Assembly (NCBI GenBank): GCA_947567075.1 | Contig: CANOLZ010000001.1 | Location: 25,410 to 89,409, forward strand | DNA length: 64,000 nt | Reading direction: 5' to 3' | DNA from: an uncultured bacterium | GTDB lineage: Bacteria > Bacillota > Clostridia > Lachnospirales > Lachnospiraceae | Shown: positions 1 through 64,000 of the stretch, one piece after another | Position numbering within the stretch: position 1 is the first letter of the stretch | Layout of the letters: every line of letters starts with the position of its first letter | Translations under genes and position numbers: made by a program | Notes under the pieces: generated by a model | What the model saw: only the letters and a program-made list of their open reading frames with translations | Databases searched by the model: none | What the model was told of the DNA's origin: nothing

Positions 1-141
1 GTTGTTTATAAGAAGGAAATACCCCATGAAGGGGTGCTGTCATATGCTTTAAAGGAAAGGAAAGAGAGGAACAAACGCACAGAAGACGGCCTTCACTTAG
101 ACTTTAAGAGAGCTTTTTATGAGATGTGCGTATTTGAATAG
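1..141 (+). CDS. 3' end of an unidentified CDS entering from upstream (partial)
   Basis: Frame 1 is open from base 1 to TAG 139-141 (...DFKRAFYEMCVFE*) and is followed by a hairpin terminator at 185-217. It is too short to assign a family. Confidence 0.3.
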   Translation, partial: VVYKKEIPHEGVLSYALKERKERNKRTEDGLHLDFKRAFYEMCVFE

Positions 142-184
142 ATAGCAGGCGGCTTGAAGAGTTTATCCGCTTGATAAAAGAAAA

Positions 185-217
185 GAAACGCCAGGTTTTT
201 CCTGGCGTTTCTTTTTT
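185..217. terminator. Bidirectional rho-independent terminator
   Basis: Perfect 11-bp stem GAAACGCCAGG / CCTGGCGTTTC with a 5-nt loop, an A-run on the left and a T-run on the right. It sits between convergent CDSs. Confidence 0.65.
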
Positions 218-250
218 AAACGGATACATTTTTAGTTGTTCAAAAAAGAA

Positions 251-637
251 TCAATCATAGTCTACATCATACTTCATAATGCCGCCTGTTGTACCACTGA
301 CATCAATGTCATATTCAATCCATCCTTTTCTGAATTCAAATTCATATACAGGTCCGCCGTATTCCCAGTCATATTCCCATTTTACAAGGTAAGCGCCAGG
401 AGCATGCTGTTGGGCAATTTGCTTTGCCTTTTCAAAGGAGATACTTGCAGATGCAGTAGGAGCAGTATAAGTAGGAACAGTGGCAGCGCCAGTTCCTCCA
501 GGAAGGGCTCCAGAATTTACAAGCATCTGATATTTCATCATATCCTCATAATCCCAAGCAGAAGCTGTCGTAGGAAATACTCCAAAAACGGCGGCGGCGC
601 AAGCAACGCCTGCAATTAAGTTTTTCATTTTCATCAT
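251..637 (-). CDS. Secreted PepSY-domain protein
   Basis: Signal peptide MMKMKNLIAGVACAAAVFGVFPTTASA, then a PepSY-like module (ISFEKAKQIAQQHAPGAYLVKWEYDWE...). GAGG lies 7 nt upstream of the ATG. Confidence 0.75.
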   Translation of the reverse strand: MMKMKNLIAGVACAAAVFGVFPTTASAWDYEDMMKYQMLVNSGALPGGTGAATVPTYTAPTASASISFEKAKQIAQQHAPGAYLVKWEYDWEYGGPVYEFEFRKGWIEYDIDVSGTTGGIMKYDVDYD

Positions 638-755
638 TTTGGTTCCTCATCCTTTCTTAAAAATAAGCATATTTATAGTCAATCTTATTATAAATAAGAA
701 AAATGAAAAAATCATTAAAAAATAAGAATTTTTTATTTTTTTCTTTTAAAGTACG

Positions 756-784
756 TTGACAAGTGTATACGACGTGGATATAAT
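756..784 (+). promoter_or_regulatory. Consensus sigma-A-type promoter
   Basis: TTGACA (756-761), a 17-nt spacer, then TATAAT (779-784). It lies 44 nt upstream of the GT2 start codon. Confidence 0.55.
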
Positions 785-827
785 TTACATTAATGAAATA
801 TGGACAGGAAGAGAGGACATAAGCAGG

Positions 828-1556
828 ATGGCTATGAAAAAAGACTTAAAAGACATTAAATTATCTGTTATCATACCCTGCTACAATGAAAAAAAGACAA
901 TTCTTAAAGTGATTCATTCTGTAAGGGAATGTGGAATTCCAAACATAGAGATTATTGTTGTCGATGATTGTTCTACGGATGGTACATTGAAGGTGTTACA
1001 GACACAAGTATCCCATAAAGTAGAAAAGGTAATCTATCATAAAGTGAATAGGGGAAAGGGAGCGGCTCTGCGTCGAGGATTTCAAGAGGCTACAGGTGAC
1101 CTTGTCGTTGTGCAAGATGCAGATTTAGAATATGATCCAAAAGATTTTTTAAAGCTCGTGCAGCCTTTTATAGAGGGAAGGGCAGATGCAGATGTTGTGT
1201 ATGGTTCTAGGTATGCCAGAAGTGAGAAATATATGATTAAACATTTTTATCATAGTCTGGGGAATAAGTTTTTAACTTTTCTCTCCAACTTATTTACAGA
1301 TCTGGCTTTGACAGATATGGAGACTTGCTACAAAATGTTTAAGAGAGAGTTAATTCAGTCCATACCCATTGAGGAAGAACGGTTTGGCTTTGAGCCAGAA
1401 ATTACAGCGAAAATTGCAAAAAGGTTTTGCCGGATTTATGAAGTGCCCATAACCTATTATCCAAGAAGTTATGCCCAGGGCAAGAAAATCGGTTTGAAAG
1501 ATGGTCTGCGGGCAATTTACTGTATTTTGAAATATAATGTATTTGATATTAAATAA
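828..1556 (+). CDS. Family 2 glycosyltransferase (polyprenyl-phosphate sugar synthase-like)
   Basis: GT-A motifs SVIIPCYNE, VDDCSTDGT and QDADLEYDP (DxD). ATG 828 is preceded by GGAAGAGAGGA. The ORF-track start at 756 falls inside the promoter. Confidence 0.85.
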   Translation: MAMKKDLKDIKLSVIIPCYNEKKTILKVIHSVRECGIPNIEIIVVDDCSTDGTLKVLQTQVSHKVEKVIYHKVNRGKGAALRRGFQEATGDLVVVQDADLEYDPKDFLKLVQPFIEGRADADVVYGSRYARSEKYMIKHFYHSLGNKFLTFLSNLFTDLALTDMETCYKMFKRELIQSIPIEEERFGFEPEITAKIAKRFCRIYEVPITYYPRSYAQGKKIGLKDGLRAIYCILKYNVFDIK

Positions 1557-1634
1557 GGACAAAATAGCCGGAGAGCAGCGGGAGGCTGATTCTTCGGCTA
1601 TTTGTTCCTTTGCTGGAAAGGAAGGAAAGGACAT

Positions 1635-4600
1635 ATGGCGCTGGAGTTTTATATGGGGCCTTCTGGATCTGGGAAGACTTATAGGCTTTATCATAAAATC
1701 ATTGAAGAAGCAGAAAGAAATCCAAACAACCAGTATATGATTCTTGTACCAGAACAGTTTACAATGAGCACACAGAAGGAAATTGTCCGTATGCATCCAA
1801 AAAAAGGAATCTTGAATATTGATGTATTAAGTTTTGGCAGACTGGCTTATCGTATTTTTGAGGAAACTGGATTAAAAGAGACCGTGGTGCTGGATGATAT
1901 AGGAAAAAGCATGATTCTAAGGAAAATTGCCTCAGAGAAGGAGGGAGAATTAAAGGTACTAGGGAAACATTTGAAAAGACTTGGATATATTGAAGAGATA
2001 AAGTCCATCGTCGCTGAGTTTCTTCAATATAATATAGGAGAAAAAGAACTGGAAAGGTTAAAAAAAGGTGCAGAGACAAGGGAGCTTTTACATTGCAAGT
2101 TATGTGATATTGAAATTTTATATCATCGTTTTAAGGAGTATTTAAAGGAGAATTATACTACATCTGAAGAAATGCTCAGTTTGGCCAGCGCTGCTTTGCC
2201 AAGATCAGAAAAAATAAAAGGCAGTGTCATTGCTCTGGACGGATTTACAGGATTTACCCCTGTGCAAAACAAGCTTTTAAGACAACTCATTGCCCAGTGC
2301 AGGGAAGTTATTGTCACAGTCACATTAGGGGCAGGGGAAAACCCTTATGAGGCAGACGGAGAACAAAAGCTTTTTGCTTTAAGCAAGAAGACAATATTTT
2401 CTTTGGAACGTCTCTCTAAAGAGGCAGGGATAGAGAGAGACAGAGCCAAAGATCTATACTTGGATAAAAGTCCTGTAAAGCGTTTTGAGGGAAAGGAAGG
2501 GCTTGCTTTCTTAGAAGAGAATTTATTTCGCTATAAGTCCCAGGTTTTTGAGAAGGATCCAGAAGATATCCGCCTATTCACAGCATTTAATCCCATGGAG
2601 GAGTTAAGGCAGGTATGTATAGAAATGAAACGACTTATTCGAGAGAAAGACTACAGATATAGAGATTTTGCCATTATGTGCGGGGATATGGAAGCCTATG
2701 TACCCTATGCAAAGAGAATGTTTCAAAAATATAGTATTCCTTCCTTTTTAGATCAAAACAGGAGGATTTTACTCAATCCAGTCATTGAGTTTTTGCGGGC
2801 AGGAATTGGAATAGTATTAAAGGATTATTCTTATGAGTCTGTTTTTCATTTTGCCAGGGCAGGATTTTGGACAATGGATAAAGAGATTATGGATTTGGCA
2901 GAGAATTTTGTATTGTCAAGGGGAATCCGGGGAGGCAAGGCTTGGAGTAAGAAATTTCGAAGGCCGAAAAAAGGCTATTCCAAAAAAGATATGGAGGCGA
3001 TCAACAAGTTTCGGGAAGAGATTCTTTCTATGTTAAAACCCCTTGCTTCTTTGAAAGAAAAAAAGGGAGAAGGAACCGTAGAAGAAATGACCAAATCCCT
3101 GTATGAATTTTTATGCCAGACAAAGGTACAGGAGCTTTTGGCAAAGTATGAGGGGCAATTTGCACAGGAGGGAAAGAAAGAGAAAGAAAAGGAATTTCAT
3201 CAGATTTATAAAGAAATAATAGACTTGTTTGACAAAATGGTAGAGCTTTTAGGGAAGGAAAAGATGGATCTAAAGGAGTATGGGGAGCTTTTGGACGCAG
3301 GATTTTCTGAGATCGAAGTGGGGCTTATTCCTCTTAGCGTGGATCAAATACTCATGGGAGATATTGAGAGAAGCCGGTTTGATCACGTGAAAATCCTCTT
3401 TTTTGTAGGGCTTAATGAAGGAATTATTCCAAAAACTGGGACTAAGGGAGGGATTTTATCTGACTTGGACAGGGAAGCTTTAAAAGCCCAAGATGTGGAA
3501 CTTGCCCCTACATTGAGAGAAAGGGCGTATGTGCAAAGACTCTATTTGTATAGAAATATGACAAAGCCAGATGACTGCTTATATCTTTCCTATGTAAAAG
3601 TAAATGGAGCTGGCCAATCCGTTGCTCCTTCCAGTCTTGTAGAAGAGATAAAAAGATTGTTTCCGAAACTTTCTATGCTGGAGTCTTTAGAGGAAAGAGA
3701 CATAAACAGAATAACAGCCCCAAAAGATGGACTTGATTATTTGATAGAAGATTTACACCAGTTTGACAGCTTAGATAAAGATAAAAGGGAACTCTATGCT
3801 TGGTATTACCGCTCTCCTCAGTATGGACCGTGGCTGAAAAAACTATCAGAAACGGTTCTTGGATTTCAAAAGACAGATCATTTAAGCAAGGCAGTAGCGA
3901 GAGGTTTATATGGGACGGTTTTGGAAAATAGTATTACAAGATTAGAAAAATATGCTGCCTGCGCTTATTCCCATTTTTTAAACTATGGTTTGTTTTTAAA
4001 AGAACGGGATATGTTCTCTTTAGAGGCCAGAGACTTGGGAACGATTTTTCATGATTGTCTGGAGCAGTTTTCCAGAGAACTGTACAAAAGGGATTATAGT
4101 TGGTTTCAACTTCCTGAGGAAGAGGTGGAGGAACTGGCAGAAGAGGCCATAAGAGTCAGTTCGGAGCAGTACAAAGATGCATTGGGAAGCAGTGCAAGAA
4201 ACGATTATATGAGAATTCGTATGAAACGAATTTTATTAAGGGCAGTGAGAACTCTTTGCAGTCAGGCAAAGGGAGGAGATTTCATTCCCAAAGCATACGA
4301 AGTAGAATTTCCAGGAGAGGAGAGAATGGAAACATCCATTATCCCTCTCTCTGAGGAGGAAGAAATTCATTTAAGAGGGAGGATTGACAGAATAGACATA
4401 CTGGAAGATGGGACTCACATTTACGTGAAGATTATAGACTATAAATCAGGAGAAAAGGATTTAAATCTGGAGGAAATATATGAAGGACTTCAGCTTCAAC
4501 TTATGGTCTATATGAGGGCAGCTATGGAGTTAGAGAAGAAGGCCCATCCAGAAAAGGAGATACTCCCTGGAGGGATTTTGTACTATCATATTGAAGATCC

Positions 4601-5051
4601 CCTTGTAGATATGGAGGAAGGGGAGGGGGCAGAAGAGATTGAAAAAAAAATCACTTCCAAGCTTCGCATGAAAGGTATGGTAAATGAAGATAATAATGTC
4701 TTGGAAAAGATGGACAGGAAAATGATGGGGAGGTCAGACATTATACCTGTAAGATGGAATAAGGACAAAAGCCTGTCAAAGGATTCCTCCACATTTTCTT
4801 TAGAAGAATTTGATGCATTGTCTCAGTTTGTAAGGGAAAAGATTAAAGAAATGGGAAGGGAAATATTATCAGGAAAGGTAGCTAGGAATCCCTATGAGAT
4901 GGGAACCAGGGATGCCTGTCTATACTGTGGGTATAAAGGAATATGCAGTTTGGAAAAGGCAAAAGACGGGGAGCAAAGAAGAGTGGTAAAAAAGAGGACA
5001 AAGGAGGAAATATGGAATGATATTCACTCCAGATCAACAGAAAATCATTGA
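1635..5051 (+). CDS. addB: Helicase-exonuclease AddAB subunit B
   Basis: MALEFYMGPSGSGKTY Walker A at the N-terminus. The C-terminal nuclease/Fe-S region has CLYCGYKGIC. Size is ~1140 aa, and it lies directly upstream of and overlapping addA. Confidence 0.9.
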   Translation: MALEFYMGPSGSGKTYRLYHKIIEEAERNPNNQYMILVPEQFTMSTQKEIVRMHPKKGILNIDVLSFGRLAYRIFEETGLKETVVLDDIGKSMILRKIASEKEGELKVLGKHLKRLGYIEEIKSIVAEFLQYNIGEKELERLKKGAETRELLHCKLCDIEILYHRFKEYLKENYTTSEEMLSLASAALPRSEKIKGSVIALDGFTGFTPVQNKLLRQLIAQCREVIVTVTLGAGENPYEADGEQKLFALSKKTIFSLERLSKEAGIERDRAKDLYLDKSPVKRFEGKEGLAFLEENLFRYKSQVFEKDPEDIRLFTAFNPMEELRQVCIEMKRLIREKDYRYRDFAIMCGDMEAYVPYAKRMFQKYSIPSFLDQNRRILLNPVIEFLRAGIGIVLKDYSYESVFHFARAGFWTMDKEIMDLAENFVLSRGIRGGKAWSKKFRRPKKGYSKKDMEAINKFREEILSMLKPLASLKEKKGEGTVEEMTKSLYEFLCQTKVQELLAKYEGQFAQEGKKEKEKEFHQIYKEIIDLFDKMVELLGKEKMDLKEYGELLDAGFSEIEVGLIPLSVDQILMGDIERSRFDHVKILFFVGLNEGIIPKTGTKGGILSDLDREALKAQDVELAPTLRERAYVQRLYLYRNMTKPDDCLYLSYVKVNGAGQSVAPSSLVEEIKRLFPKLSMLESLEERDINRITAPKDGLDYLIEDLHQFDSLDKDKRELYAWYYRSPQYGPWLKKLSETVLGFQKTDHLSKAVARGLYGTVLENSITRLEKYAACAYSHFLNYGLFLKERDMFSLEARDLGTIFHDCLEQFSRELYKRDYSWFQLPEEEVEELAEEAIRVSSEQYKDALGSSARNDYMRIRMKRILLRAVRTLCSQAKGGDFIPKAYEVEFPGEERMETSIIPLSEEEEIHLRGRIDRIDILEDGTHIYVKIIDYKSGEKDLNLEEIYEGLQLQLMVYMRAAMELEKKAHPEKEILPGGILYYHIEDPLVDMEEGEGAEEIEKKITSKLRMKGMVNEDNNVLEKMDRKMMGRSDIIPVRWNKDKSLSKDSSTFSLEEFDALSQFVREKIKEMGREILSGKVARNPYEMGTRDACLYCGYKGICSLEKAKDGEQRRVVKKRTKEEIWNDIHSRSTENH

Positions 5052-8000
5052 CTTAAGGGAGAAAAACATCCTAGTCTCTGCTGCTGCGGGCTCTGGAAAA
5101 ACCGCTGTTTTAGTAGAGAGAATTTTACAGAAAATTTGTGATGAACAGAAGCCAGTGGATGTGGATCGCCTCCTAATTGTTACGTTTACCAATGGGGCAG
5201 CAGCAGGAATGAAAAAGAAAATAAGTCAGGCTATTAGAAATAAGCTCCTTTCTGACAGCAATAATGAACATTTACAAAGGCAGGGAATTTTGTTAAATCA
5301 TGGAAATATTACAACGATCCATAGCTTTTGTCTGTCAGTTCTTAGGAACCATTTCCAAATTATTGGATTGGATCCCTCCTTTCGTATTGCCGATGAAGGA
5401 GAGTTGAATTTGCTAAGGGGACAAGTTGTAAAAGAAGTATTGGAAGAAGCCTTCAAGAGAAAGGAACCAGGGTTTTATCATTTTGTGGAGAGCTTTGCCC
5501 CTAAAAAGACAGACGACATATTAGAAGAACTTATTTTAAAACTGTACCATTTTTCCATGAGTGATCCAAACCCAAAACAGTGGCTTATTACAGCTAAAAA
5601 TAATTATGATATAAAAGAAGGCGCTTCCTTACAAGAGCTAAGCTGGTTTCAGGATGTATGGAAGGAAATAAAGAATAATGTTCTTGAAATGAAGGTACAA
5701 ATAGAGCAGGCAGCTTCCTACTGTCTGGAGGAGGACGGCCCTCTCCCCTATTTGGATGCCATTCAGTCTTATGAAAATCTAATGCATCACCTGGAAAAAT
5801 GTACATCCTTTTCAGAATACAGAGAAGCTTTATTAAATAAAAATGTGAAATCCCTTGTGGGCAAAAGGGCTGCCAGTGCAGATCAATGGAAAAAAAAACG
5901 AGTAAAGGAAATAAGAGATAAAGTAAAAAAGAGATTAGAAATATTGGAAAAGGAGTATTTTTTTGCAGAAGAGGAAAAGATGCTTATGGAACTTAGGGCA
6001 TGTGGACAAAGTGCAAAAGAGCTTGTAGACCTGACTCTCCAATTTATAGATGGGTATACAGAGGCAAAAAGAGAAAGAAATATCATTGATTTTTCGGATT
6101 TAGAGCACCTGACCTTACAAATTCTTGTAAAAGAGGAAAATGGCAAATTTCTTCCAAGGGAAACAGCAAAGGAATATATGGAATATTTCGACGAAATTAT
6201 GATTGATGAGTACCAAGACAGCAATTATGTGCAGGAATGTATTTTATCTTCTATTTCTAAAGAGCCATGGGGAAGGTATAATTATTTTATGGTAGGGGAT
6301 GTGAAACAGAGTATTTACAAGTTTCGTCTGGCCAGACCAGAAATTTTTATGGAAAAGTATGAAAAGTATACAGAAGAAGACAGCCCTATGCAAAAGGTAA
6401 ACTTACATAAAAACTTCCGAAGCAGAAAAGAAGTACTCTCTATGGTGAACTTTATGATGAAACAGGTAATGGGAAGAGATTTAGGTGGCATTGAATATGA
6501 CCAATTAGCGGCCTTGCATTTAGGGGCCGATTATCCAGACCCGGTTTCGAAAAATGCCAATGATACAGAACTTCTTCTTGTTTGTGGAGAAGAGGAGGGA
6601 ATTTCTTCAAGGGAGCTGGAGGCAAAACTCATTGCCAAGAAGATAAAAGACATAGTGGGAAACCAGGTTGTGGTATCCAAGGAGTATGAAGAAAATAAAG
6701 AGGACGCAAAGGAAAAAGGCATTGTTTATCGGAAGGCAAAATATAGAGACATTGTCATTTTACTGCGCACAAATGCAGGATGGGATCAGGTGTTCTATAA
6801 AGTATTAACAGAGGCAGGGATTCCAGTACATATTGGATCGAAAACGGGATACTTTTCTTCGGCTGAAGTAGGGACAGCATTGGACTTTTTAAGAATTTTG
6901 GACAATCCCCTTCAGGATATTCCTTTAATGAATGTAATGAAATCCATATGGGGAGAATTTACAGATGAAGAAATAGCAATCCTTTCTATAGGAAGGCAGA
7001 AAAAATGCCTTTATAAGAGACTGTTGGAGGGCAGCGATGAAATACTCCTTCAGGAGAAGACAAATAGATTTCTCTCTCTTATACAAAAATATAGGAGGAT
7101 GCTCCCATATACAACGGTCAATGAGCTCCTTTTAGCCTTGTATGAGGAAAAGGGATTTTACTATTATATGGGGGCGTTGCCAGGAGGAAGACAGAGAAGG
7201 GCTAACTTGGATATGCTCTTAGAAAGGGCAGGAGATTTTGAAAAAATAAGTTTTAAGGGCTTATTCTACTTTGTCCGGTACATAGAAGGACTAAAACAGT
7301 ATGATATAGATTATGGGGAAGCCAGCGTCCTTGGAGAGGAGGATAACGTAGTCCGTATTATGAGTATTCATAAAAGTAAAGGATTAGAGTTTCCCATTTG
7401 CTTTCTCTCAGGAATACATAAAACATTTCATGAAATGGATTTACGTAAAAGTGTTATTATGGATCCCGATTTGGGAATTGGGATGGATTATGTAGATCCT
7501 AAGCTTCGCATGAAAGCGCCAACGATTTTAAAAAGGGTTATGGGGAGAAAAGGAAAAATAGATAACATTGGAGAAGAGTTAAGACTTCTCTATGTGGCAA
7601 TGACAAGGGCTAAGGAGAAATTGTTTTTTACAGGTTATATAAAAGATTTAGAAAAACAGTGGAAAAAGATTTCCTCTATTCCAGGCAGAGAAGAGGAAAA
7701 GCTCAGATTTTCCATTGTGTCAGAGGCTGGAAGCTATTTAGAGCTTCTCTTAGCGGCTCTTGCCAGACATCCTGGCTTTTTAGATGTAGTAAAAAAGGAA
7801 GGGATAGAGACAGATATAATAGGATGTTTTACAAAAGATCTCCCTCCCTTACAAATAAAAATATGTTCTATACAAGAATTGGTGGAAGGGGAAATTGAAG
7901 AGGAAGTATGCAAGGAAGAGAAGGAAGTTTTTTATAAAGAAATGGTAAAAAGGATCGAAGAGGGGGATGTTTTTTCTAAAAATATGAGGGAACATATTGA

Positions 8001-8697
8001 GAAAAGGTTCTCTTATGAATACCCCCATCCTTCTTCCGCCCTTCTGTACAAAAAAATATCAGTTACAGAACTAAAGAGAATGGAGCAGAGAGGTGAAGAT
8101 GAGGAAGGAGAAAGACTGTACCAGGAACCCATACTAATTCCATATATTCCCCAGTTTATTGAAACAGCCAAAGAAGGCTTAGGGGCCATGAGAGGAACAG
8201 CCTATCACAAAGTGATGGAGCTTTTAGACTTTGGAAGGGAATATACACAAGAGGAATTGAAAGGATTTTTTGAGACAATAAAAAACCAAGGAAAAATACA
8301 AGAAAAAGTCCTTGACTATGTCGATAAAGAAGATATAGAGAAGTTTCTTCATACTTCTTTGGCTAAAAGAATGCAGGAAGCATATAAGAAGGGAAGACTA
8401 AAAAGGGAGCAGCCCTTTGTATTAGAGTATGAGGCAAAGAGGATTCACCCTTCCTTTCCAGAAGGAGAAAGAATATTAGTACAGGGAATTATTGACGCAT
8501 ATTTTGAAGAAGATGACGGACTGGTTTTGTTAGATTATAAGACGGACAGGGGAAAGAGTGAGGAGGAATTAGCTGAGCTTTACCGAGTGCAGCTAGATTA
8601 TTATGCAGAAGCAATGGAGCGGCTGACAGAAAAAAGGGTGAAGGAGAAAGGCATCTATTCCTTTGGACTCCACAAGGTTATCTTATTATCATGTTAA
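5017..8697 (+). CDS. addA: ATP-dependent helicase/nuclease AddAB subunit A
   Basis: UvrD/Rep motifs AAAGSGKT, DEYQDSN and VGDVKQSIYKFR. The C-terminal RecB-type nuclease has GIIDAYF...LLDYKTD. 1226 aa. Confidence 0.92.
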   Translation: MIFTPDQQKIIDLREKNILVSAAAGSGKTAVLVERILQKICDEQKPVDVDRLLIVTFTNGAAAGMKKKISQAIRNKLLSDSNNEHLQRQGILLNHGNITTIHSFCLSVLRNHFQIIGLDPSFRIADEGELNLLRGQVVKEVLEEAFKRKEPGFYHFVESFAPKKTDDILEELILKLYHFSMSDPNPKQWLITAKNNYDIKEGASLQELSWFQDVWKEIKNNVLEMKVQIEQAASYCLEEDGPLPYLDAIQSYENLMHHLEKCTSFSEYREALLNKNVKSLVGKRAASADQWKKKRVKEIRDKVKKRLEILEKEYFFAEEEKMLMELRACGQSAKELVDLTLQFIDGYTEAKRERNIIDFSDLEHLTLQILVKEENGKFLPRETAKEYMEYFDEIMIDEYQDSNYVQECILSSISKEPWGRYNYFMVGDVKQSIYKFRLARPEIFMEKYEKYTEEDSPMQKVNLHKNFRSRKEVLSMVNFMMKQVMGRDLGGIEYDQLAALHLGADYPDPVSKNANDTELLLVCGEEEGISSRELEAKLIAKKIKDIVGNQVVVSKEYEENKEDAKEKGIVYRKAKYRDIVILLRTNAGWDQVFYKVLTEAGIPVHIGSKTGYFSSAEVGTALDFLRILDNPLQDIPLMNVMKSIWGEFTDEEIAILSIGRQKKCLYKRLLEGSDEILLQEKTNRFLSLIQKYRRMLPYTTVNELLLALYEEKGFYYYMGALPGGRQRRANLDMLLERAGDFEKISFKGLFYFVRYIEGLKQYDIDYGEASVLGEEDNVVRIMSIHKSKGLEFPICFLSGIHKTFHEMDLRKSVIMDPDLGIGMDYVDPKLRMKAPTILKRVMGRKGKIDNIGEELRLLYVAMTRAKEKLFFTGYIKDLEKQWKKISSIPGREEEKLRFSIVSEAGSYLELLLAALARHPGFLDVVKKEGIETDIIGCFTKDLPPLQIKICSIQELVEGEIEEEVCKEEKEVFYKEMVKRIEEGDVFSKNMREHIEKRFSYEYPHPSSALLYKKISVTELKRMEQRGEDEEGERLYQEPILIPYIPQFIETAKEGLGAMRGTAYHKVMELLDFGREYTQEELKGFFETIKNQGKIQEKVLDYVDKEDIEKFLHTSLAKRMQEAYKKGRLKREQPFVLEYEAKRIHPSFPEGERILVQGIIDAYFEEDDGLVLLDYKTDRGKSEEELAELYRVQLDYYAEAMERLTEKRVKEKGIYSFGLHKVILLSC

Positions 8698-8789
8698 GCA
8701 GTGTTAAGGACAGAGTTCTGAAGTTGCGAAATAAATAGGGATCATATATAATAGGAAGACAAACGGTGAAAAAAGCATGGAGGATGAAT

Positions 8790-9704
8790 ATGGGACAAGC
8801 AAGCAGAGCAATACAATCGAATTTGGATCCAGGGGGAAGCCATTTACAAAGGAGAGGAATACATTCTGTGAAACAACTTCCACCTAGAAGAAGAAAGGGG
8901 CTTAATAAAACCCTTCAAAGGAAATATGAATATGTAATGGGTGGGATATTATCCTTTGTGCTTCTTATATCCATTGTTCACGCTTTTTTTCAGCGTACCC
9001 AAAAGGAATTTCCCATAGATTCTCCTGCCATCGGGGGATTTGTCACAGAACTTTTAAAGGAAGGGAAAGGACAGGAAGTAGCAGACCAAGGGGAGCAGAG
9101 GGGAGAGGAGAATCCCTTGCCAGAGGGGGAGAGGAGGGATGGAGAAGCTCCTATATCTGAGAAGGAAGAGCAGCCAGCAGATCAAGAGCCCCAAGCGGAA
9201 AGTTACAGTCAGCTTCTCGTACAACTTGAAGATGCTTTGAGAAGTCAAGATACTGCTTTTTTATCAGAAAAGCTTGTATATAAAGATGGAAGTGGAACGT
9301 TCCAGAAGTATCCAGAAAGTCAAATGACAGGATTCGCCCAGTATATGGAGGAATATCCTTCAGAGAGAGAGAAATTTTTGACAAATATTCAAGAAGAAGA
9401 TGTTTATGGGGCAAGGAAAGATGGCTCTTATGTAGTAGCTCTTCCTGTTATTTATTTTGCTATTACAACAGATACAGACAATACAACAATAGTGGTAGAC
9501 ACCTTTCCATCGTCGATTATGGAGAGGAAGGATACTTTGTCCAAGGGACCTTTGCTTCCTATGGTTTATAAGATAAGGGCCAGCAATAGTGCCTGGACTT
9601 CGGAAATAAGTCAGGATGTAGAAGTAAAGTTAGAAAACGGGGGGCAAAATATGTCTGTGGAGATAAAAGGAGAGCAGCCAGAGGAAAAAGAGGAAACTTC
9701 ATAA
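8790..9704 (+). CDS. Hypothetical membrane-anchored protein with acidic low-complexity linker
   Basis: Basic N-terminus, one TM segment (GGILSFVLLISIVHAFF) and an E/Q/G-rich linker. No recognisable domain. Start chosen at the ATG 6 nt after TGGAGG (ORF-track start is 8766). Confidence 0.5.
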   Translation: MGQASRAIQSNLDPGGSHLQRRGIHSVKQLPPRRRKGLNKTLQRKYEYVMGGILSFVLLISIVHAFFQRTQKEFPIDSPAIGGFVTELLKEGKGQEVADQGEQRGEENPLPEGERRDGEAPISEKEEQPADQEPQAESYSQLLVQLEDALRSQDTAFLSEKLVYKDGSGTFQKYPESQMTGFAQYMEEYPSEREKFLTNIQEEDVYGARKDGSYVVALPVIYFAITTDTDNTTIVVDTFPSSIMERKDTLSKGPLLPMVYKIRASNSAWTSEISQDVEVKLENGGQNMSVEIKGEQPEEKEETS

Positions 9705-9745
9705 AATTTGTCAAGTGAGTATAGTCACTTTGGAAAAAGAAAGGC

Positions 9746-11299
9746 ATGGTTATAAATATGGATATAATGGTTCAAAAGGGTATGGAGGAGAAAAGAATTT
9801 CATGCCTTCAAGGAGAAAGTATTTTGGAAATGCTCCTTAGAAATAACATGGCAGTGAGTGCAGTATGTGGAGGAAACGGCACTTGCGGGAAGTGTAAAAT
9901 TCGCATTTTAGAGGGGGAGCTGCCTGCCACCATGGCAGACCGCTCTTTTTTTTCTGAGGAAGAGTGTAAGAAGGGGTATCGGTTGGGATGTAAAGCTTAT
10001 CCAAAGGAACCGTGTAAAATACAAATATTTGATGATAGGGAAGAAGAATTTGCTGTTCTCTCCCACTTCCAAGATGAAAAGAAAGAAAACATAAAGGGAG
10101 AAAAAAAGCAGGGGGAAAGGATTTTTTATAAAATTGGCATTGATATTGGAACAACTACATTAGCAGGGCAGATAGAAGAGATAGAAAAAGAGGGAAATAC
10201 GGCCACTTGTACAGCGGTCAACCATCAGAGGAAATATGGGGCAGACGTTATTTCCAGAATTCAGGCATCCAATGGAGGGAAGAAGGAAGAGTTAAAGGAA
10301 ACAATTCGCAAAGACTTAAAAGATCTTATAGACAACTTGATACAAGAAATAGGATGTAAGAGGGAACAAGTGAAGGAAATTGCTTTGGCAGGTAATACTG
10401 TGATGATTCATCTCCTCATGGGATATTCTTGTGAAACATTGGGAAGTCATCCCTTTTGTCCAGTGAATACAGATTGGATTTACGAGACATGGGACGGAAT
10501 GCCTGTTACCATTCTTCCTTCTCTATCAGCTTTTATTGGAGGAGATATTTTATCTGGATTGTATGCATGTGGTTGGGAGGAGAGAGAAGAGATTGGACTG
10601 TTTTTAGATTTGGGAACCAATGGGGAAATGGCAATAGGGACTAGGAAGGAAATACTTTGCACCTCAGCGGCAGCAGGGCCAGCCTTTGAGGGGGGAAATA
10701 TTACGTGGGGAATAGGCAGCGTCCCAGGAGCTATATGCAGCATACGCATAGAAGGAGGAGAGGTCTCTTATGAAACCATTATGGGAAAGAAGCCTCCCAT
10801 AGGAATTTGCGGCACTGGGGTGACAGAAATAACAGCAGAGCTTTTGAAGGCTGAAATAATGGATAAAGGAGGGCTTCTATCAGATATCTATTTTGATAAT
10901 GGATATCCAATTGGGGAGACAAAGGAGGGAAAAACCATTACATTTACTCAAAAAGATATTCGGGAGTTTCAGATGGCAAAGGCTGCCATAAGGGCAGGAA
11001 TAGAAACATTAATAAAACGATATGGGACTTCCTATGAAAAAATACAAAAGGTGTATTTGGCAGGGGGATTTGGGTATTGTATGAATAAGGCTAAGGCAGC
11101 TGCCATTGGTCTTCTGCCCATAGAACTTCTTTGTAAAATTTCTTCTGTAGGAAACAGTTCCCTAAAAGGGGCAGTGCTATGTGGAAAGAGTGAAGAAGAA
11201 AAAAGAAAAATTGAATGGATAAAAGGGGCGGCAAAGGAGATGAACCTGGCAAAGGAGAAAGGCTTTCAGGATCTCTATTTGGAGCACATGTATTTTTAG
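9746..11299 (+). CDS. 2Fe-2S ferredoxin / ASKHA (DUF4445) fusion, RACo-like corrinoid-protein activase family
   Basis: Plant-type ferredoxin motif CGGNGTCGKCKIRILEG at the N-terminus, an ASKHA phosphate-1 motif GIDIGTTT, and ~517 aa. This is the architecture of reductive activators of corrinoid enzymes (COG3894). Confidence 0.75.
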   Translation: MVINMDIMVQKGMEEKRISCLQGESILEMLLRNNMAVSAVCGGNGTCGKCKIRILEGELPATMADRSFFSEEECKKGYRLGCKAYPKEPCKIQIFDDREEEFAVLSHFQDEKKENIKGEKKQGERIFYKIGIDIGTTTLAGQIEEIEKEGNTATCTAVNHQRKYGADVISRIQASNGGKKEELKETIRKDLKDLIDNLIQEIGCKREQVKEIALAGNTVMIHLLMGYSCETLGSHPFCPVNTDWIYETWDGMPVTILPSLSAFIGGDILSGLYACGWEEREEIGLFLDLGTNGEMAIGTRKEILCTSAAAGPAFEGGNITWGIGSVPGAICSIRIEGGEVSYETIMGKKPPIGICGTGVTEITAELLKAEIMDKGGLLSDIYFDNGYPIGETKEGKTITFTQKDIREFQMAKAAIRAGIETLIKRYGTSYEKIQKVYLAGGFGYCMNKAKAAAIGLLPIELLCKISSVGNSSLKGAVLCGKSEEEKRKIEWIKGAAKEMNLAKEKGFQDLYLEHMYF

Positions 11300-11305
11300 G
11301 TAAGA

Positions 11306-11347
11306 AAGGGGACTACTGTTTCAAGTATTTTTTTGGAGTAGTCCCTT
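11306..11347. terminator. Hairpin between convergent genes (overlaps the last codons of the AraC gene)
   Basis: AAGGGGACTACT ... AGTAGTCCCTT with a ~19-nt loop, followed by a T-rich tract on the + strand. Confidence 0.35.
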
Positions 11348-12161
11348 TATATTTTTTAAATACTTTTATAAAATAACTGGAATCATTAAAGCCACAGTTA
11401 AATGCAATTTCCGTAATAGGAAGATCGGTTGTGAGAAGCTGGTGACATGCTTGCTCAATGCGGTATTGATTGACATAATCCATAGGAGTCATATGGGTTA
11501 TCTCAAAGAAAAATTTACAAAAGTATTTGGGGGACATAGGGACAATAGAGGAAAGCTGTTCCAGAGTAATGGAAGAGGCATAGGAATCTTCAATAAATCT
11601 TAATACTTTTTTTATCAAATGGATACGTTTATGATCCCTAGGAGTTTGGGGCATGTCTGTAAAATACAAATGTTCCCTATAGACAGTACCAAAAAAATGG
11701 TAGAATTGTCCTAAGACAATGAGCTGATACCCTTCATGCCCTTCTCTTAAGGATTCAAAAATATCCCATGCGATCTCATGTATTTTCTTTTGTTCCTTTG
11801 AAAAATGATGATAAATAATAACAGAATAATTTAAAATTTGCTGAATAAATTTCCTACATATATCATTATATTGTACAAAAGTATTCATATCAAAAACTAT
11901 ACATTCGTAAATGCAGTTATGGGGGAGAGCGGCGTGAAGAATTCCACTTCCAATAAAAATGACATCTCCTTCTTTTGCAGTAAACGTCTTTACATCCTGG
12001 GTAAATTCCAAGGAACCTTGCAAAATACGAACCAATTCAAATTCTACATGCCAGTGATAAGGCATAATATATCTAGAGTGCTCATGGGTAACGTGATGGA
12101 ATTCAAAAGGAAAATCAAAGGTTCCTCTCTGTTTGTTCTCATTATAAGGAAAACGCTGCAC
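11313..12161 (-). CDS. AraC-family transcriptional regulator (cupin sensor + HTH)
   Basis: The N-terminal cupin has HWHVEFELVRILQG. The C-terminal dual HTH_AraC has ITEIAFNCGFNDSSYFIKVFKKYKGTTPKKY. It is divergent from fucI. Confidence 0.85.
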   Translation of the reverse strand: MQRFPYNENKQRGTFDFPFEFHHVTHEHSRYIMPYHWHVEFELVRILQGSLEFTQDVKTFTAKEGDVIFIGSGILHAALPHNCIYECIVFDMNTFVQYNDICRKFIQQILNYSVIIYHHFSKEQKKIHEIAWDIFESLREGHEGYQLIVLGQFYHFFGTVYREHLYFTDMPQTPRDHKRIHLIKKVLRFIEDSYASSITLEQLSSIVPMSPKYFCKFFFEITHMTPMDYVNQYRIEQACHQLLTTDLPITEIAFNCGFNDSSYFIKVFKKYKGTTPKKYLKQ

Positions 12162-12311
12162 AATGACCTCTTTCTTAGCTAATAGTCTGTCATTACTTTT
12201 TTCCTAATTATAGCATGATAAAAAAGAAATTTACAATAATAAAAATAGAAGTAAGGTGAATAATGTTCTATTTCTTGCTATTATTGCACAAGAAAATAGA
12301 TAAGTATTTCA

Positions 12312-12319
12312 TGTATAAT
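12312..12319 (+). promoter_or_regulatory. Extended -10 element (TGTATAAT) upstream of fucI
   Basis: TGnTATAAT-like element 38 nt upstream of ATG 12358. No good -35 is present, as expected for an activator-dependent promoter. It is flanked by TGCACAA repeats. Confidence 0.3.
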
Positions 12320-12357
12320 GACTATATGCACAATAATAATATATGGAGGTATAAAAA

Positions 12358-14151
12358 ATGGCAAAAAGCAGATTAATTGGGGATTATCCAGTAATTGGCA
12401 TCAGACCTACCATTGATGGGAGAAGGGGAGCCTTGAAAGTGAGGGAATCTCTAGAGAATCAGACGATGAATATGGCAAAGGCGGCGGCAAAGCTATTGGA
12501 AGAGAATATGAAATATTCCAATGGAGAGCCAGTCAAAGTCATAATTGCAGATACAACTATTGGACGAGTGGCAGAGACAGCTGCCTGTGCTGCAAAGTTT
12601 AAAAAAGAAGGGGTGGATATTACTTTAACAGTAACCCCCTGCTGGTGCTATGGCGCTGAGACAATGGACATGGATCCTATGACCATCAAAGGGGTGTGGG
12701 GATTTAACGGCACCGAAAGGCCAGGGGCTGTTTATTTAGCCTCTGTATTGGCTACCCACGCCCAAAAGGGACTTCCCGCTTTTGGAATTTATGGTCATGA
12801 TGTATGTGATGCAGATGATACAAATATTCCCGAGGATGTAAAAGAAAAGCTCTTAAGATTTGGAAGGGCAGCAGTAGCAGCGGCAACTATGAGAGGAAAG
12901 TCCTACTTACAAATTGGATCCATTTGCATGGGGATTGGGGGATCCATTATTGATCCAGCATTCATTGAAGAATATTTAGGGATGAGAGTAGAATCGGTAG
13001 ATGAAGTGGAAATTATCCGAAGAATGACAGAAGAAATTTACGATAAAAAGGAATATGAGAAAGCTTTAGCCTGGACAAAGGAAAAATGTAAAGAAGGATT
13101 TGACAAAAATCCAGAGGAGCTTCAAAAGTCCCGGGAAGAGAAAGACAAAGACTGGGAATTTGTTGTGAAGATGATGTGCATTATTAAAGATTTAATGAAT
13201 GGCAATCCTAATCTTCCAGAAGGAAGGGAGGAAGAAATGGTAGGGCATAACGCCATTGCGGCAGGGTTTCAAGGGCAAAGACAGTGGACGGACTTTTATC
13301 CCAACTGTGATTTTCCAGAAGCGCTTCTCAATAGCTCCTTTGATTGGAATGGGGCAAGAGAGCCTTACATACTTGCCACAGAAAATGATGTTCTCAATGG
13401 GATTGGAATGTTGTTTTCGAAATTACTTACCAACTCTCCTCAAATTTTTGCAGACGTCCGCACGTACTGGAGTCCAGAGGCAGTGAAAAAGGCAGCGGGC
13501 TATGAACTGACAGGGCCGGCAAAGGAATCAGGAGGATTTATCCATCTCATTAACTCAGGGGCAGCCTGCCTGGATGCATGTGGAGGGGCAAAGGATAAAG
13601 ATGGAAAAGGGGTTATGAAGCCTTGGTATGAGGTGACAGAAGAAGATCAGGAAGCAATATTAAAGGCAACTACATGGAATTCGGCAGATTACGGATATTT
13701 TAGAGGAGGGGGATATTCCTCAAGATTTTATACTGGGGCAGAAATGCCTGTTACAATGCTCCGCCTAAATTTAGTGAAAGGATTAGGACCAGTCATCCAG
13801 ATTGCAGAAGGATGGACAGTGGATCTCCCAAAAGAAGTGACAGACATTTTATGGAAAAGAACAGATTATACATGGCCATGCACCTGGTTTGCTCCAAGAA
13901 TCACAGGAGAAGGGGCTTTTAAGACAGCCTATGATGTTATGAACAACTGGGGTGCAAATCATGGAGCTATTAGCTATGGGCATATTGGTCCAGATTTGAT
14001 TACCCTTTGCTCTATTTTGAGAATTCCTGTTGCTATGCATAACGTGGCAGAGGAGAAAATTTTCAGGCCCGCTGCATGGAATGCCTTTGGAATGGACAAA
14101 GAAGGTCAGGATTACAGGGCATGTGCAGCTTATGGGCCAATGTATAAATAA
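12358..14151 (+). CDS. fucI: L-fucose isomerase
   Basis: 597 aa with the N-terminus [24 protein letters not shown] typical of FucI. Strong RBS (GGAGG). Neighbours are fucU, aldolase and kinase genes. Confidence 0.92.
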
Positions 14152-14182
14152 GCGCTAAAAAAGCTGGAAACCAGCCTATGCC

Positions 14183-14626
14183 TTACTCGTCTATGACTAC
14201 GCCTTTTTGGAGCATCACATTGGCATAGAGAGCTTTTTCACTCGTAGCGATAATGGCATAGGCTTTTTTTGCTTCCTCATAAAATGAAAAACGTTCCATT
14301 GTTCCTATAAGGGTATCTCCTCGTTTATCATGTTTTTTAATGATTTCCCTATACTCCTCCCAAATGGGAGTTTGGACTTTGTCTCCAGCCATGACTTCCA
14401 TTAGCTGGAAGGGATGATCCACATAAGTGTCCAGAGGAAAAATTTGAAGGATAGCGTCCAATAGTTCTGGCACTCCATGTCCATCGCAGCGGATGACAAT
14501 GGAGTCCTTTCCCATAGATTCTGAAGGGAAATTACCATCGGCAATAACAATACGGTCACTGTGACCCATTTCACATAATACTTTTAATAGCTTTGGGGAA
14601 ATTATTTTGGGGATTCCTTTTAACAT
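14183..14626 (-). CDS. fucU: L-fucose mutarotase (RbsD/FucU family)
   Basis: MLKGIPKIISPKLLKVLCEMGHSDRIVIADGNFP closely parallels the known FucU N-terminus. The ATG lies 6 nt after GGAAGAGG (the ORF-track TTG is 2 codons upstream). Confidence 0.85.
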   Translation of the reverse strand: MLKGIPKIISPKLLKVLCEMGHSDRIVIADGNFPSESMGKDSIVIRCDGHGVPELLDAILQIFPLDTYVDHPFQLMEVMAGDKVQTPIWEEYREIIKKHDKRGDTLIGTMERFSFYEEAKKAYAIIATSEKALYANVMLQKGVVIDE

Positions 14627-14753
14627 ATACAACCTCTTCCTTTATTTTATATTTCTTTCCTGACTTTTAACAGGTTTTGATTTATTATACAGGATATAGA
14701 CAAATTGGAGTAGGGGGAACGCATAAAAAATAAGAAAAGGTATGGTAATAAAG

Positions 14754-16379
14754 ATGAGCAGTTTGTACAAGGTGTTATTTGTGGATGATGAAGGATTAAC
14801 TCGGGAAGAAGTGAGCAAGAATGTTCCATGGAAGTCTTTAGGCTATGAATTGATAGGCAGTTGCCAAAATGGCAAAGAGGCATTGGAAGTTATAGGAAGT
14901 CATCCTATAGATCTTGTGCTGACAGATATTTGCATGCCTTATATGGATGGAATGGATTTGAGTAAGGCACTTCATGAAAAGTATCCAAAAACAAAGATTA
15001 TCATATTAAGTGGTTATGATGAATTTGAATATGCAAAGAGAGCTTTAAAGTATAATGTAGAAGAATATATTTTAAAGCCTGTTACAGCTTTAGAACTGGG
15101 AGAAACATTAAGAAAACTGAAAGGAACCTTGGATAAGGAGAGGGAAGCAGACAGAGTCTTTGGAAAGATGAACACTGCTTATAGGAAAAGTAAAATGCTT
15201 CTTTATTCTAACGCAATGCAAAATTGCATTGTGGGGAACAAAACAGAGGAAGAGAGCAGAAAGGAACTAAAGGAGCTGGGCATTGAGCTTATGTCAACTT
15301 ACTATCGAGTAGCTGTTTTACAACTGGATTTGTATGCCAAAGATAAAGTACTAGAGGAGAAGGAAAAAAGGGAGAGCGCTCTCATGGCCTTTGTTGCATA
15401 CAATATTAGCCAGGAAGTCGTAAAGGCATACGAGGCAGGCTATGTATGCCAGGGAAAAGATTTACGTACTCTCTTATTATTATGTACAAATAGAAAAAAG
15501 GAGTTTGACAAAAGGGTCTTGGACATTTGCAGTAAAATTGTCAACGAGTTGAAGGAAACAATGAATCTGGATGCAACCATAGGATTAGGGAGCTATGTGC
15601 AGGAAGTAAAGGACATTTATCATTCCTATGAGGAAGCGGAACATGCGACAGAATTTCGTTATATTTCTGGAAGCAGACAGGTTATTGAGATAGGAATGGA
15701 AAAGACAGGGTCAGGGGAAAACAAAGCATTAGAACAATGTATAGAGTCGTACATATTACATATGAAAGCAAGAGAGTTTGAGAAAACAGCAAAGGATATT
15801 GACAAAATGAAGGAAGAGATCTGGAAAACTCCCATAGAGAAAGATAGAATTTTTCTGTATTTTCGACAAATGATGGATAAAATAGGAGAGCTGTTAAAAG
15901 GTGCAGATTTAAAAGACGCCTCTATCTATCAAAAGCAGTATGAGGTGTTAAAGAATATGATGAAGGACACCACATTGGAAGAATCGCTGGAACGGTTAAA
16001 GGGATATGGAAAAGAAGTGGAGGAAAGTCTGGAAGGACAAAAAAATACTAGGGGTAAACGATATGCTGTACTTGCCCTGGATTTTATAGAAAAGAATTAT
16101 GGGGACAGCAGCTTGAATTTAGCCACTGTCTGTTCCTACCTTAATATTAGTACAAGCCGATTCAGCAGCATTTTTAAAAATACAACAGGAAAGACCTTTA
16201 TGGAAGTATTGATTCAGACTCGGATGGAAAAGGCAAAAGAACTTCTTTCCAACACAGATATGAAAAATTATGAAATAGCTGAGAAAGTAGGATTTAGCGA
16301 TCCTCATTATTTTAGTATTTCCTTTAAAAAAATAATAGGCAAAACGCCCACTGAGTTTGCAAAAGAGATGAGGTTTTAA
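14754..16379 (+). CDS. Response regulator with AraC-type HTH output (YesN-like)
   Basis: The receiver has VLFVDDE and DLVLTDICMPYMDG. The C-terminal HTH_AraC has EKVGFSDPHYFSISFKKIIGKTPTEF. Confidence 0.85.
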   Translation: MSSLYKVLFVDDEGLTREEVSKNVPWKSLGYELIGSCQNGKEALEVIGSHPIDLVLTDICMPYMDGMDLSKALHEKYPKTKIIILSGYDEFEYAKRALKYNVEEYILKPVTALELGETLRKLKGTLDKEREADRVFGKMNTAYRKSKMLLYSNAMQNCIVGNKTEEESRKELKELGIELMSTYYRVAVLQLDLYAKDKVLEEKEKRESALMAFVAYNISQEVVKAYEAGYVCQGKDLRTLLLLCTNRKKEFDKRVLDICSKIVNELKETMNLDATIGLGSYVQEVKDIYHSYEEAEHATEFRYISGSRQVIEIGMEKTGSGENKALEQCIESYILHMKAREFEKTAKDIDKMKEEIWKTPIEKDRIFLYFRQMMDKIGELLKGADLKDASIYQKQYEVLKNMMKDTTLEESLERLKGYGKEVEESLEGQKNTRGKRYAVLALDFIEKNYGDSSLNLATVCSYLNISTSRFSSIFKNTTGKTFMEVLIQTRMEKAKELLSNTDMKNYEIAEKVGFSDPHYFSISFKKIIGKTPTEFAKEMRF

Positions 16380-16382
16380 ACA

Positions 16383-18218
16383 TTGAAACAAATAAAAATA
16401 GGACTGCTGTTTAAGAGCATTCGTACGACAATGCTCTTTTCTTTATCCACTTTAATTATAGTGACATTGGTTATTTTCTTTTGGATTTCTATGAGATATA
16501 CAGAAAAAGTTATTTTAGATAATTCCATAAATTATACATCCCAGCTCATTGGTCAGGTAAACAGAGACATTGACACATATATTCACTACATGGAAAATAT
16601 TTCCCACTTAGTAGTGAACAGTCATGATATTCAAGAATACTTATTTAATGAAAAAAATTCTCCAAAAGAAAAAGAAGAATACCTATATGGGAGAATAAGA
16701 GCACAATTTCAGACAGTTGTAGAAACAAGAGAAGATATTTCCAATATTGCAGTCATTAGCTCCAATGGAAAATATTTTATTAATGACGGCAAAGAGAGAC
16801 TCAATAAAAATATTCAATGGGATGATATTGACTGGTATCAACAAGCCTTAAAAGGAAGAGATTCTGTCCTCACATCAAATCATGTCCAAAATGTCATACA
16901 AAATAATTATAAATGGGTCGTAACATTAAGCAAAAGTTTAGAAAATCCTTATACAGGACAAGAAGAAGGGGTTTTTTTCATAGATTTAAATTATAAAGTA
17001 ATCAAGGATTTATGTGAAAATAATAAAGTGGGAGCAAACTCCTATATTTTTATTATGGATGAGCGGGGAAAGATGATTTACCATCCAAAGCAGCAACAAA
17101 TTCATTATGGACTTTGGAATGAGAAAATACAGGAGATCTTACAGTGTGAAGAAGACTTTTTCCTGACAAACAACAAAGGGGAAGGGATGTTGTATAATAT
17201 TTCCATTTCTGAGAAAACAAACTGGAGAATAGTAGGGGTGGCCCATACGACAGAATTAATGCGTTACAGAGAGGAGACTTGGCAGATTTATTTGCTGACA
17301 GCAGCTATTTTATTAGCTTTAACTCTTTTCGTTGTCACCTTGTTATCTGGGGCTATTACAAATCCCATTAAAGCTTTGAAAGATTCTATGAAGGAAGTGG
17401 AACAGGGAAACTTTGAGAATATAGATCTGGAAATAAAAGAGAGAATGAACCTTGGGATCTCTTTAGGAGACATGGAAAACAAAAATGAGATTGGAAGTCT
17501 TCTTCGCTCTTTCTATGTAATGACTGTAAAAATTAGGGAACTTATGGAGCAAAACATTTTCGAACAGAGACAAAAAAGGCTCCATGAGCTAAAAGCCCTT
17601 CAGGCCCAAATCAATCCTCATTTTTTGTATAATACATTGGATTCTATTATATGGATGGCAGAAGGAAATAAAAACAAAGAGGTTGTACGTATGACCTCCT
17701 CTCTTGCAAAGCTTTTACGCCAAAGTATAAGCAATGAACAAGAGGAAATTCCTTTAGAGCAGGAACTTCAGTATATAAAAGAGTATTTGACCATACAGAA
17801 AATGCGGTATAAAGATAAACTAGAGTTTGATATACAAATAGAGCCAGATTTAGGGATAGTGCCCATACTGAAATTAGTTTTGCAGCCTATTGTAGAAAAT
17901 GCTATTTATCATGGAATTAAATACAAAGATGGAAAGGGATTTCTAGGCATTCATGCTTACAGAGAAGGGGAAGATGTTGCTATTGAAATATATGATAATG
18001 GCATTGGAATGGATGGGGAGAGGTTAAACTATATATTTTCTTCTGAAGGAAAAACAAAGGAAAGAGGAATGGGCATAAACAATGTCCAGATGAGATTGAA
18101 GTTAAACTATGGGGATAAGTATGGGCTATTTTTTACAAGCACTTTAGGGGAAGGGACCTTAGTAGTAATACGTATACCTGGAAGAGAAGAAGGAGAGGTA
18201 AAAAATGAAGAGGACTAA
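16383..18218 (+). CDS. Sensor histidine kinase (YesM/LytS-type, two TM + Cache-like + HAMP)
   Basis: His_kinase box LQAQINPHFLYNTLDSI and HATPase motifs ENAIYHG and YDNGIGM. Two TM segments flank an extracytoplasmic domain. Confidence 0.85.
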   Translation: MKQIKIGLLFKSIRTTMLFSLSTLIIVTLVIFFWISMRYTEKVILDNSINYTSQLIGQVNRDIDTYIHYMENISHLVVNSHDIQEYLFNEKNSPKEKEEYLYGRIRAQFQTVVETREDISNIAVISSNGKYFINDGKERLNKNIQWDDIDWYQQALKGRDSVLTSNHVQNVIQNNYKWVVTLSKSLENPYTGQEEGVFFIDLNYKVIKDLCENNKVGANSYIFIMDERGKMIYHPKQQQIHYGLWNEKIQEILQCEEDFFLTNNKGEGMLYNISISEKTNWRIVGVAHTTELMRYREETWQIYLLTAAILLALTLFVVTLLSGAITNPIKALKDSMKEVEQGNFENIDLEIKERMNLGISLGDMENKNEIGSLLRSFYVMTVKIRELMEQNIFEQRQKRLHELKALQAQINPHFLYNTLDSIIWMAEGNKNKEVVRMTSSLAKLLRQSISNEQEEIPLEQELQYIKEYLTIQKMRYKDKLEFDIQIEPDLGIVPILKLVLQPIVENAIYHGIKYKDGKGFLGIHAYREGEDVAIEIYDNGIGMDGERLNYIFSSEGKTKERGMGINNVQMRLKLNYGDKYGLFFTSTLGEGTLVVIRIPGREEGEVKNEED

Positions 18219-19188
18219 AAAATTACTTTTTTGCACATTCCTTTTCATACTATCCATAGGAATGTTAAAAGTGTTTTCTTTTCGAGGGGATAGGGGACAA
18301 CATGGCTATATGAAAATAATTTATATAGCAAAGGTCATTGATGAGGATAATGACTTCTGGACCCAGCTTTTAGAAGGGGCTCATATGGCGGCTAAAGAGT
18401 ATGAGGTAGATTTGGAAGTAGTGGCAGCAGACAAAGAAGATAATTACCAGGCTCAAAATAAACTGATCGAGTGGGCCATTGCCCAAAAGCCAGAAGTTAT
18501 TTTACTGTCTCCTTCCAGCTATACAGAGACGATCCCAGCAGCAGAAAAAATTATAGAGGCGGGAATATGCCTTATTTTAATTGACTCATCCATGGAGAAA
18601 CAATTGGAAAAGTCCAAGGTAGCCACGGACAATATAAAGGCAGGACAGCTGGAAGGAGAATATTTAAAAAGCTTTATTGAAGAAGATTCTAAAATTGTCA
18701 TTATAGGACATGTAAAAGGTACATCTACCGCTATTGAAAGGGAGATGGGATTAAGGCAGGCTCTAGGAGAAGATGAGGAGAAAATTGTGGATGTTTTATT
18801 TTGCAATTCAGAGTATGAGAAGGCAGAGCAGCTCATGGAAGGAATGTTTGCCAAGCATAAAGAGATAGACTTAGTGGCAGGGTTAAACGAGTATTCAGCT
18901 GTGGGGGCGGCAAGGGCAGTGAAAAAGGCAGGACTTTCAGGACAGGTTCGGGTAGTGGGATTTGACAGTTCCTTAGAGGAAATCAGACTTTTAGAGGAAG
19001 GAGTCTTGGAGGGAATTGTTATTCAAAAGCCTTTTAAAATGGGGTATTTAGGGGTAAAGACAGGAGTCATGGCCTTTCGGGGAGAAGAGGTGGCAGAAAA
19101 CATTGATTCAGGATTTTTACTTATTACAAGAGACAATATGTATGCAGAAAATATACAGGAGTTAATTTTCCCTTTTAAAGAAGAATAG
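18205..19188 (+). CDS. Membrane-anchored periplasmic-binding-protein-like sugar sensor (RbsB/LacI fold)
   Basis: N-terminal TM anchor, then a type-I PBP fold (IYIAKVIDEDNDFWTQLLEG..., VVGFDSS). It overlaps the kinase gene by 14 nt. Confidence 0.75.
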   Translation: MKRTKKLLFCTFLFILSIGMLKVFSFRGDRGQHGYMKIIYIAKVIDEDNDFWTQLLEGAHMAAKEYEVDLEVVAADKEDNYQAQNKLIEWAIAQKPEVILLSPSSYTETIPAAEKIIEAGICLILIDSSMEKQLEKSKVATDNIKAGQLEGEYLKSFIEEDSKIVIIGHVKGTSTAIEREMGLRQALGEDEEKIVDVLFCNSEYEKAEQLMEGMFAKHKEIDLVAGLNEYSAVGAARAVKKAGLSGQVRVVGFDSSLEEIRLLEEGVLEGIVIQKPFKMGYLGVKTGVMAFRGEEVAENIDSGFLLITRDNMYAENIQELIFPFKEE

Positions 19189-19287
19189 GGCAGTAATTTT
19201 TTCACCTTTTTTTAGAAGATATTCTATTTAGAATAGGGGATGATCCAAATATAATAAATGTATGAAAAGGGTATTGGAAAGTACAGA

Positions 19288-20796
19288 ATGGAAGGTGAAA
19301 AGGTGGGGAATGTAATTTTGAAAATGAAAGGGATTGATAAATCCTTTCCAGGGGTACACGCCTTAAAAGGAGTAGATCTTGAGATTAAAAAAGGAGAAGT
19401 TCATGCTCTCATGGGTGAAAACGGCGCAGGAAAATCGACATTAATGAAGGTGCTTACAGGCATTTATTCCAAAGATAAAGGCAGCATTCTTTACGAAGGC
19501 AGGGAGGTTGCCTTTACCAATCCTAAGGAAGCCCAGGAGGCAGGCATTTCTATTGTGCATCAGGAGTTAAACATGATGAATCATCTTTCCGTAGCCCAAA
19601 ATATTTTTATTGGCAGGGAAATGATGAATGGAAAGATAATAAATGATGGGAAGATGGAAGAAGAATCCAGAAAGCTGTTTCAGAAATTAAATATTGATAT
19701 TGATCCAGGAGAAATAATGGGAAATCTTACTGTTGGACGTCAACAAATGTGTGAAATTGCAAAGGCTATTTCCAGAGAGTGCAAAATCATTGTATTTGAT
19801 GAACCAACAGCTGCTTTGACAGAGACAGAAATTGAAGGACTGTTTAAAATTATCAGAGATTTAAGGAAAAAACAAATGGGCATTGTATATATTTCTCATC
19901 GAATGGATGAAATTAAAAAGATTACAGATAGGGTGACCATCATGAGGGATGGGGAATATGTAGCAACATTAATAACGGAAAATTCTACAAAAGATGACAT
20001 TATAAAGGGAATGGTAGGAAGGGTTATTTATGAAGACCCAAAGGAAAAAAGCAATGTACCTACAGATGCGCCTGTTGTCCTCAAAGTAGAAAATCTTCGG
20101 GCGGGGAAAATGGTAAAAGATGTAAGTTTTGAGTTACATAAAGGAGAAATACTCGGCTTTTCTGGATTAATGGGAGCTGGCAGGACAGAGACAGCAAGAG
20201 CTTTATTTGGCGCAGATAAGAAGGACGGGGGAAATATATATATTAATGGGAAAAAAGTGGAAATCAAAACGACAAAGGATGCAGTAAAAGCAGGAATTGG
20301 ATATTTGTCAGAGGACAGAAAACGATATGGACTTGTGGTAGAAAAAACTGTGGCACAAAATTCCACTATGGCAAATCTTGAGGCATTTTCCAAAGGATTT
20401 TTTATTGATAAAGGGAAGGAAGCAAAAACAGCTTTGGAATATGTAAAAAAGCTAAAAACGAAAACACCAGGTGTCGATCAGCTAGTGGTAAATTTATCAG
20501 GAGGCAACCAGCAGAAGGTGGTCATTGCCAAATGGCTCATACGTAACTGTGATATTTTAATTTTTGACGAGCCTACAAGGGGAATTGATGTTGGAGCCAA
20601 AAGTGAAATTTATCATTTAATGAGTGAACTGGCAGCCCAGGGAAAGTCCATTATCATGATTTCTTCAGAAATGACAGAAATACTTCGCATGAGTGATCGG
20701 ATTATCGTCATGTGTGAAGGGAGGAAGACAGGAGAAATCACGATTGAAGAGGCCACCCAGGAAAATATTATGTATGCGGCTACAAAAAGAGATTAA
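19288..20796 (+). CDS. Sugar ABC transporter ATP-binding protein (tandem ATPase, RbsA/MglA-like)
   Basis: Two ABC cassettes: GENGAGKST with FDEPTAAL, and GLMGAGRTE with LSGGNQQK and FDEPTRGID. The start is uncertain (19258, 19288 or 19303). Confidence 0.9.
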   Translation: MEGEKVGNVILKMKGIDKSFPGVHALKGVDLEIKKGEVHALMGENGAGKSTLMKVLTGIYSKDKGSILYEGREVAFTNPKEAQEAGISIVHQELNMMNHLSVAQNIFIGREMMNGKIINDGKMEEESRKLFQKLNIDIDPGEIMGNLTVGRQQMCEIAKAISRECKIIVFDEPTAALTETEIEGLFKIIRDLRKKQMGIVYISHRMDEIKKITDRVTIMRDGEYVATLITENSTKDDIIKGMVGRVIYEDPKEKSNVPTDAPVVLKVENLRAGKMVKDVSFELHKGEILGFSGLMGAGRTETARALFGADKKDGGNIYINGKKVEIKTTKDAVKAGIGYLSEDRKRYGLVVEKTVAQNSTMANLEAFSKGFFIDKGKEAKTALEYVKKLKTKTPGVDQLVVNLSGGNQQKVVIAKWLIRNCDILIFDEPTRGIDVGAKSEIYHLMSELAAQGKSIIMISSEMTEILRMSDRIIVMCEGRKTGEITIEEATQENIMYAATKRD

Positions 20797-20808
20797 GTGG
20801 AGGGGAAA

Positions 20809-21795
20809 ATGGAAGGATTGAAAAACAACCCAATCGTAAAGGCGATTGGCACACAAAGGCTTGTAGCGTTCATTGCGCTTATTGTTATCTATCTAGCATT
20901 TGGTTTATTAAATAATAAATTTTTTTCTTATGCTACTATAGTGAACATTTTTGACGCTTCCTATTATATTGGCTTTATGGCTATAGGAATTACTTTTGTC
21001 ATTGCAACAGGAGGAATTGATCTTTCGATTGGAACGGTTCTTAGCTGCTCTGCACTGATGGCTGGTTATTTGAATGTTTCTAAGGGACTGCCAATTGTTC
21101 CAACAATACTTCTTTGCGTTGCAATTGGAGCCCTTTTTGGCCTTATGAACGGATGGATGGTATCGAAAATGAAACTCCCTCCTTTTATTGCAACCTTAGG
21201 ATCCATGATGTTGTCTAAAGGTTTAGGAGCCATTGTAACAATGTCTCAGAGTGTTACATGGAAATCCAGTACGTCAGAGGAAGGATGGTATCGGAACATT
21301 TTCCGTATAAACAGCCAGTCAGGGGTTATTGTACCGACGGGATTTATTTTATTGATTGCCTCTGCCATTGTCATGGCCATTGTACTGAATAAAACCCGAC
21401 CAGGCCGTTACATTTTAGCTCTTGGAAGCAATTTAGAAGCAACAAGACTCTCAGGAGTGGATGTTGATAAGTGGCAAACATTGGCATATGTATTCAGCGG
21501 GTTATTTGCAGGCATTGCAGGCGTGTCCTATGCATCTATTTACCAGGTTATTTTACCAGGAGCCGGTTCCGGATTTGAGATGGATGCCATAGCGGGAGTT
21601 GTTATTGGAGGAACGTCCATGAGTGGGGGGAATGGTACTATAGCAGGAACGATGATTGGTGTTTTTATTATTTCCGTATTAAAAACAGGACTGCCTTTCA
21701 TTGGACTTAACACTGCCTGGCAGCAGGTTGCCACAGGACTTGTCCTTATAATAGCTGTATTTATAGACGTATGTAATAGAAGACGTAAAGGATGA
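20809..21795 (+). CDS. Sugar ABC transporter permease (RbsC-like)
   Basis: Polytopic membrane protein of the BPD_transp_2 type (GGIDLSIGTV..., GGTSMSGGNGTI). The ATG lies after GTGGAGGGG. Confidence 0.9.
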   Translation: MEGLKNNPIVKAIGTQRLVAFIALIVIYLAFGLLNNKFFSYATIVNIFDASYYIGFMAIGITFVIATGGIDLSIGTVLSCSALMAGYLNVSKGLPIVPTILLCVAIGALFGLMNGWMVSKMKLPPFIATLGSMMLSKGLGAIVTMSQSVTWKSSTSEEGWYRNIFRINSQSGVIVPTGFILLIASAIVMAIVLNKTRPGRYILALGSNLEATRLSGVDVDKWQTLAYVFSGLFAGIAGVSYASIYQVILPGAGSGFEMDAIAGVVIGGTSMSGGNGTIAGTMIGVFIISVLKTGLPFIGLNTAWQQVATGLVLIIAVFIDVCNRRRKG

Positions 21796-21868
21796 CAAAT
21801 GTTCAATGTTTCATTCCTGCATTTTAGGAATTTACATAAAAACAATGAAAAAAAGGAGGATTATATTT

Positions 21869-23029
21869 ATGAAAAGAAAAGTTTTAAGGGCAATTCTTTG
21901 TATTTCCATGGCAGGCATGCTATTGGCCGGATGTGGAAATAATCAATCAGCGCCAGCAGCGACAGAGCCAGCAGAAGATGCAAACACAGAGGCAGAAGAG
22001 CTAGGGACAGATGCACAGGAAGGAGCTTCTACAGAATCTACAAGCAATGAAGGCATGATGGTTTACCTTGTTTCAAAAGGGTTCCAGCACCAATATTGGC
22101 AGGCAGTTTGGCAGGGAGCCCAGGAAAAGGCTAAAGAGCTGGGAGTGGAAGTACAGATGCAAGGGCCAGATACAGAGTCTGATATTGCACAGCAAGTACA
22201 AATGCTAAATACGGCTATTCAGCTTCAACCAGATGCTATTGGACTGGCAGCTTTAGACGTCTCTGCCCTAAACGATGGAATTGCCCAGGCCCAAAGTGCA
22301 GGAATTCCTATTATAGGGTTTGACTCTGGCGTTCCAGAAGCTCCGGAAGGGGCAGTATACGCCAATGCAGCGACAGATAATTATGCAGCTGGCGCATTAG
22401 CAGCAGAGGAGACATATAAAATAATAAAAGATAGGATTTTAAGTACACAAGGGAGCGTAAGAATCGGTGTAATGAATCAGGATGCCACTGCAGAGTCCAT
22501 TATTAACCGGGGGTTAGGATTTATTGACAAGATGGCGGAATTAGTTATAGCCGATGGCAAGACAGTGAGTATTGTTGGAAATGAAAAGTATGTCAATGAT
22601 TCACAGGTAACAGATAAAGGAGAGGGAGGAAATGTTATTCTTGATATAGCCGTTCCTTCGAAGGTGGAAGCTGCTCTTTCTTCTACAGACGCCCAGACAT
22701 TATTAAATAAAGAAGACATTCTATGTATTTATGGTTCAAATCAGTTTTCAGGAGAAGGACTTGTCAATGGAGACGCTAATATAGGGAAGTTAGGAAAAGA
22801 TGTTGTAGGCGTTGCCTTTGACTCTGGAACGGTTATTAAAGATGCAGTAAAGGCTGGAAAGCTAGCTGGCGCTGTTACTCAGTCTCCTTTGGACATTGGA
22901 CGAAAAACTGTGGAGCTGGCAGTAAAAGCTGCAAAAGGAGAGTCTGTAGCTGACGTAGATACAGGATGTCAATGGTTTACAGCAGAGAATATGGAAGATC
23001 CTTCTATTGCACCAAATCTTTATGACTAA
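21869..23029 (+). CDS. Sugar ABC transporter substrate-binding lipoprotein
   Basis: Lipobox LLAGC after MKRKVLRAILCISMAGM, an acidic linker, then an RbsB-like PBP fold. RBS is AAAGGAGG. Confidence 0.85.
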   Translation: MKRKVLRAILCISMAGMLLAGCGNNQSAPAATEPAEDANTEAEELGTDAQEGASTESTSNEGMMVYLVSKGFQHQYWQAVWQGAQEKAKELGVEVQMQGPDTESDIAQQVQMLNTAIQLQPDAIGLAALDVSALNDGIAQAQSAGIPIIGFDSGVPEAPEGAVYANAATDNYAAGALAAEETYKIIKDRILSTQGSVRIGVMNQDATAESIINRGLGFIDKMAELVIADGKTVSIVGNEKYVNDSQVTDKGEGGNVILDIAVPSKVEAALSSTDAQTLLNKEDILCIYGSNQFSGEGLVNGDANIGKLGKDVVGVAFDSGTVIKDAVKAGKLAGAVTQSPLDIGRKTVELAVKAAKGESVADVDTGCQWFTAENMEDPSIAPNLYD

Positions 23030-23037
23030 TAAAAAAT

Positions 23038-23075
23038 AGGCTGCCCCTGCCACTTGTGGCAGCTTGGCAGCTTTT
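23038..23075 (+). terminator. Hairpin / partial terminator after the transporter genes
   Basis: CTGCCAC-TT-GTGGCAG is nested in GCTGCC...GGCAGC and followed by TTTT. It could attenuate read-through into the BMC operon. Confidence 0.4.
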
Positions 23076-23107
23076 ACAAAGAATAACGAGCAGAAGGAGA
23101 AGGAAAG

Positions 23108-23872
23108 ATGGTTTCAGAATATGAAATAAAAAAACAGATATGTGAGATTGGAAAACGCATATACAATAAAGGAATGGTAGCGGCTAATGATGGCAATATA
23201 TCTGTAAAAATAGGGGAAAATGAATATCTTTGCACACCTACGGGGGTAAGCAAAGGGTTTATGACGCCGGAATATATTTGTAAGGTTGATAAAAAGGGAA
23301 ATGTACTTCAGGCAAATGGAACATTTAAGCCATCGTCAGAGATCAAAATGCATATGAGGGTCTATGAAGAAAGAGAGGATGTAAAAAGTGTTGTCCATGC
23401 CCATCCAATGTATGCTACTGGTTTTGCTATTGCGGGAATTCCATTGGATCAGCCTATTATGCCAGAGGCTGTCATAGGTCTGGGAGAAGTCCCTATTGTT
23501 CCTTACGGAACTCCTTCCACCATGGAAATTCCAGACGCTGTTTCACCCTTTTTACAAAATTATGATGCTGTTTTGTTGGAAAACCATGGGGCCTTAACCT
23601 ATGGGGATTCTTTGCTTGGAGCCTATCATAAGATGGAAGCTGTTGAGTTTTACGCTCAGCTTTTATTTATTGCAAGACAGGCAGGAGGGCCAAAGGAGCT
23701 GCCAGAAGAAGAAGTAAGGAAGCTGTGTAATATGAGGGCTAATTACGGGCTGACTGGAAGACATCCAGGAGAAGCTATTGTCAAACACAAAAAGTACGGG
23801 AAGGAAGAGTCTGGCAAGTCAATGGTTTTAGAGATTACAAAGAGAATTATGGAAGAGATGCATTTGAAATAG
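23108..23872 (+). CDS. Class II aldolase (L-fuculose/rhamnulose-1-phosphate aldolase family), copy 1, with C-terminal extension
   Basis: Zn ligand motifs HAHP and ENHG plus the NDGNIS phosphate loop. It is ~40 aa longer than the ~215-aa core and ends in the amphipathic SMVLEITKRIMEEMHLK. Confidence 0.85.
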   Translation: MVSEYEIKKQICEIGKRIYNKGMVAANDGNISVKIGENEYLCTPTGVSKGFMTPEYICKVDKKGNVLQANGTFKPSSEIKMHMRVYEEREDVKSVVHAHPMYATGFAIAGIPLDQPIMPEAVIGLGEVPIVPYGTPSTMEIPDAVSPFLQNYDAVLLENHGALTYGDSLLGAYHKMEAVEFYAQLLFIARQAGGPKELPEEEVRKLCNMRANYGLTGRHPGEAIVKHKKYGKEESGKSMVLEITKRIMEEMHLK

Positions 23873-23882
23873 GAGGGAATGT

Positions 23883-26408
23883 ATGAAACCTGAAAAGTAT
23901 GAAATTCTTAAAAGCCCAAGAATTGACAGGCTTGTAGGAAGACTCTTCGAAAAAATGCCAGAAATTGAGGGGGATCGGGCAGTACTGATTACAGAATCTT
24001 ATAAGGAGACAGAGGGAGAGCCAGTCATTGACAGAAGGGGAAAGGCCTTTGCCCATATTTTAAAAAATATACCCATTACTATACGAGAGGAAGAACTGAT
24101 TGTTGGCAGCGCAACAATGTCTCCAAGGGGGTGTCAAGTTTTCCCGGAGTTTTCTTATTCCTGGCTGGAGGAAGAGCTGGATACAGTGACTTCTAGGGCG
24201 GCAGATCCTTTTTATATTTCAGAAGATACAAAAGAGACATTAAGGGAAGTTTACCGTTATTGGAAAGGAAAGACAACAAGTGAACTGGCTGCTTCCTACA
24301 TGATGCCAGAGACGAGAAAAGCAATAGAACATAATATATTCACCCCAGGAAATTATTTCTATAATGGAGTAGGACATGTGACTGTAAATTATGGAAAAAT
24401 ATTAGAAATAGGGTATGAAGGGTTATTAGAAGAAGTACAGGCAGAACGGAAAAAATGTAAGGTAGGGGATGTAAATTATGTAGAAAAAACCCATTTTTTA
24501 AATGCAGTGGCAAAAAGTTTGGAAGCAGTTATGGAATATGGAAAAAGATATGCCCTCCTTGCAAGGGAAGTGGCAGAAACATGCTCCAATGAACAAAGAA
24601 AGGAAGAACTTTTACAAATTGCAAAAAATTGTGAGAGAGTACCGGCAAAAGGTGCAACATCCTTTTATGAAGCCTGTCAGTCTTTTTGGTTTATTCAAAT
24701 GCTTTTGCAAATAGAGTCCAGTGGTCACTCTATTTCTCCAGGGCGATTTGACCAATACATGTATCCTTACTATAAAAAAGATATAGAATCAGGGAGAATC
24801 ACAAAAGAATTTGCCCAAGAATTAATGGACTGCATTTGGGTGAAGCTAAATGATCTTAACAAAGTAAGGGATGCAGCATCGGCAGAAGGATTTGCTGGAT
24901 ATGGGCTGTTTCAGAACTTAATTGCCTCTGGACAAAATAAAGAAGGAGAAGATGCTACGAATGAACTTTCTTATATGTGTATTGAGGCTTCCATGCATGT
25001 TATGCTTCCTCAGCCTTCCCTTTCTGTACGGGTATGGAATAAAACACCCCATGAGTTTATGATGAAGGCTGTAAGCCTTACAAGAACAGGAATCGGACTG
25101 CCAGCTTACTATAATGACGAAGTTATTATCCCTTCTCTTTTGAATAGAGGTCTCACATTAGAGGATGCCAGAGATTACAATATTATCGGCTGTGTGGAGC
25201 CTCAAAAGTCAGGAAAGACAGATGGATGGCATGATGCAGCATTTTTTAACATGTGCAGACCTCTAGAGCTAGTATTTTCTAATGGATATGAGAAAGGTCA
25301 GAAAGTTGGAATAGAAACAGGGGATGTAACAAAAATGGAAACCTTTGATGAATTTTACGATGCTTACAAAGCCCAGATGAATTATTGTATAGATCTCCTT
25401 GTCAATGCAGATAACGCCATTGATGTAGCCCATAGAGAGCGATGTCCCCTCCCTTATCTTTCTTCCATGATTGAAGATTGTATAAAAAGAGGAAAAAGCG
25501 TACAGGAAGGGGGAGCTGTTTACAATTTCACTGGCCCCCAAGGATTTGGCATTGCCAATATGGCGGATTCATTATACGCCATTAAAACTTTAGTATTTGA
25601 TGAGAAAAAAGTAACCATGGCAGAGTATAAACAGGCGTTAGAAGATAACTATGGAAGAGGGCTTTGTAAGGAAAGGGTAGAAGAAATAACAAAGGAAGTA
25701 GTTGAAAAATTATTAAGCCAGGGAAAGAAAGTAAGGGAAAAAGAAATTGTTCAGATTGCCACGATGGCAGCTTCCCATGGTACATCAAAGGAAGAAAGGG
25801 AGAAATACGACGCCTTATTAAAGCTTATTGAAGGAGTTCCTAAATTTGGAAACGATATAGAAGAGGTAGACGCCTTTGCAAGAGATGTTGCTTACACTTA
25901 TACAAGACCATTGGAGATTTATCAAAATCCAAGAGGAGGCTGGTATCAGGCAGGACTTTATCCAGTATCCGCCAATGTACCTTTAGGAGCCCAGACAGGA
26001 GCCACCCCAGATGGAAGACTTGCAGGAGCCCCAGTAGCAGATGGAGTTTCCCCTTCAGCAGGAAAAGACGTATCCGGCCCAACGGCAGCTGCTAATTCTG
26101 TGGCAAAACTAGATCATGGAATTGCTTCCAATGGAACACTTTTCAACCAGAAGTTCCATCCATCAGCTCTTAGTGGAAGAGAAGGATTGGAAAATTTCAC
26201 AGCCTTTATTAGGGGATACTTTGACCAGAAAGGAAGTCATATCCAGTTTAATGTGGTAAGCAGGGAAACTCTCCTGGAAGCTCAAAAACATCCAGAACAA
26301 TATAAAACGTTAGTTGTCAGGGTGGCAGGTTACAGTGCATTGTTTACTTCCCTCTCTGCCTCATTGCAGGATGATATTATTAATGGGACAGAACAGGCGG
26401 GATTGTAG
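23883..26408 (+). CDS. Glycyl radical enzyme, B12-independent diol (1,2-propanediol) dehydratase type
   Basis: 841 aa. The glycyl-radical motif VRVAGYSALF has its Gly codon at 26328-26330. The thiyl loop IGCVEPQ has Cys codon 25191-25193 and a single Cys with Glu at +2, as in GRE eliminases and dehydratases. The fucose/BMC context supports the call. Confidence 0.88.
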   Translation: MKPEKYEILKSPRIDRLVGRLFEKMPEIEGDRAVLITESYKETEGEPVIDRRGKAFAHILKNIPITIREEELIVGSATMSPRGCQVFPEFSYSWLEEELDTVTSRAADPFYISEDTKETLREVYRYWKGKTTSELAASYMMPETRKAIEHNIFTPGNYFYNGVGHVTVNYGKILEIGYEGLLEEVQAERKKCKVGDVNYVEKTHFLNAVAKSLEAVMEYGKRYALLAREVAETCSNEQRKEELLQIAKNCERVPAKGATSFYEACQSFWFIQMLLQIESSGHSISPGRFDQYMYPYYKKDIESGRITKEFAQELMDCIWVKLNDLNKVRDAASAEGFAGYGLFQNLIASGQNKEGEDATNELSYMCIEASMHVMLPQPSLSVRVWNKTPHEFMMKAVSLTRTGIGLPAYYNDEVIIPSLLNRGLTLEDARDYNIIGCVEPQKSGKTDGWHDAAFFNMCRPLELVFSNGYEKGQKVGIETGDVTKMETFDEFYDAYKAQMNYCIDLLVNADNAIDVAHRERCPLPYLSSMIEDCIKRGKSVQEGGAVYNFTGPQGFGIANMADSLYAIKTLVFDEKKVTMAEYKQALEDNYGRGLCKERVEEITKEVVEKLLSQGKKVREKEIVQIATMAASHGTSKEEREKYDALLKLIEGVPKFGNDIEEVDAFARDVAYTYTRPLEIYQNPRGGWYQAGLYPVSANVPLGAQTGATPDGRLAGAPVADGVSPSAGKDVSGPTAAANSVAKLDHGIASNGTLFNQKFHPSALSGREGLENFTAFIRGYFDQKGSHIQFNVVSRETLLEAQKHPEQYKTLVVRVAGYSALFTSLSASLQDDIINGTEQAGL

Positions 26409-26426
26409 GGACAGGAAGGACAGCTT

Positions 26427-27218
26427 ATGGAAATAGATTATTTGGACGTAAAAGGCAGAATCTTTGATATTCAAAAGTTTTCCATCCATGACGGGCCAGG
26501 CATTCGTTCCATAGTATTTTTAAAAGGGTGTATGTTCCGCTGCCCTTGGTGCTGTAACCCTGAGTCCCAGGAATTTGCCATCCAAACAATGATAAGAGAC
26601 AATCAAGGGAAGGTAATAGGAGAAGATGTGACAGTAAGGCAGGTGTTAAGCCAGGTGAAACAGGATCGGGCTTATTACCGCAGAAGCAATGGAGGAATGA
26701 CCCTCTCAGGAGGGGAATGTATGTGTCAGCCAGACTTTGCCTATGCCCTTTTGAAGGAGGCTAGGGAAATTGGATTGAAAACAGCTGTGGAGACGACAGG
26801 GGCAGTAAAATATGAGATTGTGGAACGGCTATTGCCAGAAATCAATGATGTATTATTGGACATTAAACATATGAATCCAATAAAACATAAGGAATTTATA
26901 GGAAAAGATAATGGCCTTGTGCTGGACAATGCAAGGAAGATTGCAAAAAGTAAAGTAAGACTTACAATAAGAGTGCCTGTTGTTCCAACATTTAACGATA
27001 AGCCAGAGGAGATAAGGGATATTGTACAGTTTGTGAAAACCCTTCCAGGAATAGAAAAAATACATCTCCTTCCTTACCATAGACTGGGGAGGGATAAATA
27101 TAGAGCCCTTGGCAGAGACTATCTCCTTGATCATATTGAGCCTTTATCTAATAAGAAAATAAAGGAGCTTCTGGATATTGTAATAGATAGCGGCATAAAA
27201 GGGCAGATTGGAGGGTAA
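26427..27218 (+). CDS. Glycyl-radical enzyme activating enzyme (radical SAM)
   Basis: CMFRCPWCCNPES contains the CxxxCxxC cluster motif, and the N-terminus has GRIFDIQKFSIHDGPGIRS. It lies immediately downstream of the GRE. Confidence 0.9.
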   Translation: MEIDYLDVKGRIFDIQKFSIHDGPGIRSIVFLKGCMFRCPWCCNPESQEFAIQTMIRDNQGKVIGEDVTVRQVLSQVKQDRAYYRRSNGGMTLSGGECMCQPDFAYALLKEAREIGLKTAVETTGAVKYEIVERLLPEINDVLLDIKHMNPIKHKEFIGKDNGLVLDNARKIAKSKVRLTIRVPVVPTFNDKPEEIRDIVQFVKTLPGIEKIHLLPYHRLGRDKYRALGRDYLLDHIEPLSNKKIKELLDIVIDSGIKGQIGG

Positions 27219-27222
27219 AAGA

Positions 27223-27594
27223 GTGGATAAAACCTTCTCTTTGGAAGATAGAATGAGAATTATTCAGGAAATTGTGCCTGGGAGACAGATAACCCTCGCC
27301 CATGTTATTGCAAATCCAGACAATGTTTTATTGGAAAGGCTCAACTTGTCAAAAGGAAAGGAAAAGGTCAAGGGAGCTATTGGAATTGTAACTATGAGTC
27401 CTGGAGAGACGTCGATTATTGGAGCAGATATAGCTTTAAAAGCATCAGGTGTTGAAATTGGATTTATTGATAGGTTAAATGGAACTCTTCTTGTGACAGG
27501 CAGTGTGTCTCAGGTGGAAGAGGCTATGAAGGAATTAGTGGATTACTGTAAAAACACATTGGAATTTACTGTATGTGCAATAACAAGGACTTAA
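27223..27594 (+). CDS. Circularly permuted BMC-H shell protein (PduU/EutS type)
   Basis: RIIQEIVPGRQITLAHVIANP...GAIGIVTMSPGETSIIGADIALKASGVEIGFIDR is the PduU/EutS signature. Start is GTG 27223, 7 nt after GGAGGG (the ORF-track TTG is at 27208). Confidence 0.8.
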   Translation: MDKTFSLEDRMRIIQEIVPGRQITLAHVIANPDNVLLERLNLSKGKEKVKGAIGIVTMSPGETSIIGADIALKASGVEIGFIDRLNGTLLVTGSVSQVEEAMKELVDYCKNTLEFTVCAITRT

Positions 27595-27625
27595 AAAGCT
27601 GCAGGGCAGGAGAATGGAGGAAAAA

Positions 27626-28429
27626 ATGCAAAGGGAGTATGAAATAAAAAAACAAATATGTGATATAGGCAGGAGAATTTATAACAGAGGAATGGTAGCA
27701 GCCAATGATGGCAACATTTCTGTAAAAATCAGCGAGCATGAATTTTTATGCACACCTACTGGGGTAAGCAAAGGATTTATGACTCCAGAATATATTTGCA
27801 AAGTAGATAAAGAGGGAAGAGTCATTCAAGCCAATAAAGGATTTAAGCCATCCTCAGAAATAAAGATGCATATGAGAGTTTACAAAGAGAGACCAGATGT
27901 AAAAAGTGTTGTCCATGCCCACCCTATGTATGCCACAGGATATGCTATTGCAGGAAAGGCACTGACCCAGCCTATTATGCCAGAGGCAGTCATTTCATTA
28001 GGATGCGTTCCTGTTGCAAAATATGGAACTCCTTCGACAGAGGAGATTCCAGATGCAGTGTCTGAATATTTAGAATATTTTGATGCAGTATTGCTAGAAA
28101 ACCATGGAGCGCTTACCTATTCCGATTCCCTGCTTTCTGCTTATATGAAAATGGAAACGGTAGAGTTTTATGCCCATCTTCTCTATATTGCAGAACATTT
28201 GGGAGGGCCAAAGGAGTTATCAGAGGAGCAGGTGCAAAGACTATATGAAATCAGGAGACAGATGGGTATGTCAGGAAAACATCCAGCGAATTTGTGTCCC
28301 AATACAAGAGAGGGAAAGAAGAGCTGCCACAATTGCAAAGGAGGGCATTCTCCAAAGGAGGAGGGGATATCAGAGCAACTTGTTTCCCAAATTACACAAA
28401 AGGTATTGGAGCAGCTAAATCTTTCTTGA
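27626..28429 (+). CDS. Class II aldolase, copy 2, with Cys/His linker and C-terminal amphipathic helix
   Basis: Paralogue of 23108-23872, starting with the same EYEIKKQIC-IG-RIYN-GMVAANDGNISVKI. It carries HAHP and ENHG motifs. The tail reads CPNTREGKKSCHNCKGGH...ISEQLVSQITQKVLEQLNLS. ATG 27626 lies 5 nt after GGAGG. Confidence 0.85.
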   Translation: MQREYEIKKQICDIGRRIYNRGMVAANDGNISVKISEHEFLCTPTGVSKGFMTPEYICKVDKEGRVIQANKGFKPSSEIKMHMRVYKERPDVKSVVHAHPMYATGYAIAGKALTQPIMPEAVISLGCVPVAKYGTPSTEEIPDAVSEYLEYFDAVLLENHGALTYSDSLLSAYMKMETVEFYAHLLYIAEHLGGPKELSEEQVQRLYEIRRQMGMSGKHPANLCPNTREGKKSCHNCKGGHSPKEEGISEQLVSQITQKVLEQLNLS

Positions 28430-28558
28430 TAGGTGGAGCATCCAAAGGGAAAGTTTAGGACACAAGGGGATAGGCATGAATCTCCAATGGATTGGGAGTG
28501 AGAAACAAGATAGTCTATTAGAAGAATATGAAAGAAAGGTTTTTGAGGAGGTTATAGT

Positions 28559-29941
28559 GTGGAAGTAAGGGAAGAAGAAATAAAAGCAATGGTAAGAGAA
28601 GTAATGGCCCGAATGGAACGTTTTCCTCAAAAAGAACAAGAGGGTATATTCAAAAATATGGATGATGCCATTGCAGCAGCAAAAAAAGCCCAAAAAGTTA
28701 TGCAGAAAATGCCCATGGATTTTCGTGAAAAAATCATAAGTAATATTCGTAAAAAAACAAGGGGGCAGGGAGAACTGCTGGCAAAAATGGGTGTTGAGGA
28801 GACAGGAATGGGGAATGTGGGGGACAAAACATTAAAACATTTGCTTTTAGCAGATAAGACTCCAGGAACAGAAGCCATAACAACCCAGGCATGGTCTGGA
28901 GACAGAGGTTTGACCTTAACAGAGATGGGCCCTTTTGGCGTAATTGGAGCGATTACACCATGTACAAATCCTAGTGAGACTGTTTTATGTAACAGCATTG
29001 GCATGATTGCAGGAGGGAATACAGTTGTGTTTAGTCCCCATCCCCAGGCCGTTAAAGTATCCAATTACGCAGTACAGCTTGTAAATCAAGCTTCCATAGA
29101 AGCAGGAGGGCCAGAAAATATTGCTGTATCCTTACATAATCCTACCTTGGAAACAAGCAGTTATATGATGAAACATAGAGATATTTCCCTCATGGTAGCA
29201 ACGGGAGGTCCTAGTGTTGTAACTGCCGTATTATCTTCAGGAAAAAGAGGGATTGGAGCAGGCGCAGGAAATCCTCCGGTTCTTGTAGATGAGACGGCAG
29301 ACATAAAAAAAGGGGCCGCAGATATTATAAATGGATGTACCTTTGACAATAACCTTCCATGCATTGCTGAGAAGGAGGTCGTTGCCCTAGAGAAGATAGC
29401 CGATGAGCTTATCTATTATATGAAAGAAAAGGGGGGATATTTCCTTTCTAAAGAAGAGTTGGAGAGGCTGAGCGCCTTAGTGATGACAAAAAAGGTGCTG
29501 AACCGCTCATGTGTGGGGAGGGATGCAAAAACACTGTTGTCCATGATTGGAGTCAAGGCTCCTGAGGACACAAGATGTATTATTTTTGAGGGGCCTAAGG
29601 AACATCCCTTAATTGCAGAGGAACTGATGATGCCCATTTTGGGAATTGTCAGGGCAAAAGACATTGAAGACGCCATTTGTCAGGCAGTGTGGCTGGAACA
29701 TGGAAATCGTCATTCAGCCCATATGCATTCTAGAGATGTAGAAAATCTCACTCGTTTTGGAAAGGCCATGGACACAGCGATTTTTGTGAAAAATGCCCCG
29801 TCCTATGCAGCCTTAGGCTATGGAGGGGAAGGTTTTTGCACTTTTACCATAGCCAGCAGGACAGGAGAGGGACTTACTTGTGCAAGTACTTTTACAAAAA
29901 GCAGAAGATGCGTTTTGGCAGATAGTTTATGCATTCGATAG
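28559..29941 (+). CDS. pduP: CoA-acylating aldehyde dehydrogenase (PduP/EutE family) with N-terminal encapsulation-peptide-like helix
   Basis: GTG start after GAGGAGG. The N-terminal helix is EEEIKAMVREVMARME, followed by a linker. The ALDH core has catalytic NNLPCIAEKE. ~460 aa, as for PduP. Confidence 0.88.
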   Translation: MEVREEEIKAMVREVMARMERFPQKEQEGIFKNMDDAIAAAKKAQKVMQKMPMDFREKIISNIRKKTRGQGELLAKMGVEETGMGNVGDKTLKHLLLADKTPGTEAITTQAWSGDRGLTLTEMGPFGVIGAITPCTNPSETVLCNSIGMIAGGNTVVFSPHPQAVKVSNYAVQLVNQASIEAGGPENIAVSLHNPTLETSSYMMKHRDISLMVATGGPSVVTAVLSSGKRGIGAGAGNPPVLVDETADIKKGAADIINGCTFDNNLPCIAEKEVVALEKIADELIYYMKEKGGYFLSKEELERLSALVMTKKVLNRSCVGRDAKTLLSMIGVKAPEDTRCIIFEGPKEHPLIAEELMMPILGIVRAKDIEDAICQAVWLEHGNRHSAHMHSRDVENLTRFGKAMDTAIFVKNAPSYAALGYGGEGFCTFTIASRTGEGLTCASTFTKSRRCVLADSLCIR

Positions 29942-29962
29942 GAATATAGGAGGAAAAAGCCT

Positions 29963-31165
29963 GTGGAGATGAAGGAAACAGAAATTGAGAAAGTAGTAAG
30001 GCAAGTGCTCCAAAGTATGATGTCAGATCAAGAACAAGAAAGAAATCAAAGGGATTTCAATATTCCAAAAATAAGCAGGGTTGCTATGCTTACGGGAGTG
30101 GAGCATTATGAGATACAGGAGTATCCCATTCCACAATTAGGAGAAGAGGATATTTTAGTAAAGGTAGAAGGCTGCGGCATTTGTGGGACAGATGCCCATG
30201 AATTCAAAGGAGATCCCTTTGGACTAATTCCTGTTGTGCTGGGACATGAAGGAACGGGAGAAATTGTAAAGATGGGGAGGAGGGTAAAAGCAGATAGCGC
30301 TGGTAAACCACTACATGTGGGAGATAAAGTAGTATCCTGTATGATCTTTAAAGATAATCCAGACATTACTATGTTTGACTTAAATAAACAAAATGTTGGG
30401 GGAGCAGATGTCTATGGACTTTTGCCAGACGATTCTATCCATCTTAATGGATGGTTTGCAGATTATATTGTTTTGCGCAAAGGTTCAACTGTTTTTAATG
30501 TCAGTGACTTAGATTTGTATTCCAGAATTTTAATTGAACCTTGTGCAGTGCTTGTCCATGCAGTAGAGAGAGGAAAGACAACGGGCATTTTAAAGTTTAA
30601 TTCAAGAGTTGTTGTGCAAGGGTGCGGGCCTATTGGCTTAATTTGTATAGCTGTTTTAAGGACAATGGGAATAGAACATATTGTAGCGGTAGATGGGGAG
30701 CAAAAGCGCCTTGATTTTGCAAAAGAGATGGGGGCTGAGAGAGCTGTAAACTTTAAAGACTTCCATGGCACAGAGGAATTGTCAGAGGGATTGAAAGCGG
30801 CTTTTGATGGAAAGCTTGCTGATTTTGGGTTCCAATGCACAGGCTCTCCCATAGCCCATGGCAATATATATAAATTTATTCGCAATGGAGGAGGACTATG
30901 CGAGCTGGGATTTTTCATTAACGGTGGAGATGCCAAAATCAATCCCCATTTTGACATATGTGCAAAAGAGATTACCATAGTGGGATCCTGGGTGTATACC
31001 CTTCGGGATTATGCAACAACCTTTGACTTTTTAAAAAGGGCAAAGGGAATAGGCCTTCCTCTAGAGAAGCTTATTACCCATACCTTTCCTTTAGAAAGGA
31101 TAAATGAAGGTCATAGAACGAATTTAGCAATGGAAGGGTTAAAAATTGCAATAGTAAATATGTAA
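29963..31165 (+). CDS. Zinc-dependent (MDR) alcohol dehydrogenase with N-terminal targeting-like helix
   Basis: Motifs CGICGTDAHEF and GHEGTGEIV, plus Rossmann VQGCGPIGL. It has a ~35-aa N-terminal extension, ETEIEKVVRQVLQSMM. ATG 29969 is an alternative start. Confidence 0.85.
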   Translation: MEMKETEIEKVVRQVLQSMMSDQEQERNQRDFNIPKISRVAMLTGVEHYEIQEYPIPQLGEEDILVKVEGCGICGTDAHEFKGDPFGLIPVVLGHEGTGEIVKMGRRVKADSAGKPLHVGDKVVSCMIFKDNPDITMFDLNKQNVGGADVYGLLPDDSIHLNGWFADYIVLRKGSTVFNVSDLDLYSRILIEPCAVLVHAVERGKTTGILKFNSRVVVQGCGPIGLICIAVLRTMGIEHIVAVDGEQKRLDFAKEMGAERAVNFKDFHGTEELSEGLKAAFDGKLADFGFQCTGSPIAHGNIYKFIRNGGGLCELGFFINGGDAKINPHFDICAKEITIVGSWVYTLRDYATTFDFLKRAKGIGLPLEKLITHTFPLERINEGHRTNLAMEGLKIAIVNM

Positions 31166-31183
31166 GAAAGCAGGAGGTAGAAG

Positions 31184-31498
31184 ATGACAAATGCAGTAGG
31201 ATTGATAGAAGTATTTGGGCTGACTGCCGCCTTCATGGCAGCAGATGCAGGATGCAAAGCTGCCAATGTAACCCTTGAGAATTTTGATAAAAATAAACCT
31301 GCCAATGCAGATGCCCTTCCTGTTCCCCTTATTGTTATGGTGAAATTTAGAGGAAGGGTGGAAGATGTAAGGGCTGCCGTTCTTGCAGCAGAGGAAGCGG
31401 CAAATTGTGTAACAGGGGTTGTCTCGACACATGTCATAGCAAGGCCCCAAAAAGAGATTGAAGGGATGCTGAAATTAAGCGCCTTTGATAAAAATTAA
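31184..31498 (+). CDS. BMC-H shell protein, divergent (insertion at the pore loop)
   Basis: BMC-domain start [26 protein letters not shown]. The canonical K-I-G-S-G pore loop is replaced by [18 protein letters not shown]. Strong AGGAGG RBS. Confidence 0.8.
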
Positions 31499-31520
31499 GA
31501 ATAAATGGGAGGTAACAAAA

Positions 31521-31799
31521 ATGGCTCAGGAAGCGTTAGGTATGATTGAAACAAGAGGTTTGGTAGCGGCGATTGAAGCGGCGGACGCAATGACAAAGGC
31601 GGCGGAAGTTACTCTGGTAGGGACAGAGAAAATAGGCTCAGGACTTGTATCTGTCATGGTAAGAGGAGATGTAGGAGCAGTAAAAGCAGCGACAGAAGTA
31701 GGCGCAGAGGCAGCCTCTAAGTTAGGAGAATTGGTGGCAGTACATGTGATTCCAAGACCTCATGGGGATGTAGAGAAAATTCTCCCTTCACTAAAGTAG
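31521..31799 (+). CDS. BMC-H shell protein (PduA/EutM-like)
   Basis: [54 protein letters not shown] is canonical Pfam00936. ATG 31521 lies after GGGAGG. Confidence 0.9.
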
Positions 31800-31838
31800 G
31801 GGTGAACCTGGAAGCCTATCAGAAAGGCGTGAATATAA

Positions 31839-32120
31839 ATGATGAAAGCATTGGGATTTTTTGAAATACCAAGTGTGACTGCTGCTTTTGCCGCCCTGGA
31901 TGTTATGTGTAAAACAGCGGATGTTGCCTTAGTGACATGGGAACGTAAACTGGGAGGGCGGCTGGTTACTTTGATTATAGAGGGAGATGTGGCAGCTGTA
32001 TCAGCTGCCATTGAGGCGGCGGCTGCAAAAGGGATGAGGAAATGTGTCCATGGGGTCATTCCAAACCCCCATGAGGAAGTGAGAAGACTAATTGAACTTA
32101 GTGCCAGCCGTCTAAAATAG
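31839..32120 (+). CDS. BMC-H shell protein, divergent
   Basis: KALGFFEIPSVTAAFAALDVMCKTADVALVTWERKLGGRLVTLIIEGDVAAV has the BMC fold pattern but an altered pore loop (RKLGGR). Confidence 0.8.
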   Translation: MMKALGFFEIPSVTAAFAALDVMCKTADVALVTWERKLGGRLVTLIIEGDVAAVSAAIEAAAAKGMRKCVHGVIPNPHEEVRRLIELSASRLK

Positions 32121-32232
32121 TAAGGAATAATAGGTGGTGGATTGGTGAATGGCAGAGATAAAGAAAAAACCAATAGATAAGAAAGAAAATGAAAATCTGG
32201 AAATAGAGGAAAAGGCAGTCAAGGAGGTAAAA

Positions 32233-32511
32233 ATGGTACAGCAAGCATTAGGCATCATTGAAACAAGAGGATTAGTAGCAGCCATTGAAGGGGCAGATAC
32301 AATGCTTAAAGCAGCAAATGTGGATTTGGTAGGAACGGAAAAAATAGGTTCAGGGCTTGTATCTGTTATGGTAAGAGGAGATGTGGGAGCTGTAAAGTCG
32401 GCAGTGGAATCAGGAGCAAATGCAGCTTCTAAGTTAGGAGAATTGGTAGCGACCCATGTCATTCCAAGACCTCACAATGACGTAGAAAAGATTCTTCCTG
32501 TATTAAAATAA
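32233..32511 (+). CDS. BMC-H shell protein (PduA/EutM-like), paralogue of 31521-31799
   Basis: [57 protein letters not shown] 32233 lies 5 nt after AAGGAGG, so the upstream in-frame extension from 32149 is less likely. Confidence 0.88.
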
Positions 32512-32529
32512 GAGAAAGCAGGTGGAAAA

Positions 32530-33192
32530 GTGGAAGAGCAGACAAAGGAATACATTGCCAGGCTGGTGACAGAAGTTTTATGTAAGAAAGACTACGAAAC
32601 AAAGGGTTACATGGTTCCTATTGGAATATCCGCAAGACATGTCCACTTAACACAAGAGCATGTTGAAATTTTATTTGGGAAGGGATACAAGCTCACAAGG
32701 AAAAAAGACTTAATGGGTGGTCAGTTTGCAGCAAACGAGGAGGTGACCATAGTTGGAACGAAACTTCGGGCTATTGAAAATGTCCGGGTTCTAGGACCAG
32801 TAAGAACAAAGTCCCAGGTAGAAATTTCAAAGACAGATTCTTATAAATTAGGAATTGGGGTTCCAGTAAGGGAATCAGGAGATGTGGCGGGATCTGCTCC
32901 CATAGCCTTGGTAGGTCCAAAAGGGACTGTTTACTTGCAGGAAGGCTGCATTATAGCAAGGCGTCATGTCCATATGTCTCCCGGGGACGCAAAAGCTTCT
33001 GGACAAAAAGACAGAAATATTGTTTCTGTCAAAGTAGAAAATGAGAGGGGAACCATATTCAATCATGTACAGGTCCGAGTGGACGAAAGATTTACGCTGG
33101 AAATGCATATTGATGCAGATGAAGCCAATGGGGCAGGAATACAGTCAGGGGATATGGGATATTTGCTGACAGAGGAAAGAATTGAAGCCTGA
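32530..33192 (+). CDS. pduL: Phosphate propanoyltransferase with N-terminal targeting-like helix
   Basis: Duplicated PduL motifs GISARHVHL and ARRHVHMSPGDA. The N-terminal helix is TKEYIARLVTEVLCK. GTG start. Confidence 0.88.
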   Translation: MEEQTKEYIARLVTEVLCKKDYETKGYMVPIGISARHVHLTQEHVEILFGKGYKLTRKKDLMGGQFAANEEVTIVGTKLRAIENVRVLGPVRTKSQVEISKTDSYKLGIGVPVRESGDVAGSAPIALVGPKGTVYLQEGCIIARRHVHMSPGDAKASGQKDRNIVSVKVENERGTIFNHVQVRVDERFTLEMHIDADEANGAGIQSGDMGYLLTEERIEA

Positions 33193-33221
33193 AACAGGTC
33201 TATGAGAAATGGGGGATTAAA

Positions 33222-33488
33222 ATGCTTGTAGGAAAGGTTGTAGACAGTGTAATAGCTACAAGAAAAAATGAGCATTTAGTAGGTTGTAAATTTTTAATTG
33301 TAGAACCCTTTCAAAAAATGGAAGGCGGAGGGGGAAGAATAGTAGCCGTTGATAATGTAGGGGCTGGAATCGGTGAGATTGTCCTTGTAGCAAAGGGCAG
33401 CGCTGCAAGAGTAGGATGGGGTATGGAGAAGGCGCCTATAGACGCAGCTGTTGTTGGAATTGTAGACAATGGCATGGAACTGGAGTAG
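33222..33488 (+). CDS. BMC-P pentameric vertex protein (EutN/PduN/CcmL family)
   Basis: MLVGKVVDSVIATRKNEHLVGCKFLIVEP...VDNVGAGIGEIVLVAKGSAAR, 88 aa. Confidence 0.88.
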   Translation: MLVGKVVDSVIATRKNEHLVGCKFLIVEPFQKMEGGGGRIVAVDNVGAGIGEIVLVAKGSAARVGWGMEKAPIDAAVVGIVDNGMELE

Positions 33489-33494
33489 AAACTT

Positions 33495-34847
33495 ATGGAA
33501 ATAGAGGAATTAAAAGAGATTATGCGAGAAGGGGGCATTGTGGGCGCTGGAGGCGCTGGTTTTCCCTCTTATGGAAAACTAGATAAAAGAATAGAAATAA
33601 TTGTATTAAATTGTGCGGAATGCGAACCACTTCTTCGAGTACATAGACAGCTTCTCGCAAAACATGCCTATGAAATTTTAGATGCTTTAGAAGTAATAGC
33701 AGAGGCAGTAGAGGCTAAAAAAGTAATGATTGCTGTAAAAGGAGCATATAGGAAAACAATAGAGGCTGTGGAACGGGCATTTACAGAAAAAAAACGCCTC
33801 TGTCCTATGAAAATAGGAAGGCTTCCAGAAATATATCCTGCGGGGGATGAGGTCATTACCATTTATGAGGTAACTGGAAAGGTAGTGCCTCCAGGGAAAC
33901 TTCCAATTGATATAGGTATTGGGGTATTCAATGTAGAGACAATTTATAATGTTTACAGAGCGATCTTTGAAAGGCAGCCAGTAACCCATAAATATTTAAC
34001 AATAGGTGGTGAGGTGAGAGAGCCGAAAACTGTAAAGGTGCCTATTGGAATGAAAATAGAAGAGGTAGTGGAATTGGCTGGAGGCTCCCTCGTAAAAGAA
34101 CCTGTCTATATTCATGGAGGACCTATGACTGGCCCTCTTGCATCTGGTGAGGAGGTCATTACAAAAACGTCCAATGCCCTTTTAGTATTTCACGAAAACC
34201 ATTTGGTTGTCCAAAATAAAAAGAGGAAAAACTCAGTAAGTATGAAACGGGCAATGGCTTCTTGCTGCCAATGCCGTATATGTACAGATTTATGTCCAAG
34301 AAATTTGCTGGGGCATCCCATTGAACCCCATGAATTTATGAAAGGAGCCACAAGCGGGGTTACAAGAAATATAGAACCTTTTCTCAACACTTATTATTGT
34401 TCCCAGTGTGGTATATGCGAAATGTATGCCTGCATGCAAAATTTAGCTCCCCAAAGCCTTATTGGCAGCTATAAAAATGGACTGAGGGAAAAGGGAGTAA
34501 AACCTATGAAGAACCCTTCCTTTAGGGATGTTCATCCTATGAGAAGGGAGAGAATGGTTCCTATGGGAAGGTTAATTGCCAAGCTGGGATTGACTTCTTA
34601 TGACACAGATGCTCCCCTTACAAAAGAGATCCCAAAGCCTTCTTTTTTAAAAATATCCTTAGGTCAGCATATTGGAGGGCTGGCAAAGCCAGAGGTAGCC
34701 AAAGGAGATAAAGTAAAAACTGGACAGAAAATCGCTGGCGCTATGGAAGATGCATTAAGTGTATCTTACCATGCCCCTATGGATGGAGAAGTGTGGGAAG
34801 TAACAGACCATATCATTATGATGAAAACAGAGATAGTTCATGGATAA
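33495..34847 (+). CDS. PduS/RnfC-like flavo-iron-sulfur oxidoreductase
   Basis: GIVGAGGAGFPSYGKL (NuoF/RnfC nucleotide-FMN site), an SLBB-like middle region, and two ferredoxin motifs CCQCRICTDLCP and CSQCGICEMYAC. Confidence 0.8.
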   Translation: MEIEELKEIMREGGIVGAGGAGFPSYGKLDKRIEIIVLNCAECEPLLRVHRQLLAKHAYEILDALEVIAEAVEAKKVMIAVKGAYRKTIEAVERAFTEKKRLCPMKIGRLPEIYPAGDEVITIYEVTGKVVPPGKLPIDIGIGVFNVETIYNVYRAIFERQPVTHKYLTIGGEVREPKTVKVPIGMKIEEVVELAGGSLVKEPVYIHGGPMTGPLASGEEVITKTSNALLVFHENHLVVQNKKRKNSVSMKRAMASCCQCRICTDLCPRNLLGHPIEPHEFMKGATSGVTRNIEPFLNTYYCSQCGICEMYACMQNLAPQSLIGSYKNGLREKGVKPMKNPSFRDVHPMRRERMVPMGRLIAKLGLTSYDTDAPLTKEIPKPSFLKISLGQHIGGLAKPEVAKGDKVKTGQKIAGAMEDALSVSYHAPMDGEVWEVTDHIIMMKTEIVHG

Positions 34848-34862
34848 GAAAGGGAGAGGCAG

Positions 34863-35411
34863 ATGGGAAAGGCATTGGGAATGGCAGAGTATGTTACTGT
34901 TTCAACAGGAATACAGGCAGCAGATATCATTTTAAAGACAGCAAACGTAGAAATCATAGAAGCCCAGACTGTATGTCCGGGAAAATATATTGTACTTTTT
35001 TCTGGGGAGTTAAGTGCAGTCAAGGCCTCTATGGAAGCAGCGAAAGATAGATGCAGTATGCATTTCGTTGATGGCTTTGTTTTAGGAAACCCCCATGCAT
35101 CTATTTTTCCAGCTATTTATGGGTCAACGCCCATAGAAGATGTAAAAGCTCTTGGAGTGCTGGAAACCTTTAGTGCAGCCACTATAATTGTTGCTGCTGA
35201 TGAGGCTGCAAAAACGTCCCAGGTAGAATTGGTGGAGTTAAGAATAGCAAGGGGAATGTGTGGAAAATCCTATCTCATGCTCACAGGGGAAGTGGCGGCA
35301 GTCAAAGCAGCGATAGAGAAGGCAAAAAAAGCAGCTGGTGAGAGGGGGATGCTTTTGGACAGCAGTATTATTGCAAATCCAGATCGCCAGTTATGGGACA
35401 GCATTTTGTAA
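34863..35411 (+). CDS. pduT: Tandem-domain BMC-T shell protein (PduT-like)
   Basis: Two BMC domains in 182 aa. VCPGKYIVLFSG carries the Cys that ligates the pore 4Fe-4S cluster in PduT. Confidence 0.85.
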   Translation: MGKALGMAEYVTVSTGIQAADIILKTANVEIIEAQTVCPGKYIVLFSGELSAVKASMEAAKDRCSMHFVDGFVLGNPHASIFPAIYGSTPIEDVKALGVLETFSAATIIVAADEAAKTSQVELVELRIARGMCGKSYLMLTGEVAAVKAAIEKAKKAAGERGMLLDSSIIANPDRQLWDSIL

Positions 35412-35425
35412 GAAAGGAGAAGGGC

Positions 35426-36892
35426 ATGGAAAAGAGAGTATTAGCATTTGACTTTGGAGCTTCTGGCGGAAGGGCAATGGCTGGTATTTACAACGGAGAG
35501 AAAATAATACTAGAAGAACTCCATCGGTTTTCCAATGAGCCAGTCACAGTTCGAGGAGTTATGTATTGGGACGTTCTAAGATTATTTTATGAAATGAAGC
35601 AAGGCATTTTAAAAGGGAAGCAAAAAGGGAGATTTCAAAGCATTGGCATTGACACATGGGGAGTGGATTTTGGACTATTAGATAAAGATGGAACCTTATT
35701 GGAAAACCCAGTGCATTACAGAGACAATCGCACAAAGGGCATGTTGGAAAAGAGTTTTGAGTACATAGACAAAGAGAAGTTTTATGAAATTACAGGAAAT
35801 CAATTTATGGAAATAAACACTGCCTTTCAACTCCTCTCCTTATCTCAAAATAGGCCAGAGTTTTTAGAAAGAGGGAAAACTTTGCTGCTCATGCCAGACT
35901 TATTTACATATATGTTAACAGGAGTGAAAAGTGCAGAATATTCTATTGCCTCCACGACCCAGCTCCTTGATGCTAGGAAAAGATCCTGGTCTTACTATGT
36001 TATAGAAAAGTTAGGTCTTCCAAAACATATTTTTCCTACGATTGTACAAAGTGGTACAAAGATTGGACCAATAAGTAAAGAAATATGCCAGGAGCTCATT
36101 ATAGATTCTGTAGATGTAATTTCTGTAGCTTCTCATGATACACAGAGCGCTCTTTTGGCAGTGACGGCAAAGGAAAAAGATTTTCTATTTATTAGCTGTG
36201 GCACATGGTCTTTGATTGGCACAGAATTAGAGGAACCAATTATTAATGAAAAGTCTCAAAAGTACAATATTACAAATGAGGGAGGATGTGATAAAAAGGC
36301 TGTTTTTCTAAAAAATATGATTGGACTTTGGCTCATACAAGAAAGCAGGAGACAGTGGATAAGAGAAGGAAAGGAATACGGATTTGGAGACTTGGAAAAA
36401 CTGGCAAAAGAGGCAAGAGGCTTCCTTTCCTTTGTGGATCCTGATGCGCCAGAGTTTGTTCCCCAGGGAGATATACCAGGAAAGATCCGAGAATTTTGCA
36501 AAAAAACAAATCAGCCTGTTCCTGAAACCATAGGTGAAATCGTAAGGTGCATTCATGAAAGCCTGGCATTGAAATATAGAATTGCTTTAGAGGAAATAGA
36601 GGAATGTACAGGGAAAAAATATGAGACAATTTATATGGTAGGAGGGGGAACCCAGAGTAAACTTCTCTGTCAGTGCACAGCCAATGCATGTAACAGAACC
36701 GTTGCGGCAGGTCCAGTGGAGGCTACAGTACTTGGAAATCTTGTGCTTCAGCTTGTGGCATCTGGGGACATTGGAGGTACAAAAGAGGCTAGGGAGTTGA
36801 TTGCCCAATCCCAAAAAATAAATATATATGAGCCAAATAGAGGAGGGGAGTGGGAGGAAGCTTACGGAAGATTTAAAAGTCTTTTTATGTAA
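35426..36892 (+). CDS. FGGY-family sugar kinase (rhamnulokinase/L-fuculokinase type)
   Basis: VLAFDFGASGGRAMAG...LHRFSNEPV...YWDVLRLF is the RhaB-like N-terminus, plus GIDTWGVDFGLLD and VGGGTQSKLL. Confidence 0.85.
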   Translation: MEKRVLAFDFGASGGRAMAGIYNGEKIILEELHRFSNEPVTVRGVMYWDVLRLFYEMKQGILKGKQKGRFQSIGIDTWGVDFGLLDKDGTLLENPVHYRDNRTKGMLEKSFEYIDKEKFYEITGNQFMEINTAFQLLSLSQNRPEFLERGKTLLLMPDLFTYMLTGVKSAEYSIASTTQLLDARKRSWSYYVIEKLGLPKHIFPTIVQSGTKIGPISKEICQELIIDSVDVISVASHDTQSALLAVTAKEKDFLFISCGTWSLIGTELEEPIINEKSQKYNITNEGGCDKKAVFLKNMIGLWLIQESRRQWIREGKEYGFGDLEKLAKEARGFLSFVDPDAPEFVPQGDIPGKIREFCKKTNQPVPETIGEIVRCIHESLALKYRIALEEIEECTGKKYETIYMVGGGTQSKLLCQCTANACNRTVAAGPVEATVLGNLVLQLVASGDIGGTKEARELIAQSQKINIYEPNRGGEWEEAYGRFKSLFM

Positions 36893-36929
36893 GGAGACAG
36901 ACCCTATGATAAAAACCTGGCTCATTCCG

Positions 36930-37620
36930 TTGTTTTAGTATACGAAGGCTGTAACACCTGGTTCCAATCACTATCATTATGTCCAAAGTTTACAAGGAAG
37001 AACTTTACACCGCCAGAATGCCTGTCTTGTCTTTTTTAGCATGGAATGATAGGATTTTATACAGTTTTTACTGGTGGATGGCAAGTTGCATTGTCATGGA
37101 TGTACGATAGGCTTAGCCATTAGTCTTGCGGCTGCACTGGTTCATAACAATGGTCAGATAAGTTTACCTTTTCTTTTGTACATGGATTTAGGTAATGTCC
37201 GTACACGATTTTGGATGGATGGTTTCCATTTCAAATTCACATTTCAAAATATTCACCTTACCATCTAGAACACTGTCAAAGTTAGCCTGGGGATTGTACT
37301 TCTTTACTATAACAAAGTACAATCCCTGCTCTGTCATATGCATTTGGACTCCTTTGACGCTGCATGGAGAACCAATATCATTGCGTATGCGTCATACTTT
37401 GACAGTCCCATATCTGTACTTTGAGTTCTCCTATACCTGTTTTACTTTCCGATAGAATTTCTTGTATTCCTGACGCTTATTTGAAGAAACACAAACCCAG
37501 AACCTTGGATTACCTACTTTTTGGAAACTTCAAAACGTTGCAAAGTATGAATGTAATGTAGTTGTTTGAATAGTTTTGAAGAAAAGACACAGTTTCTGCT
37601 CGTATTGTTTTGATCAAAGG
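36930..37620 (-). pseudogene. Degraded coding remnants (possibly a DDE/IS630-mariner-like transposase)
   Basis: The reverse strand gives short peptide stretches broken by stops and frame changes (e.g. ...SYIHDNATCHPPVKTV*, ...DWNQVLQPSYTKTTE*). No intact ORF or RBS is present. Confidence 0.25.
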
Positions 37621-38030
37621 GAGGGCATTTTTTTATAGTTCCTTTTATATTTTAAGGCAGTGGATTTCTTTTTGAAGCTCTATATTTTCCTTTCCGTGCA
37701 AAAAAAGGAAGAACCAGACACGCCGCCACTGATTGTCTATAAGGCGGATGGCCGGGTGGCTGACTTTTTCCCGCCTGGACACATGGCTGAACTTTCACAT
37801 ATGAAACAGATTGAAGAAGGAAAATAGGCTGTTTTATGGGATTCTTATTTGTTATTGTTTGAGCGTATATAAGGGGATTTTATGGGAGGTAAAACACTGA
37901 ACTTTTCCAATAAATCCAGTATTTACGCCACATTGTACTGAACGCCAATTTGTGATATGATGTGTATATTAAACAGAACAATGAACAGAAGTTTGCTTAG
38001 GAGATAAATCAAAAATTAGAGGAGAATGTT

Positions 38031-38390
38031 ATGATACATCATTGGCTTGGCTGGATTTCTTTAGGAGTATGTATTTTGCTTTTAGCTAAATATATTGGTA
38101 GGATATCCAATAATAAAAAGGTAAATCAGTTACTTAGAAAAATTCATAAGCCATTAGGAATGATGGTTATAGGTATTGCAACAATACATGGAGTTATTTC
38201 TTTTATAAAAAATCCTCAAGCAATCATTCAGAACATAACGGGATTGAGTCTTTTCGTATTGATTTTTAATTTGGCAATAACATTTTATGCAAGAAAAAGA
38301 TTAAAAGTTAAATGGTTTCAAATTCACCGATATTTAGCAATTTTACTTTGTATCCTAATGGCTATCCATATAATCCTATCTTTTTCGTAG
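38031..38390 (+). CDS. Small 4-TM membrane protein with conserved-looking His pairs
   Basis: Four hydrophobic segments. His residues sit in TM2, TM4 and adjacent loops (KIHKPLG, TIHGV, QIHRY, AIHII), reminiscent of di-haem b-type or ferric-reductase-like modules. RBS is GAGGAG. Confidence 0.6.
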   Translation: MIHHWLGWISLGVCILLLAKYIGRISNNKKVNQLLRKIHKPLGMMVIGIATIHGVISFIKNPQAIIQNITGLSLFVLIFNLAITFYARKRLKVKWFQIHRYLAILLCILMAIHIILSFS

Positions 38391-38698
38391 TGATGCATTG
38401 ACAAATCCCCATTTCCTGAATCTGCAATGCATTACATACGAAATAGGGTCTGTCAAACGGTAAATTATTTCTGTTATGAAAGGCCCTATTTGAATAAAAC
38501 TATCGCTCACAGACAGTAAAATGTCCTTATTAACCTTAAGAAAGTTCTATTTGCTGGATTATATGACGGAATGATTTTATAAAGAGTATGGATATATTTC
38601 TGGGAAAATTCTCTTATTTTATGATTCTATGGCTGGCCTTCTTGAGAGATTGTCTTACCTATAGGCTTATGGTTTTCTTTTAATGTAACCCATAAACA

Positions 38699-38727
38699 TT
38701 GTTTGAGCCTATTGGGTATGATATAAT
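38699..38727 (+). promoter_or_regulatory. Sigma-A-type promoter with extended -10
   Basis: TTGTTT (38699-38704), a 17-nt spacer ending in TGA, then TATAAT (38722-38727). It lies 50 nt upstream of ATG 38777. Confidence 0.5.
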
Positions 38728-38776
38728 AAAAGCAGATTATTTTCCCATGAAGATACTCTTAAGGAGGTGTTTTAAA

Positions 38777-40777
38777 ATGAAAAGTTTCTCCATAAATTTG
38801 CGAGGACGGGTAAAAAATTTTAATCTTCCTAAAAATCAACCTCTCTTTCCCCTCTTTGAAGCTATTGCCAATTCTATACACGCTATTGATGAGAGAAAAA
38901 AGGCTAAAGAACAATTTGATAGTTACATTACAATCAATCTTATACGTGACAATCAACTAACCCTATTTGGAATAGGTGAACTTTCTCCAATTTGTTCATT
39001 TGAGATTACGGATAATGGTGTTGGATTCAATGAACGAAATTTTACATCCTTTATGGAATCTGATTCAACATATAAAGCTTCTATTGGAGGAAAGGGAGTT
39101 GGCAGATTTTCGTGGTTAGTTGCTTTTGAAAAAGCTGAAATTAGGAGTATTTTTTTTGATGATGTTAGATGGGTTAAACGGGAATTTGAGTTTTCAGTAG
39201 AGCAATCGGAAATAAAGGAAGGACTTGAAGAGTATGAAACCCAGAAAGATAATCAAACTCTTGTTCGACTTGTAAACTGCCAAAATCCTTATCAAAAAGC
39301 CATTCCAAAGCGAGGATTAACCATTGCTACACGAATTATGCAACATTGCTTAGTATACTTTATTTCTGATGAATGTCCACAAATGAACTTAATAGACAAT
39401 GGTGAGAAATATAACCTCAATCAAATGTTTAGGGAAAAAATTCAAACAGAAGAAAATAGCAAAACCTTTCTTATTGGCAATGAAATATTTGAATTACTTC
39501 ATGTAAAATCAGAGGAAACATCTATTAATGGAAATAAATTATATCTTTGTGCACATAATCGTCTGGTTGACACAAAAGAATTGGATAAGTACATTACAAA
39601 TTTGGATAGAGAAATTTATGAAAAAAGCGGCTTTTGGTATATTGGTGTTTTACGTAGTAAGTATTTAGATGATAATGTTGATATGAATCGTCTTTCATTT
39701 AATATTCCTGATAGTGGCTCATCAGAAGGTATGATAAAAATGATTACAATGGAGCAGATTATGAAGTCTGTCATTGTAGAAATAAATGAGTTTTTAAAGG
39801 ATTATCTTCAGCCAATTGCAGAAAATAAGTTGAAGAGAATTACAGAATATGTAACCTATCAGGCTCCCCAATTTCGGCATTTACTAAAATATATGCCAGA
39901 AGCCTTGGCTAAAATGAAACCGAACTTGAGTGAAGACAAAATGGATGATGAATTACATCGTATAAAAAGAGAGTTTGACCGTTATACATCAAAGGAGAAT
40001 ACAAAACTAATAAATGATCTGAATAAAGGTATTATAAATTCAGAGGAATATATCAAAAGATTTGGACAACAAATAGAAAAAATCAATAGTGCAAATGGAG
40101 CCACCCTAGCCGAATATGTGGCACATCGAAAAGTTATTCTTGATTTGATGGACTTTGGAATTCGTCAAAATAATAATGGACATTTCCAAAAAGAAAGTTT
40201 TTTGCATAACTTAATATACCCTATGAGGACGTCAGATGTAGACATTCCTTATCATAATCATAATTTATGGCTTATTGATGAGAAATTAGCTTATTGCAGC
40301 TACATTTCTTCTGATATACCATTCAATAATCATCCAAAGGAAGATAGAACAGATATTATGATTCTTGACAGCCCTGTTGCGGTGTCCGATGAAGAAAATC
40401 ATGGCAGAGAATATGAGAATATTATATTATTCGAATTAAAACGTCCTATGAGAAACGATTATAATCACAGTACAAACCCTGTAAATCAGTTATATGAATA
40501 TGTGGCATCTTTAAAAACAAATAAAATTAAAGATAAAGATGGAAGGATTATCCGAGTTGGAGATAACACAAAATTTTATTTGTATGCAGTTTGTGACTTA
40601 ACGAGTACCTTAGAGCATATTTTAGATTTTCATGACTTTTCCCAAACACCTGATAAAATGGGCTATTACAAATACAATGATAAAATGAATGCATATATTG
40701 AAATAGTATCTTATGATAAAATTATCAATGATGCAAAGAAACGTAACAAAATATTATTTGATAAATTAGGCATCTGA
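38777..40777 (+). CDS. GHKL (MORC/Hsp90/MutL-like) ATPase fused to a C-terminal PD-(D/E)xK-like nuclease domain
   Basis: Bergerat motifs FEAIANSIHAI (E-x3-N), ITDNGVGFN and IGGKGVGRFS, then a helical middle region. The C-terminus has ESFLHNLIYP...TDIMILD...ILFELKRP...NQLYEY (D...ExK). AAGGAGG lies 9 nt upstream of the ATG. Confidence 0.8.
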   Translation: MKSFSINLRGRVKNFNLPKNQPLFPLFEAIANSIHAIDERKKAKEQFDSYITINLIRDNQLTLFGIGELSPICSFEITDNGVGFNERNFTSFMESDSTYKASIGGKGVGRFSWLVAFEKAEIRSIFFDDVRWVKREFEFSVEQSEIKEGLEEYETQKDNQTLVRLVNCQNPYQKAIPKRGLTIATRIMQHCLVYFISDECPQMNLIDNGEKYNLNQMFREKIQTEENSKTFLIGNEIFELLHVKSEETSINGNKLYLCAHNRLVDTKELDKYITNLDREIYEKSGFWYIGVLRSKYLDDNVDMNRLSFNIPDSGSSEGMIKMITMEQIMKSVIVEINEFLKDYLQPIAENKLKRITEYVTYQAPQFRHLLKYMPEALAKMKPNLSEDKMDDELHRIKREFDRYTSKENTKLINDLNKGIINSEEYIKRFGQQIEKINSANGATLAEYVAHRKVILDLMDFGIRQNNNGHFQKESFLHNLIYPMRTSDVDIPYHNHNLWLIDEKLAYCSYISSDIPFNNHPKEDRTDIMILDSPVAVSDEENHGREYENIILFELKRPMRNDYNHSTNPVNQLYEYVASLKTNKIKDKDGRIIRVGDNTKFYLYAVCDLTSTLEHILDFHDFSQTPDKMGYYKYNDKMNAYIEIVSYDKIINDAKKRNKILFDKLGI

Positions 40778-41063
40778 AAAGGGGATAGGACATATCTTTC
40801 ATGACTTATAAGGAGTCCTTTCTGATTATTTTATATATTTTCTGTTTTAAGCTGCTTTATAGTATGATCAAACGCAATATCTCCTATTTTTTATAGATTT
40901 CCATATTCCTATAAATTTATGTAAAGTGAGGAAAAATTCAATTCTTGGGATGAGACAGGGCAAGGAATAGCAATATAATAAACAGGAAGGTAATGAAATT
41001 TTTTATTGCCTATGCTATAATAACATACAAATACAAAATTTAGGAAATTAGGAGATGGATACA

Positions 41064-42071
41064 ATGAGACAATGGAAAAAAATCATAGGAAGAACTGTGA
41101 AAACCTTGCCCTTTCTTCTAGTAGTGCCTTTGATAGGGTGTAAAAATTCAGATGCCCAGACTGTAGGGGAGAGTGGAGAAGAAAATATGGTGGCAGAAGT
41201 GAATTCTTTACCCCAGGGGGAGGCTCCAGAAAAAGAAGAGGCCATAAATATTGTGGATCAAGTGGAATCGGTTAAGACTACAAAGGAAGATGACCAATTA
41301 ACAGGAGAGAAGGAATCAGAAAGCGAAGAAGTAGCAAAACCGCCAGAAGGGTGGGAATTGGTCCTTGCCTCTGAAGACTGGGGACTTTCTTTTAAGGAGC
41401 AGGGAGCCCAGCCTGTAGGTAATGCAACAGCTTCTGATCTTGCATGGTATGACGCCTATTATGTGGGAGATGATAGTGAAAAAGTCATTTATCTTACCTT
41501 TGACTGTGGCTATGAAAATGGAAACACAGAACCTATTTTGGATGCTTTAAAAAAACATAATGTAAAAGCTATGTTTTTTGTTGTAGGACATTTTTTAGAG
41601 TCAGCTCCAGATATGGCAAAGCGTATGGTAGAAGAGGGGCATATGGTAGGCAACCATACGTATCACCACTTGGATATGCCCACAATTTCAGATAAAGCAA
41701 CCTTCCAAAAGGAGATGGATGATGTGGCAAATTTGTTCAATGAGATTACAGGCACAAAGCTTTCACCCTATTACCGTCCTCCCCAAGGAAAATGTAATAC
41801 CCAGAACTTAAAGATGGCAAAAGAATTGGGATATTCTACTATTTTCTGGAGCCTTGCTTATGTAGACTGGAACACGGATAATCAGCCAAGTCATGAGGAG
41901 GCATTTAGCAAACTCACAGAACGAATACATCCAGGGGCTATTGTGTTGCTTCACAACACATCAAAAACCAATGGTGAGATTTTGGACGAGCTTTTGACAA
42001 AATGGGAAGGAATGGGTTATCGTTTTGAACTCTTACCAGAACTTAAGGCCAGTGGGAAGAAAACTAATTAA
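41064..42071 (+). CDS. NodB-family polysaccharide deacetylase lipoprotein (PdaA-like)
   Basis: Lipobox PLIGC and an acidic linker. NodB motifs are YLTFDCGYENGNT, GNHTYHH, YYRPPQG and VLLHN. It resembles the delta-lactam-forming PdaA subgroup. Confidence 0.85.
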   Translation: MRQWKKIIGRTVKTLPFLLVVPLIGCKNSDAQTVGESGEENMVAEVNSLPQGEAPEKEEAINIVDQVESVKTTKEDDQLTGEKESESEEVAKPPEGWELVLASEDWGLSFKEQGAQPVGNATASDLAWYDAYYVGDDSEKVIYLTFDCGYENGNTEPILDALKKHNVKAMFFVVGHFLESAPDMAKRMVEEGHMVGNHTYHHLDMPTISDKATFQKEMDDVANLFNEITGTKLSPYYRPPQGKCNTQNLKMAKELGYSTIFWSLAYVDWNTDNQPSHEEAFSKLTERIHPGAIVLLHNTSKTNGEILDELLTKWEGMGYRFELLPELKASGKKTN

Positions 42072-42140
42072 GCTTATTTTCACTGATAAGGAGTCTAAGA
42101 GGACTTTCCATTAGAAAGAAATGGGTGTGGTAAATACGAA

Positions 42141-42181
42141 AGGAGCATTTCATCTTAAACTTAGAGAGATGCTCCTTTTTA
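42141..42181 (+). terminator. Rho-independent terminator
   Basis: AGGAGCAT ... ATGCTCCT stem (20-nt loop) followed by TTTTTA. Confidence 0.5.
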
Positions 42182-42310
42182 TATTTTAAGATATCCAAGT
42201 ATTTTCTTAGAAATGGTATGTGGACTATAAACAACGGAATTTCCCATAGGGCAAATACATAGAGCCAGGAACCTAGATTTCAGATACCTGACTCATTATT
42301 GCATTTCTGT

Positions 42311-42905
42311 CTATATTGTTTGATTTGCTTTTAATTTTTTTACTTCCTCAATGGAAAGGTCAACAAATTCAGCAATCTTTTCAAGGGTTATTGTTCCATC
42401 TGCCAGCATTTCATAATACATATCGGACGCATTAGTACATGAAAAATCATGCATGAGCTTTCCTAGTGGCGTATCACCACGATAAGCGCCATTTACATAC
42501 AATTTGTGGGAGCCGTCTCCAAACTTCTCATTTGTCCCTAAAAAACAGCGTTCAATCTGGTATAATGGCAATCCTTTCTTCATGACATCATTTTCGGTAA
42601 TAAAGATTACCCATGTTTCGGGAAGAGAATCAAAATCCTTGCCCTTTTTTCCCAGCGCCTTTGTCAGCTCGTTGAATTCTTACGGAATGATTCAACAGAT
42701 TTTCCACGAATACTTGAGTGTGAACGTCCAGTACTTTTAAATCTGTCTTTTCTAATATAATTTGTAGCACTAGTTCTATACTTGCTGTATCTTCTTCGAA
42801 ACACTTTGTAAAAAAATCATCATCAAGTAGGCGAAAATATTGTAATCTCTGTAAATCTTCTTGATGTTTCTGTTCTATGTGTTCTGTTACTGTCAATGTT
42901 CCCAC
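42311..42905 (-). pseudogene. Frameshifted Rpn-family / PD-(D/E)xK 'putative transposase' gene
   Basis: Two adjacent ORFs (42630-42905 and 42311-42583) together give the typical architecture (LLDDDFFTKCFE...VFVENL...; ...LPLYQIERCFLGT...YVNGAYRGDTPLGKLMHDF). They are separated by a frame break. Confidence 0.65.
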
Positions 42906-43059
42906 CTACTTTACTTTTTATTTTTGTTTCTAAATACTACCATAGATCTCCTTATTTTACAAGTAAGAAGCCAGGATATGATAGTACACATTCCTATAAA
43001 AAATGATAAAATATAGAAAAATGACAAGAAAATAGAAAGGGGAGTTGGTGATTTCAATG

Positions 43060-43518
43060 ACTATAAGGAAGTATGAATCTTTTGATTGCAAGGAGACAGC
43101 AGAATTATTCTATCATACAGTACACACAGTAAATGCTAAGGATTATACTAAAGAGCAGCTGAATGTTTGGGCAACAGGTAGTATAGATTTGAAAGAGTGG
43201 AACAACACATTGTCAGAACACTTTAGTATTGTTGCTATAGAAAAGAATCAGATTGTTGGGTTTGGAGATGTGGATAAAAAGGGATATTTAGATAGATTAT
43301 ATGTGCATAAAGATTATCAAAACCAAGGAATTGCTACAGCTATTTGCAAGGAACTGGAACAGGTTATAAATAGAAACAAAATAATCACACAAGCCTCAAT
43401 TACAGCAAAATCATTTTTTGAACAAAGGGGTTATCAAGTAGTGAGAAGGCAGCAGGTTATCAGAAATGGAATTTTTCTGACAAATTACCTGATGGAAAAA
43501 GAACTTCATTCCTTATAA
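43060..43518 (+). CDS. GNAT-family N-acetyltransferase
   Basis: Acetyl-CoA motif RLYVHKDYQNQGIATAI, ~150 aa. Confidence 0.85.
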   Translation, partial: TIRKYESFDCKETAELFYHTVHTVNAKDYTKEQLNVWATGSIDLKEWNNTLSEHFSIVAIEKNQIVGFGDVDKKGYLDRLYVHKDYQNQGIATAICKELEQVINRNKIITQASITAKSFFEQRGYQVVRRQQVIRNGIFLTNYLMEKELHSL

Positions 43519-43612
43519 AAGAGCAAGAGCACAGAAAAAAAGAGAAAAGAATTACAAAGGCTTTGGCTACATATAATAGCAGTAATAATAGAACAATTAC
43601 TGGAGATTAGAA

Positions 43613-44182
43613 ATGAAAGAGAAGAAAAAATGGTTGAACATCATGGAAGAGAAGGTAAAACAATCTGGAATTTTGTGGGCAGGAGTCCTTATGCTCATTT
43701 TAAGTGTCCTTCTTTATACGCCAAAAGTCATTAGTGTAAGCAATAGTGTCGATGGAAGGGAACTTCCTATTTATTGTGTAGACACAAAGGAAAATAAAGT
43801 GGCTTTAAGTTTCGATGCAGCTTGGGGAAATGAAGATACAGGGAAGATTTTGGAAATATTAAGAAAACATAATGTGAAAGTCACTTTTTTTATGACAGGA
43901 GGATGGGTATCCAAATATCCAGAAGATGTGAAGGCTATATTGGCAGATGGGCATGACTTGGGAAATCATAGTGAAAATCATAAAAATATGTCCAAAATTT
44001 CCGATGAGGAATGTAAGGAAGAATTAATGTCCGTACATAATAAAGTAAAAGAATTAACAGGATATGAAATGTTTTTATTCCGTCCTCCTTATGGAGATTA
44101 TGATAACCATGTTATTACAAATGCGAAAAAATGTGGTTATTATTCTATCCAGTGGGATGTGGATACATGGGATACAACATGA
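43613..44182 (+). CDS. 5' segment of a split PdaB-like NodB deacetylase gene
   Basis: TM anchor, then ELPIYCVDTKENKVALSFDAAWGNEDT, GNHSENH and FRPPYGDYD. It is colinear with the intact paralogue at 46805-47836 up to ...YYSIQWDVD, then diverges and stops after 5 codons. Confidence 0.85.
   Translation: MKEKKKWLNIMEEKVKQSGILWAGVLMLILSVLLYTPKVISVSNSVDGRELPIYCVDTKENKVALSFDAAWGNEDTGKILEILRKHNVKVTFFMTGGWVSKYPEDVKAILADGHDLGNHSENHKNMSKISDEECKEELMSVHNKVKELTGYEMFLFRPPYGDYDNHVITNAKKCGYYSIQWDVDTWDTT
44157..44164 (+). repeat. Left copy of the 8-bp core (attL-like)
   Basis: ATGTGGAT at the point where homology to the intact paralogue ends. Confidence 0.75.
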
Positions 44183-44341
44183 AAAAAGGAGGAAAGCCAG
44201 CATTCCTGCCGGCTGTATGAAAAAGAAGTTATAGAAAATACGATTTTAATTATAAGGATAGAATATGGAGATTTTATAGCGAAAGTGTAACGAATTTCAG
44301 ACCAAATTGTAAAAACTATATTATATTTAAGGGAGTATTTC

Positions 44342-44497
44342 ATGAAAATAAAACATACTTTTTTACACCATTGGGAAAAGGATGAAGATAGAGAGGTTAG
44401 CAGAAAGAGAAAATATGAAGATTTAGTTTGGGCAATCAAAAAGAAAAGGGAGGAGTGTGCGTGGGGGCAGAAGCAATCTACGCAAGACAATCAGTAG
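44342..44497 (+). CDS. Small charged ORF (51 aa) overlapping the recombinase start; possible excision cofactor
   Basis: The ATG lies ~6 nt after AAGGGAG. Sequence is MKIKHTFLHHWEKDEDREVSRKRKYEDLVWAIKKKREE.... It overlaps the recombinase start by 37 nt. There is no homology evidence. Confidence 0.3.
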   Translation: MKIKHTFLHHWEKDEDREVSRKRKYEDLVWAIKKKREECAWGQKQSTQDNQ

Positions 44498-45888
44498 ATA
44501 AAAAAGAGTCGTTGTCTATAGAAGGCCAGATAGAACTGTGCAAGAAAGAGTGCAAAGACACAAAAGACGTATTTATCTATCAAGATAGGGGATACAGTGG
44601 TAAAAATACAAAAAGGCCGGGATTTAAAGAGATGATAGAAGATGTAAAACAAGGAAAAATTGAAAAAATCATTGTTTACCGATTGGATCGCCTTAGCCGT
44701 TCTATTGTAGACTTTGGACAAATTTGGAGTTTGCTAGAAAAAAATGGTGTAGAATTTGTGTCAATAAATGAAAAATTTGATACATCCACTCCTATGGGCA
44801 GGGCTATGATCTACATTATTATGGTATTTGCACAGTTGGAGAGGGAGACAATTGGAGAGAGAGTACGAGATAATTATTATGCAAGAATTCAAAAAGGCCA
44901 CTGGCCAGGAGGTATTGCTCCTTATGGATTTTGCAATATTCAAAAAATAGATGAAACAGGGAGGCAGGTTCCTTCCCTAAAACAAGAAAAAGAAATAGAA
45001 ATAGTAAAATGGATTTTTCAGGAATATGAGAAGGAGAATGCTTCTCTTGGAAAAATAGCAAGAAGCTTGACAGAAGCAAAGGTTGCCTGTAAGAAGAGAT
45101 GGGGTTGGGATAACGTTGCCTTGTCAAGAATACTCCACTCTCCCGTTTATGTAAAGGCAGATGAGAAAATTTATAATTATTTTAAAGAAAAGGGAAACTA
45201 TGTATTTTCCAATACTATGGAGGAGTTTGATGGAAAGAGGGCGGCCCATATTATAGGAAAGGGAAAGGAAGGGCAAGTATTGTCACTGACAAATTTTGAG
45301 GGGACCATTTCATCTAATCAGTGGCTGAATTGTCAAAGGAAATTGGAGAGAAACAAACAAATAGGTAATTCTGGGAAAGGAAAATATACTTTTTTATCAG
45401 GTCTTATAAAATGTGGGAAATGTGGGTATAGTTTAAACGTCCGATGCAGCAGAAAAAAATTATATTTAGGGTGTAGTGGGCATTCCAACTTACATATTTG
45501 CGATGTAAAGAAAATTTCCTTTTCCATTGAAGAGCTGGAAGACTTGGTAAGAACAGAAATGGAATTTATATTTGAACAATGCCAAAAAAGCTATTTTATA
45601 AAAAGGGATGGGGAGAGTACCTTGGAAAGCTTAGAGAAAAAAATAGCAGCCCTGGTACATAAGCTGGCAGAGACATCTGGGGTCAGCAGTTACTACATTA
45701 AAAAAGAAATAGAGAAAATAGATGAGGAGAAAAAGGAATTGCTGAATAAAAAGGAAAAAATACAGAGGGGAGCCCCTTTTTTTTCTTTCCATCAATTGAG
45801 TTTTGAGGAGAAAAAGCTAGCAGTTTATACATTTATTGATAAAATATTCGTGACGGATTTTGAAATAGAAATTGTGTGGAAGGGGTAA
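44461..45888 (+). CDS. Large serine recombinase (SpoIVCA/CisA-like)
   Basis: The resolvase domain has AIYARQSVDKKESLSIEGQ (Ser nucleophile) and YRLDRLSRS. It also has a recombinase domain, a Cys-rich zinc-ribbon-like region CGKCGYSLNVRCSRKKLYLGCSGHSNLHIC and a C-terminal coiled coil. GTG lies 7 nt after GGGAGG. Confidence 0.9.
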   Translation: MGAEAIYARQSVDKKESLSIEGQIELCKKECKDTKDVFIYQDRGYSGKNTKRPGFKEMIEDVKQGKIEKIIVYRLDRLSRSIVDFGQIWSLLEKNGVEFVSINEKFDTSTPMGRAMIYIIMVFAQLERETIGERVRDNYYARIQKGHWPGGIAPYGFCNIQKIDETGRQVPSLKQEKEIEIVKWIFQEYEKENASLGKIARSLTEAKVACKKRWGWDNVALSRILHSPVYVKADEKIYNYFKEKGNYVFSNTMEEFDGKRAAHIIGKGKEGQVLSLTNFEGTISSNQWLNCQRKLERNKQIGNSGKGKYTFLSGLIKCGKCGYSLNVRCSRKKLYLGCSGHSNLHICDVKKISFSIEELEDLVRTEMEFIFEQCQKSYFIKRDGESTLESLEKKIAALVHKLAETSGVSSYYIKKEIEKIDEEKKELLNKKEKIQRGAPFFSFHQLSFEEKKLAVYTFIDKIFVTDFEIEIVWKG

Positions 45889-45937
45889 AGTGTTATATAA
45901 TAGAAAATATACTCGTAATGGATGGAGGAAATCATTT

Positions 45938-46396
45938 ATGGATCAAACACTAAAGGAGAAAATCTTAAAGCTGTTTCAAGATAATGAAGATATTTGTGTA
46001 GATTATTCATTGTTTTTAGACAGCAAAGCAGACACAGAGTTTGTAGGGTGTACTGGAAAAGAGAAGAAAAAGTACTGGGATATTTTTCAGCATATGGAAC
46101 AGAAGGCTCCTGGGACAAAGATTGTTATTCATATTTATGACGAGGAAGATGGAAGATGGTTTGCAGACGATGCTTATTTGGAGACCAGTTTGTCAGAAGA
46201 AGACTTAAAAGGAATTTTTGAGAAGTTTAATGAGCAATATGAAGAATATTTATCCCCTAGCCAGCTCCACTGTGTAAAAGAAGAGGAGAGAGATTATTAT
46301 ATGAAGGGATATTATGTGAGAGACGGCGGGGAGAGTCAGAGACTATCAGAATATTTAAAGGGAGAATACTTTGTTTTTTATTGCTGGTGGGATTGA
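45938..46396 (+). CDS. Hypothetical acidic 152-aa protein carried by the element
   Basis: The ATG lies 9 nt after GGAGG. No recognisable motifs. It ends in ...YFVFYCWWD. Confidence 0.55.
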   Translation: MDQTLKEKILKLFQDNEDICVDYSLFLDSKADTEFVGCTGKEKKKYWDIFQHMEQKAPGTKIVIHIYDEEDGRWFADDAYLETSLSEEDLKGIFEKFNEQYEEYLSPSQLHCVKEEERDYYMKGYYVRDGGESQRLSEYLKGEYFVFYCWWD

Positions 46397-46421
46397 CCAT
46401 AGGTGTTTTAAGATGTATACA

Positions 46422-46429
46422 ATGTGGAT
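46422..46429 (+). repeat. Right copy of the 8-bp core (attR-like)
   Basis: ATGTGGAT immediately precedes resumption of the deacetylase reading frame. Confidence 0.75.
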
Positions 46430-46669
46430 TCCTTAGACTGGAAAGACTATGGGGTGGATTCCATCGTTAATACGGTATGTAACCATAAACATTTAGGAAA
46501 GGGATCGATTATCCTTTGTCACAATGGAGCCAAATATACAGCTCAGGCACTGGAATCGGTCATTACAGGGCTTCAGGAAAAAGGGTACCAGATTGTGCCT
46601 ATTTCCCAGCTCATTTATAAAGATAATTATCATATGGATCATGAAGGACGTCAGGTGAAAAATATTTGA
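46424..46669 (+). CDS. 3' segment of the split PdaB-like NodB deacetylase gene
   Basis: (V)DSLDWKDYGVDSIVNTVCNHKHLGKGSIILCHNGAKYTAQALESVITGLQEKGYQIVPISQLI aligns residue-for-residue with the C-terminus of 46805-47836. Confidence 0.85.
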   Translation: MDSLDWKDYGVDSIVNTVCNHKHLGKGSIILCHNGAKYTAQALESVITGLQEKGYQIVPISQLIYKDNYHMDHEGRQVKNI

Positions 46670-46684
46670 GACTGAAAAATTAGA

Positions 46685-46713
46685 TTGTCTGGAAAAAGAG
46701 ATAATAGTATAAT
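46685..46713 (+). promoter_or_regulatory. Sigma-A-like promoter of the intact deacetylase paralogue
   Basis: TTGTCT (46685-46690), a 17-nt spacer, then TATAAT (46708-46713). Confidence 0.45.
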
Positions 46714-46804
46714 GGGATAAGAATCTTGTCCAGAGAGGATAGAAAGAGGACTAATCAATATAAATCTGGAGAATAAAAAGAATACAAAGAAGGGAAGAGA
46801 AGAG

Positions 46805-47836
46805 ATGGACGAAAGAAGAAGGAGAAGAAGATTACAAAAAGCAAGGAAAAAGAGAAAAAAGAAAATAATTTTATTTTCTACAGTGGCTTGTCTGCTTCTA
46901 GGAACGGCAGCCCTTGTGGTGAGCTGCCGTACAACAGAAGCCTCTTTGGATAATGACAGGCCTGAGACTGTGCCAGACGTTGCCAGGGTAACCTCAGACG
47001 CCGTGAAAAAAGAAACAGAAGTTCAAGATGGGAACAGTGGGCTGCCTGTTAGCCCTGAACCAGTTTCTTCTCCCTTAGCCCCTCCTGTAGAAGAAGGAGA
47101 TAATCAAGAGACAGAGAAGCAGAATGAAAGTATAGTTAGCTCTTCTGTTTTTCCTGAGGCAGTGGGAGGAACTTATACAGTAAATGGAAGGGAACTTCCA
47201 ATTTATTGTGTGGAGACAGAGGAGAAAAAAGTAGCTTTAAGTTTTGACGCAGCCTGGGGAAATGAGGATACCGTTCAGATTTTAGACATATTAAGAAAGT
47301 ACAATATAAAAACGACTTTCTTTATGACAGGGGAGTGGGTATCAAAGTTTCCTGAGGATGTGAAGGCGCTTTTGGCAGATGGACATGATTTAGGAAACCA
47401 TGGTGAAAATCATAAAAACATGTCCCAGCTTTCTGATGCAGAGAATAAGGAAGAAATCATGGCTGTACATAACAGAGTAAAGGAATTGACAGGGTATGAG
47501 ATGCGTTTATTCCGTCCGCCTTATGGAGATTATGACAGTGAAGTAGTCACAAGTGCAAAGGAATGCGGTTATTATACAATTCAGTGGGATGTGGATTCCC
47601 TGGATTGGAAAAATTTTGGAGTAGATTCTATTATTGATACAGTATGCAATCACAAAAGTTTAGGAAACGGCTCCATCATTCTCTGCCATAATGGAGCTCA
47701 ATATACCGCACTGGCTTTAGAGTCTTTAATTACAGGGCTTCAGGAGAAGGGATATGAAATTGTTCCTATCTCTGAACTTATTATGAAAGAGAATTTTCAT
47801 TTAAATGCAATAGGACGTCAAATAAAAGACTCTTAA
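46805..47836 (+). CDS. NodB-family polysaccharide deacetylase (PdaB-like), intact paralogue
   Basis: Basic N-terminus, a TM segment and a P/S/E-rich linker, then the NodB core ELPIYCVETEEKKVALSFDAAWGNEDT, GNHGENH, FRPPYGDYD and ILCHNG. Confidence 0.88.
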   Translation: MDERRRRRRLQKARKKRKKKIILFSTVACLLLGTAALVVSCRTTEASLDNDRPETVPDVARVTSDAVKKETEVQDGNSGLPVSPEPVSSPLAPPVEEGDNQETEKQNESIVSSSVFPEAVGGTYTVNGRELPIYCVETEEKKVALSFDAAWGNEDTVQILDILRKYNIKTTFFMTGEWVSKFPEDVKALLADGHDLGNHGENHKNMSQLSDAENKEEIMAVHNRVKELTGYEMRLFRPPYGDYDSEVVTSAKECGYYTIQWDVDSLDWKNFGVDSIIDTVCNHKSLGNGSIILCHNGAQYTALALESLITGLQEKGYEIVPISELIMKENFHLNAIGRQIKDS

Positions 47837-47886
47837 TTAGGGGATATGAGTTAATAATCATTAAGTAAAGGCAGGGAAAGGAAAAG

Positions 47887-49899
47887 ATGGCAGGAGAAAA
47901 GAGAAAAAGCCATGGAATGGGGAGAAAAAAAGAAAATAAAAAAATCAGGGGGAAAATTACAAATAATGTAATTTTGCTCTTAGTCTTAGCCTGTGTTTTA
48001 TTAGGGGCATCCACATGTATTATGAATTATCGGACAGCAATGGACACACTGACAGACAGTATGACAGAGATAGTATCCGTAGCTTCCACAAGAGTTACAA
48101 AAGAATTGGAGCAGTATATAGATGCTGCCGCCGATCTGGGAACTATGGTAAGGATAGCCGATGAAAATGTATCCTTAGAGGAAAAGGAAGCTTTGATTTT
48201 AGATATGAAGGAGAGCCATGGTTATGTGAGCGGGGATATTATAGACAGAAATGGAAATATGCTTCTTTCAGGAATGAGTGCATCAGACGAAATGTATTTT
48301 CAGGAAGCATTAAAGGGAAACCATTACATTAGTAATCCCCAAATAAGCCAGAGTTCCGGAGAACTCGTTGTGATTACGTCAGCTCCTATTTGGAAAGATG
48401 GAGTGATAAATTCAGAAATCATAGGAGTTGTGGCTGTGTCTGTTCCAGTGGGGGTGCTAAGTAATATTACAGATTCCATTCGAATTGGGGAAAGGGGAAG
48501 CTCTTTTATTTTAGATTCCAATGGGGTAACTATTGCCCATGATGACCAGACTTTAGTAGGGGTGGAAAACATACAGGAACAGGCAAAGTCCGATAAAGGT
48601 TTAGAAAATATTGCAAAGATGCATAAAAGAATGACTATGGGAGAGACAGGGGTTGTTTCTTATAGATATGGGGGAATTGGAAAAATTGCAGCCTTTACTC
48701 CCATTGATAAGACGCCAGGATGGAGCGTGGCCACAACAGCAAGAAAATTTGAGTTTATGACAAATTTTTATGTCTCCCTCATGATTACTATAGCATCGGT
48801 TATACTGTTTATTATTATTGGAATTCGTCTTGCTGCAAAACTTGGAAAGTCTATTGCGGATCCTATTGAAATGTGTGTGGACAGACTCCAGGCATTGGCA
48901 GAGGGAGACTTAACAACAAAGGTAGAGATCTTTCAAACAGGAGATGAGACAGAGACATTGTCCAGAGCTCTAGATACAACCATTCGACAGTTAAAAGAAG
49001 CTATCGGAGATGTGGATTTTCATTTAGCGGCTATTTCAGAAGGAGATTTGAGAAAGGAAGTGACAAAACACTACCAAGGTGATTTAGGTGCTTTAAAATC
49101 TTCCATGACGAAAATTACAAGTTCCTTAAGTGATGTATTAGGGGAAATAGAAGATTCATCTGGGACGGTTATGCAAGGATCCCAAAATTTATCCAATGCC
49201 TCCCAGTCTTTAGCAGATGGAGCCACAGATCAGGCAAGTTCTGTTCAAGAATTGACAGCAACGATTAATTCTATTGAAGAGAAACTTCAGGGAACAGAAA
49301 GAAACACAGAGATAGCCCAAGAGAAGGTTCAGTATGTAATGGAGGAAATTACAAGAAGTAAGGAGCAGATGGACGAATTAAGCAAGGCTATGGACTCCAT
49401 TGAAAAGACATCATCGGACATTGAGAATATTATCCATACGATTACCAATATATCAGAACAGACAAATCTTTTAGCTCTCAACGCTTCTATTGAGGCAGCT
49501 AGGGCAGGAGAGGCAGGAAAAGGATTTGCCGTTGTTGCAAATGAAGTAGGTTCCCTAGCAGCAAGCAGTGCAGATGCTGCCAAAAACACAGCAGAACTCA
49601 TTCAAAGTTCCCTTATGGCAGTAAAAAATGGGACAAAATTAACAGGCGGTACAGTAGAAGCGTTGCAAAATGTTGTATCTGGAGCTGTAGAGGTTGAGGA
49701 GATTATAAGACATATTACAATGGCAAGCAGGGATCAGACAAAGGAGATTGCCCAAGTTTCCAAGACAATTGAGCAAATTTCGAGCATTGTTGAAAGCAAT
49801 GCAGCAGCGGCACAAGAATGTGCAGCTTCTAGTGAACAGTTATCAGCAGAAGCAATAAACTTAAATAATCAAGTTGGCAAGTTCCAGGTAAAGAACTGA
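47887..49899 (+). CDS. Methyl-accepting chemotaxis protein (Cache-type sensor, HAMP)
   Basis: Two TM segments flank an extracytoplasmic domain. It has a HAMP domain and the conserved signalling hairpin [31 protein letters not shown]. Confidence 0.9.
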
Positions 49900-49915
49900 T
49901 AAAGGAGAGTGCTTA

Positions 49916-50899
49916 ATGGGAAAGAAAGTATTAGTGACAGGGGCGGATGGATTTATCGGAAGCCATTTAACAGAGACTTTATTGGAGGCTGGATATGATG
50001 TAAAGGCATTTGTTTATTATAATTCGTTTAACCGCTGGGGATGGCTTGACTCTTTTCCAATTGAAAAGCTGCAGGAAATTGAAATCGTTACAGGAGATAT
50101 CAGAGACCCTAATGGGGTCTCTGAAGCTATGGCTAGAATAGATATGGTGTTCCATTTGGCAGCCTTAGTAGCAATTCCTTTCAGTTATTATTCACCAGAT
50201 TCTTATGTGGATACAAATATAAAGGGAACGTTAAATGTACTTCAGGCAGGGAGAAAATTTGAAACAGAGAGAATAATGATCACTTCCACGTCAGAAGTTT
50301 ATGGAAGTGCCCAGTATACTCCCATTGATGAAAACCATCCCTTTCAGGGACAATCCCCTTATTCTGCTACGAAAATAGGGGCTGACAGGCTGGCAGAAAG
50401 TTTTTACCGAAGCTTTGGCATGCCTATATCCATTGTTCGTCCTTTTAACACATATGGACCAAGGCAGTCAGCCAGGGCGGTAATTCCTACAATTATTTCC
50501 CAGCTTCTCTCTGGAAAAAAGGAAATTAAGCTTGGATCCTTATCTCCCACAAGAGATTTTAATTATGTAAAGGACACAGCAGAAGGATTTTTAGCCATTG
50601 CCCAGTCGGAAAATACAATTGGAGAAGAAATTAATATTGCGACCCAGCAGGAAATTTCCATTGGGGAACTGGCTGGAGAAATAATTTCTCAAATTAATCC
50701 AGAAGCAAAAGTTATATGTGAAAAAAAACGTCTGCGTCCAGAGAAAAGCGAGGTGAACAGACTCCTGGGAGCAAATGGAAAAATAAAGGAGTTGACAGGA
50801 TGGAGTCCCAAATATTCTTTACAAAGAGGGATAAGAGAAACGATCCAATGGATGGAGCAAAATATGGAAGCCTATAAAGCAGACATATATAATGTTTAA
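49916..50899 (+). CDS. NAD-dependent sugar-nucleotide 4,6-dehydratase (LegB-like SDR)
   Basis: VTGADGFIGSH Rossmann motif, catalytic SPYSATKIGAD (YxxxK), and ...YKADIYNV at the C-terminus. From memory it closely resembles the LegB subgroup. Context includes NeuB/NeuA-family genes. Confidence 0.75.
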   Translation: MGKKVLVTGADGFIGSHLTETLLEAGYDVKAFVYYNSFNRWGWLDSFPIEKLQEIEIVTGDIRDPNGVSEAMARIDMVFHLAALVAIPFSYYSPDSYVDTNIKGTLNVLQAGRKFETERIMITSTSEVYGSAQYTPIDENHPFQGQSPYSATKIGADRLAESFYRSFGMPISIVRPFNTYGPRQSARAVIPTIISQLLSGKKEIKLGSLSPTRDFNYVKDTAEGFLAIAQSENTIGEEINIATQQEISIGELAGEIISQINPEAKVICEKKRLRPEKSEVNRLLGANGKIKELTGWSPKYSLQRGIRETIQWMEQNMEAYKADIYNV

Positions 50900-50956
50900 C
50901 AGCAGAGAGATTAGAAACTTTTTGCTCTTAATGGGGAAGGACAAAATCAGAAAGGC

Positions 50957-52033
50957 ATGAGTATCATGATGAATAAAAAAACGGATGCAGATATATCAAA
51001 GTTTATTATTTCTGGTACAGTGACAGTAATGGAGGCATTAAAAAGGATTGACTTAAATGGTCATGGCGTTGTTTTTATTTATGAAGACGATAAAATGACA
51101 GGAGTTGTCTCAGACGGAGACATTCGAAGGCATATATTAAAAAATGGAAATTTGAATGTGGAAGTGAGAGAAATTGCAAATGGGGCTCCTCAGTTTATAC
51201 GCCATGGCAGTGATGTGAATGTGCAGGACTATATTAGACAAAACCGAATAACAGCATTGCCCGTTTTAGATGATAAGGGAAAAATCGTAAGAATTGAGTT
51301 TGATAATAGAGGAAAAATATATCGTCATTTGGATATTCATGTTCCTGTTGTCATAATGGCAGGAGGGAAGGGGACAAGACTTGCCCCTTTTACAAATATA
51401 TTGCCAAAACCATTAATTCCAATTGGAGATAAAACGATAACAGAACATATTATAGACCGTTTTCAAAGATTTGGCTGTAATAAGTTTCATATGATTGTAA
51501 ATTACAGGAAAAATTTTATTAAAACTTACTTTACTGAGCAGGAAAATTCCCCAGAATTATTTTTTATAGAAGAATCTAAATTTCAGGGAACTGGAGGAGG
51601 GATAAAACTGCTGGAAGGGAAAATAGAGGAAACGTTCTTTTTGACAAATTGTGATATTTTAGTAGATGAAGACTATTCTTCCATTTTAGATTATCATAAG
51701 GAAAAGAAAAATATCATTACCTTGGTGTGTGCGACAAAAAATATAGAAATTCCATATGGCACAGTCCAAGTTTCCCATGAGGGCAGGGTGACAGGCTTTC
51801 AAGAAAAGCCCAGCTTTCATTTTCTGACAAACACAGGATTTTATGTAATAGAACCAGAGTTTTTTCGTTTGATTCATAAAGATGAAAGGATAGACATGAC
51901 AGACTTAATCCAAAAGTGCATTGATCAAGGAAGGGAAGTAGGTGTATATCCTATTACGGAAAACAGCTGGATGGATATGGGACAGCTTAAGGAGCTGGAA
52001 AATATGAGAATACGCCTTGGCTATATGGATTAA
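50957..52033 (+). CDS. CBS-domain sugar-1-phosphate nucleotidyltransferase (PtmE-like)
   Basis: N-terminal CBS pair and an NTP-transferase motif IMAGGKGTRLAPFT. The start may instead be the ATG at 50966 or 50969. Confidence 0.8.
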   Translation: MSIMMNKKTDADISKFIISGTVTVMEALKRIDLNGHGVVFIYEDDKMTGVVSDGDIRRHILKNGNLNVEVREIANGAPQFIRHGSDVNVQDYIRQNRITALPVLDDKGKIVRIEFDNRGKIYRHLDIHVPVVIMAGGKGTRLAPFTNILPKPLIPIGDKTITEHIIDRFQRFGCNKFHMIVNYRKNFIKTYFTEQENSPELFFIEESKFQGTGGGIKLLEGKIEETFFLTNCDILVDEDYSSILDYHKEKKNIITLVCATKNIEIPYGTVQVSHEGRVTGFQEKPSFHFLTNTGFYVIEPEFFRLIHKDERIDMTDLIQKCIDQGREVGVYPITENSWMDMGQLKELENMRIRLGYMD

Positions 52034-52056
52034 ATGCTTGAAGAAAGGACATGGTG

Positions 52057-52965
52057 ATGAAGTTGAAAATAGGCTATTTTGCAGATGGACCTTGGGCCCA
52101 TGAGGCATTGAACAGGCTAAAAGGAGATAGGGAGATTGAAATATTGTTTATTTGTGTCAGATACGATAAGAAGGATGAAGTTCTTGTAAAATATGCACAG
52201 GAATATGGAATCGACCTCCTTATGGATCCAAATATAAATTCAGAGGAATTTTTGAAAAAACTAATGGAATACAAGGCAGATTTATTTGTGTCCATGTCTT
52301 TTAATCAAATTTTTAAGGAAAAAATAATAAAAATGCCTCCAAGGGGGATTATAAACTGTCATGCAGGTAAACTGCCTTTTTATAGGGGGAGGAATGTACT
52401 CAATTGGGTTCTTATCAATGATGAGAAAGAATTTGGCATTACAGTTCACTATGTGGATACGGGCATTGACACAGGGGACATTATTTTACAGGAAACCTAC
52501 CCTATTACTGATGAGGACAATTATAAAACATTGTTAGAGAGAGCCTATCTAGGATGTGGAGATGTTTTATACAGGGCAATACGGATGTTGATCGATGGCA
52601 AGGAAGAGGTGATTGTCCAGGATAGTATTGATAAGGTGGGGTTTTATTGTGGAATGAGGGTAGAAGGGGACGAGATGATAGATTGGAGCTTAACAAGCAG
52701 AGAAGTTTTTAACTTTGTTAGGGCTATTTGTCTGCCAGGACCTGAGGCTAGAACTTTTTTAAAAGGAAAGGAAATGAAAATTAATAAGGTGAAGATGGTA
52801 GAAGGAGCAAGACCTTATCAATGTATATGCGGTATGGTTGTGGGAAAAACAGACAGGGGATTTTATGTAAAAACAGGGGATACTATAGTAGAGGTCACAG
52901 AATATTCTTATGAGGGCAGGGTTCCCATTGGAAGCAGACTATGTCAGAACGGAGGGGTGAAATGA
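52057..52965 (+). CDS. Formyltransferase (Fmt/ArnA-N-like sugar N-formyltransferase candidate)
   Basis: Formyl_trans_N motifs INCHAGKLPFYRGRN and HYVDTGIDTGDII, plus a C-terminal Fmt-like domain. Confidence 0.8.
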   Translation: MKLKIGYFADGPWAHEALNRLKGDREIEILFICVRYDKKDEVLVKYAQEYGIDLLMDPNINSEEFLKKLMEYKADLFVSMSFNQIFKEKIIKMPPRGIINCHAGKLPFYRGRNVLNWVLINDEKEFGITVHYVDTGIDTGDIILQETYPITDEDNYKTLLERAYLGCGDVLYRAIRMLIDGKEEVIVQDSIDKVGFYCGMRVEGDEMIDWSLTSREVFNFVRAICLPGPEARTFLKGKEMKINKVKMVEGARPYQCICGMVVGKTDRGFYVKTGDTIVEVTEYSYEGRVPIGSRLCQNGGVK

Positions 52966-53804
52966 AGGTAGCCTTTGGAAGCACCATTTATAAAGAAGGA
53001 TTACAGTATGCAGATGAATTTTCAGCTTCTATTAATGCCCAAACATATAAGGATTTTGATGTGCTTCTGATCAATGATAATTTGACACAAGAGGAAGGGG
53101 AAAACATTTGCCGTAAGTTTCATAACCCATCCTTTCTCATACCTAGTGAGGGCCATACGATCTATGAGACAAGAACCTTTCTGTTAGAAGAAGCTAGAAG
53201 ACGAGGGTATGAACTTCTAGTCATTGGAGATTTTGACGATTGCTTTTCGGAAAAAAGAATAGAGAATATTGCAAAGGCAGTTTGTCCCCAGTATACATTT
53301 TATTATCATGACTTAAGTGATTTTTCAGGAAACCTCCATTTTAAAAAAATGCCTCCTACAACAGAAGATGTTTCCATGATTTTAGAATACAATTACCTAG
53401 GAATGGGAAACACAGCCATATGTGTACAACAATTAAAAGAAGACTTTTTGAAAACCATATATGAGGGGAATACCAAAGTTTTTGACTGGTATTTGTATAC
53501 AAGAATTTTGGCAGAGGGACATAAGGGTAAATTTGTGCCCCATACAAATACTTACTATCGAATTCACGAAAGAAACCTAGCAGGTTCCATTGCTGAGACG
53601 AAAGAGAGCGTCAGAAAAGAAATACAGGTGAAACTGGAGCATTATCGTCTTTTGGAAAAAAGGATGCCAGAATTAAGAAGTTGGATAGAAGGTTACAAAA
53701 TGTTAGAGGAACAACTGAAAAAAGGGCTTTCCATAAGTACCACAAGGATGAGAAAGGGCTATTGGTGGGAACTACTGGAAAATCCAAAAAAGGGAGAAGA
53801 GTGA
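52962..53804 (+). CDS. GT-A-like glycosyltransferase-family protein (weak call)
   Basis: FDVLLINDN and IGDFDDCF (DxD-like) suggest a GT-A fold. There is no stronger signature. Confidence 0.45.
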   Translation: MKVAFGSTIYKEGLQYADEFSASINAQTYKDFDVLLINDNLTQEEGENICRKFHNPSFLIPSEGHTIYETRTFLLEEARRRGYELLVIGDFDDCFSEKRIENIAKAVCPQYTFYYHDLSDFSGNLHFKKMPPTTEDVSMILEYNYLGMGNTAICVQQLKEDFLKTIYEGNTKVFDWYLYTRILAEGHKGKFVPHTNTYYRIHERNLAGSIAETKESVRKEIQVKLEHYRLLEKRMPELRSWIEGYKMLEEQLKKGLSISTTRMRKGYWWELLENPKKGEE

Positions 53805-53811
53805 GGAAGAG

Positions 53812-54855
53812 ATGTTCGAATATGAAAAGTTAAAGGGCTGTGTAAAGCCCTATATCATTGCTGAGCTTGGGTCCAACCATAATGGAGATATGGAATTGGC
53901 AAAGAACATGATCGCAAAGGCTAAGGAATGTGGGGCAGACTGTATGAAACTTCAGTCTTGGACAAAAGATGTATTATTTTCCAGAAAAGTATATGAAGAT
54001 AATTATTTCCTGAAAGATGATTACAGAAACAGAACCGATTATACCCTAGAGGAAATTGTAGAGAAGTTCAGCATTGACCAGGAAGATCATTATGTTCTTT
54101 GGAAATACTGTAAAGAAATAGGAATAGACTTTAACTCCACCCCCTTTAATGAGGAGGAGACAGATCTTCTGGTGGATGAATTGGACGTTCCTTTTATAAA
54201 AATTGCATCCATGGATTTAAATAATCTTCCTTTTTTAAGCTATGTAGCAAAAAAAGGGAAGCCTGTTGTACTTAGCACAGGACTATGCGGTTTATCGGAG
54301 ATTAACGATGCAGTGCTATGTCTGGAGGAAAATGGATGCCATCAAATTGTTTTACTCCACTGTGTTTCCATATATCCTCCTGAAGACGATCAAGTAAATT
54401 TAAACAATATGGATATGTTAAGGGATAATTTTGGTTATCCTGTAGGCTATTCGGATCATACCTTTGGTACGGTAGCTCCTATTCTTTCCGTTGCAAAAGG
54501 GGCATGTATAATTGAAAAGCATTTTACACTAGACAAGGAGATGTTTGGCTGGGATCACAAAATTTCAGCAGATCCAGGGGAATTGAAAGAAATTGTGGAT
54601 CAAGTTTCCATAGCTTACAAAATGCTAGGCTCTTACCGGAGAATTGTAAATGAAAGTCAGGAAAGAAAGGACGCCTTTCAGAGGAGTATTATTGCTGCAA
54701 AGGAAATAAAAAAAGGTCAGGTGATAAAAAAGGAGGATTTGACCTTTAAACGCCCGGGAACAGGAATTCCCCCTAAATATGTGGATTTTATTATTGGAAA
54801 AGAAGCAAAGAGGGATATTTCTTATGATTCCATAGTGAAAATGGAGGATTTTTAA
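53812..54855 (+). CDS. Nonulosonic acid synthase (NeuB/LegI/PseI family)
   Basis: IIAELGSNHNGD, a TIM-barrel NeuB core and a C-terminal SAF domain (IKKGQVIKKEDLTFKRPGTGI). Confidence 0.88.
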   Translation: MFEYEKLKGCVKPYIIAELGSNHNGDMELAKNMIAKAKECGADCMKLQSWTKDVLFSRKVYEDNYFLKDDYRNRTDYTLEEIVEKFSIDQEDHYVLWKYCKEIGIDFNSTPFNEEETDLLVDELDVPFIKIASMDLNNLPFLSYVAKKGKPVVLSTGLCGLSEINDAVLCLEENGCHQIVLLHCVSIYPPEDDQVNLNNMDMLRDNFGYPVGYSDHTFGTVAPILSVAKGACIIEKHFTLDKEMFGWDHKISADPGELKEIVDQVSIAYKMLGSYRRIVNESQERKDAFQRSIIAAKEIKKGQVIKKEDLTFKRPGTGIPPKYVDFIIGKEAKRDISYDSIVKMEDF

Positions 54856-54858
54856 CTT

Positions 54859-55554
54859 ATGATATGTCTCATACCTGCAAGGGGAGGTTCCAAGGAACTT
54901 CCTGGAAAAAACTGCAAAATATTAAGGGGGAAACCTTTAATTGCCTATACTATTGAAGCGGCAAAAAGGGCGAAAAGCTTATCAAGAATTATTGTAACAA
55001 CAGATAGCAGGGAAATTGCAGAGATTGCCAGAGAATATGGGGCGGAAACCCCTTTTTTGCGTCCAGCTCATTTAGCAAAAGACAATTCCATGGCAATGGA
55101 TGCCTATATTCATGCCATAGAGTTTTTGGAAAGAGAGGAAGGAATTCAAACGGAAAAATTTGTAGTTCTTCTTCCAACAGCTCCTTTGAGGGATGAAAAG
55201 GATATTGACGAAGCAGTGGAATTTTTTAAAAAGCAAAGGGCAGATGCATTAGTGTCGGTAAAGGTGGCAGATATACCTCCTAGCTTGTACTTTAGAATGA
55301 ATGACAAGGGAAGAATTTTCAACGGAGGTTTTGGCTCTGCAAAGCCAGTTGACAACCGTCAGGCAGAGGAGACCTTTTATATTCCCAATGGAGCTATTTA
55401 TATTTTAGACTATAAATGGCTGAAGGAAAAGAGAACCTATTATTCCCATAATACCATTCCTTATATTATGCCAAAGGAAAAATCTGTAGACGTTGATGAC
55501 GCTATTGATTTTTCCTTTGTTGAATTTTTGATGGAAGGACAGGAAAAAAAGTAG
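54859..55554 (+). CDS. Acylneuraminate-type cytidylyltransferase (NeuA/LegF/PseF family)
   Basis: ICLIPARGGSKELPGKN and LLPTAPLR are motifs of CMP-nonulosonate synthetases. Confidence 0.85.
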   Translation: MICLIPARGGSKELPGKNCKILRGKPLIAYTIEAAKRAKSLSRIIVTTDSREIAEIAREYGAETPFLRPAHLAKDNSMAMDAYIHAIEFLEREEGIQTEKFVVLLPTAPLRDEKDIDEAVEFFKKQRADALVSVKVADIPPSLYFRMNDKGRIFNGGFGSAKPVDNRQAEETFYIPNGAIYILDYKWLKEKRTYYSHNTIPYIMPKEKSVDVDDAIDFSFVEFLMEGQEKK

Positions 55555-55564
55555 ACGAGAAGAG

Positions 55565-56650
55565 CTAATGAATAATAATTTGATTTGGGCCAGTAAAGCG
55601 TTTGATTACAGGAGTATCAAATTCTATAACCCAGTCTTCAAAAGTGTGAATATTCACGGCATTATTGTCATATTCTTCCTTGGAGCAGTCTAAAAATGTA
55701 TATCGAGGTTGTGTAAGCTGTAAGATCAAATTATTGGATATGCCTGCGATATACCCATGGTGGGGAATTTGAAGAAAGTCCACATTCCAATAAGGACTTG
55801 TGTCACCCCAGTACTGACGCATAAGGGCAATGGAATAGTCTGTCATATCCCCAGTGATGAGGAAGGTAAAACCTTTAATATTAAAATGAAGGACAAGACA
55901 ATTCCCATTTACATCATAGTGATCCGGTTGAAAGCTCATGAGGCATCGGATATCTATATCTTCAATGGTCAGTTGGTCTCCCATATTTAACGGAACAAAT
56001 AAACTTTTCAAATCAGAAGACCTAAGCTGTTCAAAGGAATCAAATAATGAAGCATTATTTAATATATTTAAGTCTTTTCCTTCTTCCTCCTCATGGAAAA
56101 ATTCTGGGGTAAAAGGGTTATAGTAAATAGTGTCAATGGTAATCCCCCCATAATCTTCTTTAGAAAGAATGTCAACAAGGGCCCCTACATGGTCAAAATG
56201 GGGGTGGGTAATGAACCAGCTGTGAACTTTTCCACCATGTTCTTTGATAAAATCTAGGACATAATAGCTTTCTCCCTCATAACCCCCATCAATTATGATG
56301 AGTTCTCCATCAGGCAGCAAAATGCCATAAAAGCAGCCTCCAGCATTGCCTGTCATAGGCATTTGATAAAAGGTATAGTAGGGGCCTTCTTCTTGTAAAG
56401 TGGCTGCAATAACAACAGAGCCATCCTCGGTAGTTGTCTGGAGAAAGGTTTTTGAATGTTCTTCCAATACCTGTTCCAGTTTCTCCAGTTTTTTCTCAGA
56501 TTCTCCTACCTGAGATAGGAGATAAATGTTGAAAAGGGTGGTGAATCCAAAAAAGAGGAGAAGGAGATCGAGAAGAAGAAAAGATTTTTTACGGGATATA
56601 AGGGCAGGCTTTTCTTCTTGATCTTGAAATGGACTTATAGGTTTATTCAT
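55565..56650 (-). CDS. Membrane-anchored MBL-fold metallo-hydrolase (ComEC C-terminal-domain-like)
   Basis: N-terminal TM, then the HxHxDH motif ITHPHFDHVGAL and downstream IPHHG. Confidence 0.8.
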   Translation of the reverse strand: MNKPISPFQDQEEKPALISRKKSFLLLDLLLLFFGFTTLFNIYLLSQVGESEKKLEKLEQVLEEHSKTFLQTTTEDGSVVIAATLQEEGPYYTFYQMPMTGNAGGCFYGILLPDGELIIIDGGYEGESYYVLDFIKEHGGKVHSWFITHPHFDHVGALVDILSKEDYGGITIDTIYYNPFTPEFFHEEEEGKDLNILNNASLFDSFEQLRSSDLKSLFVPLNMGDQLTIEDIDIRCLMSFQPDHYDVNGNCLVLHFNIKGFTFLITGDMTDYSIALMRQYWGDTSPYWNVDFLQIPHHGYIAGISNNLILQLTQPRYTFLDCSKEEYDNNAVNIHTFEDWVIEFDTPVIKRFTGPNQIIIH

Positions 56651-56683
56651 AGTGGAACACTCCCTTCTATAATAGATTTTTTG

Positions 56684-57673
56684 TTAAAGGTTCCTTCCTG
56701 GCTGAAGAAAAACAGATGGGTATTTCCCAAGTATTTCTTCACTGAATTTAATAGCGCCTTCCATGTTTAAATGATTGGTGTCTCCAAAAAATTCATTGTC
56801 ATAACGGGGGACATAAGGATTCACAGTAATAGAAGGATATTCTTCCTGAATGGATTTCATATAAGAGATATATCCCTCATAATAGGAGGGGGTTAAGAAA
56901 TCATAGGAGCCTGCATTCATAGGAGCCTGCTCTACAATGACTTGAATCTGATGTTCCACACATAAGTCGAGAAGCTTATGATAATAAAAATCGATAAGGG
57001 GAGATTTCTGGAAAGATTTATAAGAAACTTCATAGTTAAATAAGTCATTGCCAGAATCCGTCCCATAGAGCATATGCCCTCTGGACTTAGTGAGCTCCTT
57101 ATATTTTTCCATATTGGCCTTACGGTTGCCAAGAAAGTCTGCATTATGCATAAAAAGTAAGTATCGGGTTGGAAAGCGGGTTTTATAAAAGAAGTAATCT
57201 TTCATATAAAAGCCAGAACAAACAGTTGGATCATCAAAACGGGCAGCATGATAATAAACTTCTGCCAGTTCCTTAAAATCCAAGTAATTATATAAAAGGG
57301 TTTGTTTCCAGTTATCAATTTCTGTAACGTGTTTTGGCGCAAAAATAAGAAAGGCGTAGCTTGGTGCAGTATGGTTTTCCAAATAGTTCGTTAAGGTGTA
57401 ATACATTTCAATACTGGTAGCTCCTCCTACAGACATATTGTAAGTATGAGGAGAAAGCTCATCAGGAATAAGACCAGCCTTAGAACGGGAGTCACCAATA
57501 ATCAAAATATCATAGGCAGGTCCTCTTTTTGCAAAGTCCAGCTGCTGCACCCAGGCGGGATACTCAATTTCCATATAATTCATAGGAAAGAGGAAAGCAT
57601 AGAGCATAAGAACCCAAAGGGGAAGCAGAAAGAATATAATTTGAATAAGATGTTTTCCTATGGATTTCTTCAC
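56684..57673 (-). CDS. Membrane-anchored SGNH/DltD/DUF1574-like protein
   Basis: N-terminal TM, a block-I-like ILIIGDSRS and a block-V-like DTNHLN near the C-terminus. Confidence 0.5.
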   Translation of the reverse strand: MKKSIGKHLIQIIFFLLPLWVLMLYAFLFPMNYMEIEYPAWVQQLDFAKRGPAYDILIIGDSRSKAGLIPDELSPHTYNMSVGGATSIEMYYTLTNYLENHTAPSYAFLIFAPKHVTEIDNWKQTLLYNYLDFKELAEVYYHAARFDDPTVCSGFYMKDYFFYKTRFPTRYLLFMHNADFLGNRKANMEKYKELTKSRGHMLYGTDSGNDLFNYEVSYKSFQKSPLIDFYYHKLLDLCVEHQIQVIVEQAPMNAGSYDFLTPSYYEGYISYMKSIQEEYPSITVNPYVPRYDNEFFGDTNHLNMEGAIKFSEEILGKYPSVFLQPGRNL

Positions 57674-57800
57674 TAGAATTCTCCTTATATGTTTACAAAA
57701 AAGGGATGATTATTTTAACAAGGATACATTTCTTTGAATACGGCTCATTATACTATAGAAGAGAAAGATATGTCAACGGACAGGAAAGGAAGGGAAAAGG

Positions 57801-58940
57801 ATGTCAATAAATATAGAGTATTTTTTAAAGGAAATTACAACAAAACTGGATATTGGATTTTTTACAGGAGTTCCTGACTCTCAGCTAAAAGAGCTATGTG
57901 ATACATTGTACGAAGAATATGGGGTAGAGGGAAGGCATGTTGTGGCGGCTAACGAAGGAGCAGCTGTAGGACTAGGGGCAGGACATTTCCTAGCTACAGG
58001 AACACCTGCCCTTATCTATATGCAAAATAGTGGTATGGGAAACGCCCTAAACCCTATAGTATCTTTAATGGATGAGAAGGTGTATAAAATTCCCGCCCTA
58101 TATGTTATTGGATTTCGAGGAGAGCCTGGACAAAAAGATGAACCTCAGCATATTTTTCAAGGAGAAATCACAGAGCCCTTATTAAAGCTTTTAAAAATTC
58201 CTTATTTTATAATAAGCAAGAATACGACCCAGGAGGAATTTTCCCAATGGATGGAAGAAGGAAGAAGGATTATAAAAGAAGGAAAAAGTATGGCATTTCT
58301 TGTAAAAAAGGGAGGATTTCATGGACAAAAAAAGGCAGGCTATAAAAATCCATATAAAGTGACTAGGGAAGAGGCTATTGAAATACTCATAAAGGAAGGG
58401 GGAAGGGATGATATTTTTGTATCCACAACAGGAAAGGCTTCCAGAGAACTTTATGAAATAAGGGAGAGGCTTAAGGAAGGACATAAGAAAGATTTTCTCA
58501 CAGTTGGTTCCATGGGACATGCATCTATGATTGCTCTTGGTATTGCTATGGAGAAAAAAGAAAGGACTGTCTGGTGCTTAGATGGAGATGGGGCAGCCCT
58601 CATGCATTTAGGAAGCATGGCAGTGGCAGCAGCAAAAGGATGTACAAATTTCATCCACATTGTTCTAAATAATAAAGCCCATGAGACAGTAGGGGGAATG
58701 CCTGTGAATCATGGAAGGCTGGATTTTAAGAAAATAGGGACAGCAGTAGGATATGAACACTCCTTTCAAGTGAGGGAGAAGGAGGAGCTTACCACATGGC
58801 TGAAAAAGAGGGAGGAGTATAAAGGAACAAAGCTCTTGGAAATTATGGTCGCCTTAGGGGCCAGAGAAGATTTGGGGCGTCCAGTGGCAACTCCTTGGGA
58901 AAATAAGGAGGCCTTCATGGAATATATAAAAAATGGGTGA
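57801..58940 (+). CDS. Phosphonopyruvate/sulfopyruvate decarboxylase-family ThDP enzyme
   Basis: The N-terminus has GFFTGVPDSQLKELCD, typical of phosphonopyruvate decarboxylase. The ThDP motif is LDGDGAALMHLGSMAVAAAKGCTNFIHIVLNN. 379 aa, a fused alpha/beta form. Confidence 0.72.
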   Translation: MSINIEYFLKEITTKLDIGFFTGVPDSQLKELCDTLYEEYGVEGRHVVAANEGAAVGLGAGHFLATGTPALIYMQNSGMGNALNPIVSLMDEKVYKIPALYVIGFRGEPGQKDEPQHIFQGEITEPLLKLLKIPYFIISKNTTQEEFSQWMEEGRRIIKEGKSMAFLVKKGGFHGQKKAGYKNPYKVTREEAIEILIKEGGRDDIFVSTTGKASRELYEIRERLKEGHKKDFLTVGSMGHASMIALGIAMEKKERTVWCLDGDGAALMHLGSMAVAAAKGCTNFIHIVLNNKAHETVGGMPVNHGRLDFKKIGTAVGYEHSFQVREKEELTTWLKKREEYKGTKLLEIMVALGAREDLGRPVATPWENKEAFMEYIKNG

Positions 58941-58962
58941 TCCTTTTTAAGAACACCCATTT
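58931..58962. terminator. Bidirectional hairpin terminator between convergent genes
   Basis: AAATGGGTG ... CACCCATTT (14-nt loop), flanked by an A-run and a T-run. It overlaps the stop codon of the decarboxylase gene. Confidence 0.45.
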
Positions 58963-58967
58963 TTATT

Positions 58968-59597
58968 CTAAATGCCAAAGAGGGCGGCAATCTGGGGAGT
59001 TAGAACCCCATCAGGAGATAAACCATTTGCCTGTTGAAATTGAGCGAGAGCCTGGGCTGTTAAAGGGTCAAAGATACCCGTGGGGATTCCACATGGAAAA
59101 CCAAGGGCATTAAGGGAAGACTGAAGTTTTACAATAGATTCAGGGGGCAGCTGCATAGAAGATTGATTCGTCAATGCAGCTGCCGCTTCCTGCTTTGCCA
59201 AAAAGAGAGACTGACCAGCCAAAAGGGCCTGTGCCTGTCTTCCTAAATAGTTTTCCTGGGTTTTCGATGAAAGATAGGGAATGGCAATAAGGGCTTGTTG
59301 TTGTAAGGCCACTTTCTGCTGTTGGGCTATAGATGCATAATCAATTCCCGATAAAATAGGATAAGTAGAGGAAAAAGGAGTTGTTGTAGTATTAGTGCCA
59401 TAAGGGCAGATTCCTCCAGGATGAAGATGAGCAGGATAATCATGATGGTAGTAATAACCATTTTCATGTCTGTAATCATGATGGCCCTGTGTGTCCCCTC
59501 CAGAATGAACATGGGCTTTTACAGGTAATGAAAATAGTATAGTAAACAGAGAGACGCCTGTAAGACAGACGGATATGGTTTTTTTAATTTTTCTCAT
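58968..59597 (-). CDS. Secreted His/Tyr-rich protein with C-terminal peptidoglycan-binding domain
   Basis: Signal peptide MRKIKKTISVCLTGVSLFTILFSLPVKA, an HVHSGGDTQGHHDYRHENGYYYHHDYPAHLHPGG stretch, and a PG_binding_1-like LQSSLNALGF...LTAQALAQFQQANGLSPDGVLTPQ. Confidence 0.7.
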   Translation of the reverse strand: MRKIKKTISVCLTGVSLFTILFSLPVKAHVHSGGDTQGHHDYRHENGYYYHHDYPAHLHPGGICPYGTNTTTTPFSSTYPILSGIDYASIAQQQKVALQQQALIAIPYLSSKTQENYLGRQAQALLAGQSLFLAKQEAAAALTNQSSMQLPPESIVKLQSSLNALGFPCGIPTGIFDPLTAQALAQFQQANGLSPDGVLTPQIAALFGI

Positions 59598-59670
59598 AAT
59601 AAAAGCAACCTCCATTCTATTGTAACTTGCTTTGTTCTAATTGGAACACATAGACTTTTGAAAAATCATA

Positions 59671-59699
59671 TTTACAAAAAAGAGGAAGTATAGTATAGT
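59671..59699 (+). promoter_or_regulatory. Sigma-A-type promoter upstream of gltB
   Basis: TTTACA (59671-59676), a 17-nt spacer, then TATAGT (59694-59699). Confidence 0.5.
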
Positions 59700-59761
59700 G
59701 TTTTGAAATGAAAAAAATATTTGTTTTAATCATTGAAAAATGGAGAAAGGATGTGAAGCAA

Positions 59762-62700
59762 ATGTTCTGCCAGGAAGTGGACAGCCCAGTTAAGGGGCTT
59801 TACCGACAGGAATTTGAGCATGATAACTGTGGGATTGGAGCAGTCGTCAATATTAAAGGCAAAAAAAGCAGGGCAACTGTAGAAAACGCATTAAAAATTG
59901 TAGAAAATTTAGAGCATAGAGCTGGCAAAGATGCCGAAGGCAAGACAGGAGACGGAGTTGGAATTCTATTGCAGATTCCCCATAAATTCTTTCAAAAAGC
60001 TGTCGAACCCCTTGGCATTTTTTTATTGGAAGAAAGAGACTATGGAATTGGCATGTTTTTCTTCCCCCAAGATGAGCTGAAGAGAAATCAGGCAAAGAAA
60101 ATGTTTGAGATTATTGTGGAGAAGGAGGGACTTTCCTTTTTGGGATGGAGGGATGTGCCTACGGTTCCTGGAGTTCTAGGACAAAAGGCAGTCCAATGTA
60201 TGCCCTATTTCATGCAGGCCTTTATCCAACGGCCGAAAGATGTGGAAAAGGGGTTGGAATTTGACAGAAAGCTTTATATTGTCAGGCGTATTTTTGAGCA
60301 AAGTGCGGATGATAGTTACGTAGTTTCTTGTTCCAGCAGGACTATTGTTTATAAAGGGATGTTTCTTGTAGGGCAGCTGCGCACTTTTTTCCCAGATCTT
60401 CAAAGTCCAGATTTTGTGTCCGCCATTGCCATGGTGCATTCCCGTTTTTCTACCAACACAAATCCAAGCTGGGAGCGGGCTCACCCTAATCGATTGATTG
60501 TCCATAATGGAGAGATTAACACAATTCGAGGAAATGCAGACAAGATGCTGGCAAGAGAGGAGACAATGGAGTCAGAACATTTAAAGGGACAGCTCCATAA
60601 GGTGCTTCCAGTTATCCACGCTTCTGGTTCAGACTCTGCTATGTTAGACAATACTTTGGAATTTTTAGTCATGAGCGGGATGGAGCTTCCCTTAGCAGTC
60701 ATGATAGCCATTCCAGAGCCTTGGGCAAAGGATCCTGCTATGTCCCAGAAAAAAAAGGATTTTTACCAATATTATGCCACCATGATGGAGCCTTGGGACG
60801 GTCCTGCTTCTATTTTATTTAGTGACGGGGACGTCATGGGAGCCGTTCTAGATCGCAACGGACTTCGCCCTTCTAGATATTACATTACAGAAGATGATCA
60901 TTTAATTCTTTCTTCCGAAGTAGGAGTTTTAGAGATGGAGCCAAGGAAGGTCTTCGTAAAGGAGAGACTAAGACCTGGAAAAATGCTTCTTGTAGATACA
61001 GTTAAAGGCGAAGTTATTGATGATGAGAAGCTAAAAGAGACCTATGGGGCAAAGGAGCCTTATGGGGAATGGCTGGACAGAAATTTAGTCAGGTTAAAAG
61101 ATTTAAAAATACCTAATGAGAGAGTGCCAGAGTTTTCCAACGAAGAGAGGCAAAAAATGCAAAAAGCCTTTGGCTATACGTATGAAGAAGTGAAAACAAC
61201 CATACTTCCTATGGCAAGAAATGGTTCTGAAGCCATTGCAGCTATGGGTGTGGATACCCCTTTGCCAGTGCTTTCTAAAAGTTACCATCCCTTGTTTCAC
61301 TATTTTAAACAGCTTTTTGCACAAGTTACCAATCCTCCCATTGATGCAATCCGAGAGGAAATTGTCACCTCCACAACCGTTTATATGGGTACAGAAGGAA
61401 ATATACTAAAGGCAGACGCAAAAAACTGTAATGTTCTTCGGGTGGATAACCCTATTTTAACAAATACAGATTTGTTAAAAATAAAAAACATGAAGGAAAA
61501 GGGCTTTCAGGTGGAGGTTGTTCCTATTACCTATTACAAAAACACAAGTTTAGAAAAAGCCCTTGAGCGACTTTGTGTAGAAACAGACAGGGCCTACCGA
61601 GATGGGGGAAATATAATGATTCTCTCAGACAGGGGGGTGGATGAAAATCACGTAGCTATCCCCTCTTTATTGGCTGTATCAGCCCTAAACCGCCATCTTG
61701 TGAACACAAAGAAGAGGACAAGCGTAGCTTTGATCTTAGAATCGGGAGAGCCTAGGGATGTACACCATTTTGCCACCCTCCTTGGCTATGGGGCTTGTGC
61801 TATTAATCCTTACTTAGCCCAGGATACCATTAAAGAATTAATTGATAACCAGATGCTTCATAAAGATTATTATGCAGCTGTGGATGATTATAATCACGCA
61901 ATTCTCCATGGCATTGTTAAAATTGCCTCTAAAATGGGAATATCTACTATACAGTCTTATCAAGGCTCTCAAATTTTTGAGGCTATTGGAATTGATTATC
62001 ATGTAATTGATAAATATTTTACAAACACTGTATGCAGAGTAGGGGGAATTACGTTAGAAGATATGGGCAGGCAGGTAAATGAGCTCCATAATAAAGCCTT
62101 TGATCCCCTAGGCCTGTCCAATGATCTCACGCTGGATAGTATAGGACGTCATAAAATGAGAAGTGGAGGAGAGGAACATTTATACAACCCAGCGACTATC
62201 CACTTACTCCAGCAGTCTACAAAAACAGGGGATTATTCCTTGTTCAAACAGTACACGGCTTTGCTCAATGAGGAAATATCCATTAAAAATTTAAGGGGGT
62301 TGATGGACTTTCAGTATCCAAAAAATGGAATTCCTATAGAAGAAGTAGAGAGCGCTGCTTCCATTGTAAGAAGATTCAAGACAGGAGCTATGTCTTATGG
62401 CTCTATTTCCAAGGAAGCCCACGAGACATTAGCCATTGCTATGAACAGGCTCCAAGGGAAATCCAACAGCGGAGAGGGAGGAGAAAGCCTAGACAGGATG
62501 ACGGATAAGGGAGGAGAAAACAGATGCTCAGCTATTAAACAAGTTGCCTCAGGCCGCTTTGGGGTAACAAGCCGTTACTTAGTCAGTGCAAAAGAGATAC
62601 AAATAAAAATGGCCCAGGGAGCAAAACCAGGAGAGGGAGGGCATCTCCCAGGAGGAAAGGTATATCCCTGGATAGCGAAGACAAGGCATTCCACCCCGGG

Positions 62701-64000
62701 AGTTGGTCTCATATCCCCTCCTCCTCACCATGATATCTATTCTATTGAAGATTTGGCCCAGCTTATCTATGATCTAAAAAATGCCAATAAGGAGGCAAGA
62801 ATATCTGTAAAACTTGTATCAGAGGCAGGAGTGGGAACAATAGCCGCAGGAGTGGCAAAGGCAGGGGCACAGGTTATTCTTGTATCAGGATACGATGGGG
62901 GAACTGGAGCGGCGCCAAAAACTTCTATTCACAATGCAGGGCTTCCATGGGAACTGGGGCTTGCGGAAACCCATCAGACGTTAATACGCAATGGACTAAG
63001 AAACAAGGTGCGTATTGAAACAGATGGAAAGCTCATGAGTGGAAGAGACGTGGCCATTGCCGCCATTTTAGGTGCAGAGGAGTTTGGCTTTGCCACAGCG
63101 CCCCTAGTAACTATGGGATGTCTTATGATGAGAGTCTGCGATTTAGACACCTGTCCTGTAGGAATTGCTACTCAAAATCCAAAGCTGCGGGAAAGATTTA
63201 AAGGAAAGCCAGAATATGTAGTGAATTTTATGAACTTTATTGCAGAAGAATTAAGGGAGTATATGGCAAAACTAGGTGTGAGAACTGTGGACGAGCTAGT
63301 TGGAAAAACGGAGTTTCTAAAGGTAAAGGAACATCTAGGAGAAAAATATAGAAAAATTGACTTAAGCAATATATTGTATAATCCCTATGAGGGAACAAAA
63401 CAAAAAGTAACCTTTGATCCAAAACAGGCATATAACTTTGAGCTGGAAAAAACCTTGGATGAGAAAGTAATTTTAAAGGAGCTGAAAAAATCCATAGAGT
63501 GGGGACAGAAAAAAAAGCTGGAAGTGGAAGTGAAAAATACGGATCGGGCTTTTGGAACCATAGTAGGTTCAGAAATTACAAAGGGTTTAGGAGACACAGT
63601 GGAAGAGGACAGTTATCATATAGTATGCCATGGCTCTGGAGGACAAAGTTTTGGAGCCTTCATTCCAAAGGGGTTGACATTAGAATTAGTAGGAGACAGC
63701 AACGACTATTTTGGAAAGGGATTATCAGGAGGAAAGCTCATTGTCTATCCTCCAAAAGAGAGCAAATTTGCCCATGAAGAAAATATTATTATTGGAAATG
63801 TGGCAATGTACGGAGCCACAAGTGGAAAGGTTTATATTAATGGTGTGGCGGGAGAACGGTTTTGCGTAAGAAATTCTGGAGCCAGCGCTGTAGTAGAAGG
63901 AGTAGGGGATCACGGCTGTGAGTACATGACAGGAGGAAGGGTCGTGATTCTTGGAAAGACAGGGAAAAACTTTGCTGCTGGAATGAGCGGAGGTATTGCC
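59762..64000 (+). CDS. gltB: Glutamate synthase large subunit (partial, runs off the window)
   Basis: The frame is open for 1413 codons to the window end. It has an Ntn amidotransferase (DNCGIGAVV, HSRFSTNT, HNGEINT), an FMN domain (ISPPPHHDIYSIEDLAQLI, SGYDGGTGA) and the start of a GXGXG domain. It is absent from the ORF track because no stop lies in the window. Confidence 0.92.
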   Translation, partial: MFCQEVDSPVKGLYRQEFEHDNCGIGAVVNIKGKKSRATVENALKIVENLEHRAGKDAEGKTGDGVGILLQIPHKFFQKAVEPLGIFLLEERDYGIGMFFFPQDELKRNQAKKMFEIIVEKEGLSFLGWRDVPTVPGVLGQKAVQCMPYFMQAFIQRPKDVEKGLEFDRKLYIVRRIFEQSADDSYVVSCSSRTIVYKGMFLVGQLRTFFPDLQSPDFVSAIAMVHSRFSTNTNPSWERAHPNRLIVHNGEINTIRGNADKMLAREETMESEHLKGQLHKVLPVIHASGSDSAMLDNTLEFLVMSGMELPLAVMIAIPEPWAKDPAMSQKKKDFYQYYATMMEPWDGPASILFSDGDVMGAVLDRNGLRPSRYYITEDDHLILSSEVGVLEMEPRKVFVKERLRPGKMLLVDTVKGEVIDDEKLKETYGAKEPYGEWLDRNLVRLKDLKIPNERVPEFSNEERQKMQKAFGYTYEEVKTTILPMARNGSEAIAAMGVDTPLPVLSKSYHPLFHYFKQLFAQVTNPPIDAIREEIVTSTTVYMGTEGNILKADAKNCNVLRVDNPILTNTDLLKIKNMKEKGFQVEVVPITYYKNTSLEKALERLCVETDRAYRDGGNIMILSDRGVDENHVAIPSLLAVSALNRHLVNTKKRTSVALILESGEPRDVHHFATLLGYGACAINPYLAQDTIKELIDNQMLHKDYYAAVDDYNHAILHGIVKIASKMGISTIQSYQGSQIFEAIGIDYHVIDKYFTNTVCRVGGITLEDMGRQVNELHNKAFDPLGLSNDLTLDSIGRHKMRSGGEEHLYNPATIHLLQQSTKTGDYSLFKQYTALLNEEISIKNLRGLMDFQYPKNGIPIEEVESAASIVRRFKTGAMSYGSISKEAHETLAIAMNRLQGKSNSGEGGESLDRMTDKGGENRCSAIKQVASGRFGVTSRYLVSAKEIQIKMAQGAKPGEGGHLPGGKVYPWIAKTRHSTPGVGLISPPPHHDIYSIEDLAQLIYDLKNANKEARISVKLVSEAGVGTIAAGVAKAGAQVILVSGYDGGTGAAPKTSIHNAGLPWELGLAETHQTLIRNGLRNKVRIETDGKLMSGRDVAIAAILGAEEFGFATAPLVTMGCLMMRVCDLDTCPVGIATQNPKLRERFKGKPEYVVNFMNFIAEELREYMAKLGVRTVDELVGKTEFLKVKEHLGEKYRKIDLSNILYNPYEGTKQKVTFDPKQAYNFELEKTLDEKVILKELKKSIEWGQKKKLEVEVKNTDRAFGTIVGSEITKGLGDTVEEDSYHIVCHGSGGQSFGAFIPKGLTLELVGDSNDYFGKGLSGGKLIVYPPKESKFAHEENIIIGNVAMYGATSGKVYINGVAGERFCVRNSGASAVVEGVGDHGCEYMTGGRVVILGKTGKNFAAGMSGGIA

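What the first reader, a model, noticed from the sequence alone, without database searches (positions are those of the whole stretch)
23108..28429. Two paralogous class II aldolases in the GRM operon, both carrying C-terminal encapsulation-peptide-like helices
The aldolases at 23108-23872 and 27626-28429 bracket the GRE-activase-PduU module and share long identical stretches. Each extends 40-50 aa past the ~215-aa catalytic core.

Each extension is a flexible linker plus a terminal amphipathic helix: SMVLEITKRIMEEMHLK (nt 23819-23869) and ISEQLVSQITQKVLEQLNLS (nt 28367-28426). These have the hydrophobic periodicity of BMC encapsulation peptides.

This implies that deoxyhexulose-1-phosphate cleavage, and hence lactaldehyde release, happens inside the shell. 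Two cargo aldolases would be targeted, perhaps one for fuculose-1-P and one for rhamnulose-1-P. However, only a fucose isomerase and a single kinase are present in the locus.
Basis: partly seen in the sequence, partly recalled or inferred. Interest (0 to 1): 0.6.

Follow-up and report, generated by a model that had tools for sequence, protein, structure and literature searches.

The report
Two targeting-tagged aldolases in fucose microcompartment operon
A gut bacterium's fucose-degrading protein organelle operon encodes two copies of the sugar-phosphate-splitting enzyme. Both carry the short tail helix already known to send this enzyme into the organelle, so the tag is not new and only the rare, conserved second copy is.

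Summary
**Observation: confirmed.**
- ORFs 23108-23872 (AldA, 254 aa) and 27626-28429 (AldB, 267 aa) are intact PF00596 class II aldolases, 67% identical.
- They flank the glycyl-radical enzyme (GRE), its activase and a PduU-type shell gene, inside a complete GRM5-type microcompartment operon.
- Each has a catalytic core, a variable linker and a conserved terminal helix (..lvaEITkKVmEQLglK).

**Interpretation: partly supported.**
- The C-terminal encapsulation peptide (EP) on GRM5 and PVM (Planctomycetes/Verrucomicrobia-type) microcompartment aldolases is already published (Aussignargues 2015). Encapsulated fuculose-phosphate cleavage is also published (Ferlez 2019).
- New comparative support: close relatives in operons without shell genes lack the helix. 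This happened at least twice within the AldA clade.
- The fuculose-versus-rhamnulose split is not supported:
  - No clade-specific residue lies in the core apart from position 127.
  - Three of five two-aldolase genomes have no rhamnose isomerase.
  - The locus kinase is the FucI-linked type.
  - Tail-less AldA-type enzymes sit in both fucose and rhamnose operons.

**What is modestly new.**
- The two-aldolase layout is rare but conserved. It appears in the window's own genus, Clostridium neonatale, and a few Lachnospiraceae genomes and metagenome contigs.
- It stems from one old duplication.
- AldA differs from the canonical AldB mainly by losing a conserved Cys/His linker motif together with core Cys127.

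Interest is low to moderate.

The parts
23108..23872 (+). AldA: FucA-like class II aldolase, 254 aa. This is the extra upstream paralogue and the first gene of the BMC block, 10 nt before the GRE gene.
   Evidence: ORF and translation. PF00596 E 4e-49. Member of a supported clade of Cys-free, short-linker aldolases (99/90).
23768..23818 (+). AldA linker (residues 221-237): variable and without cysteine.
   Evidence: AF2 pLDDT below 50 at residues 229-234. Alignment of the tails.
23819..23869 (+). AldA terminal helix SMVLEITKRIMEEMHLK: encapsulation-peptide type.
   Evidence: AF2 helix at 235-250, pLDDT about 85. Conserved motif across AldA-type proteins. Absent from relatives outside BMC loci.
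23038..23077 (+). GC-rich hairpin plus UUUU between the transporter binding-protein gene and aldA. It is terminator-like and may mark the boundary of a transcription unit.
   Evidence: MFE -22.2 kcal/mol, z -2.46. Sequence. Not flagged by the consensus scan.
23883..26408 (+). Glycyl radical enzyme (1,2-propanediol-dehydratase type of GRM5).
   Evidence: PF02901 and PF01228. TIGR01774 above its cut-off.
26427..27218 (+). GRE-activating radical SAM enzyme.
   Evidence: PF04055 and PF13353.
27208..27594 (+). PduU-like BMC shell protein.
   Evidence: PF00936.
27626..28429 (+). AldB: canonical GRM5 aldolase, 267 aa, in the position found in nearly all related loci (after PduU, before AldDH or ADH).
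   Evidence: Same position in about 70 of 80 related loci. RBS GGAGG 5 nt before the ATG at 27626.
28004..28006 (+). Codon for Cys127 of AldB. This core cysteine is conserved in 97% of B-type and replaced (mostly by Glu) in A-type enzymes.
28295..28348 (+). Cys/His motif in the AldB linker (C224-x9-C234-H235-x-C237, plus H241). It is deleted in AldA.
   Evidence: C224 in 64 of 64, and C234, H235 and C237 each in 63 of 64 B-type sequences. AF2 gives no confident fold for it.
28367..28426 (+). AldB terminal helix ISEQLVSQITQKVLEQLNLS: encapsulation-peptide type.
   Evidence: AF2 helix at 250-263. I256, V260 and L264 nearly invariant. Low entropy compared with the linker.
28559..29941 (+). Acylating aldehyde dehydrogenase with an N-terminal EP-like helix (EEEIKAMVREVMARM).
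   Evidence: PF00171 domain starts at residue 32. NF011927 above its cut-off. N-terminus.
29963..31165 (+). Zn-MDR alcohol dehydrogenase (lactaldehyde/propanal reductase candidate) with an N-terminal extension of about 59 aa bearing an EP-like helix (ETEIEKVVRQVLQSMM).
   Evidence: PF08240 starts at residue 60. Hydrophobic moment 0.68.
31184..35411 (+). Shell and core block: four BMC-H genes, PduL (with an N-terminal EP-like helix), a BMC-P (EutN) gene, PduS and PduT.
   Evidence: Pfam scan. All BMC-domain genes of the genome lie in this locus.
35393..36892 (+). FGGY kinase, read as the lineage's L-fuculokinase.
   Evidence: 68% identical to the FucI-linked kinase of L086 and 42% to the RhaA-linked kinase of L094. 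The NCBIfam rhamnulokinase model scores below its cut-off.
12358..14151 (+). L-fucose isomerase.
   Evidence: NF008220 scores 1060 bits, above its cut-off.

Best explanation
**What it is.** Both genes encode FucA-type, Zn-dependent L-fuculose-1-phosphate aldolases that are cargo of the GRM5 (fucose/rhamnose, glycyl-radical) microcompartment.

**How it works.**
- Each protein is a catalytic core of about 220 aa, then a poorly conserved linker, then a conserved amphipathic helix of about 15 aa at the extreme C-terminus.
- That helix is the encapsulation peptide already described for class II aldolases of GRM5 and PVM organelles.
- Together with the N-terminal EP-like helices on AldDH, ADH and PduL, it recruits the aldolase into the enzyme core and shell.
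- Fuculose-1-P is therefore cleaved inside the shell. Lactaldehyde is reduced there to 1,2-propanediol, and dihydroxyacetone phosphate (DHAP) leaves.

**The two copies.**
- AldB is the canonical copy.
- AldA comes from one old duplication inside a minor GRM5 sub-lineage. It kept the EP but lost the Cys/His linker motif and the matching core Cys127.
- The two copies most likely act on the same substrate. They differ in a linker-borne property (metal binding or redox sensitivity, still unknown), in dosage, or in both.

**Shown.** Gene anatomy, conservation, phylogeny, and the correlation of the tail with BMC context.

**Inferred.** Actual encapsulation, the substrate, and the reason for keeping two copies.
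For: **Locus and catalytic residues.**
- The locus has the full GRM5 gene set.
- His97, His99, His160 and Glu78 are invariant in 83 sequences. I read these from memory as the equivalents of the FucA Zn ligands and catalytic Glu.
- The closest solved structures are fuculose-phosphate aldolases whose alignments end near residue 207-209. The tail is therefore an add-on.

**Tail architecture.**
- Conserved core, variable linker and conserved terminus by entropy: 0.42, 2.87 and 1.02 bits.
- AF2 predicts a terminal helix after a low-confidence linker in both proteins.

**Tail tracks the BMC.**
- Tail-bearing A-type proteins sit in the same AldA-GRE-AE-PduU-(PduV)-AldB layout in seven further places: complete in L004 and L090-L093, and cut off by the contig end in L005 and L006.
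- Tail-less relatives lie in aldolase-DeoR-FGGY operons with FucI or RhaA and no shell genes nearby.
- The genome holding L007 has no PF00936 gene.
- A lone EP-bearing aldolase (L052) is the only PF00596 gene of a genome whose BMC locus lies on another contig.

**Phylogeny.**
- The AldA clade is supported (99/90) and its sister is a Cys-motif, EP-bearing sequence.
- The window's AldB groups (100/95) with the AldBs of the other two-aldolase loci.
- Tail-less forms are nested inside the AldA clade. AU tests reject one tail-less clade (p 0.002) and one tail-bearing clade (p 0.0007).

**Literature.** PMC4594438, PMC6325248, PMC8217296 and PMC3557285.
Against: - No experiment shows encapsulation of either protein, and none could be run here.
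- The hydrophobic moment of the tails is not significantly above composition shuffles.
- Both proteins score below the curated cut-offs of every NCBIfam FucA equivalog (best 124 and 120 bits against a cut-off of 264). The substrate therefore rests on context and on Petit 2013.
- The tree root (AraD of the window's own genome) sits on a very long branch, so the direction 'AldA derived from a B-like ancestor' is only moderately supported (97/78).
- The AU groups were named after the tree had been seen.
- The AF2 models are monomers. They cannot show whether the tail packs on a neighbouring subunit.
Confidence: 0.72

Rival explanations
1. Substrate split: AldA and AldB are specialised, one for L-fuculose-1-P and the other for L-rhamnulose-1-P or another deoxyketose-1-P.
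For: - Two conserved paralogues kept over long divergence suggest non-redundant roles.
- Two of the two-aldolase MAGs (G002, G003) do encode RhaA.
- The clade-specific positions 199, 202 and 221 lie just before the C-terminal tail. From memory, that tail contributes to aldehyde binding in E. coli FucA.
Against: - No clade-specific substitution lies in residues 1-198 apart from C127E.
- RhaA was not found in the window's genome, in same-genus G136 (98% complete), or in C. neonatale.
- The only kinase in the locus is the FucI-linked type.
- Tail-less AldA-type enzymes serve next to FucI (L086) and next to RhaA (L094).
- One aldolase is assigned to both sugars in C. phytofermentans (PMC3557285).
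Confidence: 0.12
2. The extensions are oligomerisation elements or active-site lids of the aldolase itself and have nothing to do with microcompartments.
For: - From memory, the C-terminal tail of E. coli FucA folds over the neighbouring active site.
- The Cys/His part of the AldB linker is retained in one EP-less aldolase outside a BMC locus (P0068/L088). At least that part is therefore not a targeting element.
Against: - The terminal helix is missing from every close relative examined outside a BMC locus (7 contexts, and L007).
- It is missing from all solved FucA structures.
- It is present in the satellite aldolase of a BMC-encoding genome.
- It shares its pattern with the N-terminal helices of three other cargo enzymes of the same locus.
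Confidence: 0.06
3. AldA is a redundant duplicate with no distinct role. It adds dosage only, or is drifting toward loss.
For: - The cores are nearly identical in conserved positions.
- The layout is rare: 1 of 200 genera sampled in the family.
- Most GRM5 loci manage with one aldolase.
Against: - AldA is intact in all eight loci seen, with 76-94% protein identity, while third-codon positions between the A and B copies are saturated.
- The loss of four Cys/His ligands together with Cys127 is a specific, clade-wide change, not random decay.
Confidence: 0.2

Closest known systems
C-terminal encapsulation peptide of BMC-associated class II aldolases (GRM5, PVM, PVM-like, ACI; Aussignargues et al. 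2015, PMC4594438; Sutter et al. 2021, PMC8217296)
   Same: - Terminal helix of about 12-17 aa behind a poorly conserved linker of 23-81 aa.
- Present on BMC-associated aldolases and absent from non-BMC ones.
- The high Cys content of the linker was already tabulated there (5.5%).
   Different: - Here two such aldolases sit in one operon.
- The AldA linker (about 14-17 aa) is shorter than the published range and has no cysteine.
- The published text calls the linker unconserved, but the B-type linker carries a nearly invariant C-x(6-10)-C-H-x-C motif.
GRM5 loci of Clostridium phytofermentans (Cphy_1174-1186) and Roseburia inulinivorans (Petit 2013, PMC3557285; Axen 2014, PMC4207490; Ferlez 2019, PMC6325248)
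   Same: - Same gene order from the GRE to PduT: GRE, activase, PduU, aldolase, AldDH, MDR-ADH, BMC-H genes, PduL, EutN, PduS, PduT.
- Same proposed chemistry.
   Different: - Those loci are described with one aldolase.
- This locus has a second one upstream of the GRE.
- It is fused to a fucose ABC transporter and two-component sensor block.
- It has an AraC-type regulator in place of a DeoR-type one.
- It lacks the PduV and DUF336 genes seen in related two-aldolase loci.
Cytosolic L-fuculose-1-phosphate aldolase FucA (E. coli 1FUA, S. pneumoniae 4C24, 6BTD)
   Same: - Same fold family (PF00596).
- Same conserved HxH...H and Glu residues.
- Alignment spans residues 6-209.
   Different: - About 30% identity only.
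- The solved enzymes end at about 205-222 aa, with no linker and no terminal helix.

Membership tests
Class II aldolase / FucA-like (PF00596) | Pfam Aldolase_II domain above the gathering score | tested here: met
   167.4 and 169.8 bits against a cut-off of 22.2.
Class II aldolase / FucA-like (PF00596) | Zn-ligand histidines and catalytic glutamate conserved (equivalents of E. coli FucA His92, His94, His155 and Glu73; the mapping is from memory) | tested here: met
   E78, H97, H99 and H160 are invariant in 83 aligned sequences that include both window proteins. The PSSE and HxH blocks align to solved FucAs.
Curated L-fuculose-phosphate aldolase equivalogs (NCBIfam NF005302, TIGR01086 and others) | Score above the curated equivalog cut-off | tested here: not met
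   Best FucA model scores 124 and 120 bits against a cut-off of 264. TIGR01086 scores 84 and 82 against 400. The substrate is inferred from operon context (FucI, FucK-type kinase) and from PMC3557285.
BMC encapsulation peptide (as defined by Kinney 2012 and Aussignargues 2015) | Short helix at a protein terminus, separated from the domain by a poorly conserved linker | tested here: met
   Entropy profile of core, linker and terminus. AF2 helices at 235-250 and 250-263 after low-pLDDT linkers.
BMC encapsulation peptide (as defined by Kinney 2012 and Aussignargues 2015) | Amphipathic pattern of hydrophobic residues on one helix face | tested here: inconclusive
   I256, V260 and L264 are nearly invariant at i, i+4, i+8. 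The hydrophobic moment (0.53-0.54) is not significantly above shuffles (fractions 0.24 and 0.07). The same holds for the AldDH and PduL helices.
BMC encapsulation peptide (as defined by Kinney 2012 and Aussignargues 2015) | Extension present on BMC-associated homologues and absent from non-BMC homologues | tested here: met
   Seven tail-less relatives lie in operons without shell genes. One tail-less genome has no PF00936 gene. Tail-bearing proteins lie in BMC loci or in a BMC-encoding genome.
BMC encapsulation peptide (as defined by Kinney 2012 and Aussignargues 2015) | Necessary and sufficient for cargo association with shells | not testable with these tools
   Needs fusion and deletion experiments.
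GRM5 microcompartment locus | GRE plus activase, class II aldolase, MDR-type ADH, AldDH, PduL, BMC-H, BMC-P and PduS/PduT in one locus | tested here: met
   Pfam and NCBIfam scans. Synteny with about 70 related loci. The C. neonatale counterpart is catalogued as GRM5 in PMC8217296 supplementary data.

The most novel reading that the evidence does not exclude
The canonical GRM5 aldolase (AldB type) carries a so far undescribed metal-binding or redox-switch site. It would be built from core Cys127 and the linker residues C224, C234, H235 and C237. This site would gate aldolase activity, or exposure of the encapsulation peptide, inside the redox-active organelle. AldA would be a switch-free isoform kept by a minority of GRM5 loci so that cleavage continues when the switch is off, for example under metal limitation or oxidative stress.
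Probability: 0.2. Interest if true: 0.6.

Novelty: new variant of a known kind. Interest (0 to 1): 0.3.

Why it matters
**The headline claim adds no new principle.** EP-tagged aldolase, and therefore lactaldehyde made inside the shell, is already textbook for GRM5 and PVM organelles.

**What the analysis adds.**
- A natural loss series: aldolases that left the organelle context repeatedly lost exactly the terminal helix. This is comparative evidence for EP function that needs no experiment.
- A conserved but rare GRM5 sub-type with two EP-tagged isoforms. They differ in a Cys/His linker motif and one core cysteine. This gives a clean isoform pair for testing what that motif does.
- A correction for annotation: the locus kinase is a fuculokinase, although its best curated model is rhamnulokinase.

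GRM5 organelles drive propionate and propanol formation from mucin- and plant-derived fucose in gut Clostridia, so understanding cargo control has some relevance to physiology.

Tried and rejected
- **Hydrophobic moment and helical wheel as a stand-alone test.** The tails are not significantly better than shuffles, and neither are other EP-like helices in the locus. I relied on conservation and context instead.
- **Recent gene conversion between the two copies.** Rejected: 76% nt identity and a longest exact match of 26 nt.
- **A third aldolase as a rhamnulose-specific partner.** The only other PF00596 gene in the genome is AraD-like, next to ribulose-phosphate 3-epimerase and transketolase genes, and has no tail.
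- **Rhamnose pathway in the genome.** No RhaA was found.
- **L052 looked like a counter-example** (an EP-bearing aldolase with no shell genes within 10 kb upstream or 5 kb downstream). It was resolved as a satellite gene of a BMC-encoding genome.
- **NCBIfam equivalogs.** They give no functional assignment.
- **Zarzycki et al. 2015 (AEM),** the primary GRM bioinformatics paper, could not be read. A search for 'two aldolases' with 'microcompartment' found nothing.
- **Sutter 2021 supplement.** It lists two GRM aldolase HMMs (aldol_1_grm and aldol_3_grm5). I could not determine whether they correspond to the B and A types.
- **Promoter and terminator consensus scan.** Nothing was significant.
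- **AF2 and the Cys/His linker.** It gave no confident fold for that segment.

Full report
**1. What is in the window**

The ORF listing and translation confirm two intact ORFs on the + strand. AldA is 23108-23872 (254 aa). AldB is 27626-28429 (267 aa; an alternative ATG at 27614 gives 271 aa). Both are class II aldolases (PF00596, E about 1e-49) and are 67% identical.

Pfam and NCBIfam scans give the following gene order:
- AraC regulator on the minus strand
- L-fucose isomerase (12358-14151)
- response regulator, histidine kinase and binding-protein sensor
- sugar ABC transporter
- AldA
- glycyl radical enzyme (GRE)
- activase
- PduU-type shell protein
- AldB
- acylating aldehyde dehydrogenase (AldDH)
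- Zn-MDR alcohol dehydrogenase (ADH)
- four BMC-H genes
- PduL
- BMC-P (EutN)
- PduS
- PduT
- FGGY kinase

This is a GRM5-type fucose/rhamnose microcompartment operon. All seven BMC-domain matches of the genome lie in it.

**2. The tails**

Both proteins continue past the invariant G-x-G-[KR]-H-P end of the core, AldA by 34 aa and AldB by 47 aa.

Conservation:
- Across 120 database relatives the extreme C-terminus is a conserved motif..lvaEITkKVmEQLglK, in both paralogue types.
- In an 83-sequence alignment, I256, V260 and L264 (i, i+4, i+8) are at least 90% conserved.
- Column entropy is 0.42 bits in the core, 2.87 in the variable linker and 1.02 in the last 13 helix positions.

Structure:
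- AlphaFold2 predicts a terminal helix after a low-confidence linker in both proteins. For AldA the helix is 235-250 with pLDDT about 85. For AldB it is 250-263 with pLDDT about 60.
- Solved FucA structures (6BTD, 4C24, 1FUA) align only up to residue 207-209 and have no such tail.

Other cargo in the locus: AldDH, ADH and PduL begin with helices of the same pattern.

The tails score 0.53-0.54, with shuffle fractions of 0.24 and 0.07. That is no better than the other EP-like helices.

**3. Does the tail go with the organelle?**

Tail-bearing proteins:
- Nearly all of the 80 related genome loci carry one aldolase of the B type inside a GRM5 gene set.
- Tail-bearing A-type proteins were looked up on four long metagenome contigs. 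All four show the same layout: AldA-GRE-AE-PduU-(PduV)-AldB-AldDH-ADH-shell.
- The same layout occurs in Clostridium neonatale (L004). Two Lachnospiraceae MAG loci (L005, L006) begin the same way but are cut off by the contig end.

Tail-less proteins:
- Relatives of 226-259 aa that are 69-85% identical stop within or just after the linker.
- They sit in aldolase-DeoR-FGGY operons with FucI or RhaA and no shell gene within 8 kb (L084-L089, L094, L095, L007).
- The genome holding L007 has no BMC-domain gene at all.

An apparent exception:
- L052 is an EP-bearing aldolase among unrelated genes.
- It turned out to be the only PF00596 gene of a genome whose BMC locus lies on another contig, so it is a satellite cargo gene.

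Phylogeny:
- On a maximum-likelihood tree of the cores, tail-less forms are nested within tail-bearing clades.
- In a 35-row re-analysis, AU tests reject a single tail-less clade (p 0.002) and a single tail-bearing clade (p 0.0007) within the AldA group. The tail state changes at least four times.
- These groups were named after the tree had been seen.
- The tails are clearly homologous, so these changes are losses.

The extension is therefore not a general oligomerisation element of non-BMC aldolases.

**4. Already known**

- Aussignargues et al. [quoted passage not shown] They reported a C-terminal EP of about 17 aa on 21 of the BMC-associated ones (PVM, PVM-like, GRM5), behind a linker of 23-81 residues.
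- Ferlez et al. 2019 (PMC6325248) describe GRM5 as encapsulating fuculose-phosphate aldolase, lactaldehyde reductase and the GRE.
- Sutter et al. 2021 (PMC8217296) restate the aldolase EP for ACI and list 216 GRM5 loci, including C. neonatale.

**5. Why two aldolases?**

Origin of the duplication:
- The A type forms a supported clade (99/90). Its sister is a Cys-motif, EP-bearing sequence (97/78).
- The window's AldB groups (100/95) with the AldBs of the other two-aldolase loci.
- This points to one old duplication inherited together. Nucleotide identity is 76% and third-position identity 54%.
- The root lies on a very long outgroup branch, so the direction is only moderately secure.

Rarity of the layout:
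- One genome was sampled from each of 200 genera of the family. Sixty-six have a homologue, but only the window's own genus (G000 and G136) has the two-copy arrangement.
- Its presence in a Clostridiaceae isolate suggests transfer of the whole locus.

Evidence against a fuculose/rhamnulose split:
- Positions that separate the A and B types at the 80% level all lie at or beyond residue 199. At a relaxed threshold the only core difference is residue 127, which is Cys in 97% of B-type and mostly Glu in A-type enzymes.
- RhaA was not found in the window's genome (79% complete), in G136 (98% complete) or in C. neonatale. It is present in two other two-aldolase MAGs.
- The locus kinase is 68% identical to a FucI-linked kinase and 42% identical to a RhaA-linked one. 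Its best NCBIfam model is nevertheless rhamnulokinase, below the cut-off.
- Tail-less AldA-type enzymes occur next to FucI in L086 and next to RhaA in L094.
- Petit et al. 2013 assign both sugars to the single aldolase Cphy_1177.

**6. What does differ**

- The B-type linker carries C224 (64 of 64 sequences) and C234, H235 and C237 (63 of 64 each).
- The motif co-occurs with core Cys127 in 144 of 202 distinct sequences by a strict spacing rule. About 14 more have Cys127 and a variant spacing of the motif.
- The A clade lacks all of these.
- One EP-less aldolase outside a BMC locus (P0068/L088) keeps the Cys/His motif. The motif is therefore not itself the targeting signal.
- AF2 gives no confident fold for it.
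Here I add its family-wide conservation and the link to Cys127.
- The co-variation is essentially one evolutionary event, so it is suggestive only.

**7. Transcription**

- A GC-rich hairpin (-22.2 kcal/mol, z -2.46) followed by UUUU lies between the transporter's binding-protein gene and aldA.
- aldA is followed by the GRE gene after 10 nt.
- aldA is thus probably the first gene of the BMC transcription unit, possibly also reached by read-through. No promoter could be called.

**8. Verdict**

Targeting is supported and already known. The substrate split is not supported.
- The residual novelty is a rare, conserved two-isoform GRM5 sub-type and a natural series of EP losses.
- Interest is low to moderate (0.3).
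- The most novel reading that remains open is a metal or redox switch in the canonical aldolase, which the second isoform would bypass.

Noticed in passing
window 28004-28006 and 28295-28348: The Cys/His motif of the AldB linker (C224, C234, H235, C237) is nearly invariant in B-type GRM5 aldolases and co-occurs with core Cys127. All of these are absent from the AldA clade. One EP-less aldolase outside a BMC locus (P0068/L088) keeps the motif. This may be a metal or redox site.
   Followed up: partly
L084-L089, L094, L095, L007: Cytosolic-type fucose or rhamnose operons (aldolase-DeoR-FGGY-FucI or RhaA) in some Clostridia use aldolases nested phylogenetically inside BMC-aldolase clades. These aldolases are truncated at the linker. 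They look like enzymes that left the organelle and lost the tag at least four times.
   Followed up: partly
L052 9953-10804: A tail-bearing aldolase sits alone among helicase, PP-loop, hydrogenase and hrcA-grpE-dnaK genes. The genome's BMC locus is on another contig, and this is its only PF00596 gene. It is a satellite cargo gene.
   Followed up: yes
window 35393-36892: The FGGY kinase scores best against the rhamnulokinase model (468 bits, below the cut-off of 528). It is 68% identical to kinases adjacent to FucI and 42% identical to one adjacent to RhaA. Automatic annotation would probably misname it.
   Followed up: yes
window 23038-23077: A terminator-like GC-rich hairpin plus UUUU lies between the ABC-transporter binding-protein gene and aldA. 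The consensus scan did not flag it, because the stem as I first read it leaves a loop shorter than the scan's minimum.
   Followed up: partly
L090-L093 compared with window 27594-28559: Related two-aldolase loci carry a PduV/EutP GTPase gene between PduU and AldB. Two of them also carry an HbpS-like (DUF336) gene after AldB. The window's locus lacks both.
   Followed up: no
L091 and L092 upstream regions; L084: Some two-aldolase loci are preceded by GatZ-like, class II FBP/tagatose-bisphosphate aldolase, aldo-keto reductase and MDR-ADH genes plus FucU. The same upstream block precedes the tail-less aldolase of L084. This suggests insertion or deletion of the whole BMC module at one site.
   Followed up: no
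G059:C27:26313-26999: An aldolase homologue in another genus of the family has an in-frame TGA. It may be a pseudogene or a sequencing error.
   Followed up: no

Follow-up and report, generated by a model that had tools for sequence, protein, structure and literature searches.

On the forward strand of the window, by which we mean the whole 64,000-nucleotide stretch of Lachnospiraceae DNA that was analyzed, a single gene joins an N-terminal GHKL ATPase to a predicted C-terminal nuclease. The gene, its upstream signals, and the domains of its product are the following.

38777..40777, + strand: complete coding sequence of the paraMORC3 / Shedu type I-D (VcSduA-like) family, 666 aa plus stop, assigned by homology to VcSduA
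38699..38727, + strand: promoter-like site of putative function, with a TTGTTT -35 element (3/6), a 17-nt spacer, and an extended -10 element TGaTATAAT (38719-38727)
38762..38767, + strand: Shine-Dalgarno sequence AGGAGG, 9 nt 5' of ATG 38777
38777..39256, + strand: GHKL (Bergerat-fold) ATPase domain, residues 1-~160, with motif I E28-x3-N32, motif II D79-N-G-V-G83, and motif III G104-GKGVGR110
39257..39706, + strand: beta-rich middle (S5 / transducer-like) domain, residues ~161-310, a confident region of the model, with R305 invariant
39749..40162, + strand: helical linker, residues ~325-462, with five helices in the model secondary structure, two of them long (386-416 and 422-462)
40184..40774, + strand: predicted PD-(D/E)xK nuclease domain (divergent DUF4263/SduA_C type), residues ~470-666, with E473 (H477), D526, E553-L-K555, and Q571 as motifs I-IV

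The reading frame is open on the forward strand from 38699 to 40777, and translation from ATG 38777 gives the 666-aa protein. Since this ATG is preceded by the Shine-Dalgarno sequence AGGAGG and matches the start residue of the homologs, whose N-termini (consensus MRxFSINL) coincide with that of its product, we take it as the start codon. Some public gene predictions begin at TTG 38699 and give a 692-aa product, a start that we rejected on the same 2 grounds. The gene is confirmed as real and intact. At E≤1e-3 its product matches 1,435 database proteins, and 1,087 representatives (50% clustering) match at E≤1e-30, nearly all of them over the full length. The identical 666-aa protein is also found on several independent metagenome contigs.

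The initial annotation credited the gene with its own strong promoter at 38699-38727. Read from the sequence, the extended -10 element is indeed perfect but the -35 element is weak, and promoter-like matches are frequent in the AT-rich DNA here, with 38 found versus 21.9 ± 4.9 expected. A consensus scan did not list this site and gave only a weaker overlapping variant at 38693-38722. The site is not statistically separable from the AT-rich background, and a role as promoter is plausible. No terminator was detected for the 38777-40777 gene.

The AT-rich islet described initially is evident in the base composition. GC content is 0.28-0.33 across 38.0-41.0 kb, whereas the upstream operon at 30.0-37.0 kb has 0.38-0.46 and the sequence at 41-42 kb has 0.40-0.41; at 42-46 kb it is GC-poor again (0.33-0.36). 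The gene debris reported alongside was also recovered, in that the gene lies between a 1.1-kb ORF-free stretch and frameshifted or truncated genes, and in the interval at 36.9-38.0 kb no ORF exceeds 86 aa and neither an Rfam family nor a tRNA is present. A search for the boundaries of the islet gave no tRNA or Rfam family, and no direct or inverted repeats flanking it were convincing. One candidate boundary, a 15-nt repeat at 37854 and 38698, was rejected, as its copies share no downstream sequence and their likeness is probably due to chance. No conspecific strain without the gene was found; a search for the exact kinase protein gave no record, and the one long contig recovered through the BMC protein is laid out in the same way.

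Domains of the encoded protein

Every motif quoted in the initial annotation, both for the Bergerat fold and for the E...D...ExK...Q order, lies where it was said to lie. FEAIANSIHAI occupies residues 27-37, DNGVGF residues 79-84, and GGKGVGRFS residues 104-112, followed in the C-terminal part by ESFLHNLIYP at 473-482, TDIMILD at 525-531, ILFELKRP at 550-557, and NQLYEY at 570-575. Conservation was assessed in a set of 56 homologs with 31-57% identity. The ATPase residues N32, D79, G81, G83, G104, G107, G109, and R110 are invariant among them, as are E473, H477, D526, E553, and K555 of the nuclease, while E28 of the ATPase and Q571 of the nuclease are at least 90% conserved. The motifs of both domains are conserved far beyond chance.

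The assignment of the N-terminus to the GHKL ATPases holds up in structural comparisons. Residues 1-440 of the AlphaFold model resemble Hsp90/TRAP1, GyrB 43K, and MutL/MLH1 (Foldseek E ~1e-9 to 4e-11), in alignments of 320-450 columns that compare a domain within a longer model and continue into the middle region of Hsp90, the transducer of GyrB, and the S5 region of MutL. Bergerat motifs I-III are common to the window protein and the N-terminal modules of Hsp90/TRAP1, GyrB 43K, and MutL, and these structural matches share only 9-15% sequence identity with it. Pfam HATPase_c_3 is matched by 26 of the 56 family members and HATPase_c by 19; the window protein itself matches only HATPase_c_3, below threshold (E=0.011; 16.2 bits vs a gathering score of 25). 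Searches of PDB chain sequences with the whole protein and with the family profile gave only marginal matches to the Hsp90 N-domain (E ~0.01), and no MORC structure was among the top 50 Foldseek matches of residues 1-440. The window protein lacks a chaperone, topoisomerase, or mismatch-repair partner domain, its GHKL module being fused to a nuclease instead. In the model the linker has pLDDT values of mostly 80-94 as far as residue ~430, and we infer that it may serve as a dimerization or clamp arm.

When the C-terminal domain is modeled in isolation (pLDDT 82, pTM 0.81), its six best fold-family matches are all PD-(D/E)xK enzymes, namely McrC, NucS, Can2, NucC, AF1548, and MUS81. The match to NucS 2vld has a probability of 0.94 with 22% identity over 128 columns, and that to McrC 6hz4 has E=0.009; the Foldseek scores of this domain are modest (E ~0.01, TM ~0.3). 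In the full-length prediction, residues 472-530, from motif I to motif II, are at pLDDT <50. Sequence and C-terminal profile searches of the nuclease domain against PDB chains returned no match. NucS/EndoMS, McrC, and Can2 have N-terminal partner domains unlike that of the window protein. The predicted fold supports the view that the C-terminus is a PD-(D/E)xK nuclease of the Shedu/NucS kind.

Relation to VcSduA, paraMORC3, and Shedu

The initial annotation could not map the fusion to a named system, a view that must be given up, as the protein has a full-length homolog in VcSduA and falls within paraMORC3 and Shedu type I-D. In BLASTP against VcSduA (P0308, a record without the first 22 aa) the alignment of 656 columns has 33% identity (E=4e-118) and runs collinearly over residues 24-666, and the N-terminal 399 aa of VcSduA alone match it from residue 3 (E=1e-68). 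VcSduA (A1552VC_00276, AWB73059.1) is encoded in the VSP-II island of the Vibrio cholerae WASA lineage (PMC12137116, Nat Microbiol 2025). It protects against T1-like phages, by >10,000-fold in the case of Bas01, and does so at all MOIs and non-abortively; a single-gene construct protected E. coli (PMC12137116). ATP hydrolysis is required, and a dimer is predicted while a tetramer is unsupported (PMC12137116). Residue E28 of the window protein aligns with VcSduA E27, and E553-x-K555 aligns with VcSduA E555-x-K557. Phage defense is abolished in the E27A and K557A mutants of VcSduA (PMC12137116).

VcSduA and the window protein, at 673 and 666 aa, have the same order of GHKL domain, middle domain, helical linker, and PD-(D/E)xK domain. 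VcSduA is a single-gene system, as the window protein is predicted to be, and neither matches Pfam SduA_C in hmmscan. They differ in host, which is a gamma-proteobacterium for VcSduA and a Clostridia gut bacterium for the window protein, and in neighborhood, with VcSduA adjoining GrwAB in VSP-II, whereas the window gene has a microcompartment operon on one side and polysaccharide deacetylase genes on the other. The published table of VcSduA homologs includes the Clostridia Alkaliphilus, Blautia, Dehalobacter, and Chakrabartyella (PMC12137116). Over its first 98 residues the Alkaliphilus entry, AMET_RS07940, is ~84% identical to 2 database proteins (P0103 and P0105), each of which is 60% identical to the window protein at full length. 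Since the identity to VcSduA, the sole tested member, is only 33%, the phage range and trigger of the window protein may differ from those of VcSduA.

The same architecture was described by Iyer, Abhiman and Aravind as paraMORC3, in which GHKL and S5 domains precede a C-terminal domain of the restriction-endonuclease fold that carries an E-D-ExK motif (Biol Direct 2008, PMC2292703). These authors reported a wide but sporadic distribution, with prevalence in Proteobacteria and Bacteroidetes and genes often standing alone without conserved neighbors, related the nuclease to the RecB family, and left the function open (PMC2292703). ParaMORCs are without the MORC-specific signature motif (PMC2292703), and we do not class the window gene as MORC. 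We observe the GHKL motifs, the E-D-ExK nuclease motif, the sporadic spread, and the lack of a conserved neighborhood again here, in a member from Bacillota, and our genome scan shows many members in Bacillota, Cyanobacteria, and Acidobacteriota and a few in Archaea. Gu et al. 2023 placed the GHKL class of Shedu in type I-D, described an Hsp90-middle-like domain, 'N24', in these proteins, and speculated that the GHKL N-terminal domains might sense misfolded proteins (bioRxiv 10.1101/2023.08.10.552793). To judge from its sequence, the window gene is a member of this described paraMORC3 / Shedu type I-D / VcSduA family and not a new system. As the architecture was predicted in 2008 (paraMORC3), classified in 2023 (Shedu type I-D), and validated in 2025 (VcSduA), its discovery value is small.

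The relationship to canonical Shedu is more distant. SduA of Bacillus cereus B4264 and the window protein each combine a regulatory N-terminal region with a C-terminal PD-(D/E)xK domain in one protein, and the order of motifs is alike (E204/D249/E264-K266/Q295 in B. cereus SduA vs E473/D526/E553-K555/Q571 here), but the spacing from D to E is 27 in the window protein vs 15 in B. cereus SduA and that from K to Q is 16 vs 29. Among solved folds, canonical Shedu is closest to EndoMS/NucS, which is also one of the top 2 fold families for the window C-terminus. An hhalign comparison of the C-terminal profile with 39 canonical Shedu proteins scored 26.4 (E=0.012, probability 3.6%), above 200/200 column shuffles (mean 17.1, max 26.2), in an alignment that spans the Pfam-defined SduA_C region and keeps the D, ExK, and Q motifs in register. 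Together with the PD-(D/E)xK fold matches, this supports the initial reading of a Shedu-like nuclease C-terminus.

In searches with Pfam SduA_C (PF14082), 1 of the 56 family members matched (E=0.004), and hmmscan gave no match for the window protein or its isolated C-terminus, nor for VcSduA at E≤1. At E≤1e-3 an HMM built from canonical Shedu recovered none of the ORFs of the GHKL family, and solved Shedu structures were absent from the top 50 fold matches of the C-terminal model. VcSduA is labeled DUF4263 in the literature and in UniRef. This pattern of matches indicates remote homology of the window C-terminus to canonical SduA_C rather than profile-level membership. Canonical Shedu and VcSduA are both non-abortive, but canonical Shedu works independently of ATP and is switched on when tetramers assemble into an octamer and the motif II loop is released, whereas VcSduA needs ATP hydrolysis. 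Since VcSduA is a predicted dimer and a tetramer is unsupported, activation through an octamer may not apply to the GHKL type.

Annotation libraries do not recover the family. An NCBIfam search of the window protein returned nothing, and PADLOC 2023, which the initial annotation had put forward as a check, gave no usable match for the window protein or the 56 homologs. We rejected as spurious a PADLOC 'SduA' match to residues 396-443, which belong to the helical linker. The family, present in at least 558 species, is missed by Pfam, NCBIfam/PGAP (where it is an 'ATP-binding protein'), and PADLOC 2023, and gut Clostridia defense censuses therefore under-count it.

Genomic context, proposed working, and alternatives

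Homologs occur in many phyla, including some Archaea, with a patchy distribution that is incongruent with taxonomy. Of the 53 plasmids that carry them, 28 are conjugative, and one temperate phage has a homolog adjoining its integrase. None of 80 other-species loci has flanks in common with the window gene, and no synteny is shared even with homologs of 74-81% identity. No conserved partner gene was found among 113 flanking genes from 60 genomes, in which the commonest Pfam/PADLOC family accounts for at most 5; N6_Mtase, at 4/113, is among the most frequent. Neighbors include Type I R-M, HNH, Kiwa, Gabija GajB, DRT reverse transcriptases, Type IIG/ISP enzymes, and CBASS, and integrases and IS genes are frequent. 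On a V. fluvialis plasmid the homolog adjoins canonical Shedu and Type I R-M, and this adjacency to canonical Shedu recurs in 0 of 80 other loci. Homologs are thus usually found among defense and mobile-element genes, in keeping with the proposal of a stand-alone, defense-island gene. Of the findings that the initial annotation had named as speaking against such a system, 3 can be sought in silico, and each was looked for: the C-terminus is predicted to be a nuclease fold, the catalytic residues are conserved among homologs, and no housekeeping synteny was seen.

With homology to VcSduA over its full length, both catalytic centers conserved, predicted folds for its domains, no partner gene, and relatives in defense-island and mobile-element contexts, the window gene probably encodes an anti-phage (anti-invading-DNA) enzyme of the paraMORC3/Shedu type I-D kind that works alone and spreads horizontally, related to VcSduA at the level of an ortholog. 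We infer that the GHKL ATPase and S5/transducer-like domain would dimerize upon ATP binding, as in Hsp90, GyrB, MutL, and MORC, and that the dimerized ATPase and middle domains, together with the long linker helices, would make up a DNA-engaging clamp. Binding and hydrolysis of ATP would then license the C-terminal nuclease (E473, D526, E553, K555, and Q571) to cut invading DNA, so that the cell is protected directly and without suicide. Such an enzyme would have to discriminate foreign from self DNA, and it would presumably be active in its own Clostridia host. A compact, strongly conserved member from Bacillota could, alongside VcSduA, become a second model for how a GHKL ATPase would gate a nuclease in this family and how foreign DNA would be recognized.

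It is possible, though we consider it rather unlikely, that the nuclease domain is only a distant cousin of DUF4263 and that the family consists of ATP-driven dimeric clamps of the Hsp90/MutL/MORC kind, unlike canonical Shedu. This reading arises because the sequence link to DUF4263 is marginal and because Iyer et al. related the domain to RecB-type nucleases. The clamp would capture a particular form of DNA, such as ends, supercoils, or modified or replicating phage DNA, after which the nuclease would fire. If this were true, the name 'Shedu type I-D' would be one of convenience, covering a restriction enzyme that is gated by ATP and distinct in mechanism, and the trigger and phage range could be peculiar to the Bacillota clade.

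The favored reading, of a mobile enzyme directed mainly at phages, also has to be set against other roles for the gene. The carriage of homologs on 53 plasmids and beside the integrase of a temperate phage, together with the integrases and IS genes frequent among their neighbors, would suit a module that acts mainly against plasmids and other mobile elements, or that serves its carrier element in competition or addiction, and a nuclease against incoming DNA is in principle blind to the difference between phage and plasmid. Mobile-element carriage is, however, typical for phage-defense genes generally, there is no antitoxin-like partner gene, and VcSduA is strongly anti-phage (>10,000-fold vs Bas01), so that we regard a mainly non-phage role as improbable.

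Several homologs adjoin Type I R-M genes, paraMORC families are found mainly in R-M operons, and cooperation with unlinked genes has been raised for stand-alone paraMORC3 (PMC2292703). The GHKL module might accordingly remodel or translocate DNA as an accessory or motor subunit of an unlinked R-M system, with no self-sufficient defense, which is how MORC and paraMORC ATPases were first conceived. This is very improbable, as VcSduA alone protected E. coli and the window protein has a complete nuclease site of its own, no R-M family exceeds 4/113 neighbors (the count of N6_Mtase), and the DNA up to ~5 kb from the window gene showed neither a methyltransferase gene nor any R-M gene.

The resemblance of the N-terminus to Hsp90, GyrB, and MutL, the presence of NucS/EndoMS among the top C-terminal matches, and the speculation of Gu et al. 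on misfolded proteins (10.1101/2023.08.10.552793) could all point to a housekeeping DNA-repair or chaperone-type enzyme (MutL-, NucS/EndoMS-, or Hsp90-like) that merely resembles a defense protein. Against this, which we hold to be extremely unlikely, stand the patchy distribution, the lack of synteny even with homologs of 74-81% identity, the AT-rich islet, the defense-island neighborhoods of homologs, and the lack of linked repair genes in the window.

There is scarcely any chance that the window copy is an inactive relic, silenced or decaying like the debris and ORF-free DNA that flank it. Although the -35 element is weak and the search for a terminator gave none, the frame runs unbroken through 666 codons of AT-rich sequence, in which stop codons would readily appear, and none of the catalytic or invariant residues of the family is missing. 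The Shine-Dalgarno sequence is consensus and the extended -10 element perfect, and several independent metagenome contigs encode the identical protein.

Family assignment of the GHKL-nuclease gene

By sequence comparison, the 666-aa GHKL ATPase-nuclease fusion is a member of the family known as paraMORC3, Shedu type I-D or VcSduA, a kind of protein that has already been described and, in VcSduA, validated. The gene has the following local features.

38699-40777, + strand: open frame
38762-38767, + strand: AGGAGG preceding the ATG
38777-40777, + strand: coding sequence, 666 aa, beginning at ATG 38777

ATG 38777 was accepted as the start because of the Shine-Dalgarno sequence at 38762-38767 and because the N-terminal residues agree with the homologue consensus MRxFSINL, so the extent proposed in the initial annotation was kept. 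Every motif listed there was also found in the protein. Its remark that the fusion could not be matched to a named defence system is superseded by the comparisons below.

The paraMORC3 architecture was defined as GHKL and S5 domains followed at the C-terminus by a domain of restriction-endonuclease fold bearing an E-D-ExK motif (Iyer, Abhiman, Aravind 2008, PMC2292703). Shedu homologues that begin with GHKL (HATPase_c_3) and carry an Hsp90-middle-like "N24" domain were later grouped under type 1D, with its enzymatic N-terminal domains (Gu et al. 2023, bioRxiv 10.1101/2023.08.10.552793). V. cholerae VcSduA (673 aa), in which a GHKL ATPase forms the N-terminal part and a DUF4263 nuclease the C-terminal part, shields E. 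coli from T1-like phages (>10,000-fold for Bas01); it protects at all MOIs, which points to a non-abortive mechanism, and E27A and K557A each end its defence (Adams et al. 2025, PMC12137116). The first 399 residues of VcSduA, taken from the preprint supplement, were collinear with the window protein (33% identity, E=1e-68). Searching the database with this fragment retrieved P0308, which is VcSduA itself at 100% identity; its annotation begins at an internal start codon, 22 codons further down, and UniRef calls it "DUF4263 domain-containing protein". Against this full-length protein, the alignment extends collinearly to the last residue (33% identity, 656 columns, E=4e-118), and VcSduA E27 corresponds to E28, and E555-I-K557 to E553-L-K555, of the window protein. 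The authors' table of VcSduA homologues has 543 entries and includes Clostridia proteins (Adams et al. 2025, PMC12137116), among them Alkaliphilus metalliredigens AMET_RS07940, which over its visible 98 residues is about 84% identical to P0103 and P0105, database homologues that match the window protein at 60% identity over their full length. The VcSduA alignment and these Clostridia entries place the window gene within the published family.

Domain architecture and conservation

Pfam matched the window protein only to HATPase_c_3, under the gathering score (E=0.011), and NCBIfam gave no match; among 56 family members, HATPase_c_3 was matched by 26 and HATPase_c by 19. The full-length AlphaFold2 model (pLDDT 78) is confident from residue 1 to about 440, and Foldseek aligned this part with the N-terminal modules of Hsp90/TRAP1 (E=4e-11), GyrB 43K and MutL/MLH1. 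These alignments span 320-450 columns, which suggests a middle/transducer/S5-like domain in addition to the predicted GHKL fold. A helical linker follows the middle domain in the model (residues about 325-462). The sole PADLOC match in the protein falls in this linker and is spurious.

Since the C-terminal part was poor in the full-length model (pLDDT <50 at residues 472-530), residues 455-666 were modelled separately from 35 diverse sequences, giving pLDDT 82 and pTM 0.81. The best PDB fold families of this model, namely McrC (E=0.009), NucS/EndoMS (E=0.015, probability 0.94, 22% identity over 128 columns), Can2, NucC, AF1548 and MUS81, are all PD-(D/E)xK nucleases. With TM about 0.3 and weak scores, this supports the fold class, with no strong match to any single nuclease family. 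The nuclease fold first read from motifs is supported, and E473, D526, E553 and K555 are invariant.

The word-indexed search returned 1,435 relatives. HMMER, run exhaustively over 1.84 billion cluster representatives, gave 3,068 matches at E<=1e-3, of which 1,087 reach E<=1e-30; nearly all are 650-700 aa long and align end to end. To judge from these sequences, the window gene is a real, conserved gene. Across the 56 homologues (31-57% identity), N32, D79, G81, G83, K100, G104, G107, G109, R110 and R305 are invariant in the N-terminal and middle regions, as are E473, H477, W498, D501, S512, D513, D526, E553, K555 and P568 in the C-terminal region, while conservation at E28 and Q571 is 90% or higher. 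Both putative catalytic centres are therefore strongly constrained. R305 of the middle domain may serve to sense the gamma-phosphate, as do the arginine in the middle domain of Hsp90 and the lysine in the transducer domain of GyrB/MutL.

The relation of the nuclease domain to canonical Shedu is the least certain point of the family assignment. Pfam SduA_C (PF14082) matched 1 of the 56 family members (E=0.004); it matched neither the window protein, whole or as the C-terminus alone, nor VcSduA. One locus carries both types:

L092, Vibrio fluvialis plasmid NZ_AP028130.1, 4622-8016: canonical Shedu (PF14082 E=1.3e-25) and GHKL-type homologue

Here the canonical gene lies directly upstream of the homologue, overlapping its start by 4 bp, and a Type I R-M operon immediately precedes both; two different Shedu architectures appear to share one operon, a pairing absent from the loci of 80 other species. 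With the L092 Shedu protein as query, 39 canonical sequences were gathered, and their profile was compared with the family's C-terminal profile by hhalign (score 26.4, E=0.012, probability 3.6%). It spans the SduA_C region, where motif II (RTDIMI / ITDFLV), motif III (fELKRP / fEIKtP), motif IV (NPVNQL / GSinQv) and, as the last strand, IEIVSYDKI / VqIvTFDEL are in register. The highest of 200 column-shuffled controls scored 26.2, below the observed value (control mean 17.1, sd 2.7), and the reversed alignment scored 17.9. B. cereus Shedu has the same E...D...ExK...Q order (E204, D249, E264/K266, Q295), and its nearest solved fold is EndoMS/NucS, NucS also being among the top two fold families for the window protein's C-terminus. 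Profile and motif order together indicate a homology to canonical DUF4263 that is remote but real; for the window protein, as for VcSduA itself, this speaks for distant relationship rather than for membership at the profile level.

Distribution, neighbourhood and proposed mechanism

The gene was found in at least 558 species in a scan of one genome per species, yet the names that NCBI PGAP gives to members go no further than "ATP-binding protein" and "hypothetical protein". The family has no NCBIfam model, is recognised by none in PADLOC-DB 2.0.0, and escapes Pfam SduA_C. The phyla include Bacillota, Cyanobacteria, Acidobacteriota, Bacteroidota, Proteobacteria, Verrucomicrobiota, Chloroflexota and Nitrospirota, along with two MAGs of Archaea (L036 and L048), one from Candidatus Ethanoperedens thermophilum and one from a Halobacteria archaeon, whose full-length homologues (34-36% identity) indicate transfer of this defence gene between domains. 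Homologues are carried by 53 plasmids, 28 of them conjugative, and one such plasmid copy, in Acinetobacter, adjoins a CBASS operon. Temperate phage vB_RanS_PJN03 (L100, ON245412.1, 2485-4509) has a full-length homologue beside its integrase (27% identity, E=3e-55); its record names the protein "N-acetylmuramoyl-L-alanine amidase", apparently a wrong annotation.

At 60 of the species-scan loci, the closest ORF on each side of the gene was surveyed with Pfam and PADLOC (113 proteins). Since no family occurred in more than 5 of the 113, there is no conserved partner gene. Recurring families were phage integrases, UvrD/GajB (Gabija), N6 methyltransferases, DRT reverse transcriptases, Type I, IIG and ISP enzymes, Mads and IS21; the C. 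botulinum homologue has an HNH gene on one side and, on the other, a Type I R-M methylase/S pair, and another lies downstream of Kiwa (KwaA/KwaB). The flanking genes of the window recur in conspecific metagenome contigs only, and in none of 80 other species, including those with homologues of 74-81% identity, which excludes housekeeping synteny. These loci present a stand-alone gene, as initially proposed, in a defence-type context.

On the best-supported account, the GHKL/S5 part would act as an ATP-operated dimeric clamp, joined by the helical linker to a PD-(D/E)xK nuclease that the ATPase cycle would license to cut invading DNA, so that protection would be direct and non-abortive. The need for both activities and the non-abortive phenotype come from VcSduA data only (Adams et al. 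2025, PMC12137116). Dimerisation and clamp geometry are drawn from the modelling in that paper (PMC12137116) and from established GHKL ATPase behaviour; that the ligand is DNA, and how self would be told from non-self, are inferences. A role as an R-M accessory, an anti-plasmid or addiction role, a housekeeping repair enzyme and a dead relic are all disfavoured: VcSduA is active as a single gene, the family has neither partner nor synteny, and the window gene is intact and fully conserved. The points of continuing interest are the coupling of ATPase to nuclease in the whole family, and its labelling in current annotation resources as no more than "ATP-binding protein".

Local DNA and other features of the window

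GC content is 0.28-0.33 over 38.0-41.0 kb versus 0.38-0.46 in the upstream operon (30.0-37.0 kb) and 0.40-0.41 directly downstream, in agreement with the AT-richness first noted. The adjacent "gene debris" is fairly described as debris or non-coding at 36.9-38.0 kb, where searches found no ORF >86 aa, Rfam family or tRNA. Searches around the gene found no 3' intrinsic terminator and no tRNA or flanking repeats marking an insertion, and no conspecific strain without the gene was found.

38719-38727, + strand: perfect extended -10 (TGaTATAAT) of a promoter-like site with a weak -35 (TTGTTT)
38031-38390: 119-aa ORF, predicted membrane-embedded, 390 nt upstream of the GHKL gene in the same AT-rich stretch

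A promoter here is plausible, but such matches are frequent in this AT-rich DNA (38 observed versus 21.9 +/- 4.9 expected), and the promoter scan does not list the site by its own criteria. The 119-aa ORF has only weak sub-threshold matches to Ferric_reduct, cytochrome b561 and DUF4405; it is kept in conspecific contigs only and shows no association with GHKL homologues elsewhere.

42311-42905, - strand: two adjoining short ORFs, 90 and 91 aa, kept in conspecific contigs
43721-44173: N-terminal part of an apparently split polysaccharide deacetylase paralogue, 75% identical to residues 117-267 of the intact one
44428-45888: large serine recombinase (Resolvase + Recombinase + Zn_ribbon_recom), between the halves
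45872-46396: 174-aa ORF, between the halves
46418-46663: C-terminal part of the split paralogue, 73% identical to residues 261-342 of the intact one
46805-47836: intact polysaccharide deacetylase paralogue

The two short ORFs gave no Pfam match at E<=0.01; they look like an Rpn / PD-(D/E)XK-type "putative transposase" gene broken in two by a frameshift. The deacetylase paralogue (43613-46663) seems to be interrupted by a 2.2-kb element. A GTGGAT core in a "(W)DVD" codon context is common to the two junctions, so that excision would restore the frame. The arrangement recalls the intervening elements that recombinases excise from sporulation genes in Bacillota. The same layout of the split paralogue is found in two conspecific contigs (L088, L089).

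31184-36892: microcompartment operon with BMC shell proteins, directly upstream
33495-34847: RnfC-like Fe-S flavoprotein, within this operon
35393-36892: FGGY sugar kinase, within this operon

This operon probably serves fucose or rhamnose use, and contig L094 carries the same operon with PTAC and EutN genes also present.

Follow-up and report, generated by a model that had tools for sequence, protein, structure and literature searches.

Does the large serine recombinase gene that interrupts a PdaB-like deacetylase gene in this stretch of DNA mark an ordinary insertion, or does it belong to an intervening element that leaves the gene again during sporulation, as skin leaves sigK? The stretch analyzed, here called the window, comprises 64,000 nucleotides from a gut bacterium of the Lachnospiraceae, and the features of the locus are collected in Table 1. 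A preliminary description, made from the sequence alone, had read the locus as a single gene cleanly split by a near-minimal recombinase element, with both halves intact and able to be rejoined, and had proposed that it works like skin.

Table 1. Features of the split deacetylase locus (positions in the window).
Feature	Position	Strand	Remarks
Promoter candidate of split gene, mother-cell-type (sigma-E-like)	43549-43577	+	GAATTAC, 14 nt, CATATAAT
5' part, PdaB-like NodB deacetylase gene	43613-44164	+	codons 1-184
attL	44135-44190	+	host arm, core ATGTGGAT (44157-44164), element arm ACATGGGATACAACATGAAA
Intervening element, 2,265 bp	44165-46429 (equivalently 44157-46421)	+	missing from L001 and L002
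Small ORF, 51 aa	44342-44497	+	overlaps recombinase start by 36 nt
Large serine recombinase, 475 aa, GTG start	44461-45888	+	Resolvase, Recombinase and Zn_ribbon_recom domains
Acidic cargo ORF, 152 aa, near-orphan	45938-46396	+	function unassigned by profiles
attR	46395-46455	+	element arm TTTTAAGATGTATACA, core ATGTGGAT (46422-46429), host arm
3' part, deacetylase gene	46430-46669	+	codons 185-263 and stop
Intact tandem paralogue, 343 aa	46805-47836	+	homologous site unoccupied; context, outside element

Both deacetylase fragments align with the intact paralogue next to them. The N-terminal part (76% identity over 148 residues) ends at paralogue residue 264 and the C-terminal part (74% identity over 78 residues) starts at residue 265, which places the break in homology at ...QWDVD|SLDWK..., that is, at codon 184 of the split gene. 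The open reading frame of the 5' part (43613-44182) continues past this codon for five codons encoded by the element (TWDTT) to a stop at 44180-44182, and that of the 3' part covers 46424-46669. Neither half in the window contains a stop codon or a frameshift, a careful alignment revealed no inactivating mutation, and joining the two sequences yields an in-frame gene of 263 codons.

The deacetylase contains the Polysacc_deac_1 domain (PF01522, E = 1e-35), and the joined gene has all five motifs of the NodB or CE4 polysaccharide deacetylase domain, which are well established for CE4 enzymes. The N-terminal part provides FDAAWG (motif 1, with the second aspartate replaced), HSENH (motif 2) and RPPYG (motif 3), the C-terminal part SLDW (motif 4, split at D|SLDW) and LCH (motif 5). 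PdaB (NCBIfam TIGR02764, an equivalog) is the top-scoring family for the reconstituted protein, with YlxY and PdaA lower, and is matched over the full model (1-191), but the score of 219.4 bits lies below the curated cut-off of 237.4. The family proposed in the preliminary description is thus the best one, and because of the low score we call the protein PdaB-like and do not certify it as PdaB. A role in sporulation is suggested by promoter motifs, discussed below, and by analogy. The preliminary description had referred to pdaB of B. subtilis as a mother-cell gene, and we take pdaB to be a synonym of ybaN. The latter is a SpoIIID-bound mother-cell gene in B. subtilis, where spoIVCA depends on sigma-E and SpoIIID (PMC517825), in agreement with that statement. 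The window contains no canonical sporulation genes, bar one PdaA-like gene that is itself below its cut-off.

An 8-bp direct repeat, ATGTGGAT, bounds the element and forms the core of both attachment sites. As reconstructed, attP forms an imperfect inverted repeat with a GA dinucleotide (44162-44163) at its centre and 16 of 25 positions complementary, and attB has the same centre with 13 of 25. Like the sites of serine integrases, they are short and of imperfect dyad symmetry, with a non-palindromic central dinucleotide, and this GA is likely the crossover dinucleotide. The element was integrated by its own large serine recombinase at the GA inside the codon of Asp-184, in NodB motif 4. Its G+C content is the same as that of the flanks.

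The empty site that the preliminary description had suggested looking for in related genomes exists in a sister lineage. Two metagenome contigs (L001, L002), with about 88% DNA identity to the window flanks on both sides, carry an uninterrupted gene for 263 residues in the same neighbourhood, with conserved synteny. When they are aligned to the window, the matches to the left and right flanks share precisely the 8 bp of the core. Both halves of the gene and the ORFs of the element were seen on 119-164 independent public contigs, which excludes an assembly artefact. No intact allele of this species (>95% identity) was found among about 15 billion proteins and no empty-site allele of it in public assemblies; the element appears to be fixed in the species.

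As proposed, the element is close to minimal, with a recombinase gene and two further ORFs of 51 and 152 residues. The recombinase, for which databases give alternative starts at 44455 or 44428, matches PF00239 (residues 5-148, E = 3e-40), PF07508 (E = 4e-13), PF13408 (E = 4e-9) and, over residues 5-467, PHROG 95 'integrase' (E = 2e-93). An N-terminal catalytic domain with the Y-x-R-x-S context, followed by C-terminal recombinase and zinc ribbon domains, identifies it as a large serine recombinase, and R9, Q10 and S11 of its catalytic motif AIYARQS are invariant across 15 relatives (alignment A1). XisF (NF041201) is its top NCBIfam match, at 150.8 bits; as the cut-off is 375 bits, we rejected membership in the XisF family.

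The 51-residue ORF has no match in Pfam or PHROG. A small ORF is present at the same position in 53 of the 86 loci scanned, in 48 distinct sequences with the common motif M-x-[IV]-K-[HN]-T-x-P-x-Y..ER..YR..L. By its position and size, the ORF is a candidate recombination directionality factor (RDF) in a Skr-like arrangement. The 152-residue ORF, which has no Pfam, NCBIfam or PHROG match, is missing in all 88 related loci and has just 11 matches among 1.84 billion representative proteins.

Relatives of the recombinase, at 36-56% identity, often occupy the same site. Among 80 species-representative genomes with such relatives, 50 have deacetylase fragments that end or start at this codon, so that, instead of scattering over unrelated sites, elements are lodged in one codon of one gene in at least 50 species. 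The left and right arms of these elements are conserved, are inverted relative to each other about a GA that is invariant, and co-vary in more than 40 genomes, and the split halves contain no stop codons across about 50 loci. The cargo differs from one relative to the next; a toxin-antitoxin pair and metabolic genes are among it. None of the small relatives inspected has phage or conjugation genes, and the element is not an obvious mobile element.

Site conservation of this kind could come from an ordinary site-specific integrative island, for which the sequence coding for NodB motif 4 would be a portable attB, as tRNA genes are for others. Insertion would then knock out a redundant deacetylase, and excision would serve transfer or loss, with no tie to sporulation. 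No part of the gene is more conserved than the target, which is also naturally dyad-symmetric; this suits an island, as do the variable cargo and the overall absence of a correlation between recombinase identity and host-gene identity. Moreover, an intact paralogue adjoins the split gene in the window and, being 76% identical, could make the split copy dispensable there. Transfer genes are absent, however, and the apparent fixation in the species also argues against an island. So does a genome (L009) in which two recombinase elements, unrelated to each other, interrupt the deacetylase gene at two places and leave all three pieces intact; two further loci (L008, L011) have the same two breaks, their outer pieces lying beyond the contig stretch examined. 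On this evidence, and on that of promoters and substitution rates below, we consider an integrative island unlikely.

The split gene is preceded by a promoter candidate of the mother-cell type (Table 1). The intact orthologues of L001 and L002 have the same CATATAATA box 43 nt before the ATG, and 18 of 26 non-redundant split N-terminal halves are preceded by CATAnnnT, with 6-7 expected. In C. difficile, CATATAAT and CATATTAT are the canonical mother-cell -10 boxes, sigma-E promoters combine an ATA -35 with the CATA -10 common to mother-cell promoters, and three polysaccharide deacetylases are under sigma-E control (PMC3789822). The promoter candidate of the paralogue is sigma-70-like (TTGTCT-17-TATAAT, 46685-46713).

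A similar pattern is found inside the elements. kmATnnn, followed after 13-15 nt by CATAnnnT, precedes the small ORF in 20 of 42 non-redundant relatives, against an expectation of 0.2-0.3 and a maximum of 2 in 500 shuffles; CATAnnnT alone occurs in 29 of the 42, with a peak 26-30 nt before the ATG of the small ORF. Most relatives thus have a putative promoter of the sigma-E type ahead of their small ORF and recombinase gene. That roughly one half to two thirds of relatives have such a promoter before the recombinase module, many more than chance would give, speaks against an ordinary island, whereas the window element, which has no canonical CATA box upstream of its small ORF, would be compatible with one. 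In the window element, CTATATTAT takes the place of the CATAnnnT of relatives, so that it may be regulated differently from the family. The only candidate in this region is a weak sigma-70-like one (TTCAGA-17-TATTAT). As there is no terminator-like site between the stop of the N-terminal half and the small ORF, read-through from the host-gene promoter is possible in the window, but cannot be the general mechanism, since all four orientations of the recombinase relative to the gene occur in the family.

The sigma-70-like candidate could also point to a reversible switch outside development, with excision and re-integration in vegetative cells ('active lysogeny', phase variation) leading to heterogeneous deacetylase expression. 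Large serine recombinases are able to re-integrate without a directionality factor, and yin of C. botulinum has been found excised in every growth phase (PMC10747680). Nevertheless, a circle of 2.3 kb that cannot replicate would be lost at division, and yet no empty-site allele of this species is found in public assemblies; the promoters of the family, furthermore, are of the mother-cell type. We regard such a switch as quite improbable.

Some elements have been inherited vertically. Two species pairs (L042/L048 and L068/L070) are collinear over flanks, element and cargo, from which it follows that the element is older than their divergence, and the dS of their recombinases (1.5-1.7) is similar to that of the host genes (1.9-2.0). 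In pairs with an inherited element, the gene halves have a dN/dS of 0.04-0.10, and a third pair (L013/L040) has the same pattern (dS 0.38 vs 0.35, dN/dS 0.05). Judged by these ratios, the halves are under purifying selection in lineages with a vertically inherited element; that they remain open under such constraint is further evidence against an island that has disabled a redundant gene. Elements also move between lineages, since the recombinase is younger than the host gene in some pairs (L028/L034, dS 0.13 vs 0.76), and recent transfer of this kind is in line with an island.

Substitutions also bear on whether the locus is simply decaying, with an inactive recombinase and a gene that is a young pseudogene still free of lesions. 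The promoter box in the window is degenerate, and the window copy has a derived substitution, N208K, at a site invariant in 10 of 10 outgroup proteins. Against this, the split copy has accumulated four derived amino-acid changes compared with nine in its intact sister, the att arms are intact and symmetric, and the recombinase is full length, with its catalytic motif and all three domains preserved. The recombinases of the family (dN/dS 0.04-0.28) are evidently under purifying selection and, by this measure and their invariant RQS motif, are functional. Decay therefore seems to us highly improbable.

Among known systems, the skin elements of B. subtilis and other Firmicutes are similar in having a large serine recombinase at the element edge, in splitting a mother-cell gene, a putative one in our case, and in control of the sigma-E type, suggested here by promoter motifs at the level of the family. 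In both cases a small ORF overlaps the recombinase gene from upstream: Skr, a small RDF under sigma-E control, has 64 residues and a 101-nt overlap with spoIVCA (PMC6957869), compared with 51 residues and 36 nt here. Skin elements can be as small as 2.6 kb with two genes, vary in orientation and have no cargo in common, so the minimal size in itself is already known. The differences are that the target here is a NodB deacetylase, an enzyme and not a regulator, that the cargo is non-phage, and that excision here is a prediction.

The gin element in gerE of B. cereus (GirC, GirX) is likewise an intervening element that is not a prophage and that encodes a serine recombinase and a very small protein. 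Its RDF, GirX, has 42 residues without a known motif, its 9-bp core lies within imperfect inverted repeats, and the genes of both GirC and GirX are expressed specifically in sporulation. It is, however, 28.6 kb long with three recombinase genes and is confined to few Bacillus strains, as against 2.3 kb and at least 50 species of Clostridia here. In SPbeta in spsM (SprA, SprB), vfbin in spoVFB and yin in yabG, a serine integrase and an RDF also rebuild a mother-cell sporulation gene, and SprA is the closest full-length solved relative of our recombinase, though a weak one (E = 2e-14). These elements are prophages or their remnants of tens of kilobases, whereas here phage genes are absent, and no phage recombinase is closer than 38% identity and no plasmid recombinase closer than 43%. 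The heterocyst elements (the fdxN element with XisF, and the nifD and hupL elements) are comparable in that their genes are restored only in a terminally differentiated cell, as is proposed here, and that no NCBIfam family matches our recombinase better than XisF; phylum and developmental programme differ. A single cyanobacterial genome can carry several heterocyst-specific excision elements, to which the gene of L009 with its two elements offers a parallel.

We conclude that the element is probably a gene-intervening element of the skin type. The comparisons thus support the preliminary interpretation and add to it purifying selection, sigma-E-type promoters and a small ORF in the position of Skr. 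The predicted excision during sporulation is well supported by comparison, given the conservation of the site, the intact and selected halves and the mother-cell-type promoters. In vegetative cells and in the forespore, the element would stay in place and the deacetylase gene would be inactive, because motifs 4 and 5 are missing from its 5' half. During sporulation, the mother cell would make the recombinase together with the product of the small ORF upstream of it, likely its directionality factor. In most relatives, the two would be expressed from a sigma-E-type promoter of their own, and in the window probably by read-through from the deacetylase promoter, which is sigma-E-like and lies immediately upstream in the same orientation. 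The pair would recombine attL with attR into a 2.27-kb circle and the in-frame 263-codon gene, which would then be expressed by the same mother-cell promoter. As the mother cell lyses, the germ line would keep the element.

The known targets of developmental rearrangement are a handful (sigK, spsM, spoVFB, gerE and yabG, to which spoVR can be added), almost all from Bacillus or pathogenic clostridia, and we found no description of a deacetylase target in the literature. We lean, with some reservation, towards the view that the loci described here represent a class of mini-elements that has not been described before, is very widespread in gut Clostridia (Lachnospiraceae, Oscillospiraceae, Acutalibacteraceae, Anaerotignum and others) and undergoes excision in development, its members all inserted at a single codon of a mother-cell PdaB-like deacetylase gene. 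Each would combine a Skr-like small protein with a serine recombinase from a dedicated clade, a sigma-E promoter and non-phage cargo of one or a few genes. Some genomes would carry a second, unrelated recombinase element in the same gene, and a sister subclade would occupy an asparagine synthase gene.

For annotation, the family is a warning, since the split genes are annotated either as a pair of fragments or as pseudogenes. It also offers dozens of natural sets of attB, attP, recombinase and RDF, at 36-57% identity, in which the co-evolution of integrases, RDFs and att sites can be followed, and a simple and testable way of marking gene expression in the mother cell in organisms whose sporulation is difficult to study. 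At least 50 species of commensal gut Clostridia have an element in the target; most of these elements are tiny and non-phage, and some have been inherited across species splits. If our reading is true, a cell-wall enzyme gene would join the classes of target, mother-cell genome editing would be a common, vertically inherited trait of commensal spore formers, and the elements would allow vegetative cargo genes to be carried along and then shed in the mother cell.

The preliminary description of a split deacetylase gene is correct. Both ORFs are parts of one NodB gene and align colinearly with the intact tandem paralogue, the 5' part with 76% identity up to paralogue residue 264 and the 3' part with 74% identity from residue 265. 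The homology breaks at ...QWDVD|SLDWK..., and the alignments agree with an 8-bp direct repeat, ATGTGGAT, at 44157-44164 and 46422-46429, giving the 2,265-bp insert with a large serine recombinase that had been proposed. Fused in silico at this repeat, the halves form an open frame of 263 codons; the gene thus looks reconstitutable, as claimed. By itself, the 5' half continues for five codons into the element before reaching a stop and lacks NodB motifs 4 and 5. Given the established five-motif architecture of CE4 enzymes, it would therefore not be a complete enzyme. The rebuilt protein scores 219.4 bits against a PdaB cut-off of 237.4, which does not certify it as a member of this family.

The uninterrupted gene, for which a search of related genomes had been suggested, is found in a sister lineage. 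The reconstituted protein retrieved two proteins, P0001 (intact, 263 aa, 94% identical) and P0002; on their contigs, L001 and L002, both flanks align with the window at ~88% DNA identity, a match that takes in the GNAT gene upstream and the beginning of the paralogue downstream. L001 1-844 corresponds to window 43317-44164 and L001 837-1460 to window 46422-47038; what the two blocks share is exactly the 8-bp core, which marks the element as a discrete insertion with a defined crossover. Recombinases at least 90% identical are recorded in 'bacterium 1XD42-8' and in Lachnospiraceae MAGs, and the split halves and ORF152, a 152-aa element protein, are present on 119-164 contigs; >150 public sequencing runs contain the element (for example SRR22600563). 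As the protein collection searched holds no intact same-species allele with >95% identity, the element looks fixed in the window species; it is absent from the sister lineage.

Features of the split gene, its surroundings and related loci (window coordinates unless a locus is named)
Feature	Position	Remarks
5' deacetylase part	43613-44182	Polysacc_deac_1 (NodB); aligned to paralogue
3' deacetylase part	46424-46669	same NodB gene, C-terminal portion
Paralogue	46805-47836	intact tandem copy
Split-gene promoter candidate	43549-43577; -10 box 43570-43577	GAATTAC-14-CATATAAT; conserved in L001, L002
Paralogue promoter	46685-46713	sigma-70-like, TTGTCT-17-TATAAT
Small ORF, 51 aa	44342-44497	overlaps recombinase start by 36 nt
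Large serine recombinase, 475 aa	44461-45888	Resolvase, Recombinase, Zn_ribbon_recom domains
ORF152, 152 aa	45938-46396	acidic cargo; C-terminus ...YFVFYCWWD
attB junction, predicted rejoined gene		40-mer, TATTCTATCCAGTGGGATGTGGATTCCTTAGACTGGAAAGAC
attP junction, predicted circle		40-mer, TTTAAGATGTATACAATGTGGATACATGGGATACAACATGAAAA
PdaA-like NodB gene	41055-42071	1.5 kb upstream
Two short ORFs, 90 and 91 aa	42311-42905 (- strand)	no Pfam match
Cargo, L068 and L070	L068 8999-9709; L070 7869-8732	Amidase_3
Cargo, L042 and L048		PALP (threonine dehydratase-like) enzyme and RidA-like protein (RidA named from sequence alone)
Cargo, L065		pyridine nucleotide-disulphide oxidoreductase
Cargo, L012		AAA-ATPase-like protein with PD-(D/E)XK domain
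Second-recombinase loci	L008 922-2881; L009 3747-8818; L011 13976-21307	
Locus with four attR-like sites	L086 9318-19857	
Asparagine synthase fragments	L064 4769-5215; L087 2264-2962	

The catalytic RQS motif of the recombinase does not vary among relatives, and the enzyme was not assigned to the XisF family. Its start is a GTG in the window; database annotations begin two or eleven codons further upstream. No close phage or plasmid kin emerged, the closest sequenced recombinases reaching at most 38% identity in phages and 43% in plasmids, and the G+C content of the element equals that of its flanks. ORF152 found no match in domain and family searches. We rejected it as recombination directionality factor (RDF), since none of the 88 related loci encodes a homologue and a search of 1.84 billion representative proteins yielded just 11 relatives, which makes it a near-orphan; within the window species it is nevertheless conserved, on 164 contigs. 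An Rfam search of 40000-50000 for structured RNAs gave no match at E ≤ 0.1.

Beyond the window species, the nearest recombinases are only ~57% identical. One of these, P0136, belongs to a 6.2-kb element with other cargo (a Phd/ParE pair, an AMP-binding gene and indolepyruvate oxidoreductase-like genes), which interrupts a deacetylase of 66% identity at this very codon. When one genome per species was scanned, 80 loci were found with recombinases 36-56% identical to the window enzyme. Deacetylase fragments adjoin the recombinase in 50 of them, broken at the residue-184 site, that is, ending at query residues 184-192 or beginning at or just before residue 184; in the latter case the alignment spills a few residues into element-derived sequence. 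The relatives thus lack the dispersal over unrelated sites that the preliminary description had considered adverse. Where both halves are at hand, the elements measure 2.5-16 kb. All four arrangements of recombinase and gene occur, and the cargo of the small relatives is non-phage. In L068 and L070, minimal relatives of 2.5-2.6 kb, an N-acetylmuramoyl-L-alanine amidase is the sole cargo. We take its family to be that of CwlD, the partner of PdaA in cortex delta-lactam synthesis; this may be coincidence or a functional link. L005 shares recombinase, cargo and right junction with L004 and differs in its left flank (ABC/CbiQ genes, L005 900-1150). Homology between the two begins ~30-45 bp inside the element, so we set this flank aside as the mark of a larger or rearranged element.

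Across the aligned junctions, a GA dinucleotide inside the Asp-184 codon is invariant and the element arms are conserved, mutually inverted copies (in the related locus L021, attL GAT-acttacgcaacagttggaaa and attR ctttccaactgctgcgtacggg-GAC). The host site has a dyad of its own, TCCAGT...GA...ACTGGA, which derives from the IQW and DW codons. Once reconstructed, attP proves to be an imperfect inverted repeat about the core GA (16 of 25 positions complementary), and attB is likewise most symmetrical around this centre. Dyad-symmetric att sites around a central dinucleotide are the normal anatomy of serine-integrase sites. In the main rival explanation, the element would be a plain integrative island and a conserved motif its landing site.

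An integrative island leaves unexplained, however, that vertically inherited split halves are under selection. The loci L042/L048 and L068/L070 are collinear across both flanks, element and cargo, so the element was already present in the common ancestor of each pair. Their recombinases have dS values of 1.70 and 1.46 and their host genes of 1.98 and 1.91, with dN/dS in the halves of 0.04 and 0.10. For L013/L040, dS was 0.38 vs 0.35 and dN/dS 0.05. In L028/L034 the recombinase is younger than the host gene (dS 0.13 vs 0.76); transfer between lineages therefore also occurs. The recombinases have dN/dS values of 0.04-0.28. The deacetylase halves, which had been singled out for a check for inactivating mutations, contain no stop codon in any locus. 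When the 17 differences between the window copy and P0001 were polarised against ten outgroup proteins plus the paralogue in the window, four derived amino-acid changes fell to the split copy and nine to the intact P0001. At codon 208 (46490-46492), Asn is shared by P0001 and 10/10 outgroup proteins, but the split copy has Lys (HLGNGS to HLGKGS); no other derived change falls at a strongly conserved site. Such constraint on the halves cannot persist unless the gene is expressed as a whole, and we regard this selection in the split state as the strongest indirect evidence for reconstitution.

Neither would an integrative island explain the sigma-E-type promoters of the family. A small ORF lies immediately 5' of the recombinase, usually abutting or overlapping it, in 53 of 86 loci by motif scan; the 48 distinct sequences of 33-67 aa follow the consensus M-x-[IV]-K-[HN]-T-x-P-x-Y-x4-ER-x7-YR-x5-L. 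Being positionally conserved, the 51-aa ORF of the window is a better candidate RDF than ORF152. In arrangement it resembles Skr, the RDF of skin, which also overlaps the start of its recombinase; Skr has 64 aa, lies directly 5' of spoIVCA with a 101-nt overlap and is sigma-E-controlled (PMC6957869). GirX of gin has 42 aa. Among 42 non-redundant regions upstream of the small ORF, 29 contain CATAnnnT (expected ~3) and 20 contain kmATnnn-13-15 nt-CATAnnnT (expected 0.2-0.3, maximum 2 in 500 shuffles). The motifs cluster 26-30 nt 5' of the small-ORF ATG and are found in G+C-rich genomes too. In C. difficile, sigma-E and sigma-K share a -10 box, canonically CATATTAT or CATATAAT, and differ at -35 (ATA vs AC); the sigma-E regulon includes three polysaccharide deacetylases (PMC3789822).

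Mother-cell-type motifs also precede 18 of 26 split orthologues, against 6-7 expected, and a candidate precedes the split gene itself. The small ORF of the window has no sigma-E/K box directly 5' of it; the region, CTATATTAT, contains no CATA box. Transcription of the window element is likelier to come from read-through from the deacetylase promoter, or from a weak sigma-70-like candidate, TTCAGA-17-TATTAT. By read-through, the mother-cell-type promoter of the deacetylase would transcribe both small ORF and recombinase, and the stretch from the 5' half to the element genes contained no terminator-like site. From their promoters, paralogue and split gene look like a vegetative copy beside a sporulation copy. 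At its N-terminus, the paralogue is extended by a long stretch of low complexity. The earlier account held B. subtilis pdaB to be a mother-cell gene; ybaN is its older name. B. subtilis ybaN is indeed a mother-cell gene bound by SpoIIID, and spoIVCA is sigma-E- and SpoIIID-dependent (PMC517825).

The PdaA-like gene scores 282.8 bits with the delta-lactam de-N-acetylase model, just below the cut-off of 298; it lies beside the split gene and the paralogue, so three cortex-type deacetylase genes are clustered here. The two short minus-strand ORFs nearby look like parts of one broken gene, and G+C skew is locally reversed over them. Upstream lie microcompartment and rhamnulokinase genes (surroundings noted at 32530-36892 and 49916-52965), and downstream a LegB-like 4,6-dehydratase (505.7 bits, above the cut-off of 475) and sugar-nucleotide genes. 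The ten neighbouring ORFs scanned include no canonical spo gene.

In L008, L009 and L011 the deacetylase gene is also cut at another conserved motif, SFDAAWG|NEDT (core CTGGGG), by a second large serine recombinase that is unrelated to the first. It has 531 aa in L008, is 26% identical to the window enzyme and has relatives in L011 (65%) and L009 (41%). In L009 the deacetylase consists of three intact pieces with two elements between them; both breaks recur in L008 and L011, whose outer pieces lie beyond the contig stretch examined. In L086, N-half, small ORF and recombinase are followed by four attR-like sites, each with a C-terminal deacetylase fragment after it (14495, 16488, 17661, 19612), within a duplicated ~3.1-kb unit that also has a methyltransferase-like gene of 235 aa. 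Possible readings are alternative 3' cassettes in an array, the traces of earlier integrations, or an artefact of MAG assembly. Deacetylase fragments are lacking in 30 related loci; a brief look at these showed that in two, L064 and L087, more distant recombinases (37-38% identity) lie beside asparagine synthase fragments. These break at Pfam profile position 224 (C-part 224-354 in L064, N-part 4-224 in L087), so that a sister subclade may have an asnO-like gene as its target; in B. subtilis, asnO belongs to the mother-cell genes under sigma-E and SpoIIID (PMC517825).

The window element would share its mechanism with skin/SpoIVCA/Skr, gin/GirC/GirX, SPbeta/SprA/SprB, vfbin and yin, and also with the cyanobacterial XisF elements. 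Published targets of intervening elements are sigK, spsM, spoVFB, gerE and yabG, and spoVR is a further one. A literature search found no paper in which pdaB or a polysaccharide deacetylase gene is tied, as a target, to a serine recombinase or integrase, in keeping with the earlier impression that such a target is undescribed. The element is near-minimal, as had been noted, but there are precedents for such a size: skin elements extend down to 2.6 kb with two genes, in variable orientation and with no shared cargo (bioRxiv 10.1101/2022.02.25.481979). With purifying selection on the halves and sigma-E-type promoters in the family, the best explanation, and in our judgement a probable one, is still that of a skin-like element excised to rebuild the deacetylase gene. 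The comparative evidence for reconstitution is strong, and the motif evidence that the family would act with mother-cell timing is good. New here are the target gene, the recombinase clade, the small-ORF family and their breadth in gut Clostridia.
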